A DNA stretch of 64,000 nt from Phallusia mammillata. Taxonomy: Eukaryota. Below the pieces are notes generated by a model. That model was not told the DNA's origin and made no database searches. It saw only the letters and a list, made by a program, of their open reading frames with translations. The position numbers and the translations under genes were made by a program. The stretch spans positions 20,212,001 to 20,276,000 of the forward strand of contig OZ281495.1 in NCBI GenBank assembly GCA_965637545.1. Reading direction: 5' to 3'. Every line of letters begins with the position of its first letter. Positions within the stretch are counted from its first letter, which is position 1. Positions 1 through 64,000 of the stretch are shown piece after piece.

Positions 1-1
1 G

Positions 2-3000
2 CTTAGTGCTCAGCTTGAAAATGCTTACAGGGATGTGGATAAATTAAAACGAGATCATGATAAGGAGGTTTGCAAACTTTGCTTTGTAATTTTCTGATTT
101 AACTCCTGTTTCGGCATTTGTCTGGATTTGTATTTTTTGCAATTTAGGTAATTCAACTTAACCAGCAGTTAGTAAGCACTGTAGATGAGTATGAAACCAA
201 ACTTATGGAAGAAAAGGCTTTATGTGAAGATTTGGAAAACAGACTGGAAATGTCAGATACTGGTAGGTTTTACTTGGTGACAAATTTTTTTCTGTTCACT
301 GTATGTTAAATGTTTTGTGATTGTAATGTCCATCAACTGTTCTTATTTTGCAGTAAGTTCTGAAATACAAGCCTCATTTAGCAAACAGCTTGAGCAGTTG
401 GAAGAGGAAAGAGACACATTACGACAACAACTTCGTCAATCGCAAACTCGTGCTAAAGAAAGCAGTGTTTCCAAGAAACAAATTAAAGTAATTGCCATTG
501 TTTTGCACCTGAATTGGTATGTGTTGATGATTTTTTTTAAATTTGTGTTGAAAGGACTTGGAAGATGAAGTGGTTTCGTATCAGAAAGAACTTGCAGATG
601 CAACACAAAGAATAGAGGAGACAGAAAAAGCAAAAAGAAACCTACGAGATGATATTGAGCGAATGGAAGAATCTGCTGATAAACTGGTATTTATGTTTCA
701 ATACACTCTTTTTCCTATAATCCTTAGCAATGCGAAATATAAAAATTGAACAGCTTTTCTGTCGACACAGAAAAGTTACATATTTATATTTGTAATCCAC
801 TTGCTATGAATTTCCTAAACTTCTTGAATGTTTATAATCTCCTTTAATAAGTAGTTGACAAATGTTCATGTGCAGAAAAAAACAAAGTCTGCACTTGAAA
901 CTGAGCTTGAAGCAATGAAAGACCACCTCAATGAATCCAAGCTTGAAATGCAACAACTCAATGAAATGCATGAGAAGAAATCCAAAGAGGTACAACAGGT
1001 TCAAATGTATATTGCTAAGCAAGCTTTGTTAAATTAATTAAATGTCTCTCCCTTTTTCAAAGCATGAAGATTCACTTGCACAATTACAAGCCGATCTGGA
1101 CACAGTAACACAAACTGCAGTGCAGGACAAAGAAGACAATGAAAAGAAACTTCAAGACTGCAAGAATGAACATTCAGAAGAATTAAAAAATCTGCATTCA
1201 CAACACCACAGACAGGTAAAATTTTGTGCTGAAATCTGCTGCTGTTGTCATATTATTCTCAAATATATTACTTTACAAATTAAAACTTCTGCTCAAATTA
1301 TTGTGACATATAGGTGCAAAAAGTTTATTTTATTAGCTTTATTCAAATTTATACTTTCTAAGTTGTATGATTTTTTTAAATTTTGTTTAACTTCTCAATT
1401 AGAATAGTTTTGCAGAATGCATTTTTGTCATACAAGGTGAACCTGTATAATTAACATTCAAACAATAATAATAATAATGTATGTCATCTCCCGTTATCAT
1501 TTACATGTTGATATTACGTAGCTAATACGCTTACCTGTGCACACAAATTTGGCTAAATTATTGATGCAGCAAGCTAGTTGCATATGCATATAAAATATTC
1601 ATAGCTTTACTCTTTTTCCATTTCCCCAACTATTAGCACAAAACTCCGCTACACCATAGAGAAAGCTTCTTTCGAAAGTTTAAAGGTGCTTAAACAGTCC
1701 AGAATGGATGATTTTAGCCCTGAAAGTCAGTTGTCTTCAATGTTTGGCAGCAGTTCACAGACTTCCATGAAACAGTGTTCATCATGTGGTTGCGTTCGAG
1801 TGGTTTCTCGAATGCCCAACAGTGAGTTGAGGTTGATCAAATTTGGTCCAGCAGCCCTTGCTAAAGCTGCTGCTTTAAGTGATGACTTGAGTGACAGCGA
1901 TACAGACTCATGTTGTTGTATTTGCCATTTGGAAGATATTTCCCATTCCCCAAGTTTATCACCTTCCATGGAAGATTTAAGTTCGATACATGATGATCAG
2001 AGTTGCTCACTTGAGTGCTGTAAATGCTATAGTGTATGCAAAAATCTAATTAAGAAAGTAAGAGAAAGTGAAATGGTTTACAGCTTAAACCTGCTAAAAA
2101 AGTCCATTAGATTTGTATTCAAGTTTAAATTTATTTTTAGATGGATGAAGTGAAGGTTGAAATGCAGCGACAACTTGATGCTACAAGAGCACAAATGGAA
2201 AATGAACGAAAAGGACAATTGGAATCTGTCAAAGATGTAAGTTTCTTTTTCATTGCAGGTTTAAAAAGTGTTGACAAAAAATATCTAAACTTTCCGTAAA
2301 GCAGTGTTCTCTACAAAACTTAATATCTTTTATTGGGTAATATTTTTGGCTTTAAAAGTATGACTAAAAGTTGTTGGAATATTTTCTTCCATTCCAGTCA
2401 GTAAATTTGAACGAGGAAATATAATATTTCAACTTGATTTTCCAACCCTGAAAAAAATAGTACTTTAAATTTGTTATTCACAAAAGTTCACAATGTGTTA
2501 AATTTAGGTTCATGAAAAGTCTCGTGATCGAGAAGTTGTCCGCATGCAAGAAGAACATGATGCCAAATTGCAAGAGCTAATTGATTCTCATCAGAAAGAA
2601 TTAAAATCATTAAGAATTGAAGCTGAGGAAATTAAGACATTTGGTGAAGAACGACTCCGCATAGAACTTAAGGTAACAAAAGCTAATACAAAATTGTAAA
2701 TATTTTTGCTAAATGGCTGATGCTATTTTTTAGGAAGAATTTGAGAATCAACTTGAGAAGGAACTTGATTTACTGCGAAGAAGATTGGATCAAGAAAATG
2801 AACTTTCACAAGCAGAGCTAGTGGAAAAACATAGAGATGATTTGGACAACCTTAAACAACAACACAAATCTGATTTGGAATGTATGTCAAGCTTTTGTTT
2901 TGTTTTAAATTTGATGCCAAATACAGTGATAAAACAAGCATTTTCATCTCAAAATCATTTAGTTTATGGTAAATATGTATTTTTTGTTTTTGGGAAGATC

Positions 3001-6000
3001 TTTTTATGAGACCTGTATTTTTCAAAAACAAGTTTTGTTGTTTGTAAATCTACTACAATTGACTACAACAGTGTAACTACGTATTTATCTGACATAATTG
3101 TCCTGCACTCTTTTCTGTGATAATTACTGGCAAATTATGGGCTTCAGGTCAAATGGAAGAAGTCTTGAAACAGCAGGGACTTGCCAATGAAAACACATTG
3201 CAAGCCCAAAAAGCAGAATTGGATGAAGCTTTGGAAGTGATGAAACTAGAATTCAAAAATGCTCAGGAGACTTTGGAACGGGAACATGCAGAATCTATTG
3301 CTAAAATAGAGGTTTGTTACATCACATTTATAATTGTAACAAAACCACAGCTACCACTTTTAAGGGCAAAAAAGAAAACAATGTAAATGTCAAGTTTGTT
3401 GATTTTGTTTGCTGTTGCCTTTTAAAAAAAATTGATCATTTTTTAATTCAAACTTGTTTATATGAAAGAAATATTTGTTAAATAGTTATAATTTAAATGA
3501 TTAAATAATAAAATTAAGTGACAAAACGCAGAACTAAAAAATGGCAATTTTATAAAGTAGATTCAACATATTTTTATGTTTCAACAAAATTTTTAATTCA
3601 GGCTGATTTTGGTAACATGCAAAGCGAGAAAGACAAGGCTGTAGAAAAAGTTTCAGTGGAAGCAGAGGAAGCTTTGAAACAAGCAAATCAACAGAGAGAA
3701 GAACTCAAAACTGAGGTAAACCCCCAATAAGTGTTAAAATGTTATATTCATGTTTGGTTAATATGTCACCACATGTTATAGTGGCATGGTGATTTAAACA
3801 TAAAAGCCTAATCTGCTTTACATTAATATCTGGTTTTATTGGAATATTAATATAACATGAAGCTTACACCAAATAGGGATTATACAAAGCCTTTCAAGTG
3901 ATATTGTTTGGTTTGGCATTATTTTTTTTCTGCCGAGACATTTAACATTTGTTTTACCCTGAAGTGTTTTAATAATACTCCATGAATCATTAAGAGGAAG
4001 TCAATGCAATTTTTGAGTAAAACCCAACTGTTTTGTGTTATAGATCTCAGATTTGCAGCAAAAACTACAGTCCTTGACAGAGGAACTTGGGCAGACAAAT
4101 GAAACGGCTTTGTTGAAACAAGACTCGCTTGATCAAGAGCAAGATATTCGGCAAGACATTGAACAGGAGCTTCAATCTTTGAAAGAAGAATTATCTGCTG
4201 TGCAAAATGAAAGAGACCAGATTTTTTCACAAGCTGAAGGTATACTTGTGGTTATGTTAAGAGCAATAAAAAGATATATTAGTGTTAAGTGTCGAGGACT
4301 GAGATTCTAAACCCTTTTTATATCTTTGCCCTTCCTTTTCAAGTTTTTAAAATATAAATTTACTCCTAAATTCATTCAACACTCTAATTTCACATATAAA
4401 AGCCTTTATGTGCTTACCTTGTTTGTGCATGTAAACATCAGGTTATGTGCCGTTGCTTGTTACTAGAGGTAGTTATTTGTTACAATGGTTACTAAACCAA
4501 AGTTACTATAATTGAAAAAAAACAGTTATACAGTTATAAATGACTTTTTTAAGGCACTGTTTCCATTGAATGAAGTTAAATAAACGGGCAGCGTCCATTT
4601 ATATATATCGAAAGGTAGAGCCAAAAACAATAGAGCATTGCAAATAAGTAAGATTCCTCATGTGGCTGGGTGTCTTTTAATGTAAACTGTAACAGCCTCA
4701 ACATGTAAACTGAATAAAAAGTGGTTAAATGTTACAGAAAGCCAAAAACGCTTGGCAGCTCTTCACCTTGAAGAAACAGAAAAACTGAATGATGAAATAG
4801 CCAATCTAAACAATGATCATCGGCAGAAAATTGAAAGCATGCAAATTGAAATAGATGGCTTGAGAACATCTAGAACTGATTTACAGGTATAAAAACTCTT
4901 GTGTAAACAGTAATATTAATGAATGAACCTGTGCTAATTTGTTGTGTTTGCGTTCTTAGGATCTTAAAAGCCAACTTTTGGCCAGAGCTGCATCAGTGGA
5001 AGATTTAGAAAAAATGAGAGCTGACTTTGCTGAAGAAAAAGAATCTCTCATAAAAATGCATGATGAAGAAATGGAAAAAATCAGGTTTTTGTTCAACCAA
5101 ATATATCTATGCAAGCACACATTTTTGGAACATCTCCTGTTTTAGAGACAAAACTATTCATTTTAACTAATTTTTTTGTAGATAACTGACAGTGAATACA
5201 TTTTGTTTGTTTTAAATATGCTTTTTAATGTAGGTTGGATCATGAAGAAGAAAGCAGAAATTATCAGGAGAAACTTGAACAGCTTCTATCTGACCTGAAT
5301 GCAAGTCAAGAGAAGTTAGCTGATATCAGTTCTTCCCCAATGCTACTGGAATCATCCCCCATGAGATCAGTATCTGCGATGTCAGACTATGATTCCAGCA
5401 ATGTTCAAGCACTCAACAAAGACTACAGAAGGCAAGAACAATATGTCAATGTCTTTGAAAACAATAGTTTTGCAGTTTAAAAGGTTCCCAATTAGTAGGA
5501 ATGTTAAATTGAATCCTTTGCTGTTTCTATCGGGTAATTAACACCAATATAAATTTGTGCTCCGACTGATTGTTAAAATGTAAACGCGAGCATTGTAAAA
5601 AAACAATGATTCCGTCAAGTAAATATGGCTTTCTGATACTTGGTTACATCAGTGGTTAAAACACGCAATAGGTTTTTTGCATAAGCTTGGCACTTTTAGC
5701 ATAAACGTTAATTTAAAAAAAATCTTATCAGTATTTTTTTCTGCAGCGCAATGACTCTCACCAATGTATCAGATGTTTCTGGGTTGAGTGAAACTCCTTT
5801 GGATGAAGAGGATGAAGAAGAAGAAAGCAAAGATAAAACAGCTGATGAGAAGCATCTTGAAGAGGAAATACTAAAACAGCAACTTGAAGAAATGAAACGA
5901 GTTTTAGATGAAGTTCAACAAGAACTGGAAAAGTATGTTGATTTCTTTCTACCGTTTTTTGCTGTTTTGACTCACTTTTGTTTTGAATTAAAGATTTGTA

Positions 6001-9000
6001 AATGGAATTGACAAAAATCAATGACTATAAATGTTAACAATTTAACGCAGAAATCAGGCATCACATGAGGAAGTGGTTCAGTCTTTGATGGAAGATCATG
6101 CCCGTGCTATGGAGGAATTAAATCAAACTCAACAACAAGACAAAGAAACTGTATTGGAAGAATTAAGAACACAGCATGAACAAGGTAAGACTGTTTTGTT
6201 TGAAGTGTTTTTTTGCGACTGGTTTCTGTTAAAGTTAAATTTTTTACTTATATATTTTTATACTTCCGCATTTCAGCCATGAACACTTTGAGAAAAGAAC
6301 TAGATGAAGCAACAAAGGTTATAAGAGAAGACCACCCCCATGAAATCATGCAAATTAGATTGCAGTGTGCCTCAGACACTGCTAAACAGGTATGAAACTA
6401 TGCAAAAAACTGATCTTTTTATCCAAAAGAGTTTTACCCTTTTTCAAGGTTTTTGTTGCAATAAGTGTATAATTATATGATGTAATAAGACATGGTTGAT
6501 GTTTTAAATATAATTGGGTATTGTGGATAATAATTAATCCCTTTGTTGTTTAAACTTTAAAGCGATTTTCAAACCGAGAATCATGTTTGTCACAAAATAT
6601 TTGCTTTTTCTCATGTTTTAATCCTTGATGATAAGATGTTGGTGTGCTTGGCAATACTAAAATGTCATTTGAGAAAAACAGTTTGTTTGTGTATAACAAG
6701 ATTAAATGTTTGTTTATATATTACATGTTTGAGAACTAGCGCTTTTGAATCACATGTGTTATAATGTCATACATATTTACTAAGTTGTTGCCAACTTGCA
6801 TATGTATTTTTTTTAACAAAAAAGGATGATTAGTAGAATGTGTAATTGTTTGTGTTTATTTGAATCTAAAAAAGTTGTTTTTAATGGCACAGGTGGAAGA
6901 GGAGACGGAAGCATTAAAGAAAAAATTGGAAGACCAATTTAATGTCGACAAGGATTCGTTAAAACAGCAACTTGAAATAGAAGCAAATGAAAAATTGGAA
7001 GAAGAAAAACAGAAACACCAAGAAGGTAAACATGTTATGAAATTCATGTTAGACCAGCGATTCTGTGATCTTACTGTTGTGGTTCGATGAAGCAGTAACA
7101 GTAGGTTCAACAGGTGTACAGCAAATTGTAAAAATTAAATTATGTGCGTTAAGGAATTAAATTAGGAGGTTTGGCAAAGTTTATTAAAGGGGCTTTTATC
7201 GCTGAAATAGCACAGGCTTTGGCAACCTTGTTTTGTTTAGAACTGAGCAAGCAGTCTGATGAAATGTCAGCCTCTATGGAAAGCAGACTGGCAGCTGTTA
7301 TGGCTGAACTTCATGAACAAAAACAGGTATTACAAAATCAACTGTTTTAATGTAATGTCATTGCAAGGAATGTTTTAGTAATACTGGCATATGCCAAGCT
7401 CATGTAGTACCCAGCTACTTATCATGCATCACACATATTGTGTCCAATTTCTCACCAATTTGCCAAACATGTACAAAATAATACACAGGCAATATAATAC
7501 TGAAAATACAGAATACTGAAGTTTAGTTATGATGCTAAAATCATCAATCGTCTTCTCCATATATATACTTGTAATTTAAACAAATGTTCCTTTTTCAGAG
7601 TGTAAATTTCCATATTATGTTTCTTTATACTTGTTAATCGTGTATATTTTTTAGCAATCTATTGCCAAGCTGTCTGGTGAACATGCTACAGAAATGACTC
7701 GGCAAAAAGATGATCTACTCAGCAAATTAAAAGAGGTGGAGGACAAAGAACAAGAAATCAGTGAGACATGGAAAAAGGAGAAACAAGATTTAGAGTCTCA
7801 AGTTGATCAGTGAGCGCAAATTAATGCAAATTTGAATGTAAAAACATGCATTGTATAAACTTCATTACAGGTTAAGGTCTGAACTAGAAAGAAGCATCAA
7901 ATCATACCACCAACTTACTAATGATCTGGAAACAGGGAGCAGTGAACATTTACAGTAAGCTAATAAAAACATTTGTATGTAAACTGTTTTGCTATTTAGT
8001 AGTTTGTTTCATGAAACTAATTCACAAAAGAGAACCAGAGTTTTGTGAGCTTTTGTGATTAACCATTAGTTTCTCAGCATTAAAAATTTGCAAACTGGCC
8101 TAAAATCTCATTGCCAAATGTATTAATGTTAGTCTACTATCCTTTTTTGATGTAGCACGTTACAAGCCCAGCACAGTGAAATGTTGGAAAATCAGCGCAA
8201 GAAGCTCGAAGAGGAGCATGAAGTGAGACAAGAGGCTGCTCTACAAAAACAGGCTCAAGTTTACCAACAGGTACTTGACTCTACAACTGTTATGATTTAA
8301 ATTTTACATCAACCAATTACATTTCATGGGGCAAATTAATTTTTCTGATTGACTTAGAAAACAACGGGTGGTAGTAAACTATGCATAGGTGCGTAGTTTG
8401 TTTGGTGAAATGATTTACTGGTTAGTATTGTTGTGAAACTTGTAGAAAGTCAATAAATAGTGAAAGGATTTGACATTATTGTTAGAGATTTTGTTTTTGC
8501 TTTTATGACCAGCTTAAGCAAGTGCAGATTTTTTTGTTTTGTTATGCAGGCACAACAGGAATTTGTTCTGCTTCATCAACAACAACTTGAGCAGTTTACT
8601 TCATCACAAAAGGACGAGGCTCTCGGTAAAGAGGAAGAAACAGAAAGGCGAATTGAAGCTATGAAGGAGGAACTGGCCAAACAACATGCAGAGGAAACAT
8701 CAAAGATACAGGAGAACCACAATGAAGAGGTAAAGTTGTGTTCATATACATAACCATAGTTGTCTTATGAATGGGTATGCCATCGCATTTATGAGCACCT
8801 GAATATTTTGTATTGACTGTGGTTGTATGGCTGTATCTATTGCACCCCTCGTTTACAGGATACTCAGGTTTTGCACAGTCTAGGTCAATAGTTCTTGTTC
8901 AATAAAAATACACCAAATACCAATTGTGCCCAATAAGTTTTTTCACCTCTCTAGGTGCTTCTAGTTATACTTTGCTTGGAAATTAGAAATATTTTGGCGA

Positions 9001-12000
9001 TACTGAATTATTGTTTAATTCGACAGCTTAAAGTGGTTGCCACAAAACTGGTGGAAGTCCATGAAGATAAGCAGCAGGTCGAAGTGGAAAAGGTTTGTTG
9101 TAACCTAAATTTGTAGAATTTTTTGCTGGGGTACTTTCTAGCTTACTTGTAGCTGGGATCATAGTAAAATCTAAAAATAAAATCTCCAAATTCTAAGCTT
9201 TTTTAATTGTGACATCAATATTTGTGTGTGTCAATGAACCTGTCTATACTATCACATAATGTAATTAGTATTATGAATGTTATGTGCACATTATTACAAT
9301 TTAACCTAAAATAGGAGTGAAAAAACAATACAGATGTATAAAAGTTGGGTATGGTCTAAAACAGTGGTTCCCAACCTGGGGTTCGCGGACCCCCAAGGGG
9401 TCCGTGAGATGGTCTCAGGGGGTCCGTGAAGGCAAACATTTGTAGTAGTATTAACAACAGTACAATGTTTGTAAGTTCCCAAACCGTTTTTACAATCCTG
9501 CATCTGAGTGCAAGTTTATCAAATGCTTGGATTAGGAAAACTTGTATTTGTTACCTCCATTGTGACATCACAACACACATTAACAATAGAAGTTATTGTG
9601 CTTTGTTTCAAGTATTGTACACCAGAAAATTTATCTCTTCGTTGCATTAACTGCTACAGTACAGAACTTTATTGAGATTGAGGGACTGTGAAGGTTGATT
9701 AAAATTCTGCCCTATAAAGCGAAAGTATAATAATGTATATATAATGCAGGAAACGAAAAACATAACAAAACTAAATTATGTTGGGGGTCCGCGAACCTAT
9801 AAAATTTATAAAAGGGATACGTGACTGCAAAAAGGTCGGGAATCACTGGTCTAAAATCATCCCAAAGCCATCTTTGTGAGTTAAATATGTTGTGGTTTTT
9901 ATTGATTCAACATTAAAAAAACATTATCAGTTAACAATTTTTGTGATTTTGTATGGAAATCTTAGGATTGGGTGATAAATTCCAAAATTTTCTGTTACCT
10001 TCAAATTTGAACCTAATTGTCTCCAATAGAATGAGCTTGGAAAACTCGTTGATACCCTTCGTGCTGAGAAGGAAAATGAACTTTCTGAATTAAAATCAAC
10101 ACTTGTTGGGCAACACATGGCTAAGTTTCAGGTTGGTCACAAAGTGTTGTTAAATTTGTTGATGACACTTTTAAGGACATTTGAATTGGTTTATGCAACA
10201 CTATTCATACTTTTTGGAATTAGGCTTTTGATTTATAATGTAATCTGAATGTAACTAGTTAACAACCGAATGTACAGAAAAAGTATATATATGTTTATTG
10301 TCTTTGGGCGATTGTAACATACAGTTCAAACTAGAAGACAAAGTAAATGAAACATAATTCTTTGACAGAACTGTGTTTTGTGACTCTGACTTAACCTTGT
10401 TCTATATAGCTGGCATATATGAGACTAAAATGTAAAATATATTACAATACATGTACACCCTTAATATACTGCATACCCGTGTGGCACTTTGTATGCATTA
10501 ACCAAGTAATTTAAATCACCAAGGAGATTACTGCAACTCTGGAACAACATCACAAGGATGAGATGGAAGCTTGTTTGGAAGAACACAAGCAAGAGGAAGC
10601 TAAACTTCGAGAAGGACTGATTATGCTCCAGAAGAAACTGGATGCTGCTGATGAAGACTTAAAGAGTCAACTTCAGTCTCAACAAGAGGAACATGAAACG
10701 CAAATGAATGAAGTGAAAAAACAAAATGAAGAACTACTTTTACAAATTGAGCAGGTAAACATTTGCTTAGAATAAAAAAGTGGGCAATTTGTCCATGAAA
10801 AAATTTAGCCTTAAAGTAATTGTGTTTTTATTTTATTTTGATAGGAAATTCAGGCCCAGGAAGTTGCACATAAGGAGGGTATGAAGAAAATTCTTTCTTC
10901 ACAAGGCAGTGAGCTGGAAATTCTTCAGCAACAATTTGATGAAGCTTTGAAAAAAGCCACAGAAAGCAGTGTTGTTGAAACACAGGTAAATTTTCTATTA
11001 ATATTAATGATCTCTTACTGGTTTGTTGTAATGAATACTGGTGGTTGTGATCAGGCGTACTGTTGTTGACTGTAATAATGCATAATTCAGTTTAACTTTT
11101 GGAAATTTTGCAATGGTTTCGATATAAGCATTAAAGTTTGTTTGGTTCATCTGATGCAAGAGTTTCAATTACCTATTTTGGTAATTATGTATCTTAACAG
11201 TTGTACTTAGTGTCTCAGTTATTACTATGACTGTTTCAACTTTCAAAAGCAGTTTATAGGACCTATTAATCGGTGTGTTTGACATTGGTTTAGTCAATGT
11301 TTGTTTTTGACTCTCCTTTACTGAGCAAACTTAAAATGCCAGAATAAACCAGCAACCAGTCAAGTGTTAACAACAAAGGTCTGTTAGACTTTAACATCAT
11401 AATGCACTTCTCAAGTAGGTAATTTAAGTCATAAAATGTACAAACATGGCAGTTTTTGAGTTTTAAAATTAACTGACACTGACTGGAATAAAAAAGTCAC
11501 ATAGTGAGTGATAGGTCCAAGTATTTCACCAGTAAAATGTCGGTTGATTTTTTTTGTAAAGAAACTTGCTGAGAGAGTGGGTGAGTTAGAGACGGAATTA
11601 CAAGAGACAGATTCCCTTCAACATGAGATGGAACAATTAAAGGTTCAACGTGATGAACTGATTGAAGCTGCAGATAAACATAATTCTATAATGCAAAACT
11701 GGGAAGAAGAAAGAGATGAAGAGCGAAAAGCATACGAAGAAAAATTGGTAGAGGTAGGTGAAAAATGGTAGTATTGACATTGAATATTATAAAAACTAAA
11801 ATTTTTATTCTGTTGCTTTCCACACAATTTAAACCTAAATAGAATTACATTTCAGTCAGTTTGTTTTAAGCATTAACCAGTATTGTGGTTTTGTCATGTA
11901 AACAAATGACAGCACAAACAGACATCCTAATCAATTTCAATTATTGTTGAATTGGTCAAATTGTATTATATTCTGTGCTAATATTTTGCATAATGTTTGA

Positions 12001-15000
12001 AAGCTTTCTGATGGCATGAATGCTGCCAAGGAAGAATTTCAAGATCTGAATTCTCGTGTTGAATTTGAGAGAGCTGAGTATGAGACAGAGATAGAAAGTG
12101 CACAAGAAGAAATCAGAGTAAAAGATGAAAATGTTAAGGTATATTCTCACATTTTTAATTCTCCTGGTAAAATGTTTTATTTATTTTGGTTTCTCATAAC
12201 TTTTTCTCTTTTTCTGTTTTACTTTGTTCTAGGATGAGGTAAGTTTGTTTGGGAATATTGCTGTTGTATGGTTGTGTTCAATGTATTGAATAATTGTGGT
12301 ATCTTTCTTGTTGCTGTATTCTGGGTGTAGTTGTAGATGATGGTTTTAATTACAATTGTACGAAAGGTACATTATCCAGCAAGTAGAGGTTTAAAAAATG
12401 CTAAGTTTTAATTTTACCAAAAAACACAACAAACACACATGGCAAGAATTTCAAAATTAAGGCTCAAAATCAGATATAAAACATGGTAATGTGATACAGG
12501 AACTTCAAGCTGAAATTGAACACAAAACTGCTGCCCTGAACAGTTTGCAGCAACAACATGAACAGTTGACAACTTGTCGTGAGCGGGAAACACAGGAAGG
12601 AGACAATCTCCTGAAAATGCTTAGGGATGATCTGGATAGATTAAACAAAGAAAGGTATTAAACTTTAATAAATGATTAACATTACAAATAATATTAGTTT
12701 ATTTCCATTAAAAGAAAAGGCCTTTAAAACCTGAATACATTATAAAAGTAAACTTGAATTTGAAATTTGTCTTTGGTTTTGTGGTTACAGTACATATATG
12801 TTTTACCAATTGCACCTTAAACAAGCATTAATCAATTATTTTGACTCTTGCTTTAATGTTATTTGTAAATTGTATTAATTTTTAGCAGGTCATTAAATAC
12901 TTTTTTACTGTGTTCTATTGGGTTGTTTTATTGTTGAATATGAATTTATTAAAAATACTAAATAAGTACCACTCTTTCAGAGATGCAATCAGCTCAGCAA
13001 ATGAGCAACTTCTCTCCACCTTGTCAGAATTGGTGACAACTAATCAAAAGTGTGAGGAAGTGATTGCCAAGAAACTTGAAGCCCTTCCTATTATGGGAAC
13101 AAGTAGTGGTGGTGGAGCATCTGATGCTGCAGAAAACAGTGCCACACAATTACCTTCTTCCACTGGAGGTTTGTATAAAATACTTTTTGTTTCCACACAC
13201 CACTTTGTTTTTGTCAATGTAGGGGTTCGGAGTTTAGGGTAATTTGGGGATGTGCCCAAATTGTAAGTGTTTTGTTTGGTCGAGCATGCTCATTGTATTG
13301 TGACATCACAAAAACTCCTATTTATTTTTTACTTTTTCAAGCCCATTATGTAGCCACCAGTGCTGTATTTACACTCTGTAAGTCCCTTCTACATAACATG
13401 AGAGGCAAGCCAACGCTAATTGAAACACCCATATTTTTTGAGTAAAAATGAACACAATTATTTATAAACACTTGTAAGTGCGCGTGTTTGTTTCCTCAAT
13501 TCTCGATTTTACGCATGTTGCATACGGGTGAAAAGGGTCAGCGTGTTTTTTTTTCACAAACTTCTTTCCAGTTTTTTTGTCTAATACTTGGGTTAGTTCA
13601 TGTGATTGCTCGACCGAGCGCCAAGCTTAAAAACAGCACTTAGGTTTTGGCTCGGTCGGCCCGTTTCAAGATAACTTTAGTATTTTCTGGTGGATAAAAT
13701 ATTATTGGGTTCCCTTCACTGAAGTAACATTTTTATTTTACTGTTGTTGATTATTTCAATGGAGGTAGCTCCTGCACTTTTGGCATGAGGGGTTTGATGG
13801 ATTAATCAAAACCTTTACAGCTGGTAGATATAGCCATATATATTGCCATCTGTTTTGTTAAGCCCAATAGCTCCAGCAATTACCCATTAAAAGCCACAAA
13901 AGAGTAAAACTTCTCTTACAGTAGCCAGTGAATACAAATAATGTGTTTTTTTGTTTCTATGGTCTTGTAAGTACAATTATACATGAATTGGTCAGGACGG
14001 TAAACTGCTTTGCATTAGAATAATATACAGATGGTAGAATTGATGAAATGCCAATACGGGACAGTGGCTGCCCTAAATGGGACAAAATTTTAAGTTATTG
14101 AATTCCAAGTTATATCATAGTAATCATCACATCCCTTTTCTGTGAAGCTCACCAATTTTACAAAACTAATATACCTTCTTACATGCCCAAAATGTAGCTT
14201 GAGAAAAGTAAAAGCACCCCTTGCGACGATTTTTCATTGCTAAATAATCTTGCCGATAATCTAAATAATCTTTTTTAGGCAAGGAGTATTAACCTAATAC
14301 ACTAACAAAACTCACAGTATAACAGGTGTTGTTTACATCAACAGAACAAAGCAATGGCACTGATGCTACGACTACACCAGTAAACACGAGTCTCAGTGGA
14401 AGTTTTGTGGACGAAGGACTTGAACTTTCGCAGCGTCTTGCTGAATCAATGTTTGTTGGACCTGAACTTGACTCATCTGCAAGGGAAGTTGTTACTGGCA
14501 GCGGAACACGAGTCGGTCAAGCTGTAGAGAGATTGCTTGATATGCTCAACAACACTGTACAACAGGTGAATAAAAGCCATTTATTTTATCAATCATGCAA
14601 TAGTTTACCCTTGATAAAATGCGAACCAAAGTTAATATACCGATATTTCTTTGTGATGATACGAAATGTTCCTTTGGCCATTGGTGTTTATGACGGTGAG
14701 GTGAAAAACAACTGGTGTCTGGTAAACTTCAGAAGTTGCCGCATACGTTATGATGCTGGCATTGTACGCGGTGAACGTTCCGCAATTGTTCTTAACATCA
14801 GGTAATACCTAAACGGGTGAAAATGCTTAGTGATAACTAGGAAAGAGTGAAGTTTCGTCATAACTAAAGCTATCATTATACACATGCGAAAAATGTCTAC
14901 CCACTGGTTGTCCCGCGATTCCGTGATTTTCGTGTTGAGCGTTTTTCGTGCAGGATTTGTTTTTGCTTTAACGGTAAGAAATTGATGAATCCCTCTTATG

Positions 15001-18000
15001 CTGGGACAGGGTTGGTACATTATTACAAAACCCCACCCCAACCAAAATAGCACTTACCGTTTCCAATTTTACCCGCGATCCTCCGCGGTTCATCATGTTG
15101 AGGTTCATCCCTTCATTCACTCCTATAACGTGTGGTCGTGTACGAATTAAAAACAAAATTTTAATAACTTTTTCGTTCACATTTTGGCTGGGTTTGCAAT
15201 TAAAAGGTTGCATGTTATAATTAAACATATCAGCATAAAATACTTACCATTAATACGAAAGAAACCTATGCCTGTTTAAACAACTCGGTTTGTAATGCCA
15301 CTTACAACCACACTGTTCTGAATCGCCTGAACAAAAACCTCTAGATTTGCCCGCACACATCTGACTAATTTGCTTCGTTTGAAGATGTAATGCAAGGTAG
15401 ATGCGTAAGTTGTGTAGCCTGGGGCAGCCGATTGAACTTGCTCGATGTTTATCATTTTACTGTATTAACGCCAGGGATATCTAGATTGTGTTGTTTCCAT
15501 ACCCCCAGGCTTGTTGGTCGGTTTGTTTTATTGCAAGCAGCCTAGAATGGCCGTTGCTAGCTTGCAGTTTGTGATGGAGTTTATCCCCAGAGCCGAAAGG
15601 AACTATCAAGTGAAAATAATACCAGAATTAAGTCGCAACTGCCTAACGTGGCATGTAAATGGAGAATGGATGACAGATTTCGTTTTGCAGGTGTTAAATA
15701 ACACAGTGTGTATTGTGAATAGGAATTTGTAATTTTTTCTGCATTTAGCTGAATTAACAAGTTCTAAAGCATGTTTTGGTCAATTTGACTTAATTATTGT
15801 TTGTATGTAAAATTTAACATATTTGTTGACGTTTTGCAGTTGAATGCAGCTCAACAAGCTCAGACAATTTTGGGGGATGAATTACAAAGAGTTGTGGAAG
15901 AAAAAGCAAAGAACCAAAGTGAACAAAATACAGGTACTTGCTAACATAAGATAGCACATGTTTGCAACATTCTTTTAATTGGTTTCACATTCAATTTTAG
16001 ATGCAGATGTAGATATGTTGGTGGCGCATCTGAAACAACAGGTCGACATGCTGGAAAAAGAACTGGCTGAAAGAAATAAAGCTATCGAAAACCAGGAAAA
16101 AGATAATGCCAATGTCATAGCTGCACATGAAAACTGGCTAGCTGAGGAAAAATCTTTATTGCAAAGACAGCGGGAAGCTCTTGTCGACGGAAGAGACGAA
16201 ACTGAAATCAGTATGATCATTCACTTATGTTTTGCATCCCACTTGTTCATCTTTAACTAGTTTGCATGTATTTTGGTGGTGATATGATTTTCGTACTTAG
16301 ATTTGCTTCGCGCTACTGAGGAACTGGCCAATGAAAAACAGATGCTGGTTGAACAACAACAGAAGGAGAGAGATCGACTGGAAGAAGCTGCCCGACAGTT
16401 GGAACAGATGATGGAGGAAGAAGCGCAACGTGCTCAGGATCAAGAGCAAATTTACCTCAATCAAATTGAAGACCTTAAAACACAGGTCTCAAATTTTGCA
16501 CCAAGTTGTTTGTTTTCCATTTGTGGTTTGCAACAAAGTTTAAAATTTGGTTAAGAGTTTTAACGCAGATGGAAACTTCAAAACCTTTGCATTTGCTTGT
16601 ACAAACACACCCCCTTCAGATTTAGAGACACAAATATTAAATTTTTTTGCACAACATTTCACAATCCAGATTAACTTTGAAAACATTTTGTAAACGCAGG
16701 TTTCCCATGTTTTTTTTATATTTGATGTCAGATTTCGGCGTTGAGCAAGCAAAACGAGTCTGACAATCGTTTTAACGCCGAACTGGTGACGGACCGTGAG
16801 GCTGAACGTGAGCAGTTCGAACAAATGATGGAAACAATGAGGAATGAAATTGACCAAGCTCGTGACACAGCTAAAACCGAATCTCTACTTGCTGAAAAGG
16901 TATCAAGAATATTAAGCAAAAATAACAATCAACGTTAATAAGCTATAATGTATTTTGACGATAATGAAAACTACCATATAAAAGGCTGTGTAAATGATAT
17001 TAAGTTAAACGTTTATGAATACGTCTAACTTGTAACAAACCGCTACCAGCGTCGAAGTTCGGGAAAATCGGATTTGTCTTTGCCCGCGGAATGCGGCCCG
17101 TCACTTGATGAAGAGGTGATATGCCTGTTATCAACGCCATCGGGCAGAGTAGCGATATATTTTATTGCACTTGCATGAAAATATAGAAAAACCATATCTA
17201 TCGACAGCTAGTCTAAACTTTGTGTATTCTTTGACCGTTGCATTTTAGGCAACATTTATGTGATATCTAGAATAGCACGATTACATGATTTTTAGCGTTT
17301 TTAGGTTTAGTTTTAGTTGTTGATCAAATTTCATTTAGGTCTATTGCGGTTTCGTCACGTGTTTTAAAATGTTGACATTGGTTCGTGTGACGAAATCCAT
17401 CCCCTGGGAAACGTGGCTCATTCTAACGAGGCCATTACTAACCACTCTCTGCCATCAGCTGTTAGTTTAAACGCTATTTGTTAGCTGGTCTCGTATCAGC
17501 GTTTCGACTGCAAAAGTATTGCTTATATACGAGTAAAACTTATGTTAGGAATGCTGTCAGCTACCTTAGCTGCCCATTCTGCATGTTATGCTAACCGCTC
17601 GCACCAGAGTATACCAGTAAAGCAGAAGTTGAAACATAAGAAGGTTACAAATGCATGTTATACCGTACTATTAACTGATGATTGCGTATAGGGTAAATTT
17701 CAGGTTTTATTTATAGCTTGTAGCTTAAAAAATGTTTGGGGACTTAAGAATGCAATGTTGCCTTGCATGTTATGATGCAAGATAGTACATTACGAAATGC
17801 ATTGACTAAAGATCAGAACTAGCTAAAAGTACGTTAGACTTTTTTGATTATGAACAAAAATAATGTGTTAGGAATTTTTACATTGTTGTTTTTTGAATAG
17901 CATGTTTAGTGTATGGTAAAGTATTGTACGAACGCTAATTACCAAGTGTATGTACGTTTCGAAGGTTGCTCATTTGGAAGAGGATTTAGAAACAAAACAA

Positions 18001-21000
18001 CAACAGCATCAGGAAGCTCAGGATCAGGTCGACAAGTTGCAGAGCAAGATAGGAGATTTGGAAAATCTTATCGAAGAACTCAAAGATCAAGCGCAAGATG
18101 ATCAAGAGGTTTGTACGTAACACCATAAAATCCTTTAAAGCAGGAGTGTAATAGATGTCAAGCTTTTAAAACGTGTGTATTTTGTCAATTATATTAGCGG
18201 TCACCAGGTTACTAATACAAACCTTTGTCAACTCAACACAGCTTGAAACCCTGCGGAACGACGCTACAAAGACCAAAAACGAGCTTGAGGAGTCGCGTCG
18301 TCAACACGATGTTCTCCAGCAAGAACTTTACGATAACATGTTGCGCATATCAGCTCTGGAAGCTCAACTTGATAATTACAGACATGGTGTCGATGAACAG
18401 AAGCTTGTGGCGGCTGGTAGAGCACAGGTCGAAGACATCATATTGGAGGAACAAAAGGATGACATCGAAGACCGAGACAGCCAGGTTAATTTGTAGATGC
18501 GTTAAGTCGAACTCCGAAGTTTGTTGAATTGAAGACCAAGGATAATAGTTTTTTGTGTGGTGGAAGTCCTAACAAAATCCCGATTAGAATGCAAATCAAA
18601 AACACACATTGTTGATCCAACACCCTGTTCTTAACGTGATTTGTGAATTGTATTTGGCAGATATGCAATAGATAAACCTGCGACAACTTTACCAATATTC
18701 GGTCTCTATGTTTTATTTCATGTGTAGATCGCGATGTTGGCCGAGCAGCAGAACAATTTGCGCACACAACTCATAGAGAAAGAAGAGCAAGTCGAAAAGT
18801 TGCTTCGTGAACTGGATCAGTCTAAAGACATGGAAGTTGACAATGCCAAACTGAAGGTATAACCAACCTAACTAAACCATTTTCTAATTGTTTACCTCAA
18901 AAACTCAAAAACTGTATGCCATATCAAACCAAACCAACGCTACTAATTGTAATAAATCTATATCTTTACAGTAAAGTGCATCAAACTACTTTAACCTTTT
19001 AAGTTTTAATAATTTTGTTGAACTGATTTTTTTGACAAACAATTTCTAATTCACAGGAGGAAAACGAGGAGTTGCGAAATCGACTGAACGAAGATGGCGG
19101 AGAACCACAACAACAATCCACACAGTCCGAACAACTCGAGGCATTATCACGACATTTGCTGGAAGAGAAGAATGCTGAAATAGATGAACTCCGTCAGCAG
19201 ATGTCGCTGCTGAGAAGTGACACTTGTGATGGAGATCTTTCAGTGTCTGAACAGGTTGGTATGCTTTAGCTGAGATTGAAGTTAAAGTCTTACTTAAGAC
19301 CTAAGTGAACTGGCAAACATGGATAGTAGGAATTCCATAGACTTAGAAAGTTGTGCACTATCTGCTGATATAAGATACTAAGATATAGAATGACCGTATT
19401 TTGGTTTAAACTGGAATTCGTGTCGAAACTGATGCGTTTTTGTTTTCAGATCATGTCATCACTCAAAGATCAAATTGAAGATCTCGCAACCGAAAACGAA
19501 CAATTAAAGTTAAAACTGCAACGTGCTGAGCAGCAACTCACAGAAGCCCTTGAACAAAATGCATTACAAGAAGAAAACGTCCAACAAGCTGTAAAAGACA
19601 ATTCTGAAAATGTAACAGACGTAGATACTGGAATACACGAAGTCGATTTAACTGTGGGTGATTTGACCCGACAAGAAGAAATAAATAAACTCCTCAGACT
19701 GGAAGAAGAAAATCGCCAACTTAAGGAAGCGGTGGAAAATGCTCGCAGTGAGGCTGAGAGATTGGTTGCTGAGGCTGAAAAAGATATTTTGAATCTTCCT
19801 CCGCGGGTTAAAGAGTTGATCCGTGATCTGGAGGAGAGACTCAATAAAGAGGAGGAGAGTGATGGTGGAAGTGCGTCCTCTTCTGATTCGTCGAGTGATG
19901 ATGATTACGACAAATACGAGGAAAATGTGATGAAGCTCACACACAAGAATAATGTATCAAGCGATTTGTTGAAAAAACCTAGGAAGTCTAAAGACTCCAA
20001 TGTTGTGAGAGGTAAAAAAATATAAAGTACATGCAAATGAATATGTAAAATAATGGCACATGAAAACGGGCAGTGAATTTATTTTTTGTGTAAATGGCCT
20101 AAATTTTAACATACATATATATATATGCCAGGCCAATCTAAGTCCATTGTTCAATTAAGCACCAGTCTAATTTAGATTTTGCCCAGGCCTTTATCGCCTA
20201 CTCATATTAGTGAAAATGTTTGGTCCATGTAGAAACAATACTCTTTCCGGGTGAAAATGTGCACGATTTTGTTGCAGAAAAACTGATGGAAATTGAGCAG
20301 GAGCTTCGTGAAAACACTCCAGGTGTTCTTTCCCACATACTCAAAAACAAATACGATGATGCAAAGGAGCAAAACGAAATTTTGAAAAGATTGGAAAACC
20401 AACTAGACGAATCTGAGAAGAAAGTAGCAACCCTTACACAACAAGTACGAAAAAATACCTGTATATTGTATATAACATAGTTTACGGACACAGCGTTTGT
20501 ATTCTACACTACTTACTACGTAGAACATGTCTTCCAACCATGTGTTGTTAAAAGACGTTTCAGGACATTTAAATATGTATTCTCTAGGTGGCCGAGCTTC
20601 AAAATGCTTTACACGCGCCCGACGTGTGTATATCGATGCGCGACGAAGACCTCGATGACAAATCGGATCGCGATGTTCACGTGGATCAGGTGAGACCGCA
20701 TCGTGTGAAGGAACTCACGACTGAAGTGAAAAGAGTGAGATTTGTGTGCGGTCGACCCATCGCCACTAAAACCATCTGCAGAATCAAATGCCACAAAGTC
20801 GCTGTCTACTTTTGATTGAGTTTTTCTGCTTGTGTCGAAGTGCATCCCCATATATGCTATTCCGATTCCAAATGGCTCATCTTAACACTAACGTTCAATA
20901 CACCTAAATGCACATGCATTCGTGAAAACCATATTATATGCTAAATAATAAATAATCCCAAATTCGTCAACAACACATATTTTTTATCATTTTGTATCCA

Positions 21001-24000
21001 TTAAAGCTGCAAACCATCAAAAAAGCGTTTTCAGAATTCTTGGTGCAATCGTTTTCACTGTGAAATCATATATTCTTTCCTGTCGAAAATAAATTTGTTT
21101 TGTTTGAGTTTGGGAGCCTTTGTATGTTGAGAGCAACAGCTGCCTCAGTTTTATTGATTTCAATTCGCCTATTTACGTTTTTTTGCTGAATCGCCTGAGG
21201 CTATTTAGCCGCAAACAACTCTGACAGCTGTTGCTCTCTGCTGCCGAAGGTGTCGGTTGTTTTGTGTAGAATCTGTGCGCTAGAGTTACATTTACACCAG
21301 TTTTATCGCATTGTAGAAACCGGATGTTCCTGTGGATCAGGAAGATTCTTCGTCATCTTCTGATTCTGAGGACGATGTGGATGAAATGAAAATACAGCTC
21401 GATGCCAAAGAGAAGGAAATACAAAAGCAACGGGAATGGATAAGTGAATCAGCTGAAAAGTTGGAATCTATGCAAATGTAATTTATAGCTAATGCAGTTA
21501 AATTACAAAATAACTTACTTTCTTTAATAGAACATTGTTTAACGGGACGTACTGCGTCGCAGATTAACTTTTTAGTTGTGTCTTAAAACGATCCGGTGGT
21601 TTTTAAGAAATGCTAAGGTTCAAGTCAATGAAATATCAAACTTCATTCAATGTTCCATAGTGAATATCTTTTAAAGCATTGATCATGTTGTAACAGGGAG
21701 CTTCAAGAACTAAAGCAAGAACATGAAGAACTTATTTTCCGCTGTGAAAATCTTGAAACCGAAGTGGCAGAAAAGTAAGTACATTCGTCTGTTAAGTGTG
21801 TGTAAACAAATGCATGAATGTAAACGAACATATATTCAACATCTTAGGTCGGAAGAGTTGGAAGCATTAAGACAGAAATTTGTCGATGAAGAAACTGGGG
21901 ACAACATTTCTCAAGACGATGTTTCACAAGATCCAGAAGGTGACGAACAAATTTCGTCAGAGCTTGAACCAATCAAGGAAGAGATCGACTCAGATATGGA
22001 GAACACAGAGAAACTGAGTGATGAAGTCGAGGAGTTAAATAAGAAATTAATTTCAATATGCGAGGTTTGTACATCTGCTAGTCGAATAAACTGTGGTATT
22101 TTTTTATTATATTGTGGAATTTTACAATGTAATGTGTTGTTGTTCTGAAAATGGTGATATCTAAAACCTAAAACTATCACTTCAAGAACAATAAAACTGT
22201 GTTTGATTGACTTTAATGACTGTAACAATATTTTGTGAATGATATTTTACCCTTATTAAATAGTTGAAATGGCAGATATTTTATCAATATGGAAAAGGTG
22301 TTTGTTAGTTATGCCATTGTTGAAACGTTACAACTCACATTAAATTCTGAATACTGTTACTTTTTGGTTATAGCATACTTGCTATAATACTTGGTAAGGT
22401 GCAAGTTTGGTAAACATGTTTGTATGTTGTCGTATAGGACCGGGATCGTGTTTCGAAACAGCTGAACGACGTACAACGTGAATGTACAGCTCTGCTTGAT
22501 GACAACAATCGTCTGGAGGATGAGAACAAGAAAATGGAGGAGAGGGACGCTAACCACGTTGCTAAGATACAGGAGTTGGAAGATTTGATCACAGAACGAG
22601 AAAATGAACTCCAGCAGGTTTGCAAAAAAGTTTTGTATTATCGAATATTGTAGCCACACTTCCTACTAAATATATGTGCGAGATGGTCCAGAAAAGAATA
22701 ACCCCAGAATGTGCATAACATGTTTGGCCGAGTACCAAGCATGTCTTATTACTTATTAGTAGGGATGGGCCGAGCCGAGCCAGAACCCGAGTACTCGGTA
22801 CCGAGCATCGCTGTTTTTGATGCTCGGTGCTCGGCCGAGCAGTTGCACAAACTGACCCGAGCGTTAAATTTGCATACTCATGCCCTGCTAACATATTTAA
22901 ATAGTGGTCTAAAGGGTATCTATGAACAAAAACGAATATTTTTTTAAATGCACTAGATGGTAAAAAAACGCGTACTTTATGGGCATGTACAGCTTAAAAA
23001 ACACCGCCGGTGACGTAAGAGGCCTTGCAGAGCTATAACGTAATAAGGGGATTTTTTGTGACGTCATAATGCACCGAGCCTCCGAGCACCGAGCATTAAA
23101 GTGAGATGCTCGGTGCTCGACCAAACAGAACATTTGCAGTTTTGGCACATCCCTACTTATTAGTTCATTTTCAACTCCTTTATCCTTTTTTGTTGTTAAG
23201 CACTATATTGGTCGAACCGAAATCTTTATGATTGTTTCGCGGGGTACCAAAGCAAAAAGATAGTGACATTTGGTGCATAGCGAACACGGCTGCCACGTTT
23301 TTGATGGTGGCATTCATGATTGTTTGCAAAACGATTTATATTTTAATGTAGGCACAAATGGATGCTGCAGAGTTACAGCAAAATGTGAACGATTTAGCTG
23401 AGGATCTACAGAACATGGAAAGTATTGTACAAACTGCAACTAGCAACAAAATGATCATACAGGTTTGTTAATACGTTGTAAGCATAGTTTCTTTTGTACT
23501 ATCAGACAACTAGGGACAAGGCAGTGTTAATCGTTAAATCGAACGTTCAAGAAAAACGCGACCACTTTATATTACGTAGCAAGGCTAAGAAACAAATTGT
23601 GACCTAGTATATGTCAAATAACATTTTTCCAGCTCTCTCAAGTCTGTGTTTTTACAGGAGGAACTTCACAATAAATCTATTGAATACAAACAGACTGTGG
23701 CAAACCTGCAGAACGAAGTTGAACGTTTAGCAATGCAGGAACAATATCAACATGCCAGGGATGGCAGTGGAGATGGACAGAACTTACATGCGGACAAGGT
23801 ACTAAAATCCCAGACCTATTACAACAAGTTACAACGAAGCCCGGCCCGATTGACCTATAATGATCAGTGACAAACTTTAATATGATAATGTGTTTGTATG
23901 CAGTGCATTTGGCATGTATTTAGTTAACAGTATTGGACGATGCAGGTTGCACTGGAAAACGTTGCTGAGGGCAGCATGTTTAACATTGGTAACAACCGTT

Positions 24001-27000
24001 TCTATGTAAAACGTCACTTTGAAGTAAATTCGTCAAATTCACAGAAGCAGAAATCGTTTGAACTTGAAACTGAAGTGGATCGACTTAATGTAGAGAACGA
24101 GACTTTACGAGAAGAGGTTCAAAGTTTAACTTTCAAAACTGATGAACTGCAAACAGAACTGGATGCCACTAGACAGGTAGGTTAGATGTCACTTAACATA
24201 TAAATTTCGATGCCTATAGCGCCCAGAAAATCCGATAAACTTAGATAGTAGGGATGGGCCGAGTCGAGCCATAACCCGAGTACTCGGTACCGAGCATCGC
24301 TGTTTCTGATGCTCGGTGCTCGGCCGAGCAGTTGCACGATCTGACCCTAGCATTAAATTTGCATATTTATGCCATGCTGACATATGAAACTAGTGTTCAA
24401 AAGGGTATCCAAGAACAAACCGTTGACCGTTAGATGGTGGAAAACCCGTAGTTCGTACACATATACAGCTTAATACACTGCTGGTTACATAAGGGATGTT
24501 GGAAAGCTACAAAACTAGCGTATAATAGGGAATGGTTGTGACGTCACAATACACCGAGCGTGCACTTGAGATACTCGGTGCTCGAACAAACAAAACATTT
24601 GCAGTTTTGGCCCATCCCTAAATCACCCTAGGTTAAAAAGCATAAACTATGACCGCTTTTTTGTATTTAGCAAATTTAGTCAATGGAGCCTACCTTTTTG
24701 TAAGAATATAAAATATATTTTTTCATTATTTAATGACCAAAATAACGGCCCAAATGGTTTAAAATGTTTTTTAAGTAAAAAAATAACGGTAAAACTGTTG
24801 TTGCGTCATATCTCGTTACATTTTGCGCATTAAATCGTCGAAATATACAAACAACAATTGTAGTTTTGGGTCATTCCTTACAGTAACTCCTCACAAAACT
24901 GCCGTAACACAGCAATTTAATATGTTTTAGTTCAAAACAAGTTGAAATTGTGCTGTTTGACTAATGTGATTAAAACTTGCTGATATAATCCAAACGGTAT
25001 TTCTGTTGTCATTTTTTGAGGTTGAAATTAAATTATTCTTAATCGTTTTCAGTCACATGTTGATGAAATCCAGCTTCTTCAGTCGCAACATGAATCTGAA
25101 ATGTCTCATCTCCAACTTCGCGTGGATGAAATGAGTCTTCCGTTGCAACCCCAAATTGTTGAAGAGGAACTACTGCAGAAATCCCCATCAGAACTGGTGA
25201 GAAACCTACTACCGTTTTTGTATAATTAAAAAAAAACATCCTAAAAATACTAGGAAAGGTATGAAACAATACGTACATGATAAAAAGGAATTGATGTTTC
25301 TTTCCCAATTTAACAATATAAGACAATGTCGTACTCCAAGTAGCCCAACTGATTTAAATGTTCATTGTTTAGTCTCGGAAATCGTCAAGCAGCAGTAGCA
25401 AATCACCTGTTGAGGAAATCCAGTCGGAGATTGCTGAACTAAGAGAAAAACATGAACGCAAGATGGAAGAAATTCAGGTAATGTCAAATTAAAATGATTT
25501 TAAGGCAAATATATTTCTTGATTTTAAGCATACAATTTTCTCATCACAAAAAATGTTTAACACTTTGTCATGTTTTACTATTATCGACGTTGTTATGTAA
25601 TCGCGAGTAAAATGCGTTTGGGGCTGTGTTGTTAATGTAACTGGAATAAATACCATAATCAATTTTTTTTTATTTTGATAAAAATCATTTTTTGGATTTT
25701 TTGAAGCATGTTTGTTTGACATATGCTTTATTAAAACTAACAGTTCAAAGGTTAATTTTGGTCATACGCAATGAATGAGTTTACATGATGAGCGAATATG
25801 ATCATGAACTTGCATTTTTTTATTTTTCAGAACAAATTCGCTGCCGAGTTAAAAGAAGCGGTTGAATCTGCGGTGAAAGAACAAGAAGAGAGAAGTGAAG
25901 CTCGGGTGGCTCAACTCGAGGAAAAACACAAGAAAGAAGTTAATGATATTTTGTCCGAATCCATGTCAGGTATACAACCAACACTACAAATTCTCTTGAG
26001 ACATTTCTGTTTTTGTAATTTTCCGTAGGAAAAAAATTCCATCTGTGTCGAAACAACACTCGGTGCTCCGCAAAGTACACCAGGAAATTTATGAAGGCCA
26101 CATGCGATTTATTCGATATGTCCGTTTTTTGTTAGTTTTTACATGTTTAGTACAGATAGGTATATCTGTAACAAAACAAACCTCGCCTTCACAACGTTAT
26201 TTGGAAACTAAGACTGTCATTTAGAGACTGAGGGCACTTGACCCACTTATTAAATAATGAAAAGGCTATATTGCTTTTCTTACCATTTGTCAGGCATTTT
26301 TTGTCACTTACAGTTGACAATGAACTTGCACGCCGTTTACGTGACGAACTTGATCTCGCTGACAAGCTTGACAACAATCTTCTCAACCAACTTCAGACTC
26401 TATCACCAGAAGATGATTCACAATCCCAACTCAACCTGTCTTCGCCGGAAAAGGATGCGGAGATATCAGTGAGACTTCAGGTTGGTTAATCTCCTTTGAA
26501 ATCGACCATTTTTTTGCTTGTCATGCTACAGTACTGTACGTATTTTTAGCATCTCTTGTCGCGTTTGCACAACGAGGGCGTCCAGGTTTTGTCACTGTCT
26601 GAACTTCAATTCATCAAACACCACCAAAGCTACCTTAACTCTTCTGCACAAACCACGAGGTGACTGGTTGCAACCTTACTATTGTGATACTATGCCAAAT
26701 ACTGGTATTTTGTAGTAACAGTGTAAACCTACCGTAAAATATATAATATAAGGTGTGTGAGATAAACTGACAACTTTTGTTTAGTGATGAACCTGAAGAA
26801 AAGGCGGCACCTGACCCACCACCACCTTCAGTTGACATCGAAGCACTGAAACGAGCTTGGGAAAATGAGAAGTTGGCGTTGTTGGATGCAATTCAGGCTT
26901 TGAAAGAACTTCTCACTCAAACTGCACAAGAAGTTGCGGTAATTCAAATGAGAAAAAACTGTAAATTAACAAAACAACTGTAAATCAGTTTTAGCTTTGA

Positions 27001-30000
27001 TAGAGTTGTGTTGTTTAGGGCGTCATTTTGAGGTATAGTGCAACCCTTCGTTGCCGAAAATGTTTTTTTTAAACTGAAACTGTGACATTTTAAATTTCAG
27101 ACATTATATTTACAAACTTTCTAGTTAGTTATTTCACGTTTCACAATGTAAGTTTAAAAGTATCACACTTCCATGTTTTGACAAAGCGCATGGTAATGTT
27201 TTTTAAAACAATATTTCAAGCAGATTTAGCATCAGGTGTGATCGTGTGATTTCCAAATCATTTTATTTCCTCAAAGTGAAACGTACATCAATATTATTTC
27301 TATAACTTGAGCCAAAAAATGTTCTCCTTTAAATTGAATAGCAATTTTCGGATGATGACGACAACCTCCGATGGCGCGGTGACTTTCTTCGTGCAATCGC
27401 CGATTTATTTGAACGTGAGCGCCGAGCTTTGTTGGCTGAGCTACAAGCGAGTGTGATAGAAGCACATGGCGAAGCGGAAAGCAATGAACAAATGTCAACT
27501 GCGTCCAGATTGGAGGAGCTAGAAAGGAAAATAAGAAGTCAGGTGGGTGTCATGTGATCAGATGTTATACTGTGTGTAGTTAGTTGATGTGTACGTTAAG
27601 TAGAAACTTCAGTAGTGTAGAACCTTTATTCTGTCAATGAAAATACTGTGTAGAATATATCATGAAAATTTAGGTGTTTTGACTGTTTTCTGAACTTTTC
27701 GCATTACAGTTTTGTAAACTTAACTTACGCACCATAGTTTCTTGTTGTCGCGATTGTTTAGTTGATTATTTCAATTTTGCATATTTTTGTCGAAAATCAT
27801 TATTCCTTATGACAACTCGCATTAGCAAACCAATCAACAGTCCACTAATTCACGAGTGTGGGATCTCACCGTCACATCTGAGCTACTACGATTACGTCAC
27901 GAGATCAGGCGTCTGACGTCACTCTTCACGAGCACCGCACAAAGGGTCAGCTGACGACCTGTCACGCATGGTCGCACCCGCATATTTGCATGTCAAGCTT
28001 ATGACTTTGCGTTGGCTCGACTTAACATTTTTCCCTACAGATTGATGTTAAGTTTGATTAAAATGTCATTTCATGCATGTTACTGATGGTTCGTTATTTT
28101 GTAAGTTACACAAAATACTGAATTGTTGTTCGAAAAATTAGACATATTTTGTTCACTACTGCGATGCTTTTTTTCCTCATTTTACCGTAATTATTTTTGG
28201 GATGCTACAATAACCTTTTCTATTCATTTTCATTTATGTAAACCTGCAGTAACATTTATTTTTGCGCGTTTGAATTTACTTTTTTTGTTTTTACATACAG
28301 GCTTGTGCATGATGGCAGTTTGCTGACACTGTTTTTTTCTAACATTGTACCAAGTAATGTTTTTACGTGGTCAACTATATTGTATGTTGTCGTTGCAGGA
28401 TCTCCAGCACCGAAGTGAACTCGAGCGTCTTCTAGCGGCAGACCGAGACCAACTTGTAGAAGATATCAAACAACTGAAAATCGACAGGAAGGAACAGTTG
28501 GAACAGGTTTTTGAAACCGTCATGTACAATTAACGATCAACAAGAGTCGGTTTTCATTTGTTTGTTTTCACATCAGGTGCAAAATCGTGTTCAAGAACTC
28601 CAGGAGCAAATGAGAAATAATGAGGACGCAGCTCGTCAAGCCCAATCCCAACTAAAACAACAGAGTAAGTTATGATTCCCAAAGTTTATGTTTTTATTAC
28701 AATTTTGTAAAACTTGTGTATGGTTATTAATGCGTCCTTCGCCTCAAGTGGAAAGTACATTGTTTTCTCATGTTGTTTTGACTCTATTCTCAATTTATCA
28801 GTTTAAAAAGTATGTGCTGTCTGTCGTGTTTTTCAATTCTCAAATTACTTTCTTAAACTTCATTTTCTCTCAGTTGAACTGCTGAACTCGCGACTCCAGC
28901 AAGAACAAGCTCTTACTGAAGATCTCCGCACGTCACTCGACAACGAACAGCAGAAGTCACGTGGTATGTTGCCAGCGCTGGAACGAGCTCGAGAACGAAC
29001 TTGTGAATTGTCCTCAGAGATTGTGGCTTTCAATGAAGGAGCGGCGAGGGCGGAGGCAGAATCCCAACAACAAATCGAAACTTTAAAGTAAGTTATATCA
29101 TGACGAAAGAAGTAATCACGTATAGTTGCTGTGCACCGATCTTTGTAGGTGTTAATATTTTTGTTGTTTCTTTTTCGTTAGGTTGGCGTTGGATGAGACC
29201 AAACAAAAGCTGGATGGAGCTGAACAGAAGTTGCGAAACACTGAGGATGAAAACTCGAAAAGAACGGTGGAAATTGAAGAAGCGAGAAAAGAGATGGAAA
29301 ATGCACTTTCACAGGATGAAAACATGATAAAGGTGCAGTTTTGTAACAATCTTCGAAATTTCTAGAACTGTAATACTGTGATGTAATCGTCACAAGACAT
29401 TTGTAACTGGAAATGCTTGGTTTTTCCCCGACAAGTGGTAATATATTTTTCAATTTTAAATGTCCGTTTGGTTGTTTTCCGGGCTTTAAATAGGGTACAT
29501 TTGTTTGCAGGTTCGTGTCAAAGTAGATTTATTACCAGACTTTACACATAGCATGATAATGCATTAAAGTGTATTTAAAAAAAAACACATTTTGATTTGT
29601 GTTAGGATTTACAAGACGCACTTGCCACCGAAGAAACACGTCGTCGTGAGGCGATGTCAGCCGTTGAAGCGGAACGTCAAAACGTCACCAAATTACATCA
29701 AGAGCTGGCCAATGAACGAGCAACTGCTTACGATGACGTCATTCAACTGAAAAATCGGTAAGCCCAGTGAAAAAAGACAAATTGATGTCGCCATTTTAGG
29801 ATGATTTACCGTTGTTTCTATTTTCTTACGCGTTTCTAATTAGGCAGCGGTGGTAAGCTTATTGTTAGGAGGTGGTTTAGTGTACCTGTCTGTGTTGTGG
29901 TTGTTTGTGAAATGTGATGGTGATATGACACTTGACTGACGTACTGTTCTACATTGTTACTGGGTAGTTTGAAAAATTTCGGCATTATCTAACAATAAGT

Positions 30001-33000
30001 GATCATTTTTTTAGGTGTGATGATTTGTCAGCCGCAGTGAAATCCGAACAAGAACGTTGCCAGGAACTCCGTGGCGCCCTCGAGCGAGAAGCGATCGCGA
30101 GTCGACAGGCACGTGAAGCGCTAGAGAGCGAACGTGCAGTGACAGCTGAAGGGCGCGCACAAGATCGAGCAACTGTAACAGATCTACAAAACATTTTAGG
30201 TGAGTTGCTACATCTTGCTGTAATGTATTAGTACTGTATTATTAGCTTTCAAAGAAAAACATGGCTACAAATACTAATCGTGAGTGACGTCGTCAGTGTG
30301 TGACGTCAATGTGCTTTGAGCTTTGTCCAGCATCATTTTGGACCGGTCACCTAAAAATGCCATTGCACTTTGGTTGGTCAATAAATTTAGCAATAATGTT
30401 TATTGTGCCTTCCTGAAATGCTGCAAAGGCTAAAGAAAAAGTGGTACAGAACTTTTATACAATTGAACCACACTAATTTTAACATTTAAAAATACTACCA
30501 CAGCAAATAGTCCTAACCTGTGTTGTTATTTGCAGATGAAGCAAAACAAGAAACTGAACGGATGCAGTCACGTGTCCAAGCTGCCGAGCACGAGAAGGCG
30601 CTAGTCATACGTAACGCCGAGGAAATGAAGCGTGCAGTTAATGAGAAGCTAGAACAAGAACGTATGTCACGTGACGAGGCGGTGACGCGAGAGAGAAGAG
30701 CCCGTATTGAACTACAGTCTGCTCTTGAAGCTGAAAAGGTAATTGGTGCAACAAATTAATTTTTTTTAAAAAAAAGGTTAACGGATATACGTAATAACTG
30801 GCATAAGTCCCAATCTATGTTATTGTTTTGAAATGGGTTGATTCAATATTTTGTATTACATGTAACATTGGTATTGTCCTACCAGGCACAAAACAGGGAA
30901 GCTCACCATCGTATACGGGCGCTTGAAGAACAACAAAATCCCAACGACTCCCCATCACCTGCCGAGATGAAGGATTCGCTTCTCGCCAACCGACGTCAAC
31001 TTGAATCGTTACGTCAGAGACTGCAAATGGAGACGTCAAAGTTACAGGTATATTCTCCGCCTATTTGAACATATGATCTATAGATAATTATAGATAATTT
31101 ACAAAACGAATGTTTTTGCAGAATTTAGTTGATCGCTCTTCCCATCGACCTCCGTCACGAAGCTCACGTGACCACACGTCACCTTCGAGCTCTTTACTGT
31201 CATCTGACGGCGAAAAGTTTGAATCTTTGAAGCGCTCGTTGGGTGACATGCAGACCGAGTTGAAGGATCTTTACACAGAATTGTCAATTCCCAAAAGAGT
31301 AAGTAAATAACCGAGAAGATTGTTGAATCACAATTCGCTCATAAACTATTTATTTTTACATCAACTTCGCAAGCCAATTTTATGTGGTCGTCAGCTATGT
31401 ATCTTAACATTAAGAATAACAAAAAGTTAGAACGCTCAGGTTTTTCGACCACATTTTCCTGTTAATTTATGACTACTGTAGTGCCACTACGAGCTTCATT
31501 TTCTTCAGCGTATTTTTATAAAAAATATTGTTATCTACTGACATTTTCTCTTTATCAAAACAAATCCACATTCGTTTATCCCAATAAAATGTAATTTATT
31601 GCTTGCGTTTGACAGATAAGCTTACTCTATCCCTAACCATGTTTCAGGCTTCACAATCGAGCTCGGTTCCGATGCAATTCAACGATCAATTGCTGCGTGA
31701 GAATGCCGAGTTATCAGATTATGCAGCTCGATGTGCGAGTGAAGCGAGAGAGTTACGCGACACTATTGCCGATTTGAAGGAAGATCAGCAGAAACAAACT
31801 CCATCGGAAAAAGCTTTGTCCCTCGCTCAGGTTTGTTGCAACTTTCAAGTAAAATCCCATAAATACAACAGGTGTTTGTTCATACAATAAGCATCGCTGG
31901 TTGATTACATTACTCCCGTTGCTATAGATACTGTGTTAGTACATTTTGGTTTTCGTTTTGAATCAACATGACGGCAGAAATGTAATATCACATTTGTATA
32001 ACTATAGAGCAGTGGTTCCCAAACTTTTCTCTTTTAAGGCGCATTTTAGAAAAAACATAAATTATTTGGCGCACTTCGAACATTTGAATAAAAAATATAT
32101 TTGAATTTTTTATTTCAGTTTAAAATGCCACAGCCAATTAGCCGACAAAGGCACTAACTACGAGGCCGCTATGCAGGTCACTCTCATAGTTAAATAGCCT
32201 AGTTGAACATCTCAGAGACGTGGAGCATGTTGGCCTAGTGGTTTAAGCACCTGGTACTACTACTCTACTTGATTGATTTTAATTTCAATATTTTTTGTGG
32301 CACTCTTAATGACATCTCGGCGCATAGTTTGGGTACCACTGCAGAGTGTAAAAGCTAACCATGTCAATTTCAAAAAATAACATTTCTTTATTTCAATAAA
32401 ATACGTTTTTTATTAATTATGAGCTAAAGCTTAAACAGCAGATTTTTGTATGGTTGGTATACAAATGTTAAATCCTTTTTATAAAACTTTTTCCTTTGTG
32501 TCTCGTAATGCCACGTGACAATTTTAATCTGGTACCAAAATTTGTCTTACTGCTATAGATGTTAAAGTCAGTCTTGTAAACACTACATAAAAAACAATCA
32601 AGGAACGTGCATCGTAAATTTAAACGAAAATTTATGTGTAAAAAACAATTTCGTCTAGTCTCCGAGTCTAGAAAACCAACAAAAGATGGCGACACGGATG
32701 CACAAACTCTACACTCGATATCTTCGTGCTGAGAGCTTCCGCAAATCACTCGCATATCAGAAGAAATACTTGCTGCTATTGTTGGGCGGTTTTCAGGTGG
32801 GCATTGTACTTCTTATACAGTAGGATCTTCGGCTAATTGTTTGCGCTACCGATGAAATTCAACTCTCAAGCATTTCGTTAAAAGTTGAACTCACGAATAT
32901 TGTGTCAGGGATTATGCAAGACGCAAAATTTTTAGATATCCTGTGTAGAATTTCGACGGTCTCCGAAATTTATCATTGAAATGTACATCCGTAAAACGTA

Positions 33001-34639
33001 TTAGTTTTCTGCCTCTGTGTAACTATTTGAATTTTAAAATATTTTTTTATTACTTCTAAAGGATTGCGAGGAAGCAACTCTCGCATTGATTGCCCGCATG
33101 GGGGCATATCCGAGCACAGACGCGTTACGTCGTCCAATCCCACACCGATCTCGAGCATTCACCAGGTTCAGAAGCGCTGTACGGGCTGTTATTGCTATTC
33201 AAAGGTATGACTCATTAATTGTTTATCACACCTAAATAGTTTTTCAACGGCAAAATCGCATTACCAACTTGTGCATTTTTTTATGCAACCAACTGGATTA
33301 AGTGATTAACCGGTTTAGCCTGTAAATGCCTCAAACCTGTTTCAGACTGAAGTTCCTTGTGCGAAAGTGGAAACGAGCGAGTTCAACGGTTTCTGCCGCC
33401 ATCCAGAGCAAACACGGTGTATCAGCCACAACTGGAACCAGCTCGATGAATGGTAAGATGGGGTCGCCATTATATTTTATGTTTAAATGTATTATGTTGA
33501 TCTTATTTTCTGAATCTTGTGACTCGATACAATACATATTTGCATGACCTGTTTGACTAGTAGCTGACACCATGTCCTAAGCTTTTTTGCATATTCTGCG
33601 TAGTGTAAATTTGCTGCCCATCATCTGCTTTTATAAGCCACCGAATTATAACAACTCTTGACTAAAAAAATCATTGATTTTTTGCTTTTTTACCTCTCAT
33701 CAATTTGATGCGACGATTGTATCCATTTGCATATTTAGCTTGAACTAAGCAATAGCCAGGGCTTTACTTTATCTAAAGGGACCTTGCCTTCGCAACCCAC
33801 TCGACACCGCAACGAGCTTCGTTTACCGACGAACGACCGACACGCCCATCGAACACCCTCTCCCATCGAAACGTCACCTGATCATGTCAGATACAGAGGG
33901 GAGGATTCTTATGGCTCACAATCCTCAGTGAGTCGCTACTCTTCCGACACACCAGTGCACGACACCTCACACTACATGGATGGTCGAAGAGGAACTTCTC
34001 CCCACACATCAGGAGCGTATGGTAATTATGACCGGGATTCTTCTTATGCTGCTCCTGGGACGAGTGATGGAAGACATTTATCACCGTCTGCGGCGGTTGC
34101 CTATGCTTCATTAGAAAGGTAAGGTTTGCAATATGAACAAGTTTGTTTTTGTCATAATTTTTTCATTTAATACTTTTAAACCAATCTTAATCTCTGGTCT
34201 ATAGTGATTTTTGCAATGTCTAAAATATTTGAGGAATTTTTTTACCATTTAAATTTTGAAAAAAGTCGAATCTGGTTTTAAAACGTTGACGTTTAAAACA
34301 ATATTTCTATTCACCGCAAGTGGTGTAGTCATTTTATTACGCTTAATGAATCACGTGTTATTTGCTGATAAGAAAGCTTTGCCACATGCCGGTCTTAATA
34401 GGCAATCTTTTATTGCCAAACAGTACGAGCTGTAAATATAGAAACGTGTTGCTTCACATAAGATATGTGACACGTTTTTGGAAATAATAAAGTGCTTTCA
34501 AGTTAAATCATTGCTAATGGACATTTTTGTTTGTAGATGGAGACAGGGTGAATCGGATCCTTCCCTCAACGAATACATCAGGAAACTAGAAAACATTCAA
34601 CACAAACTGGGACACGGTTCCTACAGATACCCCAGATAA
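2..34639 (+). CDS. PCNT: Pericentrin/AKAP9-like (PACT-domain) centrosomal coiled-coil scaffold, 5' end outside window
   Basis: Phase-compatible exon chain read by eye (all GT-AG except one GC-AG): 2-67, 148-262, 354-487, 555-686, 876-989 (or 998), 1063-1215, 2141-2236, 2508-2672, 2734-2881, 3148-3311, 3602-3715, 4044-4239, 4738-4886, 4960-5084, 5234-5431, 5747-5932, 6051-6184, 6277-6389, 6893-7025, 7241-7326, 7655-7809, 7871-7954, 8156-8270, 8550-8729, 9027-9092, 10030-10131, 10524-10754, 10845-10985, 11562-11753, 12004-12138, 12500-12654, 12981-13168, 14345-14565, 15840-15933, 16001-16210, 16301-16485, 16732-16899, 17965-18108, 18242-18484, 18728-18856, 19057-19254, 19450-20011, 20233-20444, 20588-20689, 21317-21477, 21697-21774, 21848-22064, 22438-22617, 23352-23462, 23658-23798, 24045-24176, 25053-25196, 25373-25477, 25831-25969, 26314-26480, 26550-26659, 26785-26938, 27342-27542, 28399-28506, 28577-28664, 28874-29087, 29182-29332, 29606-29757, 30015-30199, 30536-30738, 30886-31047, 31122-31298, 31648-31830, 32659-32796, 33062-33204, 33346-33452, 33779-34118, 34537-34639 (TAA). 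The product is an E/Q/K/L-rich coiled coil. It carries PCNT/AKAP9-type blocks (LELSQRLAESMFVGPELD; EGVQVLSLSE; WRGDFLRAIADLFERER), a PACT domain and the conserved tail DPSLNEYIRKLENIQHKLG. It is probably the single pro-orthologue of vertebrate PCNT and AKAP9. Individual exon edges are less certain than the family call. Confidence 0.93.
1589..1624 (+). promoter_or_regulatory. Candidate internal core promoter (TATA box plus Inr) inside a pericentrin intron
   Basis: TATAAAA at 1589-1595 and Inr-like CCATTTC at 1618-1624. The Inr A (1620) lies 31 nt after the first T of the TATA box. The first downstream ATG (1704) has strong context (agaATGg). Confidence 0.55.
1704..2057 (+). CDS. Candidate alternative first coding exon of pericentrin (118 aa, Ser/Cys-rich)
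   Basis: The frame is stop-free from 1605 to 2150. ATG at 1704 and a phase-0 donor AAA|GTAAGA at 2057/2058 match the phase-0 acceptor at 2141, giving an 83-nt intron. The peptide has 12 Cys in three clusters. Confidence 0.6.
9362..9848. mobile_element. Non-autonomous hAT (Charlie/MER-like) MITE in a pericentrin intron
   Basis: TIRs CAGTGGTTCCCAACCT / AGGTCGGGAATCACTG (14/16 match). Exact 8-bp TSD GTCTAAAA at 9354-9361 and 9849-9856. Confidence 0.9.
12233..12238 (+). CDS. Candidate 6-nt microexon (Asp-Glu) of pericentrin
   Basis: A long pyrimidine tract ends in TTCTAG|GATGAG|GTAAGT. The exon lies between two phase-0 junctions and preserves frame. Confidence 0.6.
14632..15122 (-). other. Candidate antisense spliced transcript or small ORF nested in pericentrin intron 14566-15839
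   Basis: Three perfect minus-strand GTAAGT donors occur at 15300-15305, 15242-15247 and 15052-15057. Acceptors lie at 15123 and 14809. Exons 15058-15122 and 14632-14808 join in phase, and AATAAA lies at 14580-14585. Confidence 0.4.
17050..17115 (+). CDS. Candidate 66-nt cassette exon of pericentrin (RRSSGKSDLSLPAECGPSLDEE)
   Basis: Boundaries CCAG|CGT...GAG|GTGATA, phase 0-0, open frame, with a CTAAC branch-like motif upstream. GC content is higher than in the surrounding intron. Confidence 0.45.
22760..23155 (+). mobile_element. hAT MITE with TAGGGATG termini, copy 1
   Basis: 12-bp TIR TAGGGATGGGCC / GGCACATCCCTA. Exact 8-bp TSD CTTATTAG at 22752-22759 and 23156-23163. Dense CCGAG/CTCGG subterminal repeats. 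Confidence 0.92.
24249..24620 (+). mobile_element. hAT MITE with TAGGGATG termini, copy 2 (more diverged)
   Basis: Same termini and internal sequence as copies 1 and 3, with internal deletions. No intact TSD. Confidence 0.88.
27826..27945 (+). CDS. Candidate 120-nt cassette exon of pericentrin (QTNQQSTNSRVWDLTVTSELLRLRHEIRRLTSLFTSTAQR)
   Basis: Boundaries TTAG|CAA...AGG|GTCAGC, phase 0-0, open frame, encoding an amphipathic helix-like segment. Confidence 0.4.
32010..32341. mobile_element. Non-autonomous hAT (Charlie-like) MITE
   Basis: TIRs CAGTGGTTCCCAAACT / AGTTTGGGTACCACTG (15/16 match). The TSD is not intact (CTATAGAG vs CAGAGTGT). The interior differs from the 9362 element. Confidence 0.75.
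32659..33452 (+). CDS. PCNT: PACT domain exons of the pericentrin/AKAP9 gene
   Basis: Exons 32659-32796, 33062-33204 and 33346-33452 splice to give KLYTRYLRAESFRKSLAYQKKYLLLLLGGFQ-DCEEATLALIARMG...FTRFRSAVRAVIAIQR-LKFLVRKW, the recognisable PACT signature. Confidence 0.96.
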
Positions 34640-35200
34640 AACCAGCACCCCAGCAAAATAATTTCCACCAGGCTTCCGTATACAATTTGAAGCAGTGTTT
34701 TACTCGTAGACGTTCCGTAGTTTTCTACACACCGCTATATTGTAGCACCTTAGTGGAGGTTAGTTTATATCTGAGCCCCTCAATCCAATCCCTTTAACGA
34801 CTGCTAGTATAAGCATTTACCAATCCAGTGTATTTGACTTGAAATCTGCTTAGGGTTTAATCTAGCATTGTAACGTGTAGGTTTACGATACTGCACCGTA
34901 TGCTACCTGAACTATATATATTTATCCGTATAATGCTGCGGCAGTTGTGTAGTGCCATAGATCGTTTCTATAACCACCATAGCATGACTGTGAAGGATAT
35001 AATTAAATGCGTTTGTATTTTGCCTATGTTGCCGATCGTAGATGAACAGAGCGTTAGATTGCATTTTTCTTGCTATAGTTTATTTTTGTATATGCTGTAG
35101 CTGCTTGCTCCTTGCGTGTCTGTTTGCTAACCTACTTAATGTTCCCGTGTTTGTAAAATCTGCCTTTAATTTGCTGGGCATTATTTAAGACGCTTGCTAC

Positions 35201-35602
35201 TAGGGATGGGCCGAGCCGAGCCAGAACCCGAGTACTCGGTACCGAGCATCGCTGTTTTTAATGCTCGGTGCTCGGCCGAGCAGTTGCACAAACTGACCCG
35301 AGCGTTAAATTTGCATATTCATGCCCTACTAACATACGAAACTAGTGTTTTAAAAGGTGTCTGTGAACAAAAACGAATGATTTTTCAAATGTATTAGATA
35401 GTGGAAGAACGCGTACTTAAAGGGCATGCCAGCTTAATAAAACACCGCCGGTGACGTAAGAGACCTTGTAGAGCTAAAACGTAGAAAGGGGATTTTTTGT
35501 GACGTCATAATGCACCGAGCGTGCTCGGCCGAGCACCGAGCATTAAAGTGAGATGCTCGGTGCTCGACCAAGCAGAACATTTGCAGTTTTGGCCCATCCC
35601 TA
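35201..35602 (+). mobile_element. hAT MITE with TAGGGATG termini, copy 3, downstream of the pericentrin stop codon
   Basis: Perfect 12-bp TIRs. Exact 8-bp TSD CTTGCTAC at 35193-35200 and 35603-35610. Closely similar to copy 1. Confidence 0.93.
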
Positions 35603-36413
35603 CTTGCTACCATTATTATTGTAAGATGAACGAGATGTTATTGACATTTATTTTACTGTGAGCGCTTAACATCACCAGACTTGTGACGTCCGTCCTGTTT
35701 GTAATGCATACTTGTCCCTTTGCTCCACGTGTTGTACGTAAATTGCGTTGTAACTGTTGAAATGGTCGCCAGTTGCAGGAAATAGAAATCGTATAAGCGA
35801 CGTGTGTGACATTCATTAACGAAATATGAAAGCAAGATAGATGACAGCGTGTCTATAAAGTTGTCAAACCTGTTTTCTGATGACTTTGCAAAGATTATAG
35901 GTAAGTTTTGGCGCGAGAAATGTTTTTTTTAGTTAGGATGTCAGTATGGTGGAACTCTTTGTTTTTAGTATCGGTCCTGTCGGGCTTCCAATGGCTGCTG
36001 GTATTTTCGAAACAAACTTCACAACGTGGCATCAAAATGCCAACCTGTGTCGTTCGAAAACAAGTTTGTTTCATAAGATGCCTTTAGTTTGGTTCTTCCC
36101 AGCAAGCTAGGGCTACCACACGTCCAGAATTATGGCGTAAACTTTGCGCCCAGAATTAATTTTCAAAAACAGTGGTAATGTCCGGAATTTTAGCATCTTG
36201 TTGCCTAACCTACAGCAGTTCTCACAATTCTCCTCAGGGACTCAAAGGTTTACGTTTTAACTGTGTCTGTGGTATTTTTGATGCTTAATATTATCTATAT
36301 TCATACAAAACAACTAATCAGCATGAATTAAAGGCTATTTGGTTTTTTGTGTCCTAAATCTAACAATACTCTGGTAAAAGAACCGGATTCTGTATAACAT
36401 TTGTTCAGAAACT

Positions 36414-37134
36414 TATTATGGGTCCCCTTCCCTGAAGGGGACACATATTGTTTTTGTCCGTATTTTTTTTTCTTTTTTCTGTCTAACGCTGGTTTGTAAC
36501 GCTCGTTTGGTCGAGAAAGCGTGCTTCAAATTTATTCAAATTTGGACAGATGTTAGTTATTAGTCCAAGTTTGGTCCCCGTGAAATTTGACCCCGAATGA
36601 CCCAGCGGTTCACCCACAGACCCCCAAAACGTAAAATTTTTAAACGCTCGTTTGGTCAAGAAAGCATGCTTCAAATTTATTCAAATTTGGACAGATGTTA
36701 GTTATTACTCCGAGTTTGGTCCCCGTGAAATTTGACTCCGAATGACCCAGCGGTTCACCCACAGACCCCCAAAACGTAAAAATTTTTTAAAGTTAAATGA
36801 AAAACAATTTGTTATGTATACGCTGGCAGCAAATCGCTTTTTAATTTAAAGTGTCTGTTACACAACTGTTACAGCTTTCTAGAAAAAAATTGTGTCTAAA
36901 ACCCGACCTTGGGCGACAATATCTGGGTCAAAGCAAGAGATTAAATTGAAAGTATTTGTTTCGTTCTTTTTTAATGTTTTTGTAATTATACGACAATAAT
37001 AGTGAAAAAAATACAAACAAATTTTTTTATTCTTGGATTAATGCTTTCTAAAAATTTGTTCTCAAGAATTTAAAAATCACCGCAACATTTGTTTACCGTA
37101 AATCCGCACAAACACGCGTGTGGGGACCCATTAG
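36414..37134. mobile_element. Helentron-associated (HINE / DINE-1 / pearl-like) non-autonomous element
   Basis: Subterminal inverted repeats ATGGGTCCCC (36418-36427) and GGGGACCCAT (37122-37131). A 9-bp hairpin GTCCCCTTC-cct-GAAGGGGAC lies at 36422-36442. There are two ~145-bp tandem cores and a palindrome ACACGCGTGT at 37112-37121. The flanks are TT-rich and there is no TSD. Confidence 0.7.
36498..36790. repeat. Tandem duplication, 2 x ~145 bp (core repeats of the HINE-like element)
   Basis: Units 36498-36642 and 36643-~36790 are near-identical, with a few substitutions. Confidence 0.95.
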
Positions 37135-39394
37135 TTTTTGTTTACAAAAACAATCATATGTGTAGATCAAATGATGTGTATAGTAAATTGGTAAATATCG
37201 TATAGAATATATAAAATGGAAGTATATCAGAAAGCCACCATTCTAGTTAAGAAACAAAACTGCGCGTTTTGTCTTTGCGATAGTAATGCATTTAAAAAAA
37301 TGGGTCCGTTTGGGTTGGTAACATGTAACAACATGCTAAATCACGCATTATAACGCATGAAAGATATTTCTTGAAACCTTTTTTTACTGACGCAGTTATT
37401 GTAACCCTACTCATTGACATCATAATTAGCTTGATCACTTTTATAGTTGTGACGTAACGTGGATGGCACCACCAAGTATAAGCAAATATGCGCGTAACCT
37501 GGTTATGTACGTGTTTATGCACTGACAAGCTACATCGTAACAGCGAACCACTTGGCTTCAACAAGTTTTCCATCCCACGTAAGAAAATATGTCCTAAAAA
37601 ATAGTCGCCTATGCTTATTCCATAATATGTACAAAATCCACGGCTTTCCATCTTTCTAAACTTCGTTTACAAAAAAAGCAATTTCAGGATGCTCTCGTAT
37701 ATTTTAGCTTCACACTCAGTAAGTTTCCTCACTATTGATAGGGCGGCGGCACAATGCTCCGGCGCCACAAACATCAAGTAAATATACCAAATCACTCGGC
37801 CATAACTTACAAAAAGCGCGCGAGCATTGACCAGTGGTTTAAACACAGCACTGGCGAAGTTAAACCCGATGCAAATTTAAACGTTCACCGCGAAATGAAA
37901 GCACGAAACAGCTGCGAAAAAGGGCATGCTATAAGATACTAAAAGAAATAGAAGATTTCGGCTCAAAGATGCCAAAGCGATGCAGCATGCGATAATAAGA
38001 AGATTCGTTTATAAGCGCTTTCGATAATAAAAAAAATAGTCTCCATTTACTTTCCATTCCACGACAAAAAAGTTTGGAAAAAACAAGATATGCAAAATCG
38101 AAACAAACTTCAGCAAAAGAAACTAAACAATTTTGACTTCATTACAGAGTCAAGGTGATTTTTGAAGGAAAACATTTTGCTGAGAGTTTTCGTAATAGAG
38201 GCGAATCTTCTAGTATAAGCACCGAAAAAAAATAAACACATGAAAACCTCGTTGGGTCAACTCGCTAAAAAGGGCGAGGTACGAATAATAATAATATAAG
38301 CGATAAGAATATGTATAAAGCGACGTTTGGTAATCTTCTTATGTGAGGAATAGAAAAGCACGCACCTTGCACGCGCAGTGTATGGATCAACACTGCATCT
38401 TGTAAAACATAGCTCATTTTCCGTGAAATAGAATACATGACAAGATAGCTTACTTCAATAAGTCATATATCTATGAGCAACTCAATAAAATGTGCGAAAT
38501 GTAGAATGTACTTGTTTAGTGATCTTTTGTTTGTCTTCTTAAGTTATGAGATTTTGTAAACTACAGTAACGGTTTTTGATGTTTAAAACTCAGTGGCGTA
38601 GAACAAAGCGTTGGTCGAAATAAGAGACACGGACTGACACAAATTGAAACGAATGTTAAGATCCGACAGTAACAGTGAAACAATAGATACAAATGGGAGA
38701 ATTTGGAACCAAAAGCATAACACGAAACTGTTCGCAAACAAATTTATGCAAAAAAGATGCAGATACTATCGGACGGAAATGATAAGTACGGGGGTTGGCA
38801 TCAGATTAGCCGACACTTAATTCTGTCAGGCATCAACTGAAACGAACGCGCATTTCATTATTTGATAGCGCTGTACGGTTGTTGGGTAAAGACTCAGTGA
38901 TGTATAGATGATGGATCCAGAGGTATTAGCCCCAAACAAGAACTTTCTGATGCCCTTTACACAGAAACAGGAAAACATTTCATTTTTGATAGAAGGTTTG
39001 GGGCGTGTTTACGCTGTTTTGTTAATCTCTGTTATTCGGAAAGCGCGCGGTCAGTTTAAAGAAACACGAACAAGTGTTACATGTTATATTTTACCGAGCA
39101 GAGCAGCTGCCTTTTGGACCAATCCCTAATGTAATGTCGCACAGCAGGTTCGTGCAAGACATGTTAACGTGGCGAAGGAAAAGTACAATGTGCGTTACGA
39201 TGAATAGATATATTTCTCATGTATAATATAAGCGAAATGTGTTAAGGTTCTTTGAGGGCGAGGAGCAACTGCAAAGTGCCACGAAGTCGAAAGAGACTAT
39301 AAATGGGCGAGTGGGTGCTCAGTGGCGCCATCGCCTGGACTGAGACGGTCAACATCTCGTCCTATGTTTGGAGAATGTCGGGAAGGACTGCGAC

Positions 39395-48637
<9,243 letters not shown>

Positions 48638-49628
48638 GCTTTGTGTAATGTTTGAATTGGGGCAGAGTTTTAGAAACTTTAGTGATTAAAGCACCAATAA
48701 CATAGGTCCTATGAATTGATTTAAATTAAACCCTTGTGCACAGAAATCATTGTGTTACTTCATATAAAACAGTACTTTATTTGAAGGACATGTGGGCATG
48801 TGTGTGAACATACAATAACAGACATTTTCTGAACGTTACAAATTATTATTTTTGGCTGTTTTCCGTTTCTTAAGTTGTCTAAACTGGTCACCTAACTTAT
48901 ATTGTTAATACCCTTTTTATTAAACTTTGTAAAGCAGTCAGATTTTGAGTAATACACAAAACAACACTCAAATTTATAACAGTGTCAATACATATCACAT
49001 ATTTTTGAAACTCTTGTTATGTAGGTAGCTGGTATCAATGACACTGTAGCTCTGTTTTACAATGCTAAAATTGGGGCACTAGTGAATTTGAGGAAAGCAA
49101 TATGTTAAAAGTAATTTAAAAGTTCAGAGTTTTTGCCAAAACCAAATAAAACTTCTGAGAAAACCAACCCACATATAAAAGACACATTTTGCATAGGGTT
49201 CAGTTCAAGTGCCAAGACATGGACAATATGATTCTGCACTGAAAGCCCAGTGTAATGTGCTAACTGCTAATAAACATGTTGCTTTCCAAATACAATTTTT
49301 ATTGTATCAAAGAGAAAGGTAAATGCGTAAAAACACACAATGCAAATATTCCCAAAAGTTAACGGCTTACATAATCGTGAACTAAACAATAACGTGTACA
49401 AACTGTCATTTTTTATCTACAAACTATCTCAAACGTAGCGTCATACATTTAACATGACTAAAACTAAACAAAATCTAGCCTTCTCATATAAACTTATTAA
49501 CAAACAATTTCCTTATTATAGCAGTTAGGGATTGTGTATATTCTTGTTTTTATTCATGTCTTAATATTCTATCTTAAGCCAGGGGCCCAAGCGACGACAG
49601 GCTTAACCACATCCGAATTGGCACTTAC

Positions 49629-49710
49629 TTCTGTGAACTAAATTAGCCCGGCGTATGATGTCTGTGACTCTGTGCTGACGCAAATGAAATTCGATGACGT
49701 CACCGAATAG
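49629..49710 (-). promoter_or_regulatory. Probable AKT non-coding 5' exon or promoter region with a CRE
   Basis: A minus-strand GTAAGT donor at 49623-49628 could join the acceptor at 48709. TGACGTCA lies at 49695-49702. CpG content recovers from about 49300. Confidence 0.45.
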
Positions 49711-51003
49711 CGTAAAACTTTTTTCTCGTAAAAGCAAGTTGAATTGTTTTACTTGTGCAAAGTTACATCAAGAAAACAAACGAACATTATTAAAGCAAAA
49801 AAATAAACTTTAAATTATTTTAAAGCGGAATTTAGATCAAACTTTCAATTTAGAATTTTAGGGAAAATCCCCTGTTTTCTTACTGCATTGATTACGTTAA
49901 AACGCTAGAGCAAAGGTCAAATAGAGCGTATACATCCGAATTCGCAATTTATTTTACCATTTTTCAATCTAAATAAATTATTTACTTAAAACATACTACA
50001 GTGCAAGTTTGCAAGTCATCAGTAAAATTGCAAACAGATAGATAGCGTTAAAGAGCCGAGTACGTACTTCAGAAATATCCCGATATGGGCTGACCTGATG
50101 AAGAAAAAGAAACCAATTGTTGCAGTTTTTATCACAAGTACTAATTGCAAGATCTTAGTGTCAAGATTCTGCTCACTTTTAAGGTCTCCAATAGGTTGTG
50201 GCACCCTCTCTATAAAACTTACGTAAACGTACAACGTAAACTTATTGGCCATGTACATATGTTAAGATATTTTGATTGGCAAATTGAAGAAACGCATAAT
50301 GCAAACATCATACGCTTTAGTGATCGTACGTTTTTACTTACGATAAAAGCCATTTTTATTTCAAGCAGTGTTTTGTCTGAACTGTCAAATCAAGTCAACC
50401 AGTCCGCAGCTTACAGAAGTCAACAAGTAACGCGCACAATTTCAAATAGGCCTATATTGACCAAAGAAGCAGATCCTGCCCATGCAACGAGTTCTCTTCT
50501 GTTGCAAGTTCTACTTCGGTTTACGTTAAACAAAAAAGCGCTGTTTGTGTATTTTTTACGCATCTGTTTTACAAAAAAGGAGGGGTAGGCTACATATTCC
50601 TACTTCGGACCAGTAGTTTACTAGTTTCTTACAGTAATTTTGATGACTCCCAAGGGGCTGATGCATTAGATTTTGGGAAAGAATTTGAAAAAAATCTACG
50701 ATACAAAACTTTTCATACTCAGTTACTAAACTCAGCAGAACTACATTTTATTTTTAGACATGTTTTACTTTGTGACACAAGCCAACTTTATTTAAAGAAA
50801 TGTACAGCATAGTTTGCTAAAAGAGCAAAAGGCAAATCTTATGTATAAGTCTGCACAATTGATGAACTACTTGCTATAGTAACCCTTTACTATAAAACAT
50901 CGGAAAAAAGTTAAGATTTCACAACAACCCAAATATATGACATAGTTTATCGTCTATTAACAAGCGGTAGTGTGGGCATCTACATAAGATTTTCCGAGAA
51001 AAT

Positions 51004-53362
51004 CTATATTTCTTCTTCAAACCGTTCATCAATATTTACAGTATTGTCAATGTAACTGCTTCTTGGACGCTTCGTTGGTCGCCAAGTGTGATCAGGCGGA
51101 ATTTGAGAACGGCGACTGAATGCTTGCCAGTAATCCGCGTGATTGTTCATCCAACTTTTCCTCGGTGTGCGGCGACGTCGAGAGATATCATCTCTTCTTT
51201 GTTGCCGACTTCTCGAAGTTTCCTTGTTCCTTCGAGAAGATACGGCGTCAAGGGATATTTTTTCATTGGTGATATTGGGCTTCGATTTTCTGCATGATGG
51301 ACATTTTAGATTTTGTTTTGCAGCCCTTTTGAAGGAAGGCGAAAGAGAAGCCATAAGGCAAAATGGCAGTGTTCCGGCAAACATGTACAGAAACATAAAT
51401 ATTACAGCAAAATCAGTCGTTGTAAATGAAACTACGTGAAGAATGTCATAAGATGGAACACCCGACGCATTATACCACTGAAGGGCAGAGTAAGGCATTT
51501 CTAAATTGAGAACGCCTGTTGGGTCTCCGAAAACATCAACAGCAATTAACGAGTAGACAGGCAACATAAGAAGATACACCACCGAGTAAGTACACAAGGT
51601 AGCTTTTGCTTCCGTAATTTCTCCGAAAAACGACACAGCGCTGTCGTACGGTACAGACAAAGGAGTGGTAGCGAGGTCCTCCACTTTAACAGCGGACGCC
51701 ATAGTATCACTTCGTTTGATTGACGGATACTTAAGCCAATCAGGTGGAAGAGGCATTCGGGTATCAAGGGATTTGTTAGCGCCAGCATTTTGATGCATCT
51801 GAATGCTATCGGTTATGATGGCGCTGAGGTCAGCTTCCTGGCAGTTGGACATAACTTGCTGGGTGTGTTCTTGCTTGTGAGAATACGACACGTTTTCCTT
51901 GCAAGAGACAGTGTTTACTCGACCCTGTGAAACTCTCAAGCTCGAATTCCTAGCCAGCCTGTCGACGGTCTTCACGTCCGAGGTAGGTTTGCTTTCCTGT
52001 CGGGATTGAAAGTAAACCAGTGCCTGGGCTTGTTCGTAGCTGTTTAGTCGCATTGCGTTGTTTTTCGTCTTCAGCAAAGCTATTGAAGTGGCAACAATGC
52101 AAATCACGAGGAAAACTGCAGGCACAAACAGCATCAGTATGTATATTATAGTCATTGTTCGAATCCGGTTGGCTGGGATTGTAAAAAAGCTGGACAAAGG
52201 GTGAAACTCGTCAACCCTATTTTGGAGATGATCTCCATAAAGTAGGAAACGTTCTTGGCCGTAGATAACACTAACGACCGCCAAAACAAAGCTTGCTGCC
52301 CACGATAAAAGCAAGTACAGCAACAGAGGCAAACGGGAGAGACAACTGATTGAATATCTCAGCTCCTTCACCGAATTTCTATTCATTTTCATCTTGGTTT
52401 TAAGCTCTATTATCGGATTTGAAACCTTGCACAAATACATATGGGGCTTAATCCGAATCAATGCCATCCACCTTTCGCAAACAGCGCCAATGCTTGAATA
52501 CAAACTCAATGCCACAATGAAGTGAAACACTGCGTTCGACACATGTTTGGCCGTTGAGAGACGGTAACTGCTTGCTGGGGTTTCGTTAAACGCCATCATC
52601 TCATAAGCTGTTATCATCAACGTTGGAAGAAGGAAGCAGGCCGCCACCAGACTTGCCATCGCGAACGAGCAGAGAAACATCGTCTGGGCCTAAAACAAAA
52701 TCAAAACTTGTTTTAAACATGTTTAGGGGTTAAAAATAAACATAAACAACGAAACGTGTACCAAAATATTCACGATTAGATTAAGCGTTTTTAAATACAG
52801 TAGTTAATGTTATCTCACCATCGTCTAAGTTGTCTTACTTTCGCAATCAACGAGTGTCAAAAATTATGAGCAGTTTCACGTCTAAGATTTTATTATGTTT
52901 GGTATTTGGATTTTCTAAAGTTGCTAATATTGTTGGACACAACAGCCTCTTCAATAAACCAAAAGAGCTAGAGTTTATAACGATCATAAGCGTCGTGACC
53001 ACAAAGAACTATTTTCGGCCTTGGTTTACCCAAATGGATTTCTTGTAAGTCATCATTCGCTGTGCAGATTCCTCGTCTTCTTTGGTCAACGACCTTTCTG
53101 CTCTTTTGTGAATGGCCACAAAAATTGTCAACATGTTGAAAACGGCGCAGCAAATTAACAAAACGCCAGCAAATGCAATTACTACATTCGCAGCAAGTTG
53201 ACACGAAGGGTCAAGCGTTTCCCAAACTGTTTTATACTCCGGAGCACCAGAGGTTTCGTACGTTGCTGCCGTGGTGACGGTGGAATTCGCGCCATCTTCA
53301 AGTGATTTGAGCCACTCGTCTTTGAACTGGGTACAAAACGGGATAAGATACGGTCCTTTCAT
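51004..53362 (-). CDS. Divergent class A (rhodopsin-like) orphan 7TM receptor, 2 exons, ~672 aa
   Basis: Exon 1 (53030-53362: ATG, N-x-S/T sequon, TM1 ending FNMLTIFV) splices in phase 0 to exon 2 (51004-52689). Seven hydrophobic segments are present, with ERW at the DRY position, W in TM4, P in TM5 and TM6, and a helix-8-like SPSFKRAAK. The exon 1 donor is less certain than exon 2. Confidence 0.78.
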
Positions 53363-55086
53363 CTTGCGACAGTTTTATTTATGTTTCCGCCTAATAGGTC
53401 AGCATATGATTCTACTCATTGAAACAACGTCTGAAATCAGTAGTGCAGAAGTATAAGTTTGAAAACGTAGTCCTGTAAACATTTGCTTTGATTTTTACTT
53501 TTTCAACGGCCACAATAAGTTTAACATCTTTGCATTATTATAGTGTATTTTGCCCTAAAAAAACTCGCTTTAACGTGCTTTTTTTATTTTACTTTCACTT
53601 TCTTCAGGTTGTGGTTGTTTTGGGTAAATCATAAGATATTTCCCTTTAGTGTATTGCACTGGTCTAGTCGACGACAGAAATCAAAAACTTTTCAAGCGGT
53701 TATCACAAACAAGTGTCACCAAGATGTTATAATGCAAAAAGTTTACCCTAGGCCTAGGATAACATAAAGTTACACTTTCGGCATTTAAACTCTAAACGCA
53801 GTTTTTATTCCTTTCATACCATCTCATTTTCAATTCTTGTTTCCTAAGCACTGTAAAACAATAACTCTTTGCTCACAATGACACGCGCAGAATGTATTCG
53901 AAGTCTCTTGTATAGTTTTTCGCAAAACTGGCGTGGTGTAATCCGAAACACGACATTTCTTATACTCACGCATTTTTATTAGCGGCTTGTGCAGGTCACG
54001 CGCGACTCGCAGAGCAATTATGCAAACACAGAAACGATTATTGCAGGAATCGGTTAACGTCCGGAAATGACACATTCTTGGCAAATGTTTTGTCGAGAGA
54101 ACAATCATCGCTTAACAACTCAATTTGAACTAAACATTAATAAATACATGCATTTTAAAACGCTTGTGTAAATTAGAAGAATCAATCTTAGTTTTGTCAT
54201 TTTTGGAGAATTTAAAATATACCACCCAAATATCAAACGAGGGCGATCTGATCTGCGAGTATCCAATACGTATGTCACGTAAACATTAAACTTTCATGTT
54301 AATAAGCTACCAACATTTTTACGCTTAAATGCTGATTTATTATTTAAATACATATAAACGTTTAACCTTTTCGAACTAATACAAACAATTAAGCCTGTCG
54401 GAGCTAAAAAAGTTTACATCGCTCGATACCCACATGAGCGTTTGTATTTAAGTCAATTTTTTTCATTGCTGAAACATTGGTCCCTTCGTATTTCAACATA
54501 CCATTAAAAAAATTTTAAGGTCCCAGTTTAGATTTAAATGCTAAATTCTGTACTTGAATCAGTAAAAACTACGTCTGCAAAAACACTAGTTGGTATTAAA
54601 CTTGTTCGGCCTTAAAGTTTCAAAAATCTTTTTGTACGTTATCCGGGGGGCGTTTTGAGTAATGGCAGCCTAAAACTAAACTTATTTGCTATTGTTATAT
54701 TTGCTGTTGGTTCGCAGCAACTCAATTTAGAACGGCAGTAAATAGAAAATTCAGCTGCTCGTTGGAAGACTAATATCATGCAACGCTTAGTTAACCCGCC
54801 ATTGGATTTAGGCCTGTTTGTTTTTTCCGATGTGATAGAAATAGTTGCTTTGGCTTCATTTGGATATGTTTGTAATAATAGTGGCGTCTAAGTCAATCGC
54901 TTTTGTTAAATATAAAACAATTAGTAGTATCCAGAATTTTTCTTAAATGTTTATGAAAACAAATGTGTTTCTAAAATGTATGAAACTGGTGCTTACTATT
55001 ACGACCTACGCTATTCCCGTCCTAGAGAAACTAATCTAAATCAAACCGTTTGGATTAGTTTTATTTATTCGCACTAGCACATCGTT

Positions 55087-57910
55087 TTACATGCGATATT
55101 GACATGCCAACATTCTATCAGCTGCGATCGCAGCAAGGTACCGATAATCGGTAAATAAATGCTGCGCATGGTAGTGAGGCCACTGTTGGAAATGATTTGT
55201 TTGCAACTGCTGTTCACCTCGTCCAGTTGCGCCTTGAATAAAGCCAATGTTTCCTTGTAACAACCTGTGCTTCAGGTGTGCAGATACAACGTTGTTAACA
55301 GCAGGAAACTGCGAAGGCACGAAAGATTTGGTTTTTGACAAGTTTAAAATTTGATCCACGCCATGGCTTAAAGGCGTCGTGCTTTTGTTTGTTAAATCAA
55401 GAGGTTGTGTTCCTCCGCTCTTTGGCGTTGTTGGTCCATGTGGGCGTGTTAGTGACGCCCCATTTATTGCTTCCGCAGCAAGTGCCAAAGTTGTGAGATT
55501 GCATCGCATTGGTGGTGCAGGCATCGTCTGTTCTCGCTCCAACGAGGATACCACTTCCTTCGGGATAGGAGAGGCCAATTTCTTTTCTTGTTTTGTGGTC
55601 GGCTCATACGGAATCACGATGTCGTGTTTAACTAGGGCGTGCTTCCTACGGTTTGATTCACGCCTAAAACGGCGCTTGCAACCAGGGCATGGGAAAATAG
55701 CCTTTAGGCGAACGCTTGGTGATGGTATCGACCTCTCTTCCTGAGAAACAATGGCCAGTGGGCTGGGACGGTTTGCAGCTTGCAGATTTTCACGTGCTGG
55801 AACAGCATGAGGAATGTCATTGAATGCAGGAACAGGCGAAACTGACAACTTTCTTCGTTTGCCTTCAGGGTTGGCCATTGTATCACTACACGAAGCTGAA
55901 AAATACGATATTGCTAGTTAATCATCTGTTAAGTTTAACACCCACAAAGTAAACCAAAGCTATTGCTACAATAAACATAAATGAAAGTACGTAACTGCTA
56001 TCTAACACCTTACGTGTCTGGAAAAACTACGTAACACATCAAAACCTACTTTTCACGTTCAAATTTCATTCAAAACCTAGTCTAGCTTGCCGTTACTAAT
56101 TATGCTTTTCTAAATCAGCAAAACGAAGCGAATAAAACGGATTTAAGCTTTTGTACGAAATATTCTTTTAGGCGTTCATGTGCTGTTTTTATACACTCAC
56201 GTTGAGTAACGAACGAAGCCGAAACTATTTTAATATACTTATATCTACATCGCAATTCCACACACTGCTTGAACAGAACTGTGCCCATTCAAAGTTTTGC
56301 TTTTTGGTTTTATACTGCGCGCAACAGCTGGAAGCAACAAAAAAAAGCGTTCCTGGCTCATTCCAGACAAAACAAAGCACTCGTTATCAACGCGCGAACG
56401 CGGGCGATACGTCCCCGCAAATTCCTTTGTTCGAGTCGGGCGGCGCTGAATGGTGCAGCTTCTGTGCAGCGGAAGGTGCGAAGGGCAAACACAATTGAGC
56501 ACACGTCGCCAGGCTACGGGCTATAATCCCTGCCACATAGCTCGGTAACAATAACTTTTCGCAATTTCACATGAAAGCCGAAAGACTTCCCTCGTCTGTT
56601 AAGCTCGCTGGCAGATTTTCGTTTATGTTTGTCTTAGCTTTGGCTGGCAGATTTGAATAGGATGGTCTTGTGTGTATATATTCACATATTTTTGCATGGT
56701 TCGGATATATACTTCGTGGAAAAAATATTTTTCAGATACTACCGCGCAATAACATTCGCACTATGATCGAGGACATAGATAAGTATTGTCACTATATGTT
56801 GGTTTCAATAAAAAAGGCATTAAAGTATATTAGGTATAGATGGTCATCCTACCCCTTCAATAATATTTTGATGTGCGTTTCTAAATAAAAGTTTAACGCA
56901 TACTACATAAGTATTTTTTAAAACCTTACAAAACAGTCAAATTCCTCCGTATGTTGCATTGTTAGAAAAATGTCGGGTTTTCACTTCAAACATTTAATAA
57001 CAAGATTGTACACCAGCAACTGAAAGAATTTAAATAGCAAAATCGATTTACTGAGGAAAAATGATCACCTTTAGGTTTATGCCATCTTTTGTGTGATGCG
57101 AGATTAGCAGGACAACCGAAGTTCTTTCCGCATTCCGAGCATTCGTAACGGACATTCACAATTCGTGGGCATCGATGCTGTGCTAGTTCTAAAGCATTGC
57201 TGTGTATTTTGGCGCAAAGTCGACACATAAAATGTTCCGAGCCTGTACATAAAAAAGCGCCAGTTAAATACGTTATATAACACGCACTGCGAACATAGAC
57301 TTATTACCTTCCTTTGATGTTTCAGTCACTTCTTCGACTTTGTGGTTTAAAGTCTGAGTTTTTGTTACATTTCCGCTTTTGAAGTTTTCATGCGGCGAAG
57401 CAATTTCACCCGCCGGCAAAATTTTTATACCTGAAGAAACAAATCAACGGTGTTATCTATAACTGCCATTTATTCTCACAAAAAGCAGTTGGGAGTTGGT
57501 TGTATCGGTTAAAACGACCGAAGAAACGAACCTAAGACGGGTGACGAGTTTTCGTCCTCAAGTTGTCGATTCGCGTATCTACGTTTTTTCGCAAAATTCT
57601 TGCCACTGGTGACAGGCTTATCTTCATCCACTCTTGGTAAGTTGGCACCATTTCGCTGCTTAACACCTAAGCAGGTTGACTGACTTCCATCATCACAAGT
57701 TAAGTTCTGATCCACCAGGTGGGTTCTATCCTTGCTCTTATATTGAGTTGAGATCTTTAAATCTTTGGCTAAAGTGAATTCATCGTTGTTTACCGAAAAG
57801 TTGTTGGGCCACTCTTCTGTGTTCTCAACAAGACCTTCTGCAGCAGCGCATCGTGGACTGTTGCTTCTGTATCCAGAATCAGGTGAACCAGCTTCTACGA
57901 GCTCAACCAT
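55087..57910 (-). CDS. INSM: INSM (insulinoma-associated / IA-1 / nerfin / EGL-46 family) zinc-finger transcription factor, 4 exons, ~494 aa
   Basis: Exons 57532-57910, 57308-57430, 57069-57242 and 55087-55895 join in phase. The protein contains [13 protein letters not shown] (compare INSM1 EDEVTTSPVLGLKI), the diagnostic ZF1-ZF2 pair [43 protein letters not shown], and a third finger [17 protein letters not shown]. Confidence 0.92.
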
Positions 57911-58068
57911 TTTGTCTTTCCTGGCCAAGGTAGGCGGATATGAAAAAAATATGAGTGCATCTGTTCTTATGTACTTGTCGTGAGCAAAACGAAAAAAGAA
58001 ACATATTTTATTGCGCGTGGCCCGTGTGTGTGGCGCTAGAGAGCGAATCAACCGGGGCACACTACGGC

Positions 58069-58075
58069 ATATATA
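58069..58075 (-). promoter_or_regulatory. Candidate TATA element of INSM
   Basis: TATATAT on the minus strand about 160 nt upstream of the INSM ATG. Confidence 0.35.
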
Positions 58076-58637
58076 ACTAGATTGTCATACTTTGCCCTTA
58101 CGCAAACAGCGCGAGTTGAGAGCGAAAACAAATGGCGGAATTTGTCGGTTACTCGACGGAGACTGCGCGAACCGACTATAATTGAGTTCCGAAGCTTATT
58201 ATCTTTACGCCTGCCATCTGCTCACTCTCTGCTGTCAAGCCGAGCAGAAATCACGATACAAGACGAACGAAGATCCACCTTCTTGCGCCACGCGGTCGTA
58301 AACATGCATATTGTTTGTCACGAGGAATGATGGCTATTTGTGTCACGTATAGTTTGTTGTTTTTGCACAGAGTCACCTGCAAAATAATGGTAATTACCAT
58401 AACAGCGCGCTAAACATAAAACTTTATCTCGGATAAAAAAAATTGTCTGATGAATGATTTGCTTAACGTCTTAACTTTTGGAACTGTTGGTATTAATAGT
58501 AGAAATGCAAACACAGTCGGCGTTTTTATTTGCCTAAAACTCGCGCGTTTTTAGAGACGCTTCGCAAGTGTGGTGTCATCTTTCCGATCGTGCAACGTCA
58601 AACAAGTGCGTATAAAAGAAGCTTACTCGAATTTCGG

Positions 58638-58680
58638 CAGCTGACCGACTTCTGGCAGATGGCAGGCATGTGGTCACGTG
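58638..58680. promoter_or_regulatory. Cluster of four E-boxes upstream of INSM
   Basis: CAGCTG 58638-58643, CAGATG 58656-58661, CATGTG 58667-58672 and CACGTG 58675-58680. Confidence 0.5.
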
Positions 58681-60516
58681 ACAACGTCAACCGCTAAAAG
58701 TTTATTAAGGCGGGAAAACTAAAACGACCTTTACGCAAGGACCCATATTTTATGTTGCAAAAATTTCTTGTATTATTTGCTTTAGGCAACATGAGTTTCG
58801 GAATGACAGTTTGTTGTTGGACGGGTTTATGTAGGGGAGTTTAAGTCATGTTAAACAAGCACGCACACGAAAGTGAAAGTTGTTCGTTAAATTCTGCTTT
58901 TTTTCTCTTCGGAATTGAAGGTTTTGTGTCAAAATTACAATCAAGGTCAAACCAAACTAATGTAATATTACTAGAAATGATAAGGTCACATTAAAGATTT
59001 TATCATTTGCGTGGACATGAGATGCATTTGCCCATATTTTTTTCCGTGTTAATCTTTAACGTGATTTCTGACACCAACACGTAGTTTTGTGTCTGCATGT
59101 TCGGTTAACACCACGCAAAGCAGATGTCGATACACGCAATAAACCATTCGTGCTCCCAATAGCGTGGTTCGATGTGCCCAACATTAAAACAGCATTTTTA
59201 CAACCAAAAACGAACATTGCAATATTGGGGTCAAATTTACATAATTTTTTAACGAATCATGTTGTGAGGTAACTTAGGGACAGATAAAATGCAGAATTTT
59301 TTCTTTGTAACGAAACAATATGTTGACCCGGCAAAACTGCATAAACTCTGTTACTGGAAGAAGAGTTTTAATTCTTCAGAGCTCTCTTAAGTTAAATTCT
59401 TTAACATTTATCAACGAGGCATTCTAACGGGACAATACTTATTTTTTCCTTTTTTTATATCATGCACAGACCTTAACTAATCAGATATGTTACTGTTCAG
59501 AACGTATACGTTAAGAATTCACAAATTAATTATCAATGCGTTAGGCGAGGCTACATTATGCATTTAAGAAATACTTGGACGCCTTTGTGTCAATTGAGAT
59601 GTCATTCATTCGCCACGCGTCAGTCGTGCATGAATTTAAAGTCAGTTAATGCTGCGGTTTTAAACGAGGCAGAAGGCACGCGCGCTTATACTTCTGATCA
59701 AATCACCGTCACGGACCAAAGTCGAGCCTGGTGTGAAGCAAGGCACGCGATCCACAAGCCAGAATATGATCAAAACTAGCCTTATTCAGTATATTTTCTC
59801 GATGCGACAGATGGTCTCTTCCCCGCGGGAATGTTTACCGGCCTAAAGCACGGCCCCGCAGACGCCGCCACAGCGCACGGATTGGCCCCAACGAGCAAAC
59901 ACAATCTGTTGAAGCGGCTGCCTTGCCACTCTCACATAATCTCCCTTAGTTTTTGTTTTAAGAAATCCATTCGGGCGAGAGGCTTCGGATTTTGGTAAAC
60001 GGTTTTTATCCCGGATATGTGGCGTGATTTGCGCACACACACCATATCGTGCTGATAAGATGTCAAGTGTCATACCGTTGCATAATTATTGACTTGTGGT
60101 TCTATTTACGTAAAATAATACAAACACTTATAGACGTTCATCGGTGTATTTAACATTAAAGCAACATGGTTAAGTTCTTTTTTGAAACGGGAGAAGTGTA
60201 TGTTAAGGAATATTGCTTTAGAGAGTGAAAGTGAAACAAATTTTATCGTTCAAGATATCTATTGTCATTTAATAAAAAATGTATATAAAAAAAAAAAATG
60301 ACTACTTTCACATTATTACTTGCCAAATCATCAAGAAATGAAAAAAAAAATATTTGTTGGGCTTTTGTATGGGTTGCATAGTGCGATGACAAAAATGCCA
60401 ACTTACGACCGTTTCAAGTTTTTAGCAAATTTGTATTTAAATTCATTGACTTTTTATTAAAATTTTATTAAAAGTTTAGGTTTGGGGTTTAGACTAAAAA
60501 TATATAACACTGTAGT

Positions 60517-62714
60517 CAGTGGCGGCTCGTGCCTAAAATTTGTGGGGGTGCTGCCCCCACAAATTTTAGCCTCTACTGAACATATATAAGTTGGCAATAT
60601 ATTGAAAAGCTACATTTCTAGTTTTCTAGCCACTTGTTTTGTGCAAGTAATACAAATCTTAATTAGCAACTCCATTGTGACGTAATTTTTGTTACGCAAT
60701 AATGTACACGAGTGTAAACAGCAGACGGCATCATTTGTGTATTTTGTTTACTTGCACAGCGACGGGCCAAACACAATAACGTTCAGTAATTATGTGAAAA
60801 ACAAAAACACACGTGGCACAGCTTCGAAACGAAGCGGTTGTAAATACGGTAAAACACAACAGAAATATAGAAAAAAAAGTAATAGAAAAAAAAATAGATA
60901 TAGATGAGTCGAAAAAGGTCGAAGTATTTCAGTTCGACAACAAAAATTTTCATGTTTCATTTAAGTAAATTTAGTCACAGTCAGCGTTTTCAACATATTC
61001 TATGACACTTCACAGATTATTGTCACACAAAAAAACTAGCCATACAGCTTTTTATTGGTATCATAACTAACAAATTTAACAACCACATTACATTGGTTTC
61101 AGAACTTGTTCATTTAAACATCTTTCTTGAATTTTTGTGTGCAGACTATTGATTGTATTTTAGTTTCTTAGCTGCTATAATTGCTGCTTGCTGGCAAATA
61201 GCTTAACATTCCTTTTTAAGTGCAAAACGCCTTCAAGCTTTAAAATTTACAACATTCTCACTTAAATTTAAACCATATTATTAAATCTTGTGGTTCCTTT
61301 TTCCAACCAAAATGAATCATGAAGTTATAGTTTGGGCATGATAATTGATAGCTTCTTCCTTAATCCCAAATGATAACTAAGAAACTGTTTTTCTATTTAG
61401 TACTAGCACTGCAAGTGCAAGTCTTTTGGAAATATTGGTGTTCCTCAGAAAAATTGGCATCTTTTTCAGTGTTAAAAAGAACTGTTTTGCCTTTGAAAGA
61501 ATCATGGAAACAGCAAAAAGGATTTTTCATCCTAGTAATTTAACTTGTCAAAACATCATCTCTAGATTAATTATTTTCAAAGTAATCATGAACATCAGAT
61601 CTACAGAAACATTTTCATTTGAGTAACTAGCTTTTCTTTGTCAACAATAGGATGTGCTTGGTGTCACTACTATCTTGTCTGTAGAATGTTCATTCTTAAG
61701 AAACACTTCCTGTGAAGCAATTTAGCAGCTACTGTTCAGACAAACAGTACATGTCCATTATATCAATACACATGACTGCAATTGGTTGCAAATACTGTCA
61801 ACATGGTGTGTTAAGAAAGCCACACTTTAAATTGTCTTCACTCTTTTTTTGTCTTCATTTCAAAATTCCTGTTGCTAGCAGTTGTTTGTTCTGCATTTGA
61901 TATTGCCTGAATTTCAGTGAGGCATTTAACTTCACAGTCACAAATTTAATTTTTTTTTGGTAGCATTAGGAACTAAAACTGAGTATTTCTTGTTGTTGCT
62001 TATTCCTGCATGACATTGGAGTAGAAGATGTTTTGTCCCATACTTTCAAAAATCTTTTTAATTCAGTTATTTATTATAAAGGTTAATTGTGACTTTTAAA
62101 GGTGTTAGATGACCTTTTTTTTCTTTTTCAAGGTGTTAGATACACTTATTTAATTCAATGATAACTGTAAAAACTAAAACCCACTTGCAGTCATCTTAAA
62201 AAGTCACGACTAACAGTCAAACAATAAATTTAATGATAGCAAAATAATTATTTAACTACACTCACTGTCGAACTTAAAAACACAGCACACGGGTTTGGCT
62301 TTGGAGCTCACTGACGCGAAGCAGACAACACAACCAGCGCTACGTCACGGGAGGGGCTGCGCGAGCCACAGCCCCCTCTCGCCTATTTCGCCCGGCATGT
62401 AGCTTTTCCAAGTGCGCATGCGCACAACTGAAAACGTCATGAAACGTCACGAAACTGGAGCTGCAGCTCCGCCATAGATAACTTATTATTATTATTATTA
62501 TTATTTTAAATTTCTTTTAAATAATACAATTTTTTTATTAATTTTATTTTAATAAAAGGCCGATTAATGCCATAAAAGTTATTCTTAGTATACACTGATC
62601 AAACATAAAAACTATATGTAAAGATTGTTTTGTGTAACAACTTGGAATAGGAATGTCAAGTAAAAATACTGGGGGTGCTGCAGCTCCGCAGCCCCCTCGC
62701 ACGAGCCGCCCCTG
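60517..62714. mobile_element. 2.2-kb non-autonomous hAT element (Tip100-like termini) upstream of INSM
   Basis: TIRs CAGTGGCGGCTCGTG / CACGAGCCGCCCCTG (14/15 match). Exact 8-bp TSD ACTGTAGT at 60509-60516 and 62715-62722. GGGGGTGCTGC subterminal motifs. No intact ORF inside. Confidence 0.9.
62483..62505. repeat. (TTA)n microsatellite inside the Tip100-like element
   Basis: About 7-8 TTA units. Confidence 0.9.
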
Positions 62715-64000
62715 ACTGTAGTGCTGGCATCTGACGTTATGATGCGTATAGTCAGCAATAAAAACTGGGATTTTTACCGTTTCCCGCGGGAATATCCACC
62801 TCCGTCCTGGGTCACTAACGACAACACAGCATATCAGTACGGAATATTTAAATAAAGAACTAATTTGAAACCTTCGGAGTTTGGAGTTTATTACTACTGT
62901 ATATTGCGACGATGAAGAAGCGCAGTTTCGCTCGGAGCAAAGACGATAAAATTTTATGCGACTAGTGTACTAAAATATATTTGTGTGGCAGGGAAACAAC
63001 CACAAAGGAAAATACTGAGTCGTACGACAAACACAAGGGGAACTTTCCCCAACTTCATACACGCCTATAGTTCACTGACATGAAATGATTTGGTTGGTGC
63101 AAAAATCAAGTTGAAACTTTGTGGTCTACGTTCAGGGAGAACAAGGGCTAAGTGCCGATATGTTACACCAAGTGTTAGTCGTACATGGTTTTGTTCCATG
63201 ACATTTTCAACATGAGTTTTCAACACAGTTTGCGATGGATTAAATGTCAGTTCAATTGTAACCAATAGGAACTTGTATTTCAGTGCATACAATTTGGATT
63301 GGATGAGTCCTGACCCGAAAATCCCGCCACACAAAGTATTGGCGTTTAAATCGCCTATTGAACTAATAAAGGGATTCCCCGAGATTTTTATCGATAACAG
63401 GTGTCCGTACTTGGTCCGTAATTCATAACTGTGCACACGGTTTGGCCGGCCGACAACTTTATGATGAGATGATTTTATAGCAGGGCTAAACTCGTGGTAG
63501 CCCAGGGCACTTTTCTCATTCAACTGATGTCACGTAAATACTTTGGGGAAGAGCCTATAGGAGCAGAGCAAGGTCGAAGGCGCAATCCCAGGTCAGCGGT
63601 AATCGCCGCCTAGAAGGGTATTTGAAGCCCTGTTTCACACCTGAAAATACATGCGTGACGTCGGAATGTCCCAGACAAACGAAACAAACAAGCACTCAGT
63701 GAGTTCGACGCGGCCAATGAATATAAACCAGTCCCGTCGCGTCTGGCTTCGGCTGCGAGAATGGACAGGAAATTGCAATTACCTTGCGCTGTTTGGTCGC
63801 GGGAGAAGCGAAGGTGGGAAAGAGAAAGGAATGTCAAAAGCTCGTTGTTGGCCAATCACGTCTTGACACGTATCGTGGTTTAGGTTTCAATCACAACAAT
63901 TAATTTAACCGATTTTGACACACACAGCCAAGCATCAGTCAATAATAGGAAAACATGGCGATCGGGCAAACACACCTTACGTTAACGACTCGACTCTCGT

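Follow-up and report, generated by a model that had tools for sequence, protein, structure and literature searches.

A probable conserved alternative first exon encoding a cysteine-rich head in a PACT-domain scaffold gene

The sequence studied here, a stretch of 64 kb without any N (referred to below as the window), carries on its plus strand what is probably one long gene for a scaffold protein of the pericentrin/AKAP450 type. The gene had already been called pericentrin-type in a preliminary description of this DNA, and its identity is borne out by a PACT domain (Pfam PF10495) encoded at 32659-32820, which scores 39.9 bits against a curated cut-off of 25 (E = 5.6e-10) and therefore makes the label of a pericentrin/AKAP450-type scaffold appear right. 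A second PACT-like motif, RLKFLVRKW, was found at 33344 by motif search. The 5' part of the gene could be followed with assembled contigs from three sequencing runs (X1, X2 and X10) over positions 1-4000, the contigs being read as sequences that have no strand, true ends or expression level. Because they carry ten GT..AG joints in this interval, we take the three runs to be RNA. The confirmed chain comprises ten exons (148-262, 354-487, 555-686, 876-989 and 1063-1215, followed by 2141-2236, 2508-2672, 2734-2881, 3148-3311 and 3602-3715), which together form a single open frame; its product is rich in E, K, Q and L.

The subject of this report lies inside the intron at 1216-2140 of the plus strand, a constitutive GT..AG intron of 925 nt flanked by introns of 61-290 nt. 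The joint that removes it, from 1215 to 2141, was seen in both X1 and X10 and is a constitutive splice. The intron and its surroundings contain the following features:

1063-1215, plus strand: upstream constitutive coiled-coil exon, ending in phase 0 (CAG/GTAAAA) and covered by RNA contigs of X1, X2 and X10
1216-2140, plus strand: constitutive intron with the extra exon inside; the 925-nt GT..AG joint is present in X1 and X10
1589-1595, plus strand: candidate TATA box TATAAAA, the sole TATAWAW in the intron, starting 31 nt before A1620
1618-1624, plus strand: initiator-like heptamer CCATTTC, a perfect YYANWYY, with the predicted start at A1620
1620-1703, plus strand: predicted 5' leader with no ATG, holding an acceptor-like pyrimidine tract and the AG at 1635-1636
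1704-2057, plus strand: coding part of the putative alternative first exon, 354 nt or 118 codons, with the ATG in the context agaATGG
2058-2140, plus strand: predicted 83-nt intron with donor AAA/GTAAGA and acceptor TTTATTTTTAG
2141-2236, plus strand: shared downstream exon (MDEVKVEMQ...), phase 0, with RNA joints; its acceptor TTTTAG ends at 2140
32659-32820, plus strand: exon in which the PACT domain starts (YLRAESFRKSLAYQKKYLLLLLGGFQ), Pfam PF10495, which identifies the host gene

Most of these elements had been named in the preliminary description, and they are where it placed them: the TATAAAA at 1589 with the initiator-like CCATTTC 31 nt later, a leader with no ATG in 1620-1703, and the ATG at 1704 with a phase-0 GTAAGA donor at 2058 that is in frame with exon 2141-2236. 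The open frame is the most unusual of them. It extends from 1605 to 2153 (183 codons), a length with a probability of about 1e-6 per frame at a stop frequency of about 0.07; open frames of at least 183 codons number 4 of 7142 across the 64-kb window, and none appeared in 5000 shuffles of the intron. Reading through 2058-2140 instead of splicing there gives an unconserved tail that meets a stop at 2151-2153. The G+C content of the coding part is 41%, as compared with 27% in the remaining intron. Codon usage gives the candidate exon a log-odds score of 0.14, set against 0.6-1.1 for the coiled-coil exons and -0.5 for introns, and one minus-strand frame scores 0.23, above the candidate itself; this score was trained on the exons of the window, is driven by coiled-coil composition and discriminates weakly. 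The ATG-free leader of 84 nt (P about 0.2) is not beyond chance. The pairing of a TATA box with an initiator is weak when taken alone, as 8 of the 65 TATAWAW sites in the window (about 12%) have a YYANWYY at the right spacing. A transposon origin of the exon was considered and rejected, there being no terminal or inverted repeats around it.

Transcripts from this part of the intron are present in the RNA contigs. Two separate contigs of X2 cover 1624-1792 and 1767-1926 at a depth of about 4, as compared with about 5 for the main transcript, and a separate contig of X1 covers 1746-2039 at a depth of 4.4, as compared with 20 for the main transcript, while X10 has no contig over the candidate exon. 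The two positive runs come from two different studies. All intronic coverage in 1-4000 is confined to 1624-2039 and its depth bins are fully explained by the X1 and X2 pieces; among the contigs there is no RNA coverage of 1216-1623, of 2040-2140 or of any other intron in the 4 kb. Such exon-confined coverage is unlike what DNA contamination or intron retention would give. In ten further RNA-type runs the share of matching words was 0.16, which is the value expected from the flanking exons alone, (123+66)/1191 words; these runs lack words from the extra exon though the flanking exons are present, and expression is therefore restricted to certain samples. Only a minority of samples show transcription of the exon. 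The left edge of the X2 contig at 1624 fits a start near 1620. At the other end, the junction from 2057 to 2141 was not found in any contig, and coverage in X1 ends at 2039, 18 nt before the donor.

Homologues of the peptide came to light only with sensitive searches. A word-based protein search with the single 118-aa peptide returned no relatives, whereas an exhaustive phmmer search returned five short proteins of 109-196 aa (E from 4e-16 to 4e-6) that are 44-50% identical to it across its whole length, and a profile search, in which E fell as low as 1e-47, added three more. Two long phmmer matches (P0004 and P0007) were discarded as repetitive, unrelated proteins. The exon was found in eight other species, and all of these relatives were called as ORFs on contigs of genomic DNA in marine or other metagenomes; together with the window they form the nine-species set used below, in which the entries L003, L004, L005 and L012 count as one species. 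No annotated protein with the Cys-rich domain was found among the word-based, phmmer and profile searches, and a scan of JGI metagenomes for a spliced homologue, that is, a metatranscript, yielded only one more genomic contig, from the L003 species. Matches in a further run, X16, consist of identical 151-nt pieces and repeats only and hold no conservation information. Prokaryote-style ORF calling on genomic DNA of this kind does not stop at introns, and the short library 'proteins' appear to be read-through calls of the Cys exon.

In all four species whose contigs include the flanks (L003 with L004, L005 and L012; L007; L008; L009), the exon sits in the orthologous intron, between the orthologues of 1063-1215 and 2141-2236. 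Homologues of exon 1063-1215 lie at 7305-7481 in L003, 8394-8558 in L008 and 9169-9282 in L009, and the exons that follow keep the order of the window for up to about 10 kb, as far as about 10.7 kb in L003 and L009. The next exon is in phase 0 in every species with flanks; it opens with ATG GAY GAR in the window, L003 and L007, whereas its orthologues in L008 and L009 begin with an ATG called as a start. The gap between the Cys exon and that next exon varies widely in length (83 nt in the window, 160 in L003, 49 in L007, 579 in L008 and 751 in L009).

Both ends of the conserved sequence are sharp. M1 is invariant in the nine species and homology starts at it, as do the tblastn alignments, and each species has an in-frame stop 15-186 nt ahead of its ATG. 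At the 3' end, a phase-0 GT follows directly after the same K/R codon in 9/9 species, and this GT opens the motif GTRAG in 8/9; the donor hexamers are GTAAGA and GTAAGC (two species each), GTAAGG, GTGAGC, GTAAGT, GTGAGG and GTTCTA. The read-through tails behind the donor are unrelated to one another, run for 2-31 residues and then stop, and they diverge even where the exons of two species are 80-88% identical. At the nucleotide level, close pairs share 70-75% of positions in the exon, as compared with 20-36% over the preceding 150 nt and 29-45% over the following 100 nt. This is the pattern of a translated exon which opens with a start codon and closes at a splice donor.

Within these limits the sequence has changed mostly at synonymous sites. 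The dN/dS ratio is 0.06-0.07 among L006, L008 and L009, and for L002 and L010 pN is 0.076 as compared with a pS of 0.80; non-synonymous change amounts to about one fifteenth of synonymous change. These values demonstrate that the exon is protein-coding and under strong purifying selection. A comparison by tBLASTn with a measure of selection had been proposed for the peptide as a check, and its outcome favours the exon, with the Cys motifs conserved in the eight other species and dN/dS of about 0.06. The nine species share the start codon, the donor position and, as far as their flanks are available, the location within the gene.

We therefore return to the proposal of the preliminary description that the intron houses an alternative first exon. 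Exon-confined RNA together with the conserved ATG, donor and place uphold its core, while two of its elements fared less well: the junction to exon 2141 is absent from the contigs and the TATA box is unconserved, being present only in the window (at -115 from the ATG) and in L002 (at -85). On balance, we consider it probable that the PACT-domain (pericentrin/AKAP450-type) scaffold gene has a conserved alternative first exon at about 1620 to 2057. Transcription would start inside the 925-nt intron, probably near 1620 and behind the TATA-like box, translation would begin at the ATG at 1704, and splicing would then join the phase-0 donor at 2058 to the constitutive acceptor at 2140. The exact start near 1620 is an estimate, drawn from where the initiator and the X2 contig edge fall. 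The predicted product would be N-terminally truncated, with a 118-aa Ser/Asp- and Cys-rich head in place of all upstream coiled-coil exons, and would retain the C-terminal PACT targeting domain. Its length of about 3,690 aa, as put forward before, is compatible with the exon density of about 35% in the first 4 kb, extrapolated over 2141-34000.

Three other readings of the same observations deserve consideration. The Cys-rich frame could belong to a separate nested gene, independent of the PACT protein, whose transcript would remain unspliced, end near the 83-nt interval and encode a protein of about 110-150 aa. That the library homologues are all short ORF calls of 109-196 aa and that no contig shows the joint to exon 2141 would suit such a gene; however, short ORFs are what prokaryote-style calling on genomic metagenome contigs delivers, and the tails that follow the K/R codon are unconserved and open with GTRAG in 8/9 species. 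There is also neither AATAAA nor ATTAAA in 2058-2140, the stretch 2040-2140 has no RNA coverage, and in 4/4 species with flanks the Cys exon immediately precedes the orthologous phase-0 exon, so we regard a nested gene as very improbable. The exon could also be an internal cassette spliced from 1215, either in frame (entering after the TAG that precedes 1605 and adding 151 aa) or as a poison exon (entering after the AG that precedes 1637). Phase-0 reading from 1637 indeed meets a TAA at 1691, the stop that the preliminary description had predicted for cis-splicing at the AG at 1635-1636. A strong pyrimidine tract precedes the AG at 1636, both flanking introns are in phase 0, and an in-frame acceptor-like AG exists at 1603-1604 of the window as well as at -75 and -60 in L003 and at -27 in L008. 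In L001, L002 and L010, however, the frame is closed by a stop 15-27 nt ahead of the ATG, and the bases between the two contain no AG, so that in-frame internal inclusion is impossible there. The invariant Met is also the precise point at which homology begins, the X2 contig follows the genome without a break from 1624 past 1636, no joint from 1215 to the exon was found, and a poison exon would not be kept at a dN/dS of 0.06. These points leave a cassette very improbable.

The remaining reading differs from ours only at the 5' end: the exon would be a first coding exon, and its transcript would be completed by spliced-leader trans-splicing or by an upstream non-coding exon joined at the AG at 1635-1636. 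In keeping with it are the acceptor-like ctctttttccatttccccaactattag/CAC at 1636, the unconserved TATA box, and the fact that L001, L003 and L008 have comparable sites 20-85 nt ahead of the ATG. The X2 contig at 1624-1792, on the other hand, includes 13 genomic bases upstream of the AG and has neither a loose end nor leader sequence, and 1216-1623 is without RNA coverage. The trans-splice acceptor that the preliminary description had offered as an alternative is disfavoured by this contig, which follows the genome from 1624 across the AG, bearing in mind that these are assembled contigs, from which rarer molecules could escape. A spliced or trans-spliced 5' end stays a minor rival because several species have acceptor-like sites before the ATG, and we assign it only a very small probability.

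If the alternative first exon is accepted, the question becomes what its head may do. The 118-aa peptide was described beforehand as Ser/Asp-rich with 12 Cys in three clusters, and its translation contains exactly that, with 26 Ser and 11 Asp. The cysteines stand at positions 25, 28, 30, 70, 71, 72, 74, 100, 105, 106, 108 and 112 and form the motifs CxxCxC (25-30), CxCxCH (70-75) and CCxC(xxxC) (105-112). Nine cysteines and one histidine are invariant in the set (C25, C28, C30, C70, C72, C74, H75, C105, C106 and C108); C112 is missing in one species. The first motif falls within a conserved hydrophobic segment, VRVVSRM..SELRLIKFG, which AlphaFold models as beta strands with a pLDDT of about 70, the remainder staying below 50; the mean pLDDT is low, 51 with the window peptide first and 50 with the shortest homologue first. 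Comparison with known domains gave nothing firm: with E allowed up to 5, no Pfam family matched the peptide or its relatives in the nine-member set, the ESM Atlas had no usable match for the peptide, and a profile search of the PDB had no significant match, the only sequence that it touched being a RING-CH (MARCH-type) zinc finger (2d8s) at a non-significant E of 1.7. The likeness to that finger is limited to the stretch CxICH...CCxC, and the head shows neither the ligand spacing of RING-CH domains nor their conserved Trp and His.

Clusters of palmitoylated cysteines are familiar from SNAP-25, cysteine-string protein and the lipid anchors of AKAP79/AKAP18. Like such S-acylated clusters, the head has CCCxC and CCxC runs in a hydrophilic N-terminal region; unlike them, it has an invariant His beside the second cluster and strictly conserved spacing, and its CxxCxC lies within the conserved hydrophobic, beta-like segment. 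The His, the spacing and the beta-like segment seem more typical of metal ligands than of S-acylated clusters. Our preferred reading is accordingly that the head would be a zinc or metal-thiolate module built on the nine invariant Cys and the one His, ranked ahead because the Cys spacing is fixed and the His is invariant. As a second choice, the head may be S-acylated at the CCCxC and CCxC runs and act as a membrane anchor. The two readings are compatible with each other, and a metal cluster or a lipid anchor would presumably give the scaffold a second localisation or partner. A bolder proposal goes further, namely that CxxCxC...CxCxCH...CCxC marks an undescribed Cys9-His domain, found in at least six deeply diverged marine animal lineages and always wired to the PACT scaffold gene, which would hold a truncated pericentrin at a site other than the centrosome by means of a metal cluster or a lipid anchor. 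We put this forward tentatively, as a possibility in which we place somewhat less than even confidence.

The gene family makes N-terminally different products, as is established for vertebrate PCNT and AKAP9. The nearest known case, by analogy, appears to be mammalian Pcnt S, an N-terminally truncated isoform of Pcnt B/kendrin which keeps the PACT domain and has a different 5' UTR (PMC8397033). Its expression is restricted to heart, skeletal muscle and testis, and it is located at the nuclear envelope and not at the centrosome, where it marks the point at which organising centres move from the centrosome to the nuclear envelope; the cause of the differing localisation is unknown (PMC8397033). 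Like Pcnt S, the form predicted here would be a shorter version of a PACT scaffold whose N-terminal part is gone and whose PACT domain is kept. The protein sequence of Pcnt S, however, lies wholly within that of the long form (PMC8397033), whereas the exon described here would add a conserved 118-aa Cys-rich head that is absent from the long form. D-PLP provides an example of an invertebrate with a single PACT-domain protein (PMC2172389), and for members of its family no Cys-rich N-terminal module is reported in the literature searched. Our literature searches likewise returned no report of a Cys-rich or lipidated N-terminus in the pericentrin family. Should the Cys9-His reading be true, the exon would give invertebrates an equivalent of Pcnt S, equipped with a targeting head of its own.

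Scaffolds of the pericentrin family decide where microtubules are nucleated, and a truncated form with its own constrained head would offer a testable handle on the isoform-specific targeting of a PACT scaffold. The relevance of the exon extends from the biology of centrosomes and microtubule-organising centres to domain discovery, as it would add an uncharacterised Cys-rich domain family that is known in protein libraries only as anonymous metagenome ORFs. ORF-style calling on eukaryotic metagenome DNA can capture exons of this kind, and it mislabels them as small proteins.

Polypyrimidine tracts followed by AG, resembling splice acceptors, lie a short distance upstream of the conserved ATG of the Cys exon (the candidate alternative first coding exon, 1704-2057) in several species, namely in the window and on three metagenome contigs that carry homologues of this exon.

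Acceptor-like sites 5' of the conserved ATG
Window 1603-1604, acceptor-like AG, in frame with the Cys exon (1605)
Window 1635-1636, acceptor-like AG, out of frame with the Cys exon (1637)
L003 10070-10087, acceptor-like site, in frame with the Cys exon
L001 396-400, acceptor-like site, out of frame with the Cys exon
L008 about 9970-9973, acceptor-like site, in frame with the Cys exon

It is possible that such sites now and then give rise to full-length transcripts that include the Cys exon, or that they serve in splicing of the 5' UTR. In L007, a contig from a Tara metagenome species, the donor of the upstream exon is separated from the Cys exon ATG by only 82 nt; an internal promoter, if there is one, must therefore overlap the upstream exon or intron. 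The intron following the Cys exon is short there (just 49 nt) and has an unusual donor, GTTCTA. Through intron loss, what in the window are two exons, 2141-2236 and 2508-2672, have their orthologous counterparts in one single exon of this species (L007 873-1135).

A different kind of match came from X16, a large sequencing run labelled as another organism, whose low-depth 151-nt pieces match the window with 0-1 mismatch, intron included (1215-1507, 2095-2245, 2373-2523 and 3712-3862). This run probably includes DNA from the window's own species rather than from a relative. Where the run matches at high depth, over short stretches at 1371-1401 and 3462-3517, the sequence is simple or repetitive.

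Elsewhere in the window, the following features were recorded.

Minus-strand ORFs and repeats
41481-41906, minus strand, exon with an AGC/Akt-like kinase motif (20 residues), called by eye
51004-52680, minus strand, uninterrupted 558-aa ORF; several of its segments are hydrophobic and membrane-like, its C-terminal tail is basic, and Pfam gave no match at E 0.01
55087-55878, minus strand, 263-aa ORF with a single weak C2H2 zinc-finger match (E 4e-4, below cut-off)
22752-23051, 24241-24540 and 35193-35492, interspersed repeat of ~300 nt, three direct copies
36493-36782, 145-nt unit in two tandem copies, 94% identical, downstream of the PACT gene

The ~300-nt copies, located both within and beyond the PACT gene, share 62-87% identity and generate spurious ORFs on both strands. 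ARAGORN detected no tRNA-like part in them, and they probably represent a SINE- or MITE-like element.

Follow-up and report, generated by a model that had tools for sequence, protein, structure and literature searches.

An ascidian INSM factor that lacks the SNAG motif and carries a conserved candidate CtBP motif in its C-terminal tail

Background

INSM1, a tumour marker, is among the core regulators of neuroendocrine differentiation. In vertebrates, the protein starts with MPRGFLVKR, the SNAG motif, which binds LSD1-CoREST; it has five zinc fingers, and its gene is intronless. Repression by INSM1 is thought to depend on SNAG and LSD1, a dependence on which the treatment of small-cell lung cancer with LSD1 inhibitors is based. 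Ligands of CtBP have the textbook core PLDL[S/T], e.g., PLDLS in E1A and PVDLT in KLF3. In a different zinc-finger family, Drosophila Snail is said to lack SNAG and to carry PxDLS-type CtBP motifs instead. Tunicates are the sister group, i.e., the closest living relatives, of vertebrates.

In both Drosophila and C. elegans, the INSM1 orthologue has three fingers and lacks SNAG (PMC9020782). Drosophila Nerfin-1 co-immunoprecipitates CtBP and Rpd3 (PMC6430605), and the first finger of the family, ZF1, is the one that binds TEAD/Scalloped (PMC11880201, PMC6430605). In Phallusia mammillata, the INSM gene is expressed in the central nervous system (PMC9238270), and mesenchyme expression has been reported too.

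In this work, we analyse the P. mammillata INSM gene, which lies at 55087-57910 on the minus strand of the window, that is, of the whole 64-kb stretch of DNA under analysis. The gene is compared with those of other ascidians and with a census of 80 relatives. The tunicates sampled belong to Phlebobranchia and Aplousobranchia only.

Gene model and family identity

The gene has four exons and encodes 494 residues, beginning with the ATG at 57910. The model and its flanking elements are as follows.

57532-57910, minus strand: coding part of exon 1 (126 codons plus 1 nt), ending in the family motif EDENSSPVL(G)
57308-57430, minus strand: exon 2 (41 codons, IKILPAGE...)
57069-57242, minus strand: exon 3, carrying ZF1 and ZF2
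55087-55895, minus strand: exon 4, with a basic KRRK stretch, ZF3, the disordered tail and the stop codon (55087-55089)
55060-55069, minus strand: overlapping poly(A) signals (AATAAA), with the ends of three RNA contigs shortly beyond, at 55046-55049
58178-58221, minus strand: conserved non-coding block with CAGATGG, AGATAA and CAATTA, preceding the ATG by about 300 nt

RNA contigs came from four runs (X1, X5, X9 and X17); note that contig depth is unfit for ranking isoforms. Exon 1 is covered by contigs at 57530-57891 (X17), 57706-57932 (X5) and 57759-57941 (X1). Exon 2 is bounded by the contig joints 57428/57530 and 57241/57307, and the joint between exons 3 and 4 (55895/57069) is present in contigs of X5 and X17. 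All three introns are seen as such joints, and a single 1504-nt contig of X17 covers all four exons. At the other end, the 5'-most contigs reach 57941, and one low-depth contig reaches 58106. Since the true 5' end of the full-length mRNA was not captured, the Phallusia start rests on homology and on the absence of an upstream joint.

The non-coding block is 84% identical over 45 nt to a block at the same relative position in a fourth ascidian (L003) and is a candidate proximal enhancer or promoter. An Rfam search over 54-64 kb of the window returned no family. Some loose contig ends at 60517 map nowhere in the window, and the region looks repeat-like.

Three zinc fingers were located in the predicted protein.

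57169-57225, minus strand: ZF1, of CCHC type (C-x2-C-x12-H-x-C), in exon 3
57079-57141, minus strand: ZF2, immediately after ZF1, with the family signature CPANLASH[KR]RWHKP, in exon 3
55624-55695, minus strand: ZF3, in exon 4

The ZF1-ZF2 module is 62% identical to that of INSM1 from the salamander Pleurodeles, and it matches the structure of the same two INSM1 fingers (PDB 8jpy) in one stretch at E=1.5e-20. ZF3 is of the C-x2-C-K-[KR]-F-R-R type and shares 44% of 32 residues with ZF3 of INSM1; Pfam zf-C2H2 is found on it at E=4e-4, and no Pfam family is found on exon 1. Upstream of ZF1 there is an acidic-SPV[LS]G motif; in the alignment with the ascidian orthologues and with molluscs, which have DEDKSSPVSG at this place, S, P and V do not vary. 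No C2H2 pattern occurs in the protein beyond ZF3, so that fingers 4 and 5 are missing.

Among the database matches, a P. mammillata protein annotated as 'Insulinoma-associated protein 1b' (P0001, A0A6F9DF71) is 99% identical, and the family matches carry the names INSM or egl-46. Gene order agrees with these matches. In Ciona, the order is RALGAPA, INSM, a gene for 634 amino acids and AKT; Clavelina has the same order from RALGAPA through the 634-aa gene, and in the window the two genes downstream of INSM map in the Ciona order. A tblastx search with the upstream flanks of Ciona and Clavelina found no RALGAPA exons in the 64-kb window. A search with an ascidian profile yielded no further tunicate INSM orthologues.

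These data show that the gene is the ascidian orthologue of INSM1, Nerfin-1 and EGL-46. The first-pass annotation, made from the letters of the window, had described an INSM factor with three fingers and three introns; this description is confirmed, and every feature that it claimed was found where it had placed it.

A probable spliced-leader transcript that begins at exon 4

In addition to the full-length mRNA, one contig points to a transcript that begins at the last exon. The elements around it are the following.

55896-55897, minus strand: AG acceptor of exon 4, serving both intron 3 (in cis) and the spliced leader (in trans)
55898-56272, minus strand: candidate outron of the exon-4 transcript, the sole RNA-covered part of intron 3
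56308-56314, minus strand: TATAAAA, a candidate internal promoter element that precedes the exon-4 acceptor by 419 nt
56187-56193, minus strand: second TATAAAA, in intron 3
55861-55878, minus strand: MANPEG at the first ATG after the acceptor, in frame and opening an ORF of 263 aa (ZF3 and tail)

One X1 contig (55370-55897) continues into letters whose reverse complement reads GAGTACGGG followed by ATTCTATTTGAATA and then AG. In this one cDNA contig, a template-switch-oligo tail and the spliced leader are joined to the exon-4 acceptor, which shows that this acceptor also receives the 16-nt ascidian leader, ATTCTATTTGAATAAG (PMC1488885, Table 1), by trans-splicing. The leader has no copy in the 64-kb window. 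As in ascidian trans-spliced mRNAs generally, the leader is joined at an AG acceptor (PMC1488885); the Phallusia acceptor differs in that a longer mRNA uses it internally in cis. For this reason, the leader would define a 5'-truncated isoform rather than the sole 5' end of the gene.

The contig suggests that the short transcript encodes only finger 3 and the tail, and it probably arises from a promoter inside intron 3. The alternative is that the leader on exon 4 is noise, namely that the full-length pre-mRNA is now and then trans-spliced at an internal acceptor, without a separate transcript that has its own promoter and product. This reading gains from the fact that the leader is seen in a single contig from one run of one study, while in X5 and X17 this acceptor is joined in cis. 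Moreover, the first ATG past the acceptor is out of frame in the fourth ascidian, and blastn found no conservation between the 3' part of intron 3 and other ascidians. The distribution of RNA, however, points the other way. Contigs lie on the 380 nt of intron 3 that adjoin exon 4 (55916-56246 in X1 and 56052-56272 in X5), and none lies on the other 790 nt (56279-57066) in any of the four runs; X9 has contigs over exon 4 only. The TATAAAA at 56308-56314 is 36-42 nt upstream of the end of the longest intronic contig, and three genera, Phallusia, Ciona and Clavelina, have an in-frame ATG as the first one past the acceptor (at +3 in the latter two). We therefore regard noise as a serious but less probable account, and favour a short transcript with its own promoter, whose 263-aa product would have ZF3 and the PLDL tail and would lack the TEAD-binding finger.

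A conserved PLDL motif in the disordered tail

In the place of fingers 4 and 5, the protein has a disordered tail. In the AF2 model of exon 4, pLDDT exceeds 90 over ZF3 only; the tail stays below 55, with values of at most about 54 next to PLDLT. The tail is poorly conserved among ascidians apart from islands such as PLDL.

55390-55404, minus strand: PLDLT, a CtBP-type motif of the PxDLS class, the invariant core of the ascidian alignment
55345-55365, minus strand: HGVDQIL, a second conserved island (H and V invariant, then I/L), overlapping ILNLS
55090-55098, minus strand: C-terminal YRM, identical in Phallusia, Ciona and Clavelina

The P, L, D and L columns are invariant in all five ascidian sequences (PLDLT twice, PLDLR twice and PLDLS once), and the motif is located at residues 381-419. 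With the residues that follow, it reads PLDLTNK in Phallusia and PLDLRVR, PLDLSKK or PLDLTVK in relatives; the Phallusia form agrees with the PxDLS-class core P-[LVI]-D-L-[ST], which is often followed by a basic residue. PLDL[STR] arose in 2 of 3000 composition-preserving shuffles of the Phallusia protein; for the general CtBP pattern, the chance rate is about 10% in shuffles of a single protein.

On this comparison of orthologues, PLDLT, which had been proposed as a CtBP-type motif, looks like a real short linear motif. The island might instead serve another partner or a structural role, with the protein acting, for example, by HDAC or TEAD only. In favour of this possibility, the conserved island extends beyond PLDL to an invariant H-x-V-x-x-[IL] about 10 residues on, which is outside the CtBP consensus; the fifth position of the motif varies among T, S and R (R in Ciona); and both SNAG and PLDL are missing from the nematode orthologues of the census. 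We consider it rather improbable, since PLDL[S/T] is the core of known CtBP ligands and lies here within a disordered region, and since the same core marks the insect orthologues, among which Nerfin-1 co-immunoprecipitates CtBP. A CtBP-type motif thus remains the preferred reading of PLDLT.

ILNLS (55336-55350, minus strand) was considered as a second CtBP-like motif and was rejected; it is present in Phallusia, as had been claimed, and is not conserved, the corresponding residues being KITNK in Ciona, RLVNN in Clavelina and EIMKP in the fourth ascidian (P0002).

A Sin3-type helix had also been proposed in the tail.

55465-55497, minus strand: amphipathic stretch of 11 residues resembling a Sin3-interaction domain (SID), matching the loose SID pattern

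If real, this stretch would be a Mad1-type helix recruiting Sin3-HDAC via PAH2. It matches the loose pattern (hydrophobic-x-x-hydrophobic-hydrophobic-x-A-A-x-x-hydrophobic), which occurs in 30 of 3000 composition-preserving shuffles (1%) and in no non-ascidian relative of the census; a helix is predicted at residues 133-143 of exon 4, and the stretch is nearly identical in Ciona (LSTLALAAE[ST]L). Several observations argue against this function. The strict pattern (bulky hydrophobes at 1, 4, 5 and 11, A-A at 7-8 and acidic residues at 12 and 15) has no match in Phallusia INSM because position 5 is Ala instead of a bulky hydrophobe, and the acidic positions 12 and 15 of the Mad1 consensus are N and S. 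In Clavelina, the stretch is degenerate (IATPVQAAEVL), with a helix-breaking Pro at the fourth position; it is absent in the fourth ascidian, and the predicted helix has a pLDDT below 50. The stretch is retained in Phallusia and Ciona only, and recruitment of Sin3 by it is unlikely.

Loss of SNAG at the N-terminus

Searches of all frames of the 64-kb window for an MPRxFLV-type peptide gave no match, whether one mismatch was tolerated or the protein pattern was relaxed. Likewise, no SNAG-like peptide was found upstream of INSM within 10 kb in Ciona and Clavelina, a range that includes the entire INSM-RALGAPA spacer in both, or within 7.5 kb in the fourth ascidian. The absence of SNAG is common to at least four ascidian genera. 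The N-terminus itself offers a landmark:

57869-57889, minus strand: GSPDSGY, conserved in ascidian INSM and in SNAG-bearing mollusc INSM

The four ascidian proteins start with M-x(5-8)-[GE]SP[DE]SGY. The motif thus follows the start by 5-8 residues in ascidians, as against about 45 residues after MPRGFLVKR in molluscs. Because the Phallusia ORF begins just before GSPDSGY, SNAG and about 40 following residues are missing. In the relatives, an in-frame stop shortly before the homologous ATG pins down the start codon; it lies at -24 in Clavelina, -15 in Ciona and -21 in the fourth ascidian, and in Clavelina no AG separates the stop from the ATG.

In Phallusia, no stop interrupts the frame over the 177 nt that precede the ATG. 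It is very improbable that an upstream SNAG exon, lying beyond the window or missed by every annotation, makes the protein a normal SNAG repressor: the open frame, the acceptor-like ccttggccag/G 10 nt before the ATG, the uncaptured mRNA 5' end and an intergenic space that may exceed 6 kb (no RALGAPA exon lying inside the window) would leave room for such an exon, but the relatives' upstream stops and SNAG-free flanks speak against it, all four species retain a start Met 5-8 residues ahead of GSPDSGY, and RNA contigs run collinear with the genome across the sole acceptor-like site (57921) up to 57941. The conserved non-coding block at 58178-58221 also speaks for the absence of SNAG. The conclusion, already suggested for Phallusia by the first-pass annotation, that SNAG has truly been lost, as in the ascidian relatives, holds on sequence evidence.

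As to how the loss occurred, we considered that SNAG was lost as a separate 5' exon, the old intron acceptor becoming a trans-splice site. This scenario was rejected: the SNAG-bearing INSM gene of Pecten is one uninterrupted ORF, and vertebrate INSM1 has no introns either. The three ascidian introns are for this reason probably gains of the lineage, and the 5' coding end would have been truncated in some other way.

Discussion

Phallusia INSM resembles vertebrate INSM1/INSM2 in its ZF1-ZF2 module, its SPVLG motif and its homologous ZF3, and differs from the vertebrate proteins in having three introns, no SNAG and no ZF4-5; the sampled INSM proteins of bird, salamander and hagfish have no PLDL[STR]. 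In being three-fingered and SNAG-less, it is like Nerfin-1 and EGL-46. The GSPDSGY motif is shared by ascidians and SNAG-bearing molluscs, whereas insects do not have it.

In the census of 80 relatives, SNAG and PLDL[S/T/R] never occur in the same protein. In SNAG-less insect proteins of the census, PLDL[STR] is found at residues 15-143, mostly 24-74, that is, near the N-terminus, whereas the ascidian motif is in the C-terminal tail; this difference in position points to independent origins. A literature search found no paper naming both Nerfin-1 and PLDLS. The comparison of Drosophila with vertebrate Snail is similar, in that one lineage of a SNAG-family repressor has CtBP motifs in the place of SNAG; note that CtBP dependence is genetic for Snail, whereas for INSM it is deduced from a conserved motif. 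The first-pass annotation had suggested a swap of co-repressors in this lineage. The loss of SNAG and the conserved PLDL agree with that suggestion, but the architecture is not unique to the lineage, since fly and worm provide a precedent and the combination of a SNAG-less protein with a CtBP-type motif is already seen in insects.

As an overall explanation, we somewhat favour the view that ascidian INSM lost SNAG, gained the PLDL tail and kept the TEAD-binding finger, with the exon-4 leader transcript in addition. The protein would still dock on TEAD via ZF1 and bind DNA weakly via ZF2-3, as published for INSM1 and Nerfin-1. Repression would proceed by recruitment of CtBP via PLDLT and not of LSD1-CoREST via SNAG, an arrangement that Nerfin-1 also appears to use, and the change would have been independent in the tunicate lineage.

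A bolder extension, which we offer tentatively, is that SNAG was replaced by PxDLS at least twice independently, N-terminally in insects and C-terminally in tunicates, so that the two tags would be mutually exclusive and interchangeable repression modules; it also includes a leader-capped short isoform from an intronic promoter, with ZF3 and the CtBP tail and without the TEAD finger. Such an isoform could be a natural antagonist or a TEAD-independent repressor, and it may explain the mesenchyme expression. If it is real, it would exemplify how trans-splicing creates an N-terminally truncated isoform of a transcription factor.

The exclusivity of SNAG and PLDL suggests where CtBP binds insect Nerfin-1. 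For the family as a whole, the co-repressor module would be replaceable while the targeting module, the TEAD finger, stays fixed. Ascidian INSM would thus be a natural experiment on the specific contribution of SNAG, one that can be tested by electroporation in Ciona or Phallusia embryos.

Gene structure and identity

In the sequence-built model, the Insm gene (minus strand, 55087-57910) consists of four exons encoding a predicted product of 494 aa, and all three introns are in phase 1. The coordinates of the first-pass annotation were all exact on re-checking against the sequence.

Features of the Insm locus (window positions)
57910-57532, minus strand: exon 1, coding (gene model)
57430-57308, minus strand: exon 2 (gene model)
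57242-57069, minus strand: exon 3 (gene model)
55895-55087, minus strand: exon 4 (gene model)
58178-58221, minus strand: conserved non-coding block (counterpart L003:7207-7250, fourth-ascidian locus)
51280-52560, minus strand: unnamed downstream gene (a 634-aa protein in Ciona, without a Pfam family), order as in Ciona
47390-48655, minus strand: AKT-type PH-kinase, order as in Ciona

Every junction is reproduced by RNA contigs from public runs (joints 55895/57069, 57241/57307 and 57428/57530), and a single 1504-nt contig from run X17 crosses all three. The 3' contig ends fall at 55046-55049, 12-18 nt past overlapping AATAAA signals.

UniProt A0A6F9DF71 (P. mammillata "Insulinoma-associated protein 1b"), which shares 99% identity with the exon-4 product, is a 322-aa model that starts at an internal Met within exon 3, so that the public protein does not contain exons 1-2. 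In exon 3, a CCHC finger (ZF1) is followed by ZF2 with the family signature; the exon shows 62% identity to salamander INSM1 and matches the solved ZF1-ZF2 of INSM1 (PDB 8jpy) in one stretch (E=1.5e-20). Both the SPVLG motif ahead of ZF1 and the third finger can likewise be aligned to INSM proteins. In INSM1, the finger that binds TEAD is ZF1, and DNA binding by ZF2-3 is weak (PMC11880201). In both Ciona and Clavelina, Insm has RALGAPA as its immediate upstream neighbour, in the same orientation, and an unnamed gene directly downstream; in Ciona an AKT-type kinase comes next. The window has the order seen in Ciona, with the unnamed gene at about 51.3-52.6 kb and then the kinase at about 47.4-48.7 kb; of these two downstream genes, only the unnamed one was matched in Clavelina. 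A P. mammillata in situ screen used the gene as "Insm" and reported expression in mesenchyme and CNS; that paper covers expression, not protein architecture (PMC9238270).

The three introns occupy matching positions in Ciona, Clavelina and Phallusia. Since vertebrate INSM1 is intronless and the SNAG-bearing, five-finger gene of Pecten maximus is one unbroken, intronless ORF (L004 6001-7452), these introns are probably tunicate gains, and therefore the 5' coding end was probably truncated without the loss of a separate exon.

Absence of the SNAG peptide

The 64-kb window does not encode an MPRxFLV-type peptide in any frame, and neither do the loci of Ciona, Clavelina and the fourth ascidian (an ENA contig), where the Ciona and Clavelina searches took in the whole spacer to RALGAPA. 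All four ascidians have a homologous start position just ahead of GSPDSGY, a motif that lies about 45 residues past MPRGFLVKR in SNAG-bearing mollusc INSM. In Clavelina, an in-frame stop is found at -24 from the homologous ATG with no AG between the two, which leaves no acceptor that could skip the stop; Ciona has its stop at -15 and the fourth ascidian at -21. In Phallusia, 177 nt of open frame precede the ATG, and an acceptor-like site (ccttggccag followed by G) occurs 10 nt before it. Two contigs (X1 to 57941 and X5 to 57932) are collinear with the genome through this site, and no joint into an upstream exon was found in any RNA run examined. The true 5' end of the mRNA lies outside contig coverage, and the residual doubt is very slight. 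These four lines of evidence, namely the pattern searches, the common start, the upstream stops and the lack of upstream splicing in Phallusia, all say that SNAG, which the first pass had not found, is truly missing from Insm in these ascidians.

The conserved N-terminal motif has the ascidian form SPDSGYRS (57869-57889, minus strand; protein relatives P0003, P0005, P0007, P0008 and P0013). DSGxxS is the beta-TrCP phosphodegron consensus (e.g. DSGKGS in Snail), and SPDSGYRS may be a degradation signal common to SNAG-bearing and SNAG-less INSM proteins. An upstream ORF of 33 codons (MFLFSF..., 57903-58004, minus strand) would overlap the start codon in another reading frame, provided that the 5' UTR extends to 58004 or further; a low-depth X5 contig (57942-58106) suggests that it does.

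A 45-nt non-coding block containing CAGATGG, AGATAA and CAATTA, some 300 nt ahead of the ATG, is kept at the equivalent position in the fourth ascidian, as one would expect of a proximal control region rather than an intron. Its CAGATGG is an E-box and brings to mind the regulation of vertebrate Insm1 by proneural bHLH factors. Positions 59804-59847 contain another short conserved block. The region 60517-60800 is heavily represented in the RNA contigs of three runs, with flanking letters that vary by run and inserted letters at the joints; the loose ends match nowhere in the window, and the region has no Rfam family. It resembles a transcribed repeat rather than an exon belonging to Insm or RALGAPA.

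Motifs in the C-terminal tail

Sequence similarity among ascidian INSM proteins is low beyond ZF3. AlphaFold2 gives pLDDT >90 only over ZF3 and <55 across the tail, where disorder is predicted. As the alignment of orthologues shows, the PLDLT that had been proposed as a CtBP-type motif has an invariant PLDL in 5/5 ascidian sequences (PLDLT, PLDLR twice, PLDLS and PLDLT), with a basic residue at most two positions after it; PLDL[STR] arises in 2/3000 shuffles of the protein. A conserved island, H-x-V-x-x-[IL], follows about 10 residues after PLDL and overlaps ILNLS, the supposed second motif, which is itself not conserved among ascidian orthologues.

The proposed Sin3-type helix (55465-55497) fares less well. 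It is near-identical in Ciona (LSTLALAAESL) and predicted to be helical, at low confidence, by AlphaFold2, but it is degenerate in Clavelina (IATPVQAAEVL, with Pro at a helix position) and absent from the fourth ascidian in the alignment. It does not match the strict Sin3 pattern, only a loose one found in 1% of shuffles, and it does not have the acidic positions of the Mad1 consensus, which reportedly goes back to Brubaker 2000 and Swanson 2004. A Sin3 contribution to repression is possible but poorly supported.

Phallusia, Ciona and Clavelina share a C-terminal YRM (55090-55098, minus strand). Among the C-termini compared (P0003-P0005, P0006, P0019, P0021, P0068 and P0072), the ends of several insect three-finger relatives read ...HQ[SN]YR or ...NYSR. 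Five-finger forms terminate in ...RP[NA]C. The YRM-like end may be a shared C-terminal peptide of three-finger forms.

A candidate spliced-leader transcript of exon 4

An X1 contig over 55370-55897 continues into 23 extra letters, whose reverse complement reads GAGTACGGG, then ATTCTATTTGAATA, then AG at 55897-55896. The sequence ATTCTATTTGAATAAG is the ascidian spliced leader (PMC1488885). It is absent from the whole window. The preceding GAGTACGGG corresponds to the 3' end of SMART-type template-switch oligos, which places the leader at a cDNA 5' end. Within intron 3, contigs (55916-56246 and 56052-56272) occur only in the 380 nt adjoining exon 4; 56279-57066 has no contig in any of the four runs, and X9 coverage is confined to exon 4. 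TATAAAA occurs at 56314-56308. The first ATG after the exon-4 acceptor is in frame in Phallusia (+18, 263-aa ORF), Ciona (+3) and Clavelina (+3), and out of frame in the fourth ascidian.

This pattern fits a transcript from an intronic promoter, its outron being exchanged for the leader, and its short product would comprise ZF3 and the PLDL tail without the TEAD finger. The case comes from one contig of one study, and contig depth is no basis for ranking isoforms; we lean slightly towards a real, separate transcript, and less towards a functional protein from it.

Family context and proposed mechanism

As already published, the INSM orthologues of Drosophila and C. elegans possess three fingers and no SNAG, and those of Nematostella and mammals carry SNAG (PMC9020782). 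CtBP and Rpd3 co-immunoprecipitate with Nerfin-1, which represses in a TSA-sensitive manner (PMC6430605). We scored 80 family members for the SNAG pattern and PLDL[STR]. All 11 SNAG-pattern proteins (molluscs, birds, hagfish, a tick and others) are without PLDL[STR]. Most SNAG-less insect proteins have PLDL[S/R/T] near the N-terminus, mainly at residues 24-74; in ascidians it is at residues 381-419, and the nematode proteins have neither motif. Two of the latter, P0078 and P0079, have degenerate SNAG-like starts (MSTGDFMARR and MGDFLVRS). Beetle "egl-46-like" proteins (P0018, P0024, P0061 and P0063-P0065) start with MPRVQY or MPRVPY, keeping the MPR of SNAG but not FLV, and have PLDLS at residues 51-67; they may be intermediate between the SNAG and CtBP-motif states. 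Our literature search found no paper pairing Nerfin-1 with PLDLS, and among the 13 papers mentioning both Insm and Ciona, neither word is in any title or abstract.

The first-pass observation is confirmed: the protein combines the family targeting module (SPVLG and ZF1-3) with a PxDLS-class motif that is conserved within its disordered tail, and has no LSD1-recruiting SNAG. Both the loss of SNAG and the conservation of a CtBP-type motif are real. Of the co-repressor swap suggested earlier, this part stands; the Sin3 part is weak, ILNLS is no motif, and the swap has published insect precedent. In the proposed mechanism, ZF1 would dock TEAD and PLDLT would recruit CtBP/HDAC, and ascidian Insm would be a chordate counterpart of Nerfin-1, of independent origin.
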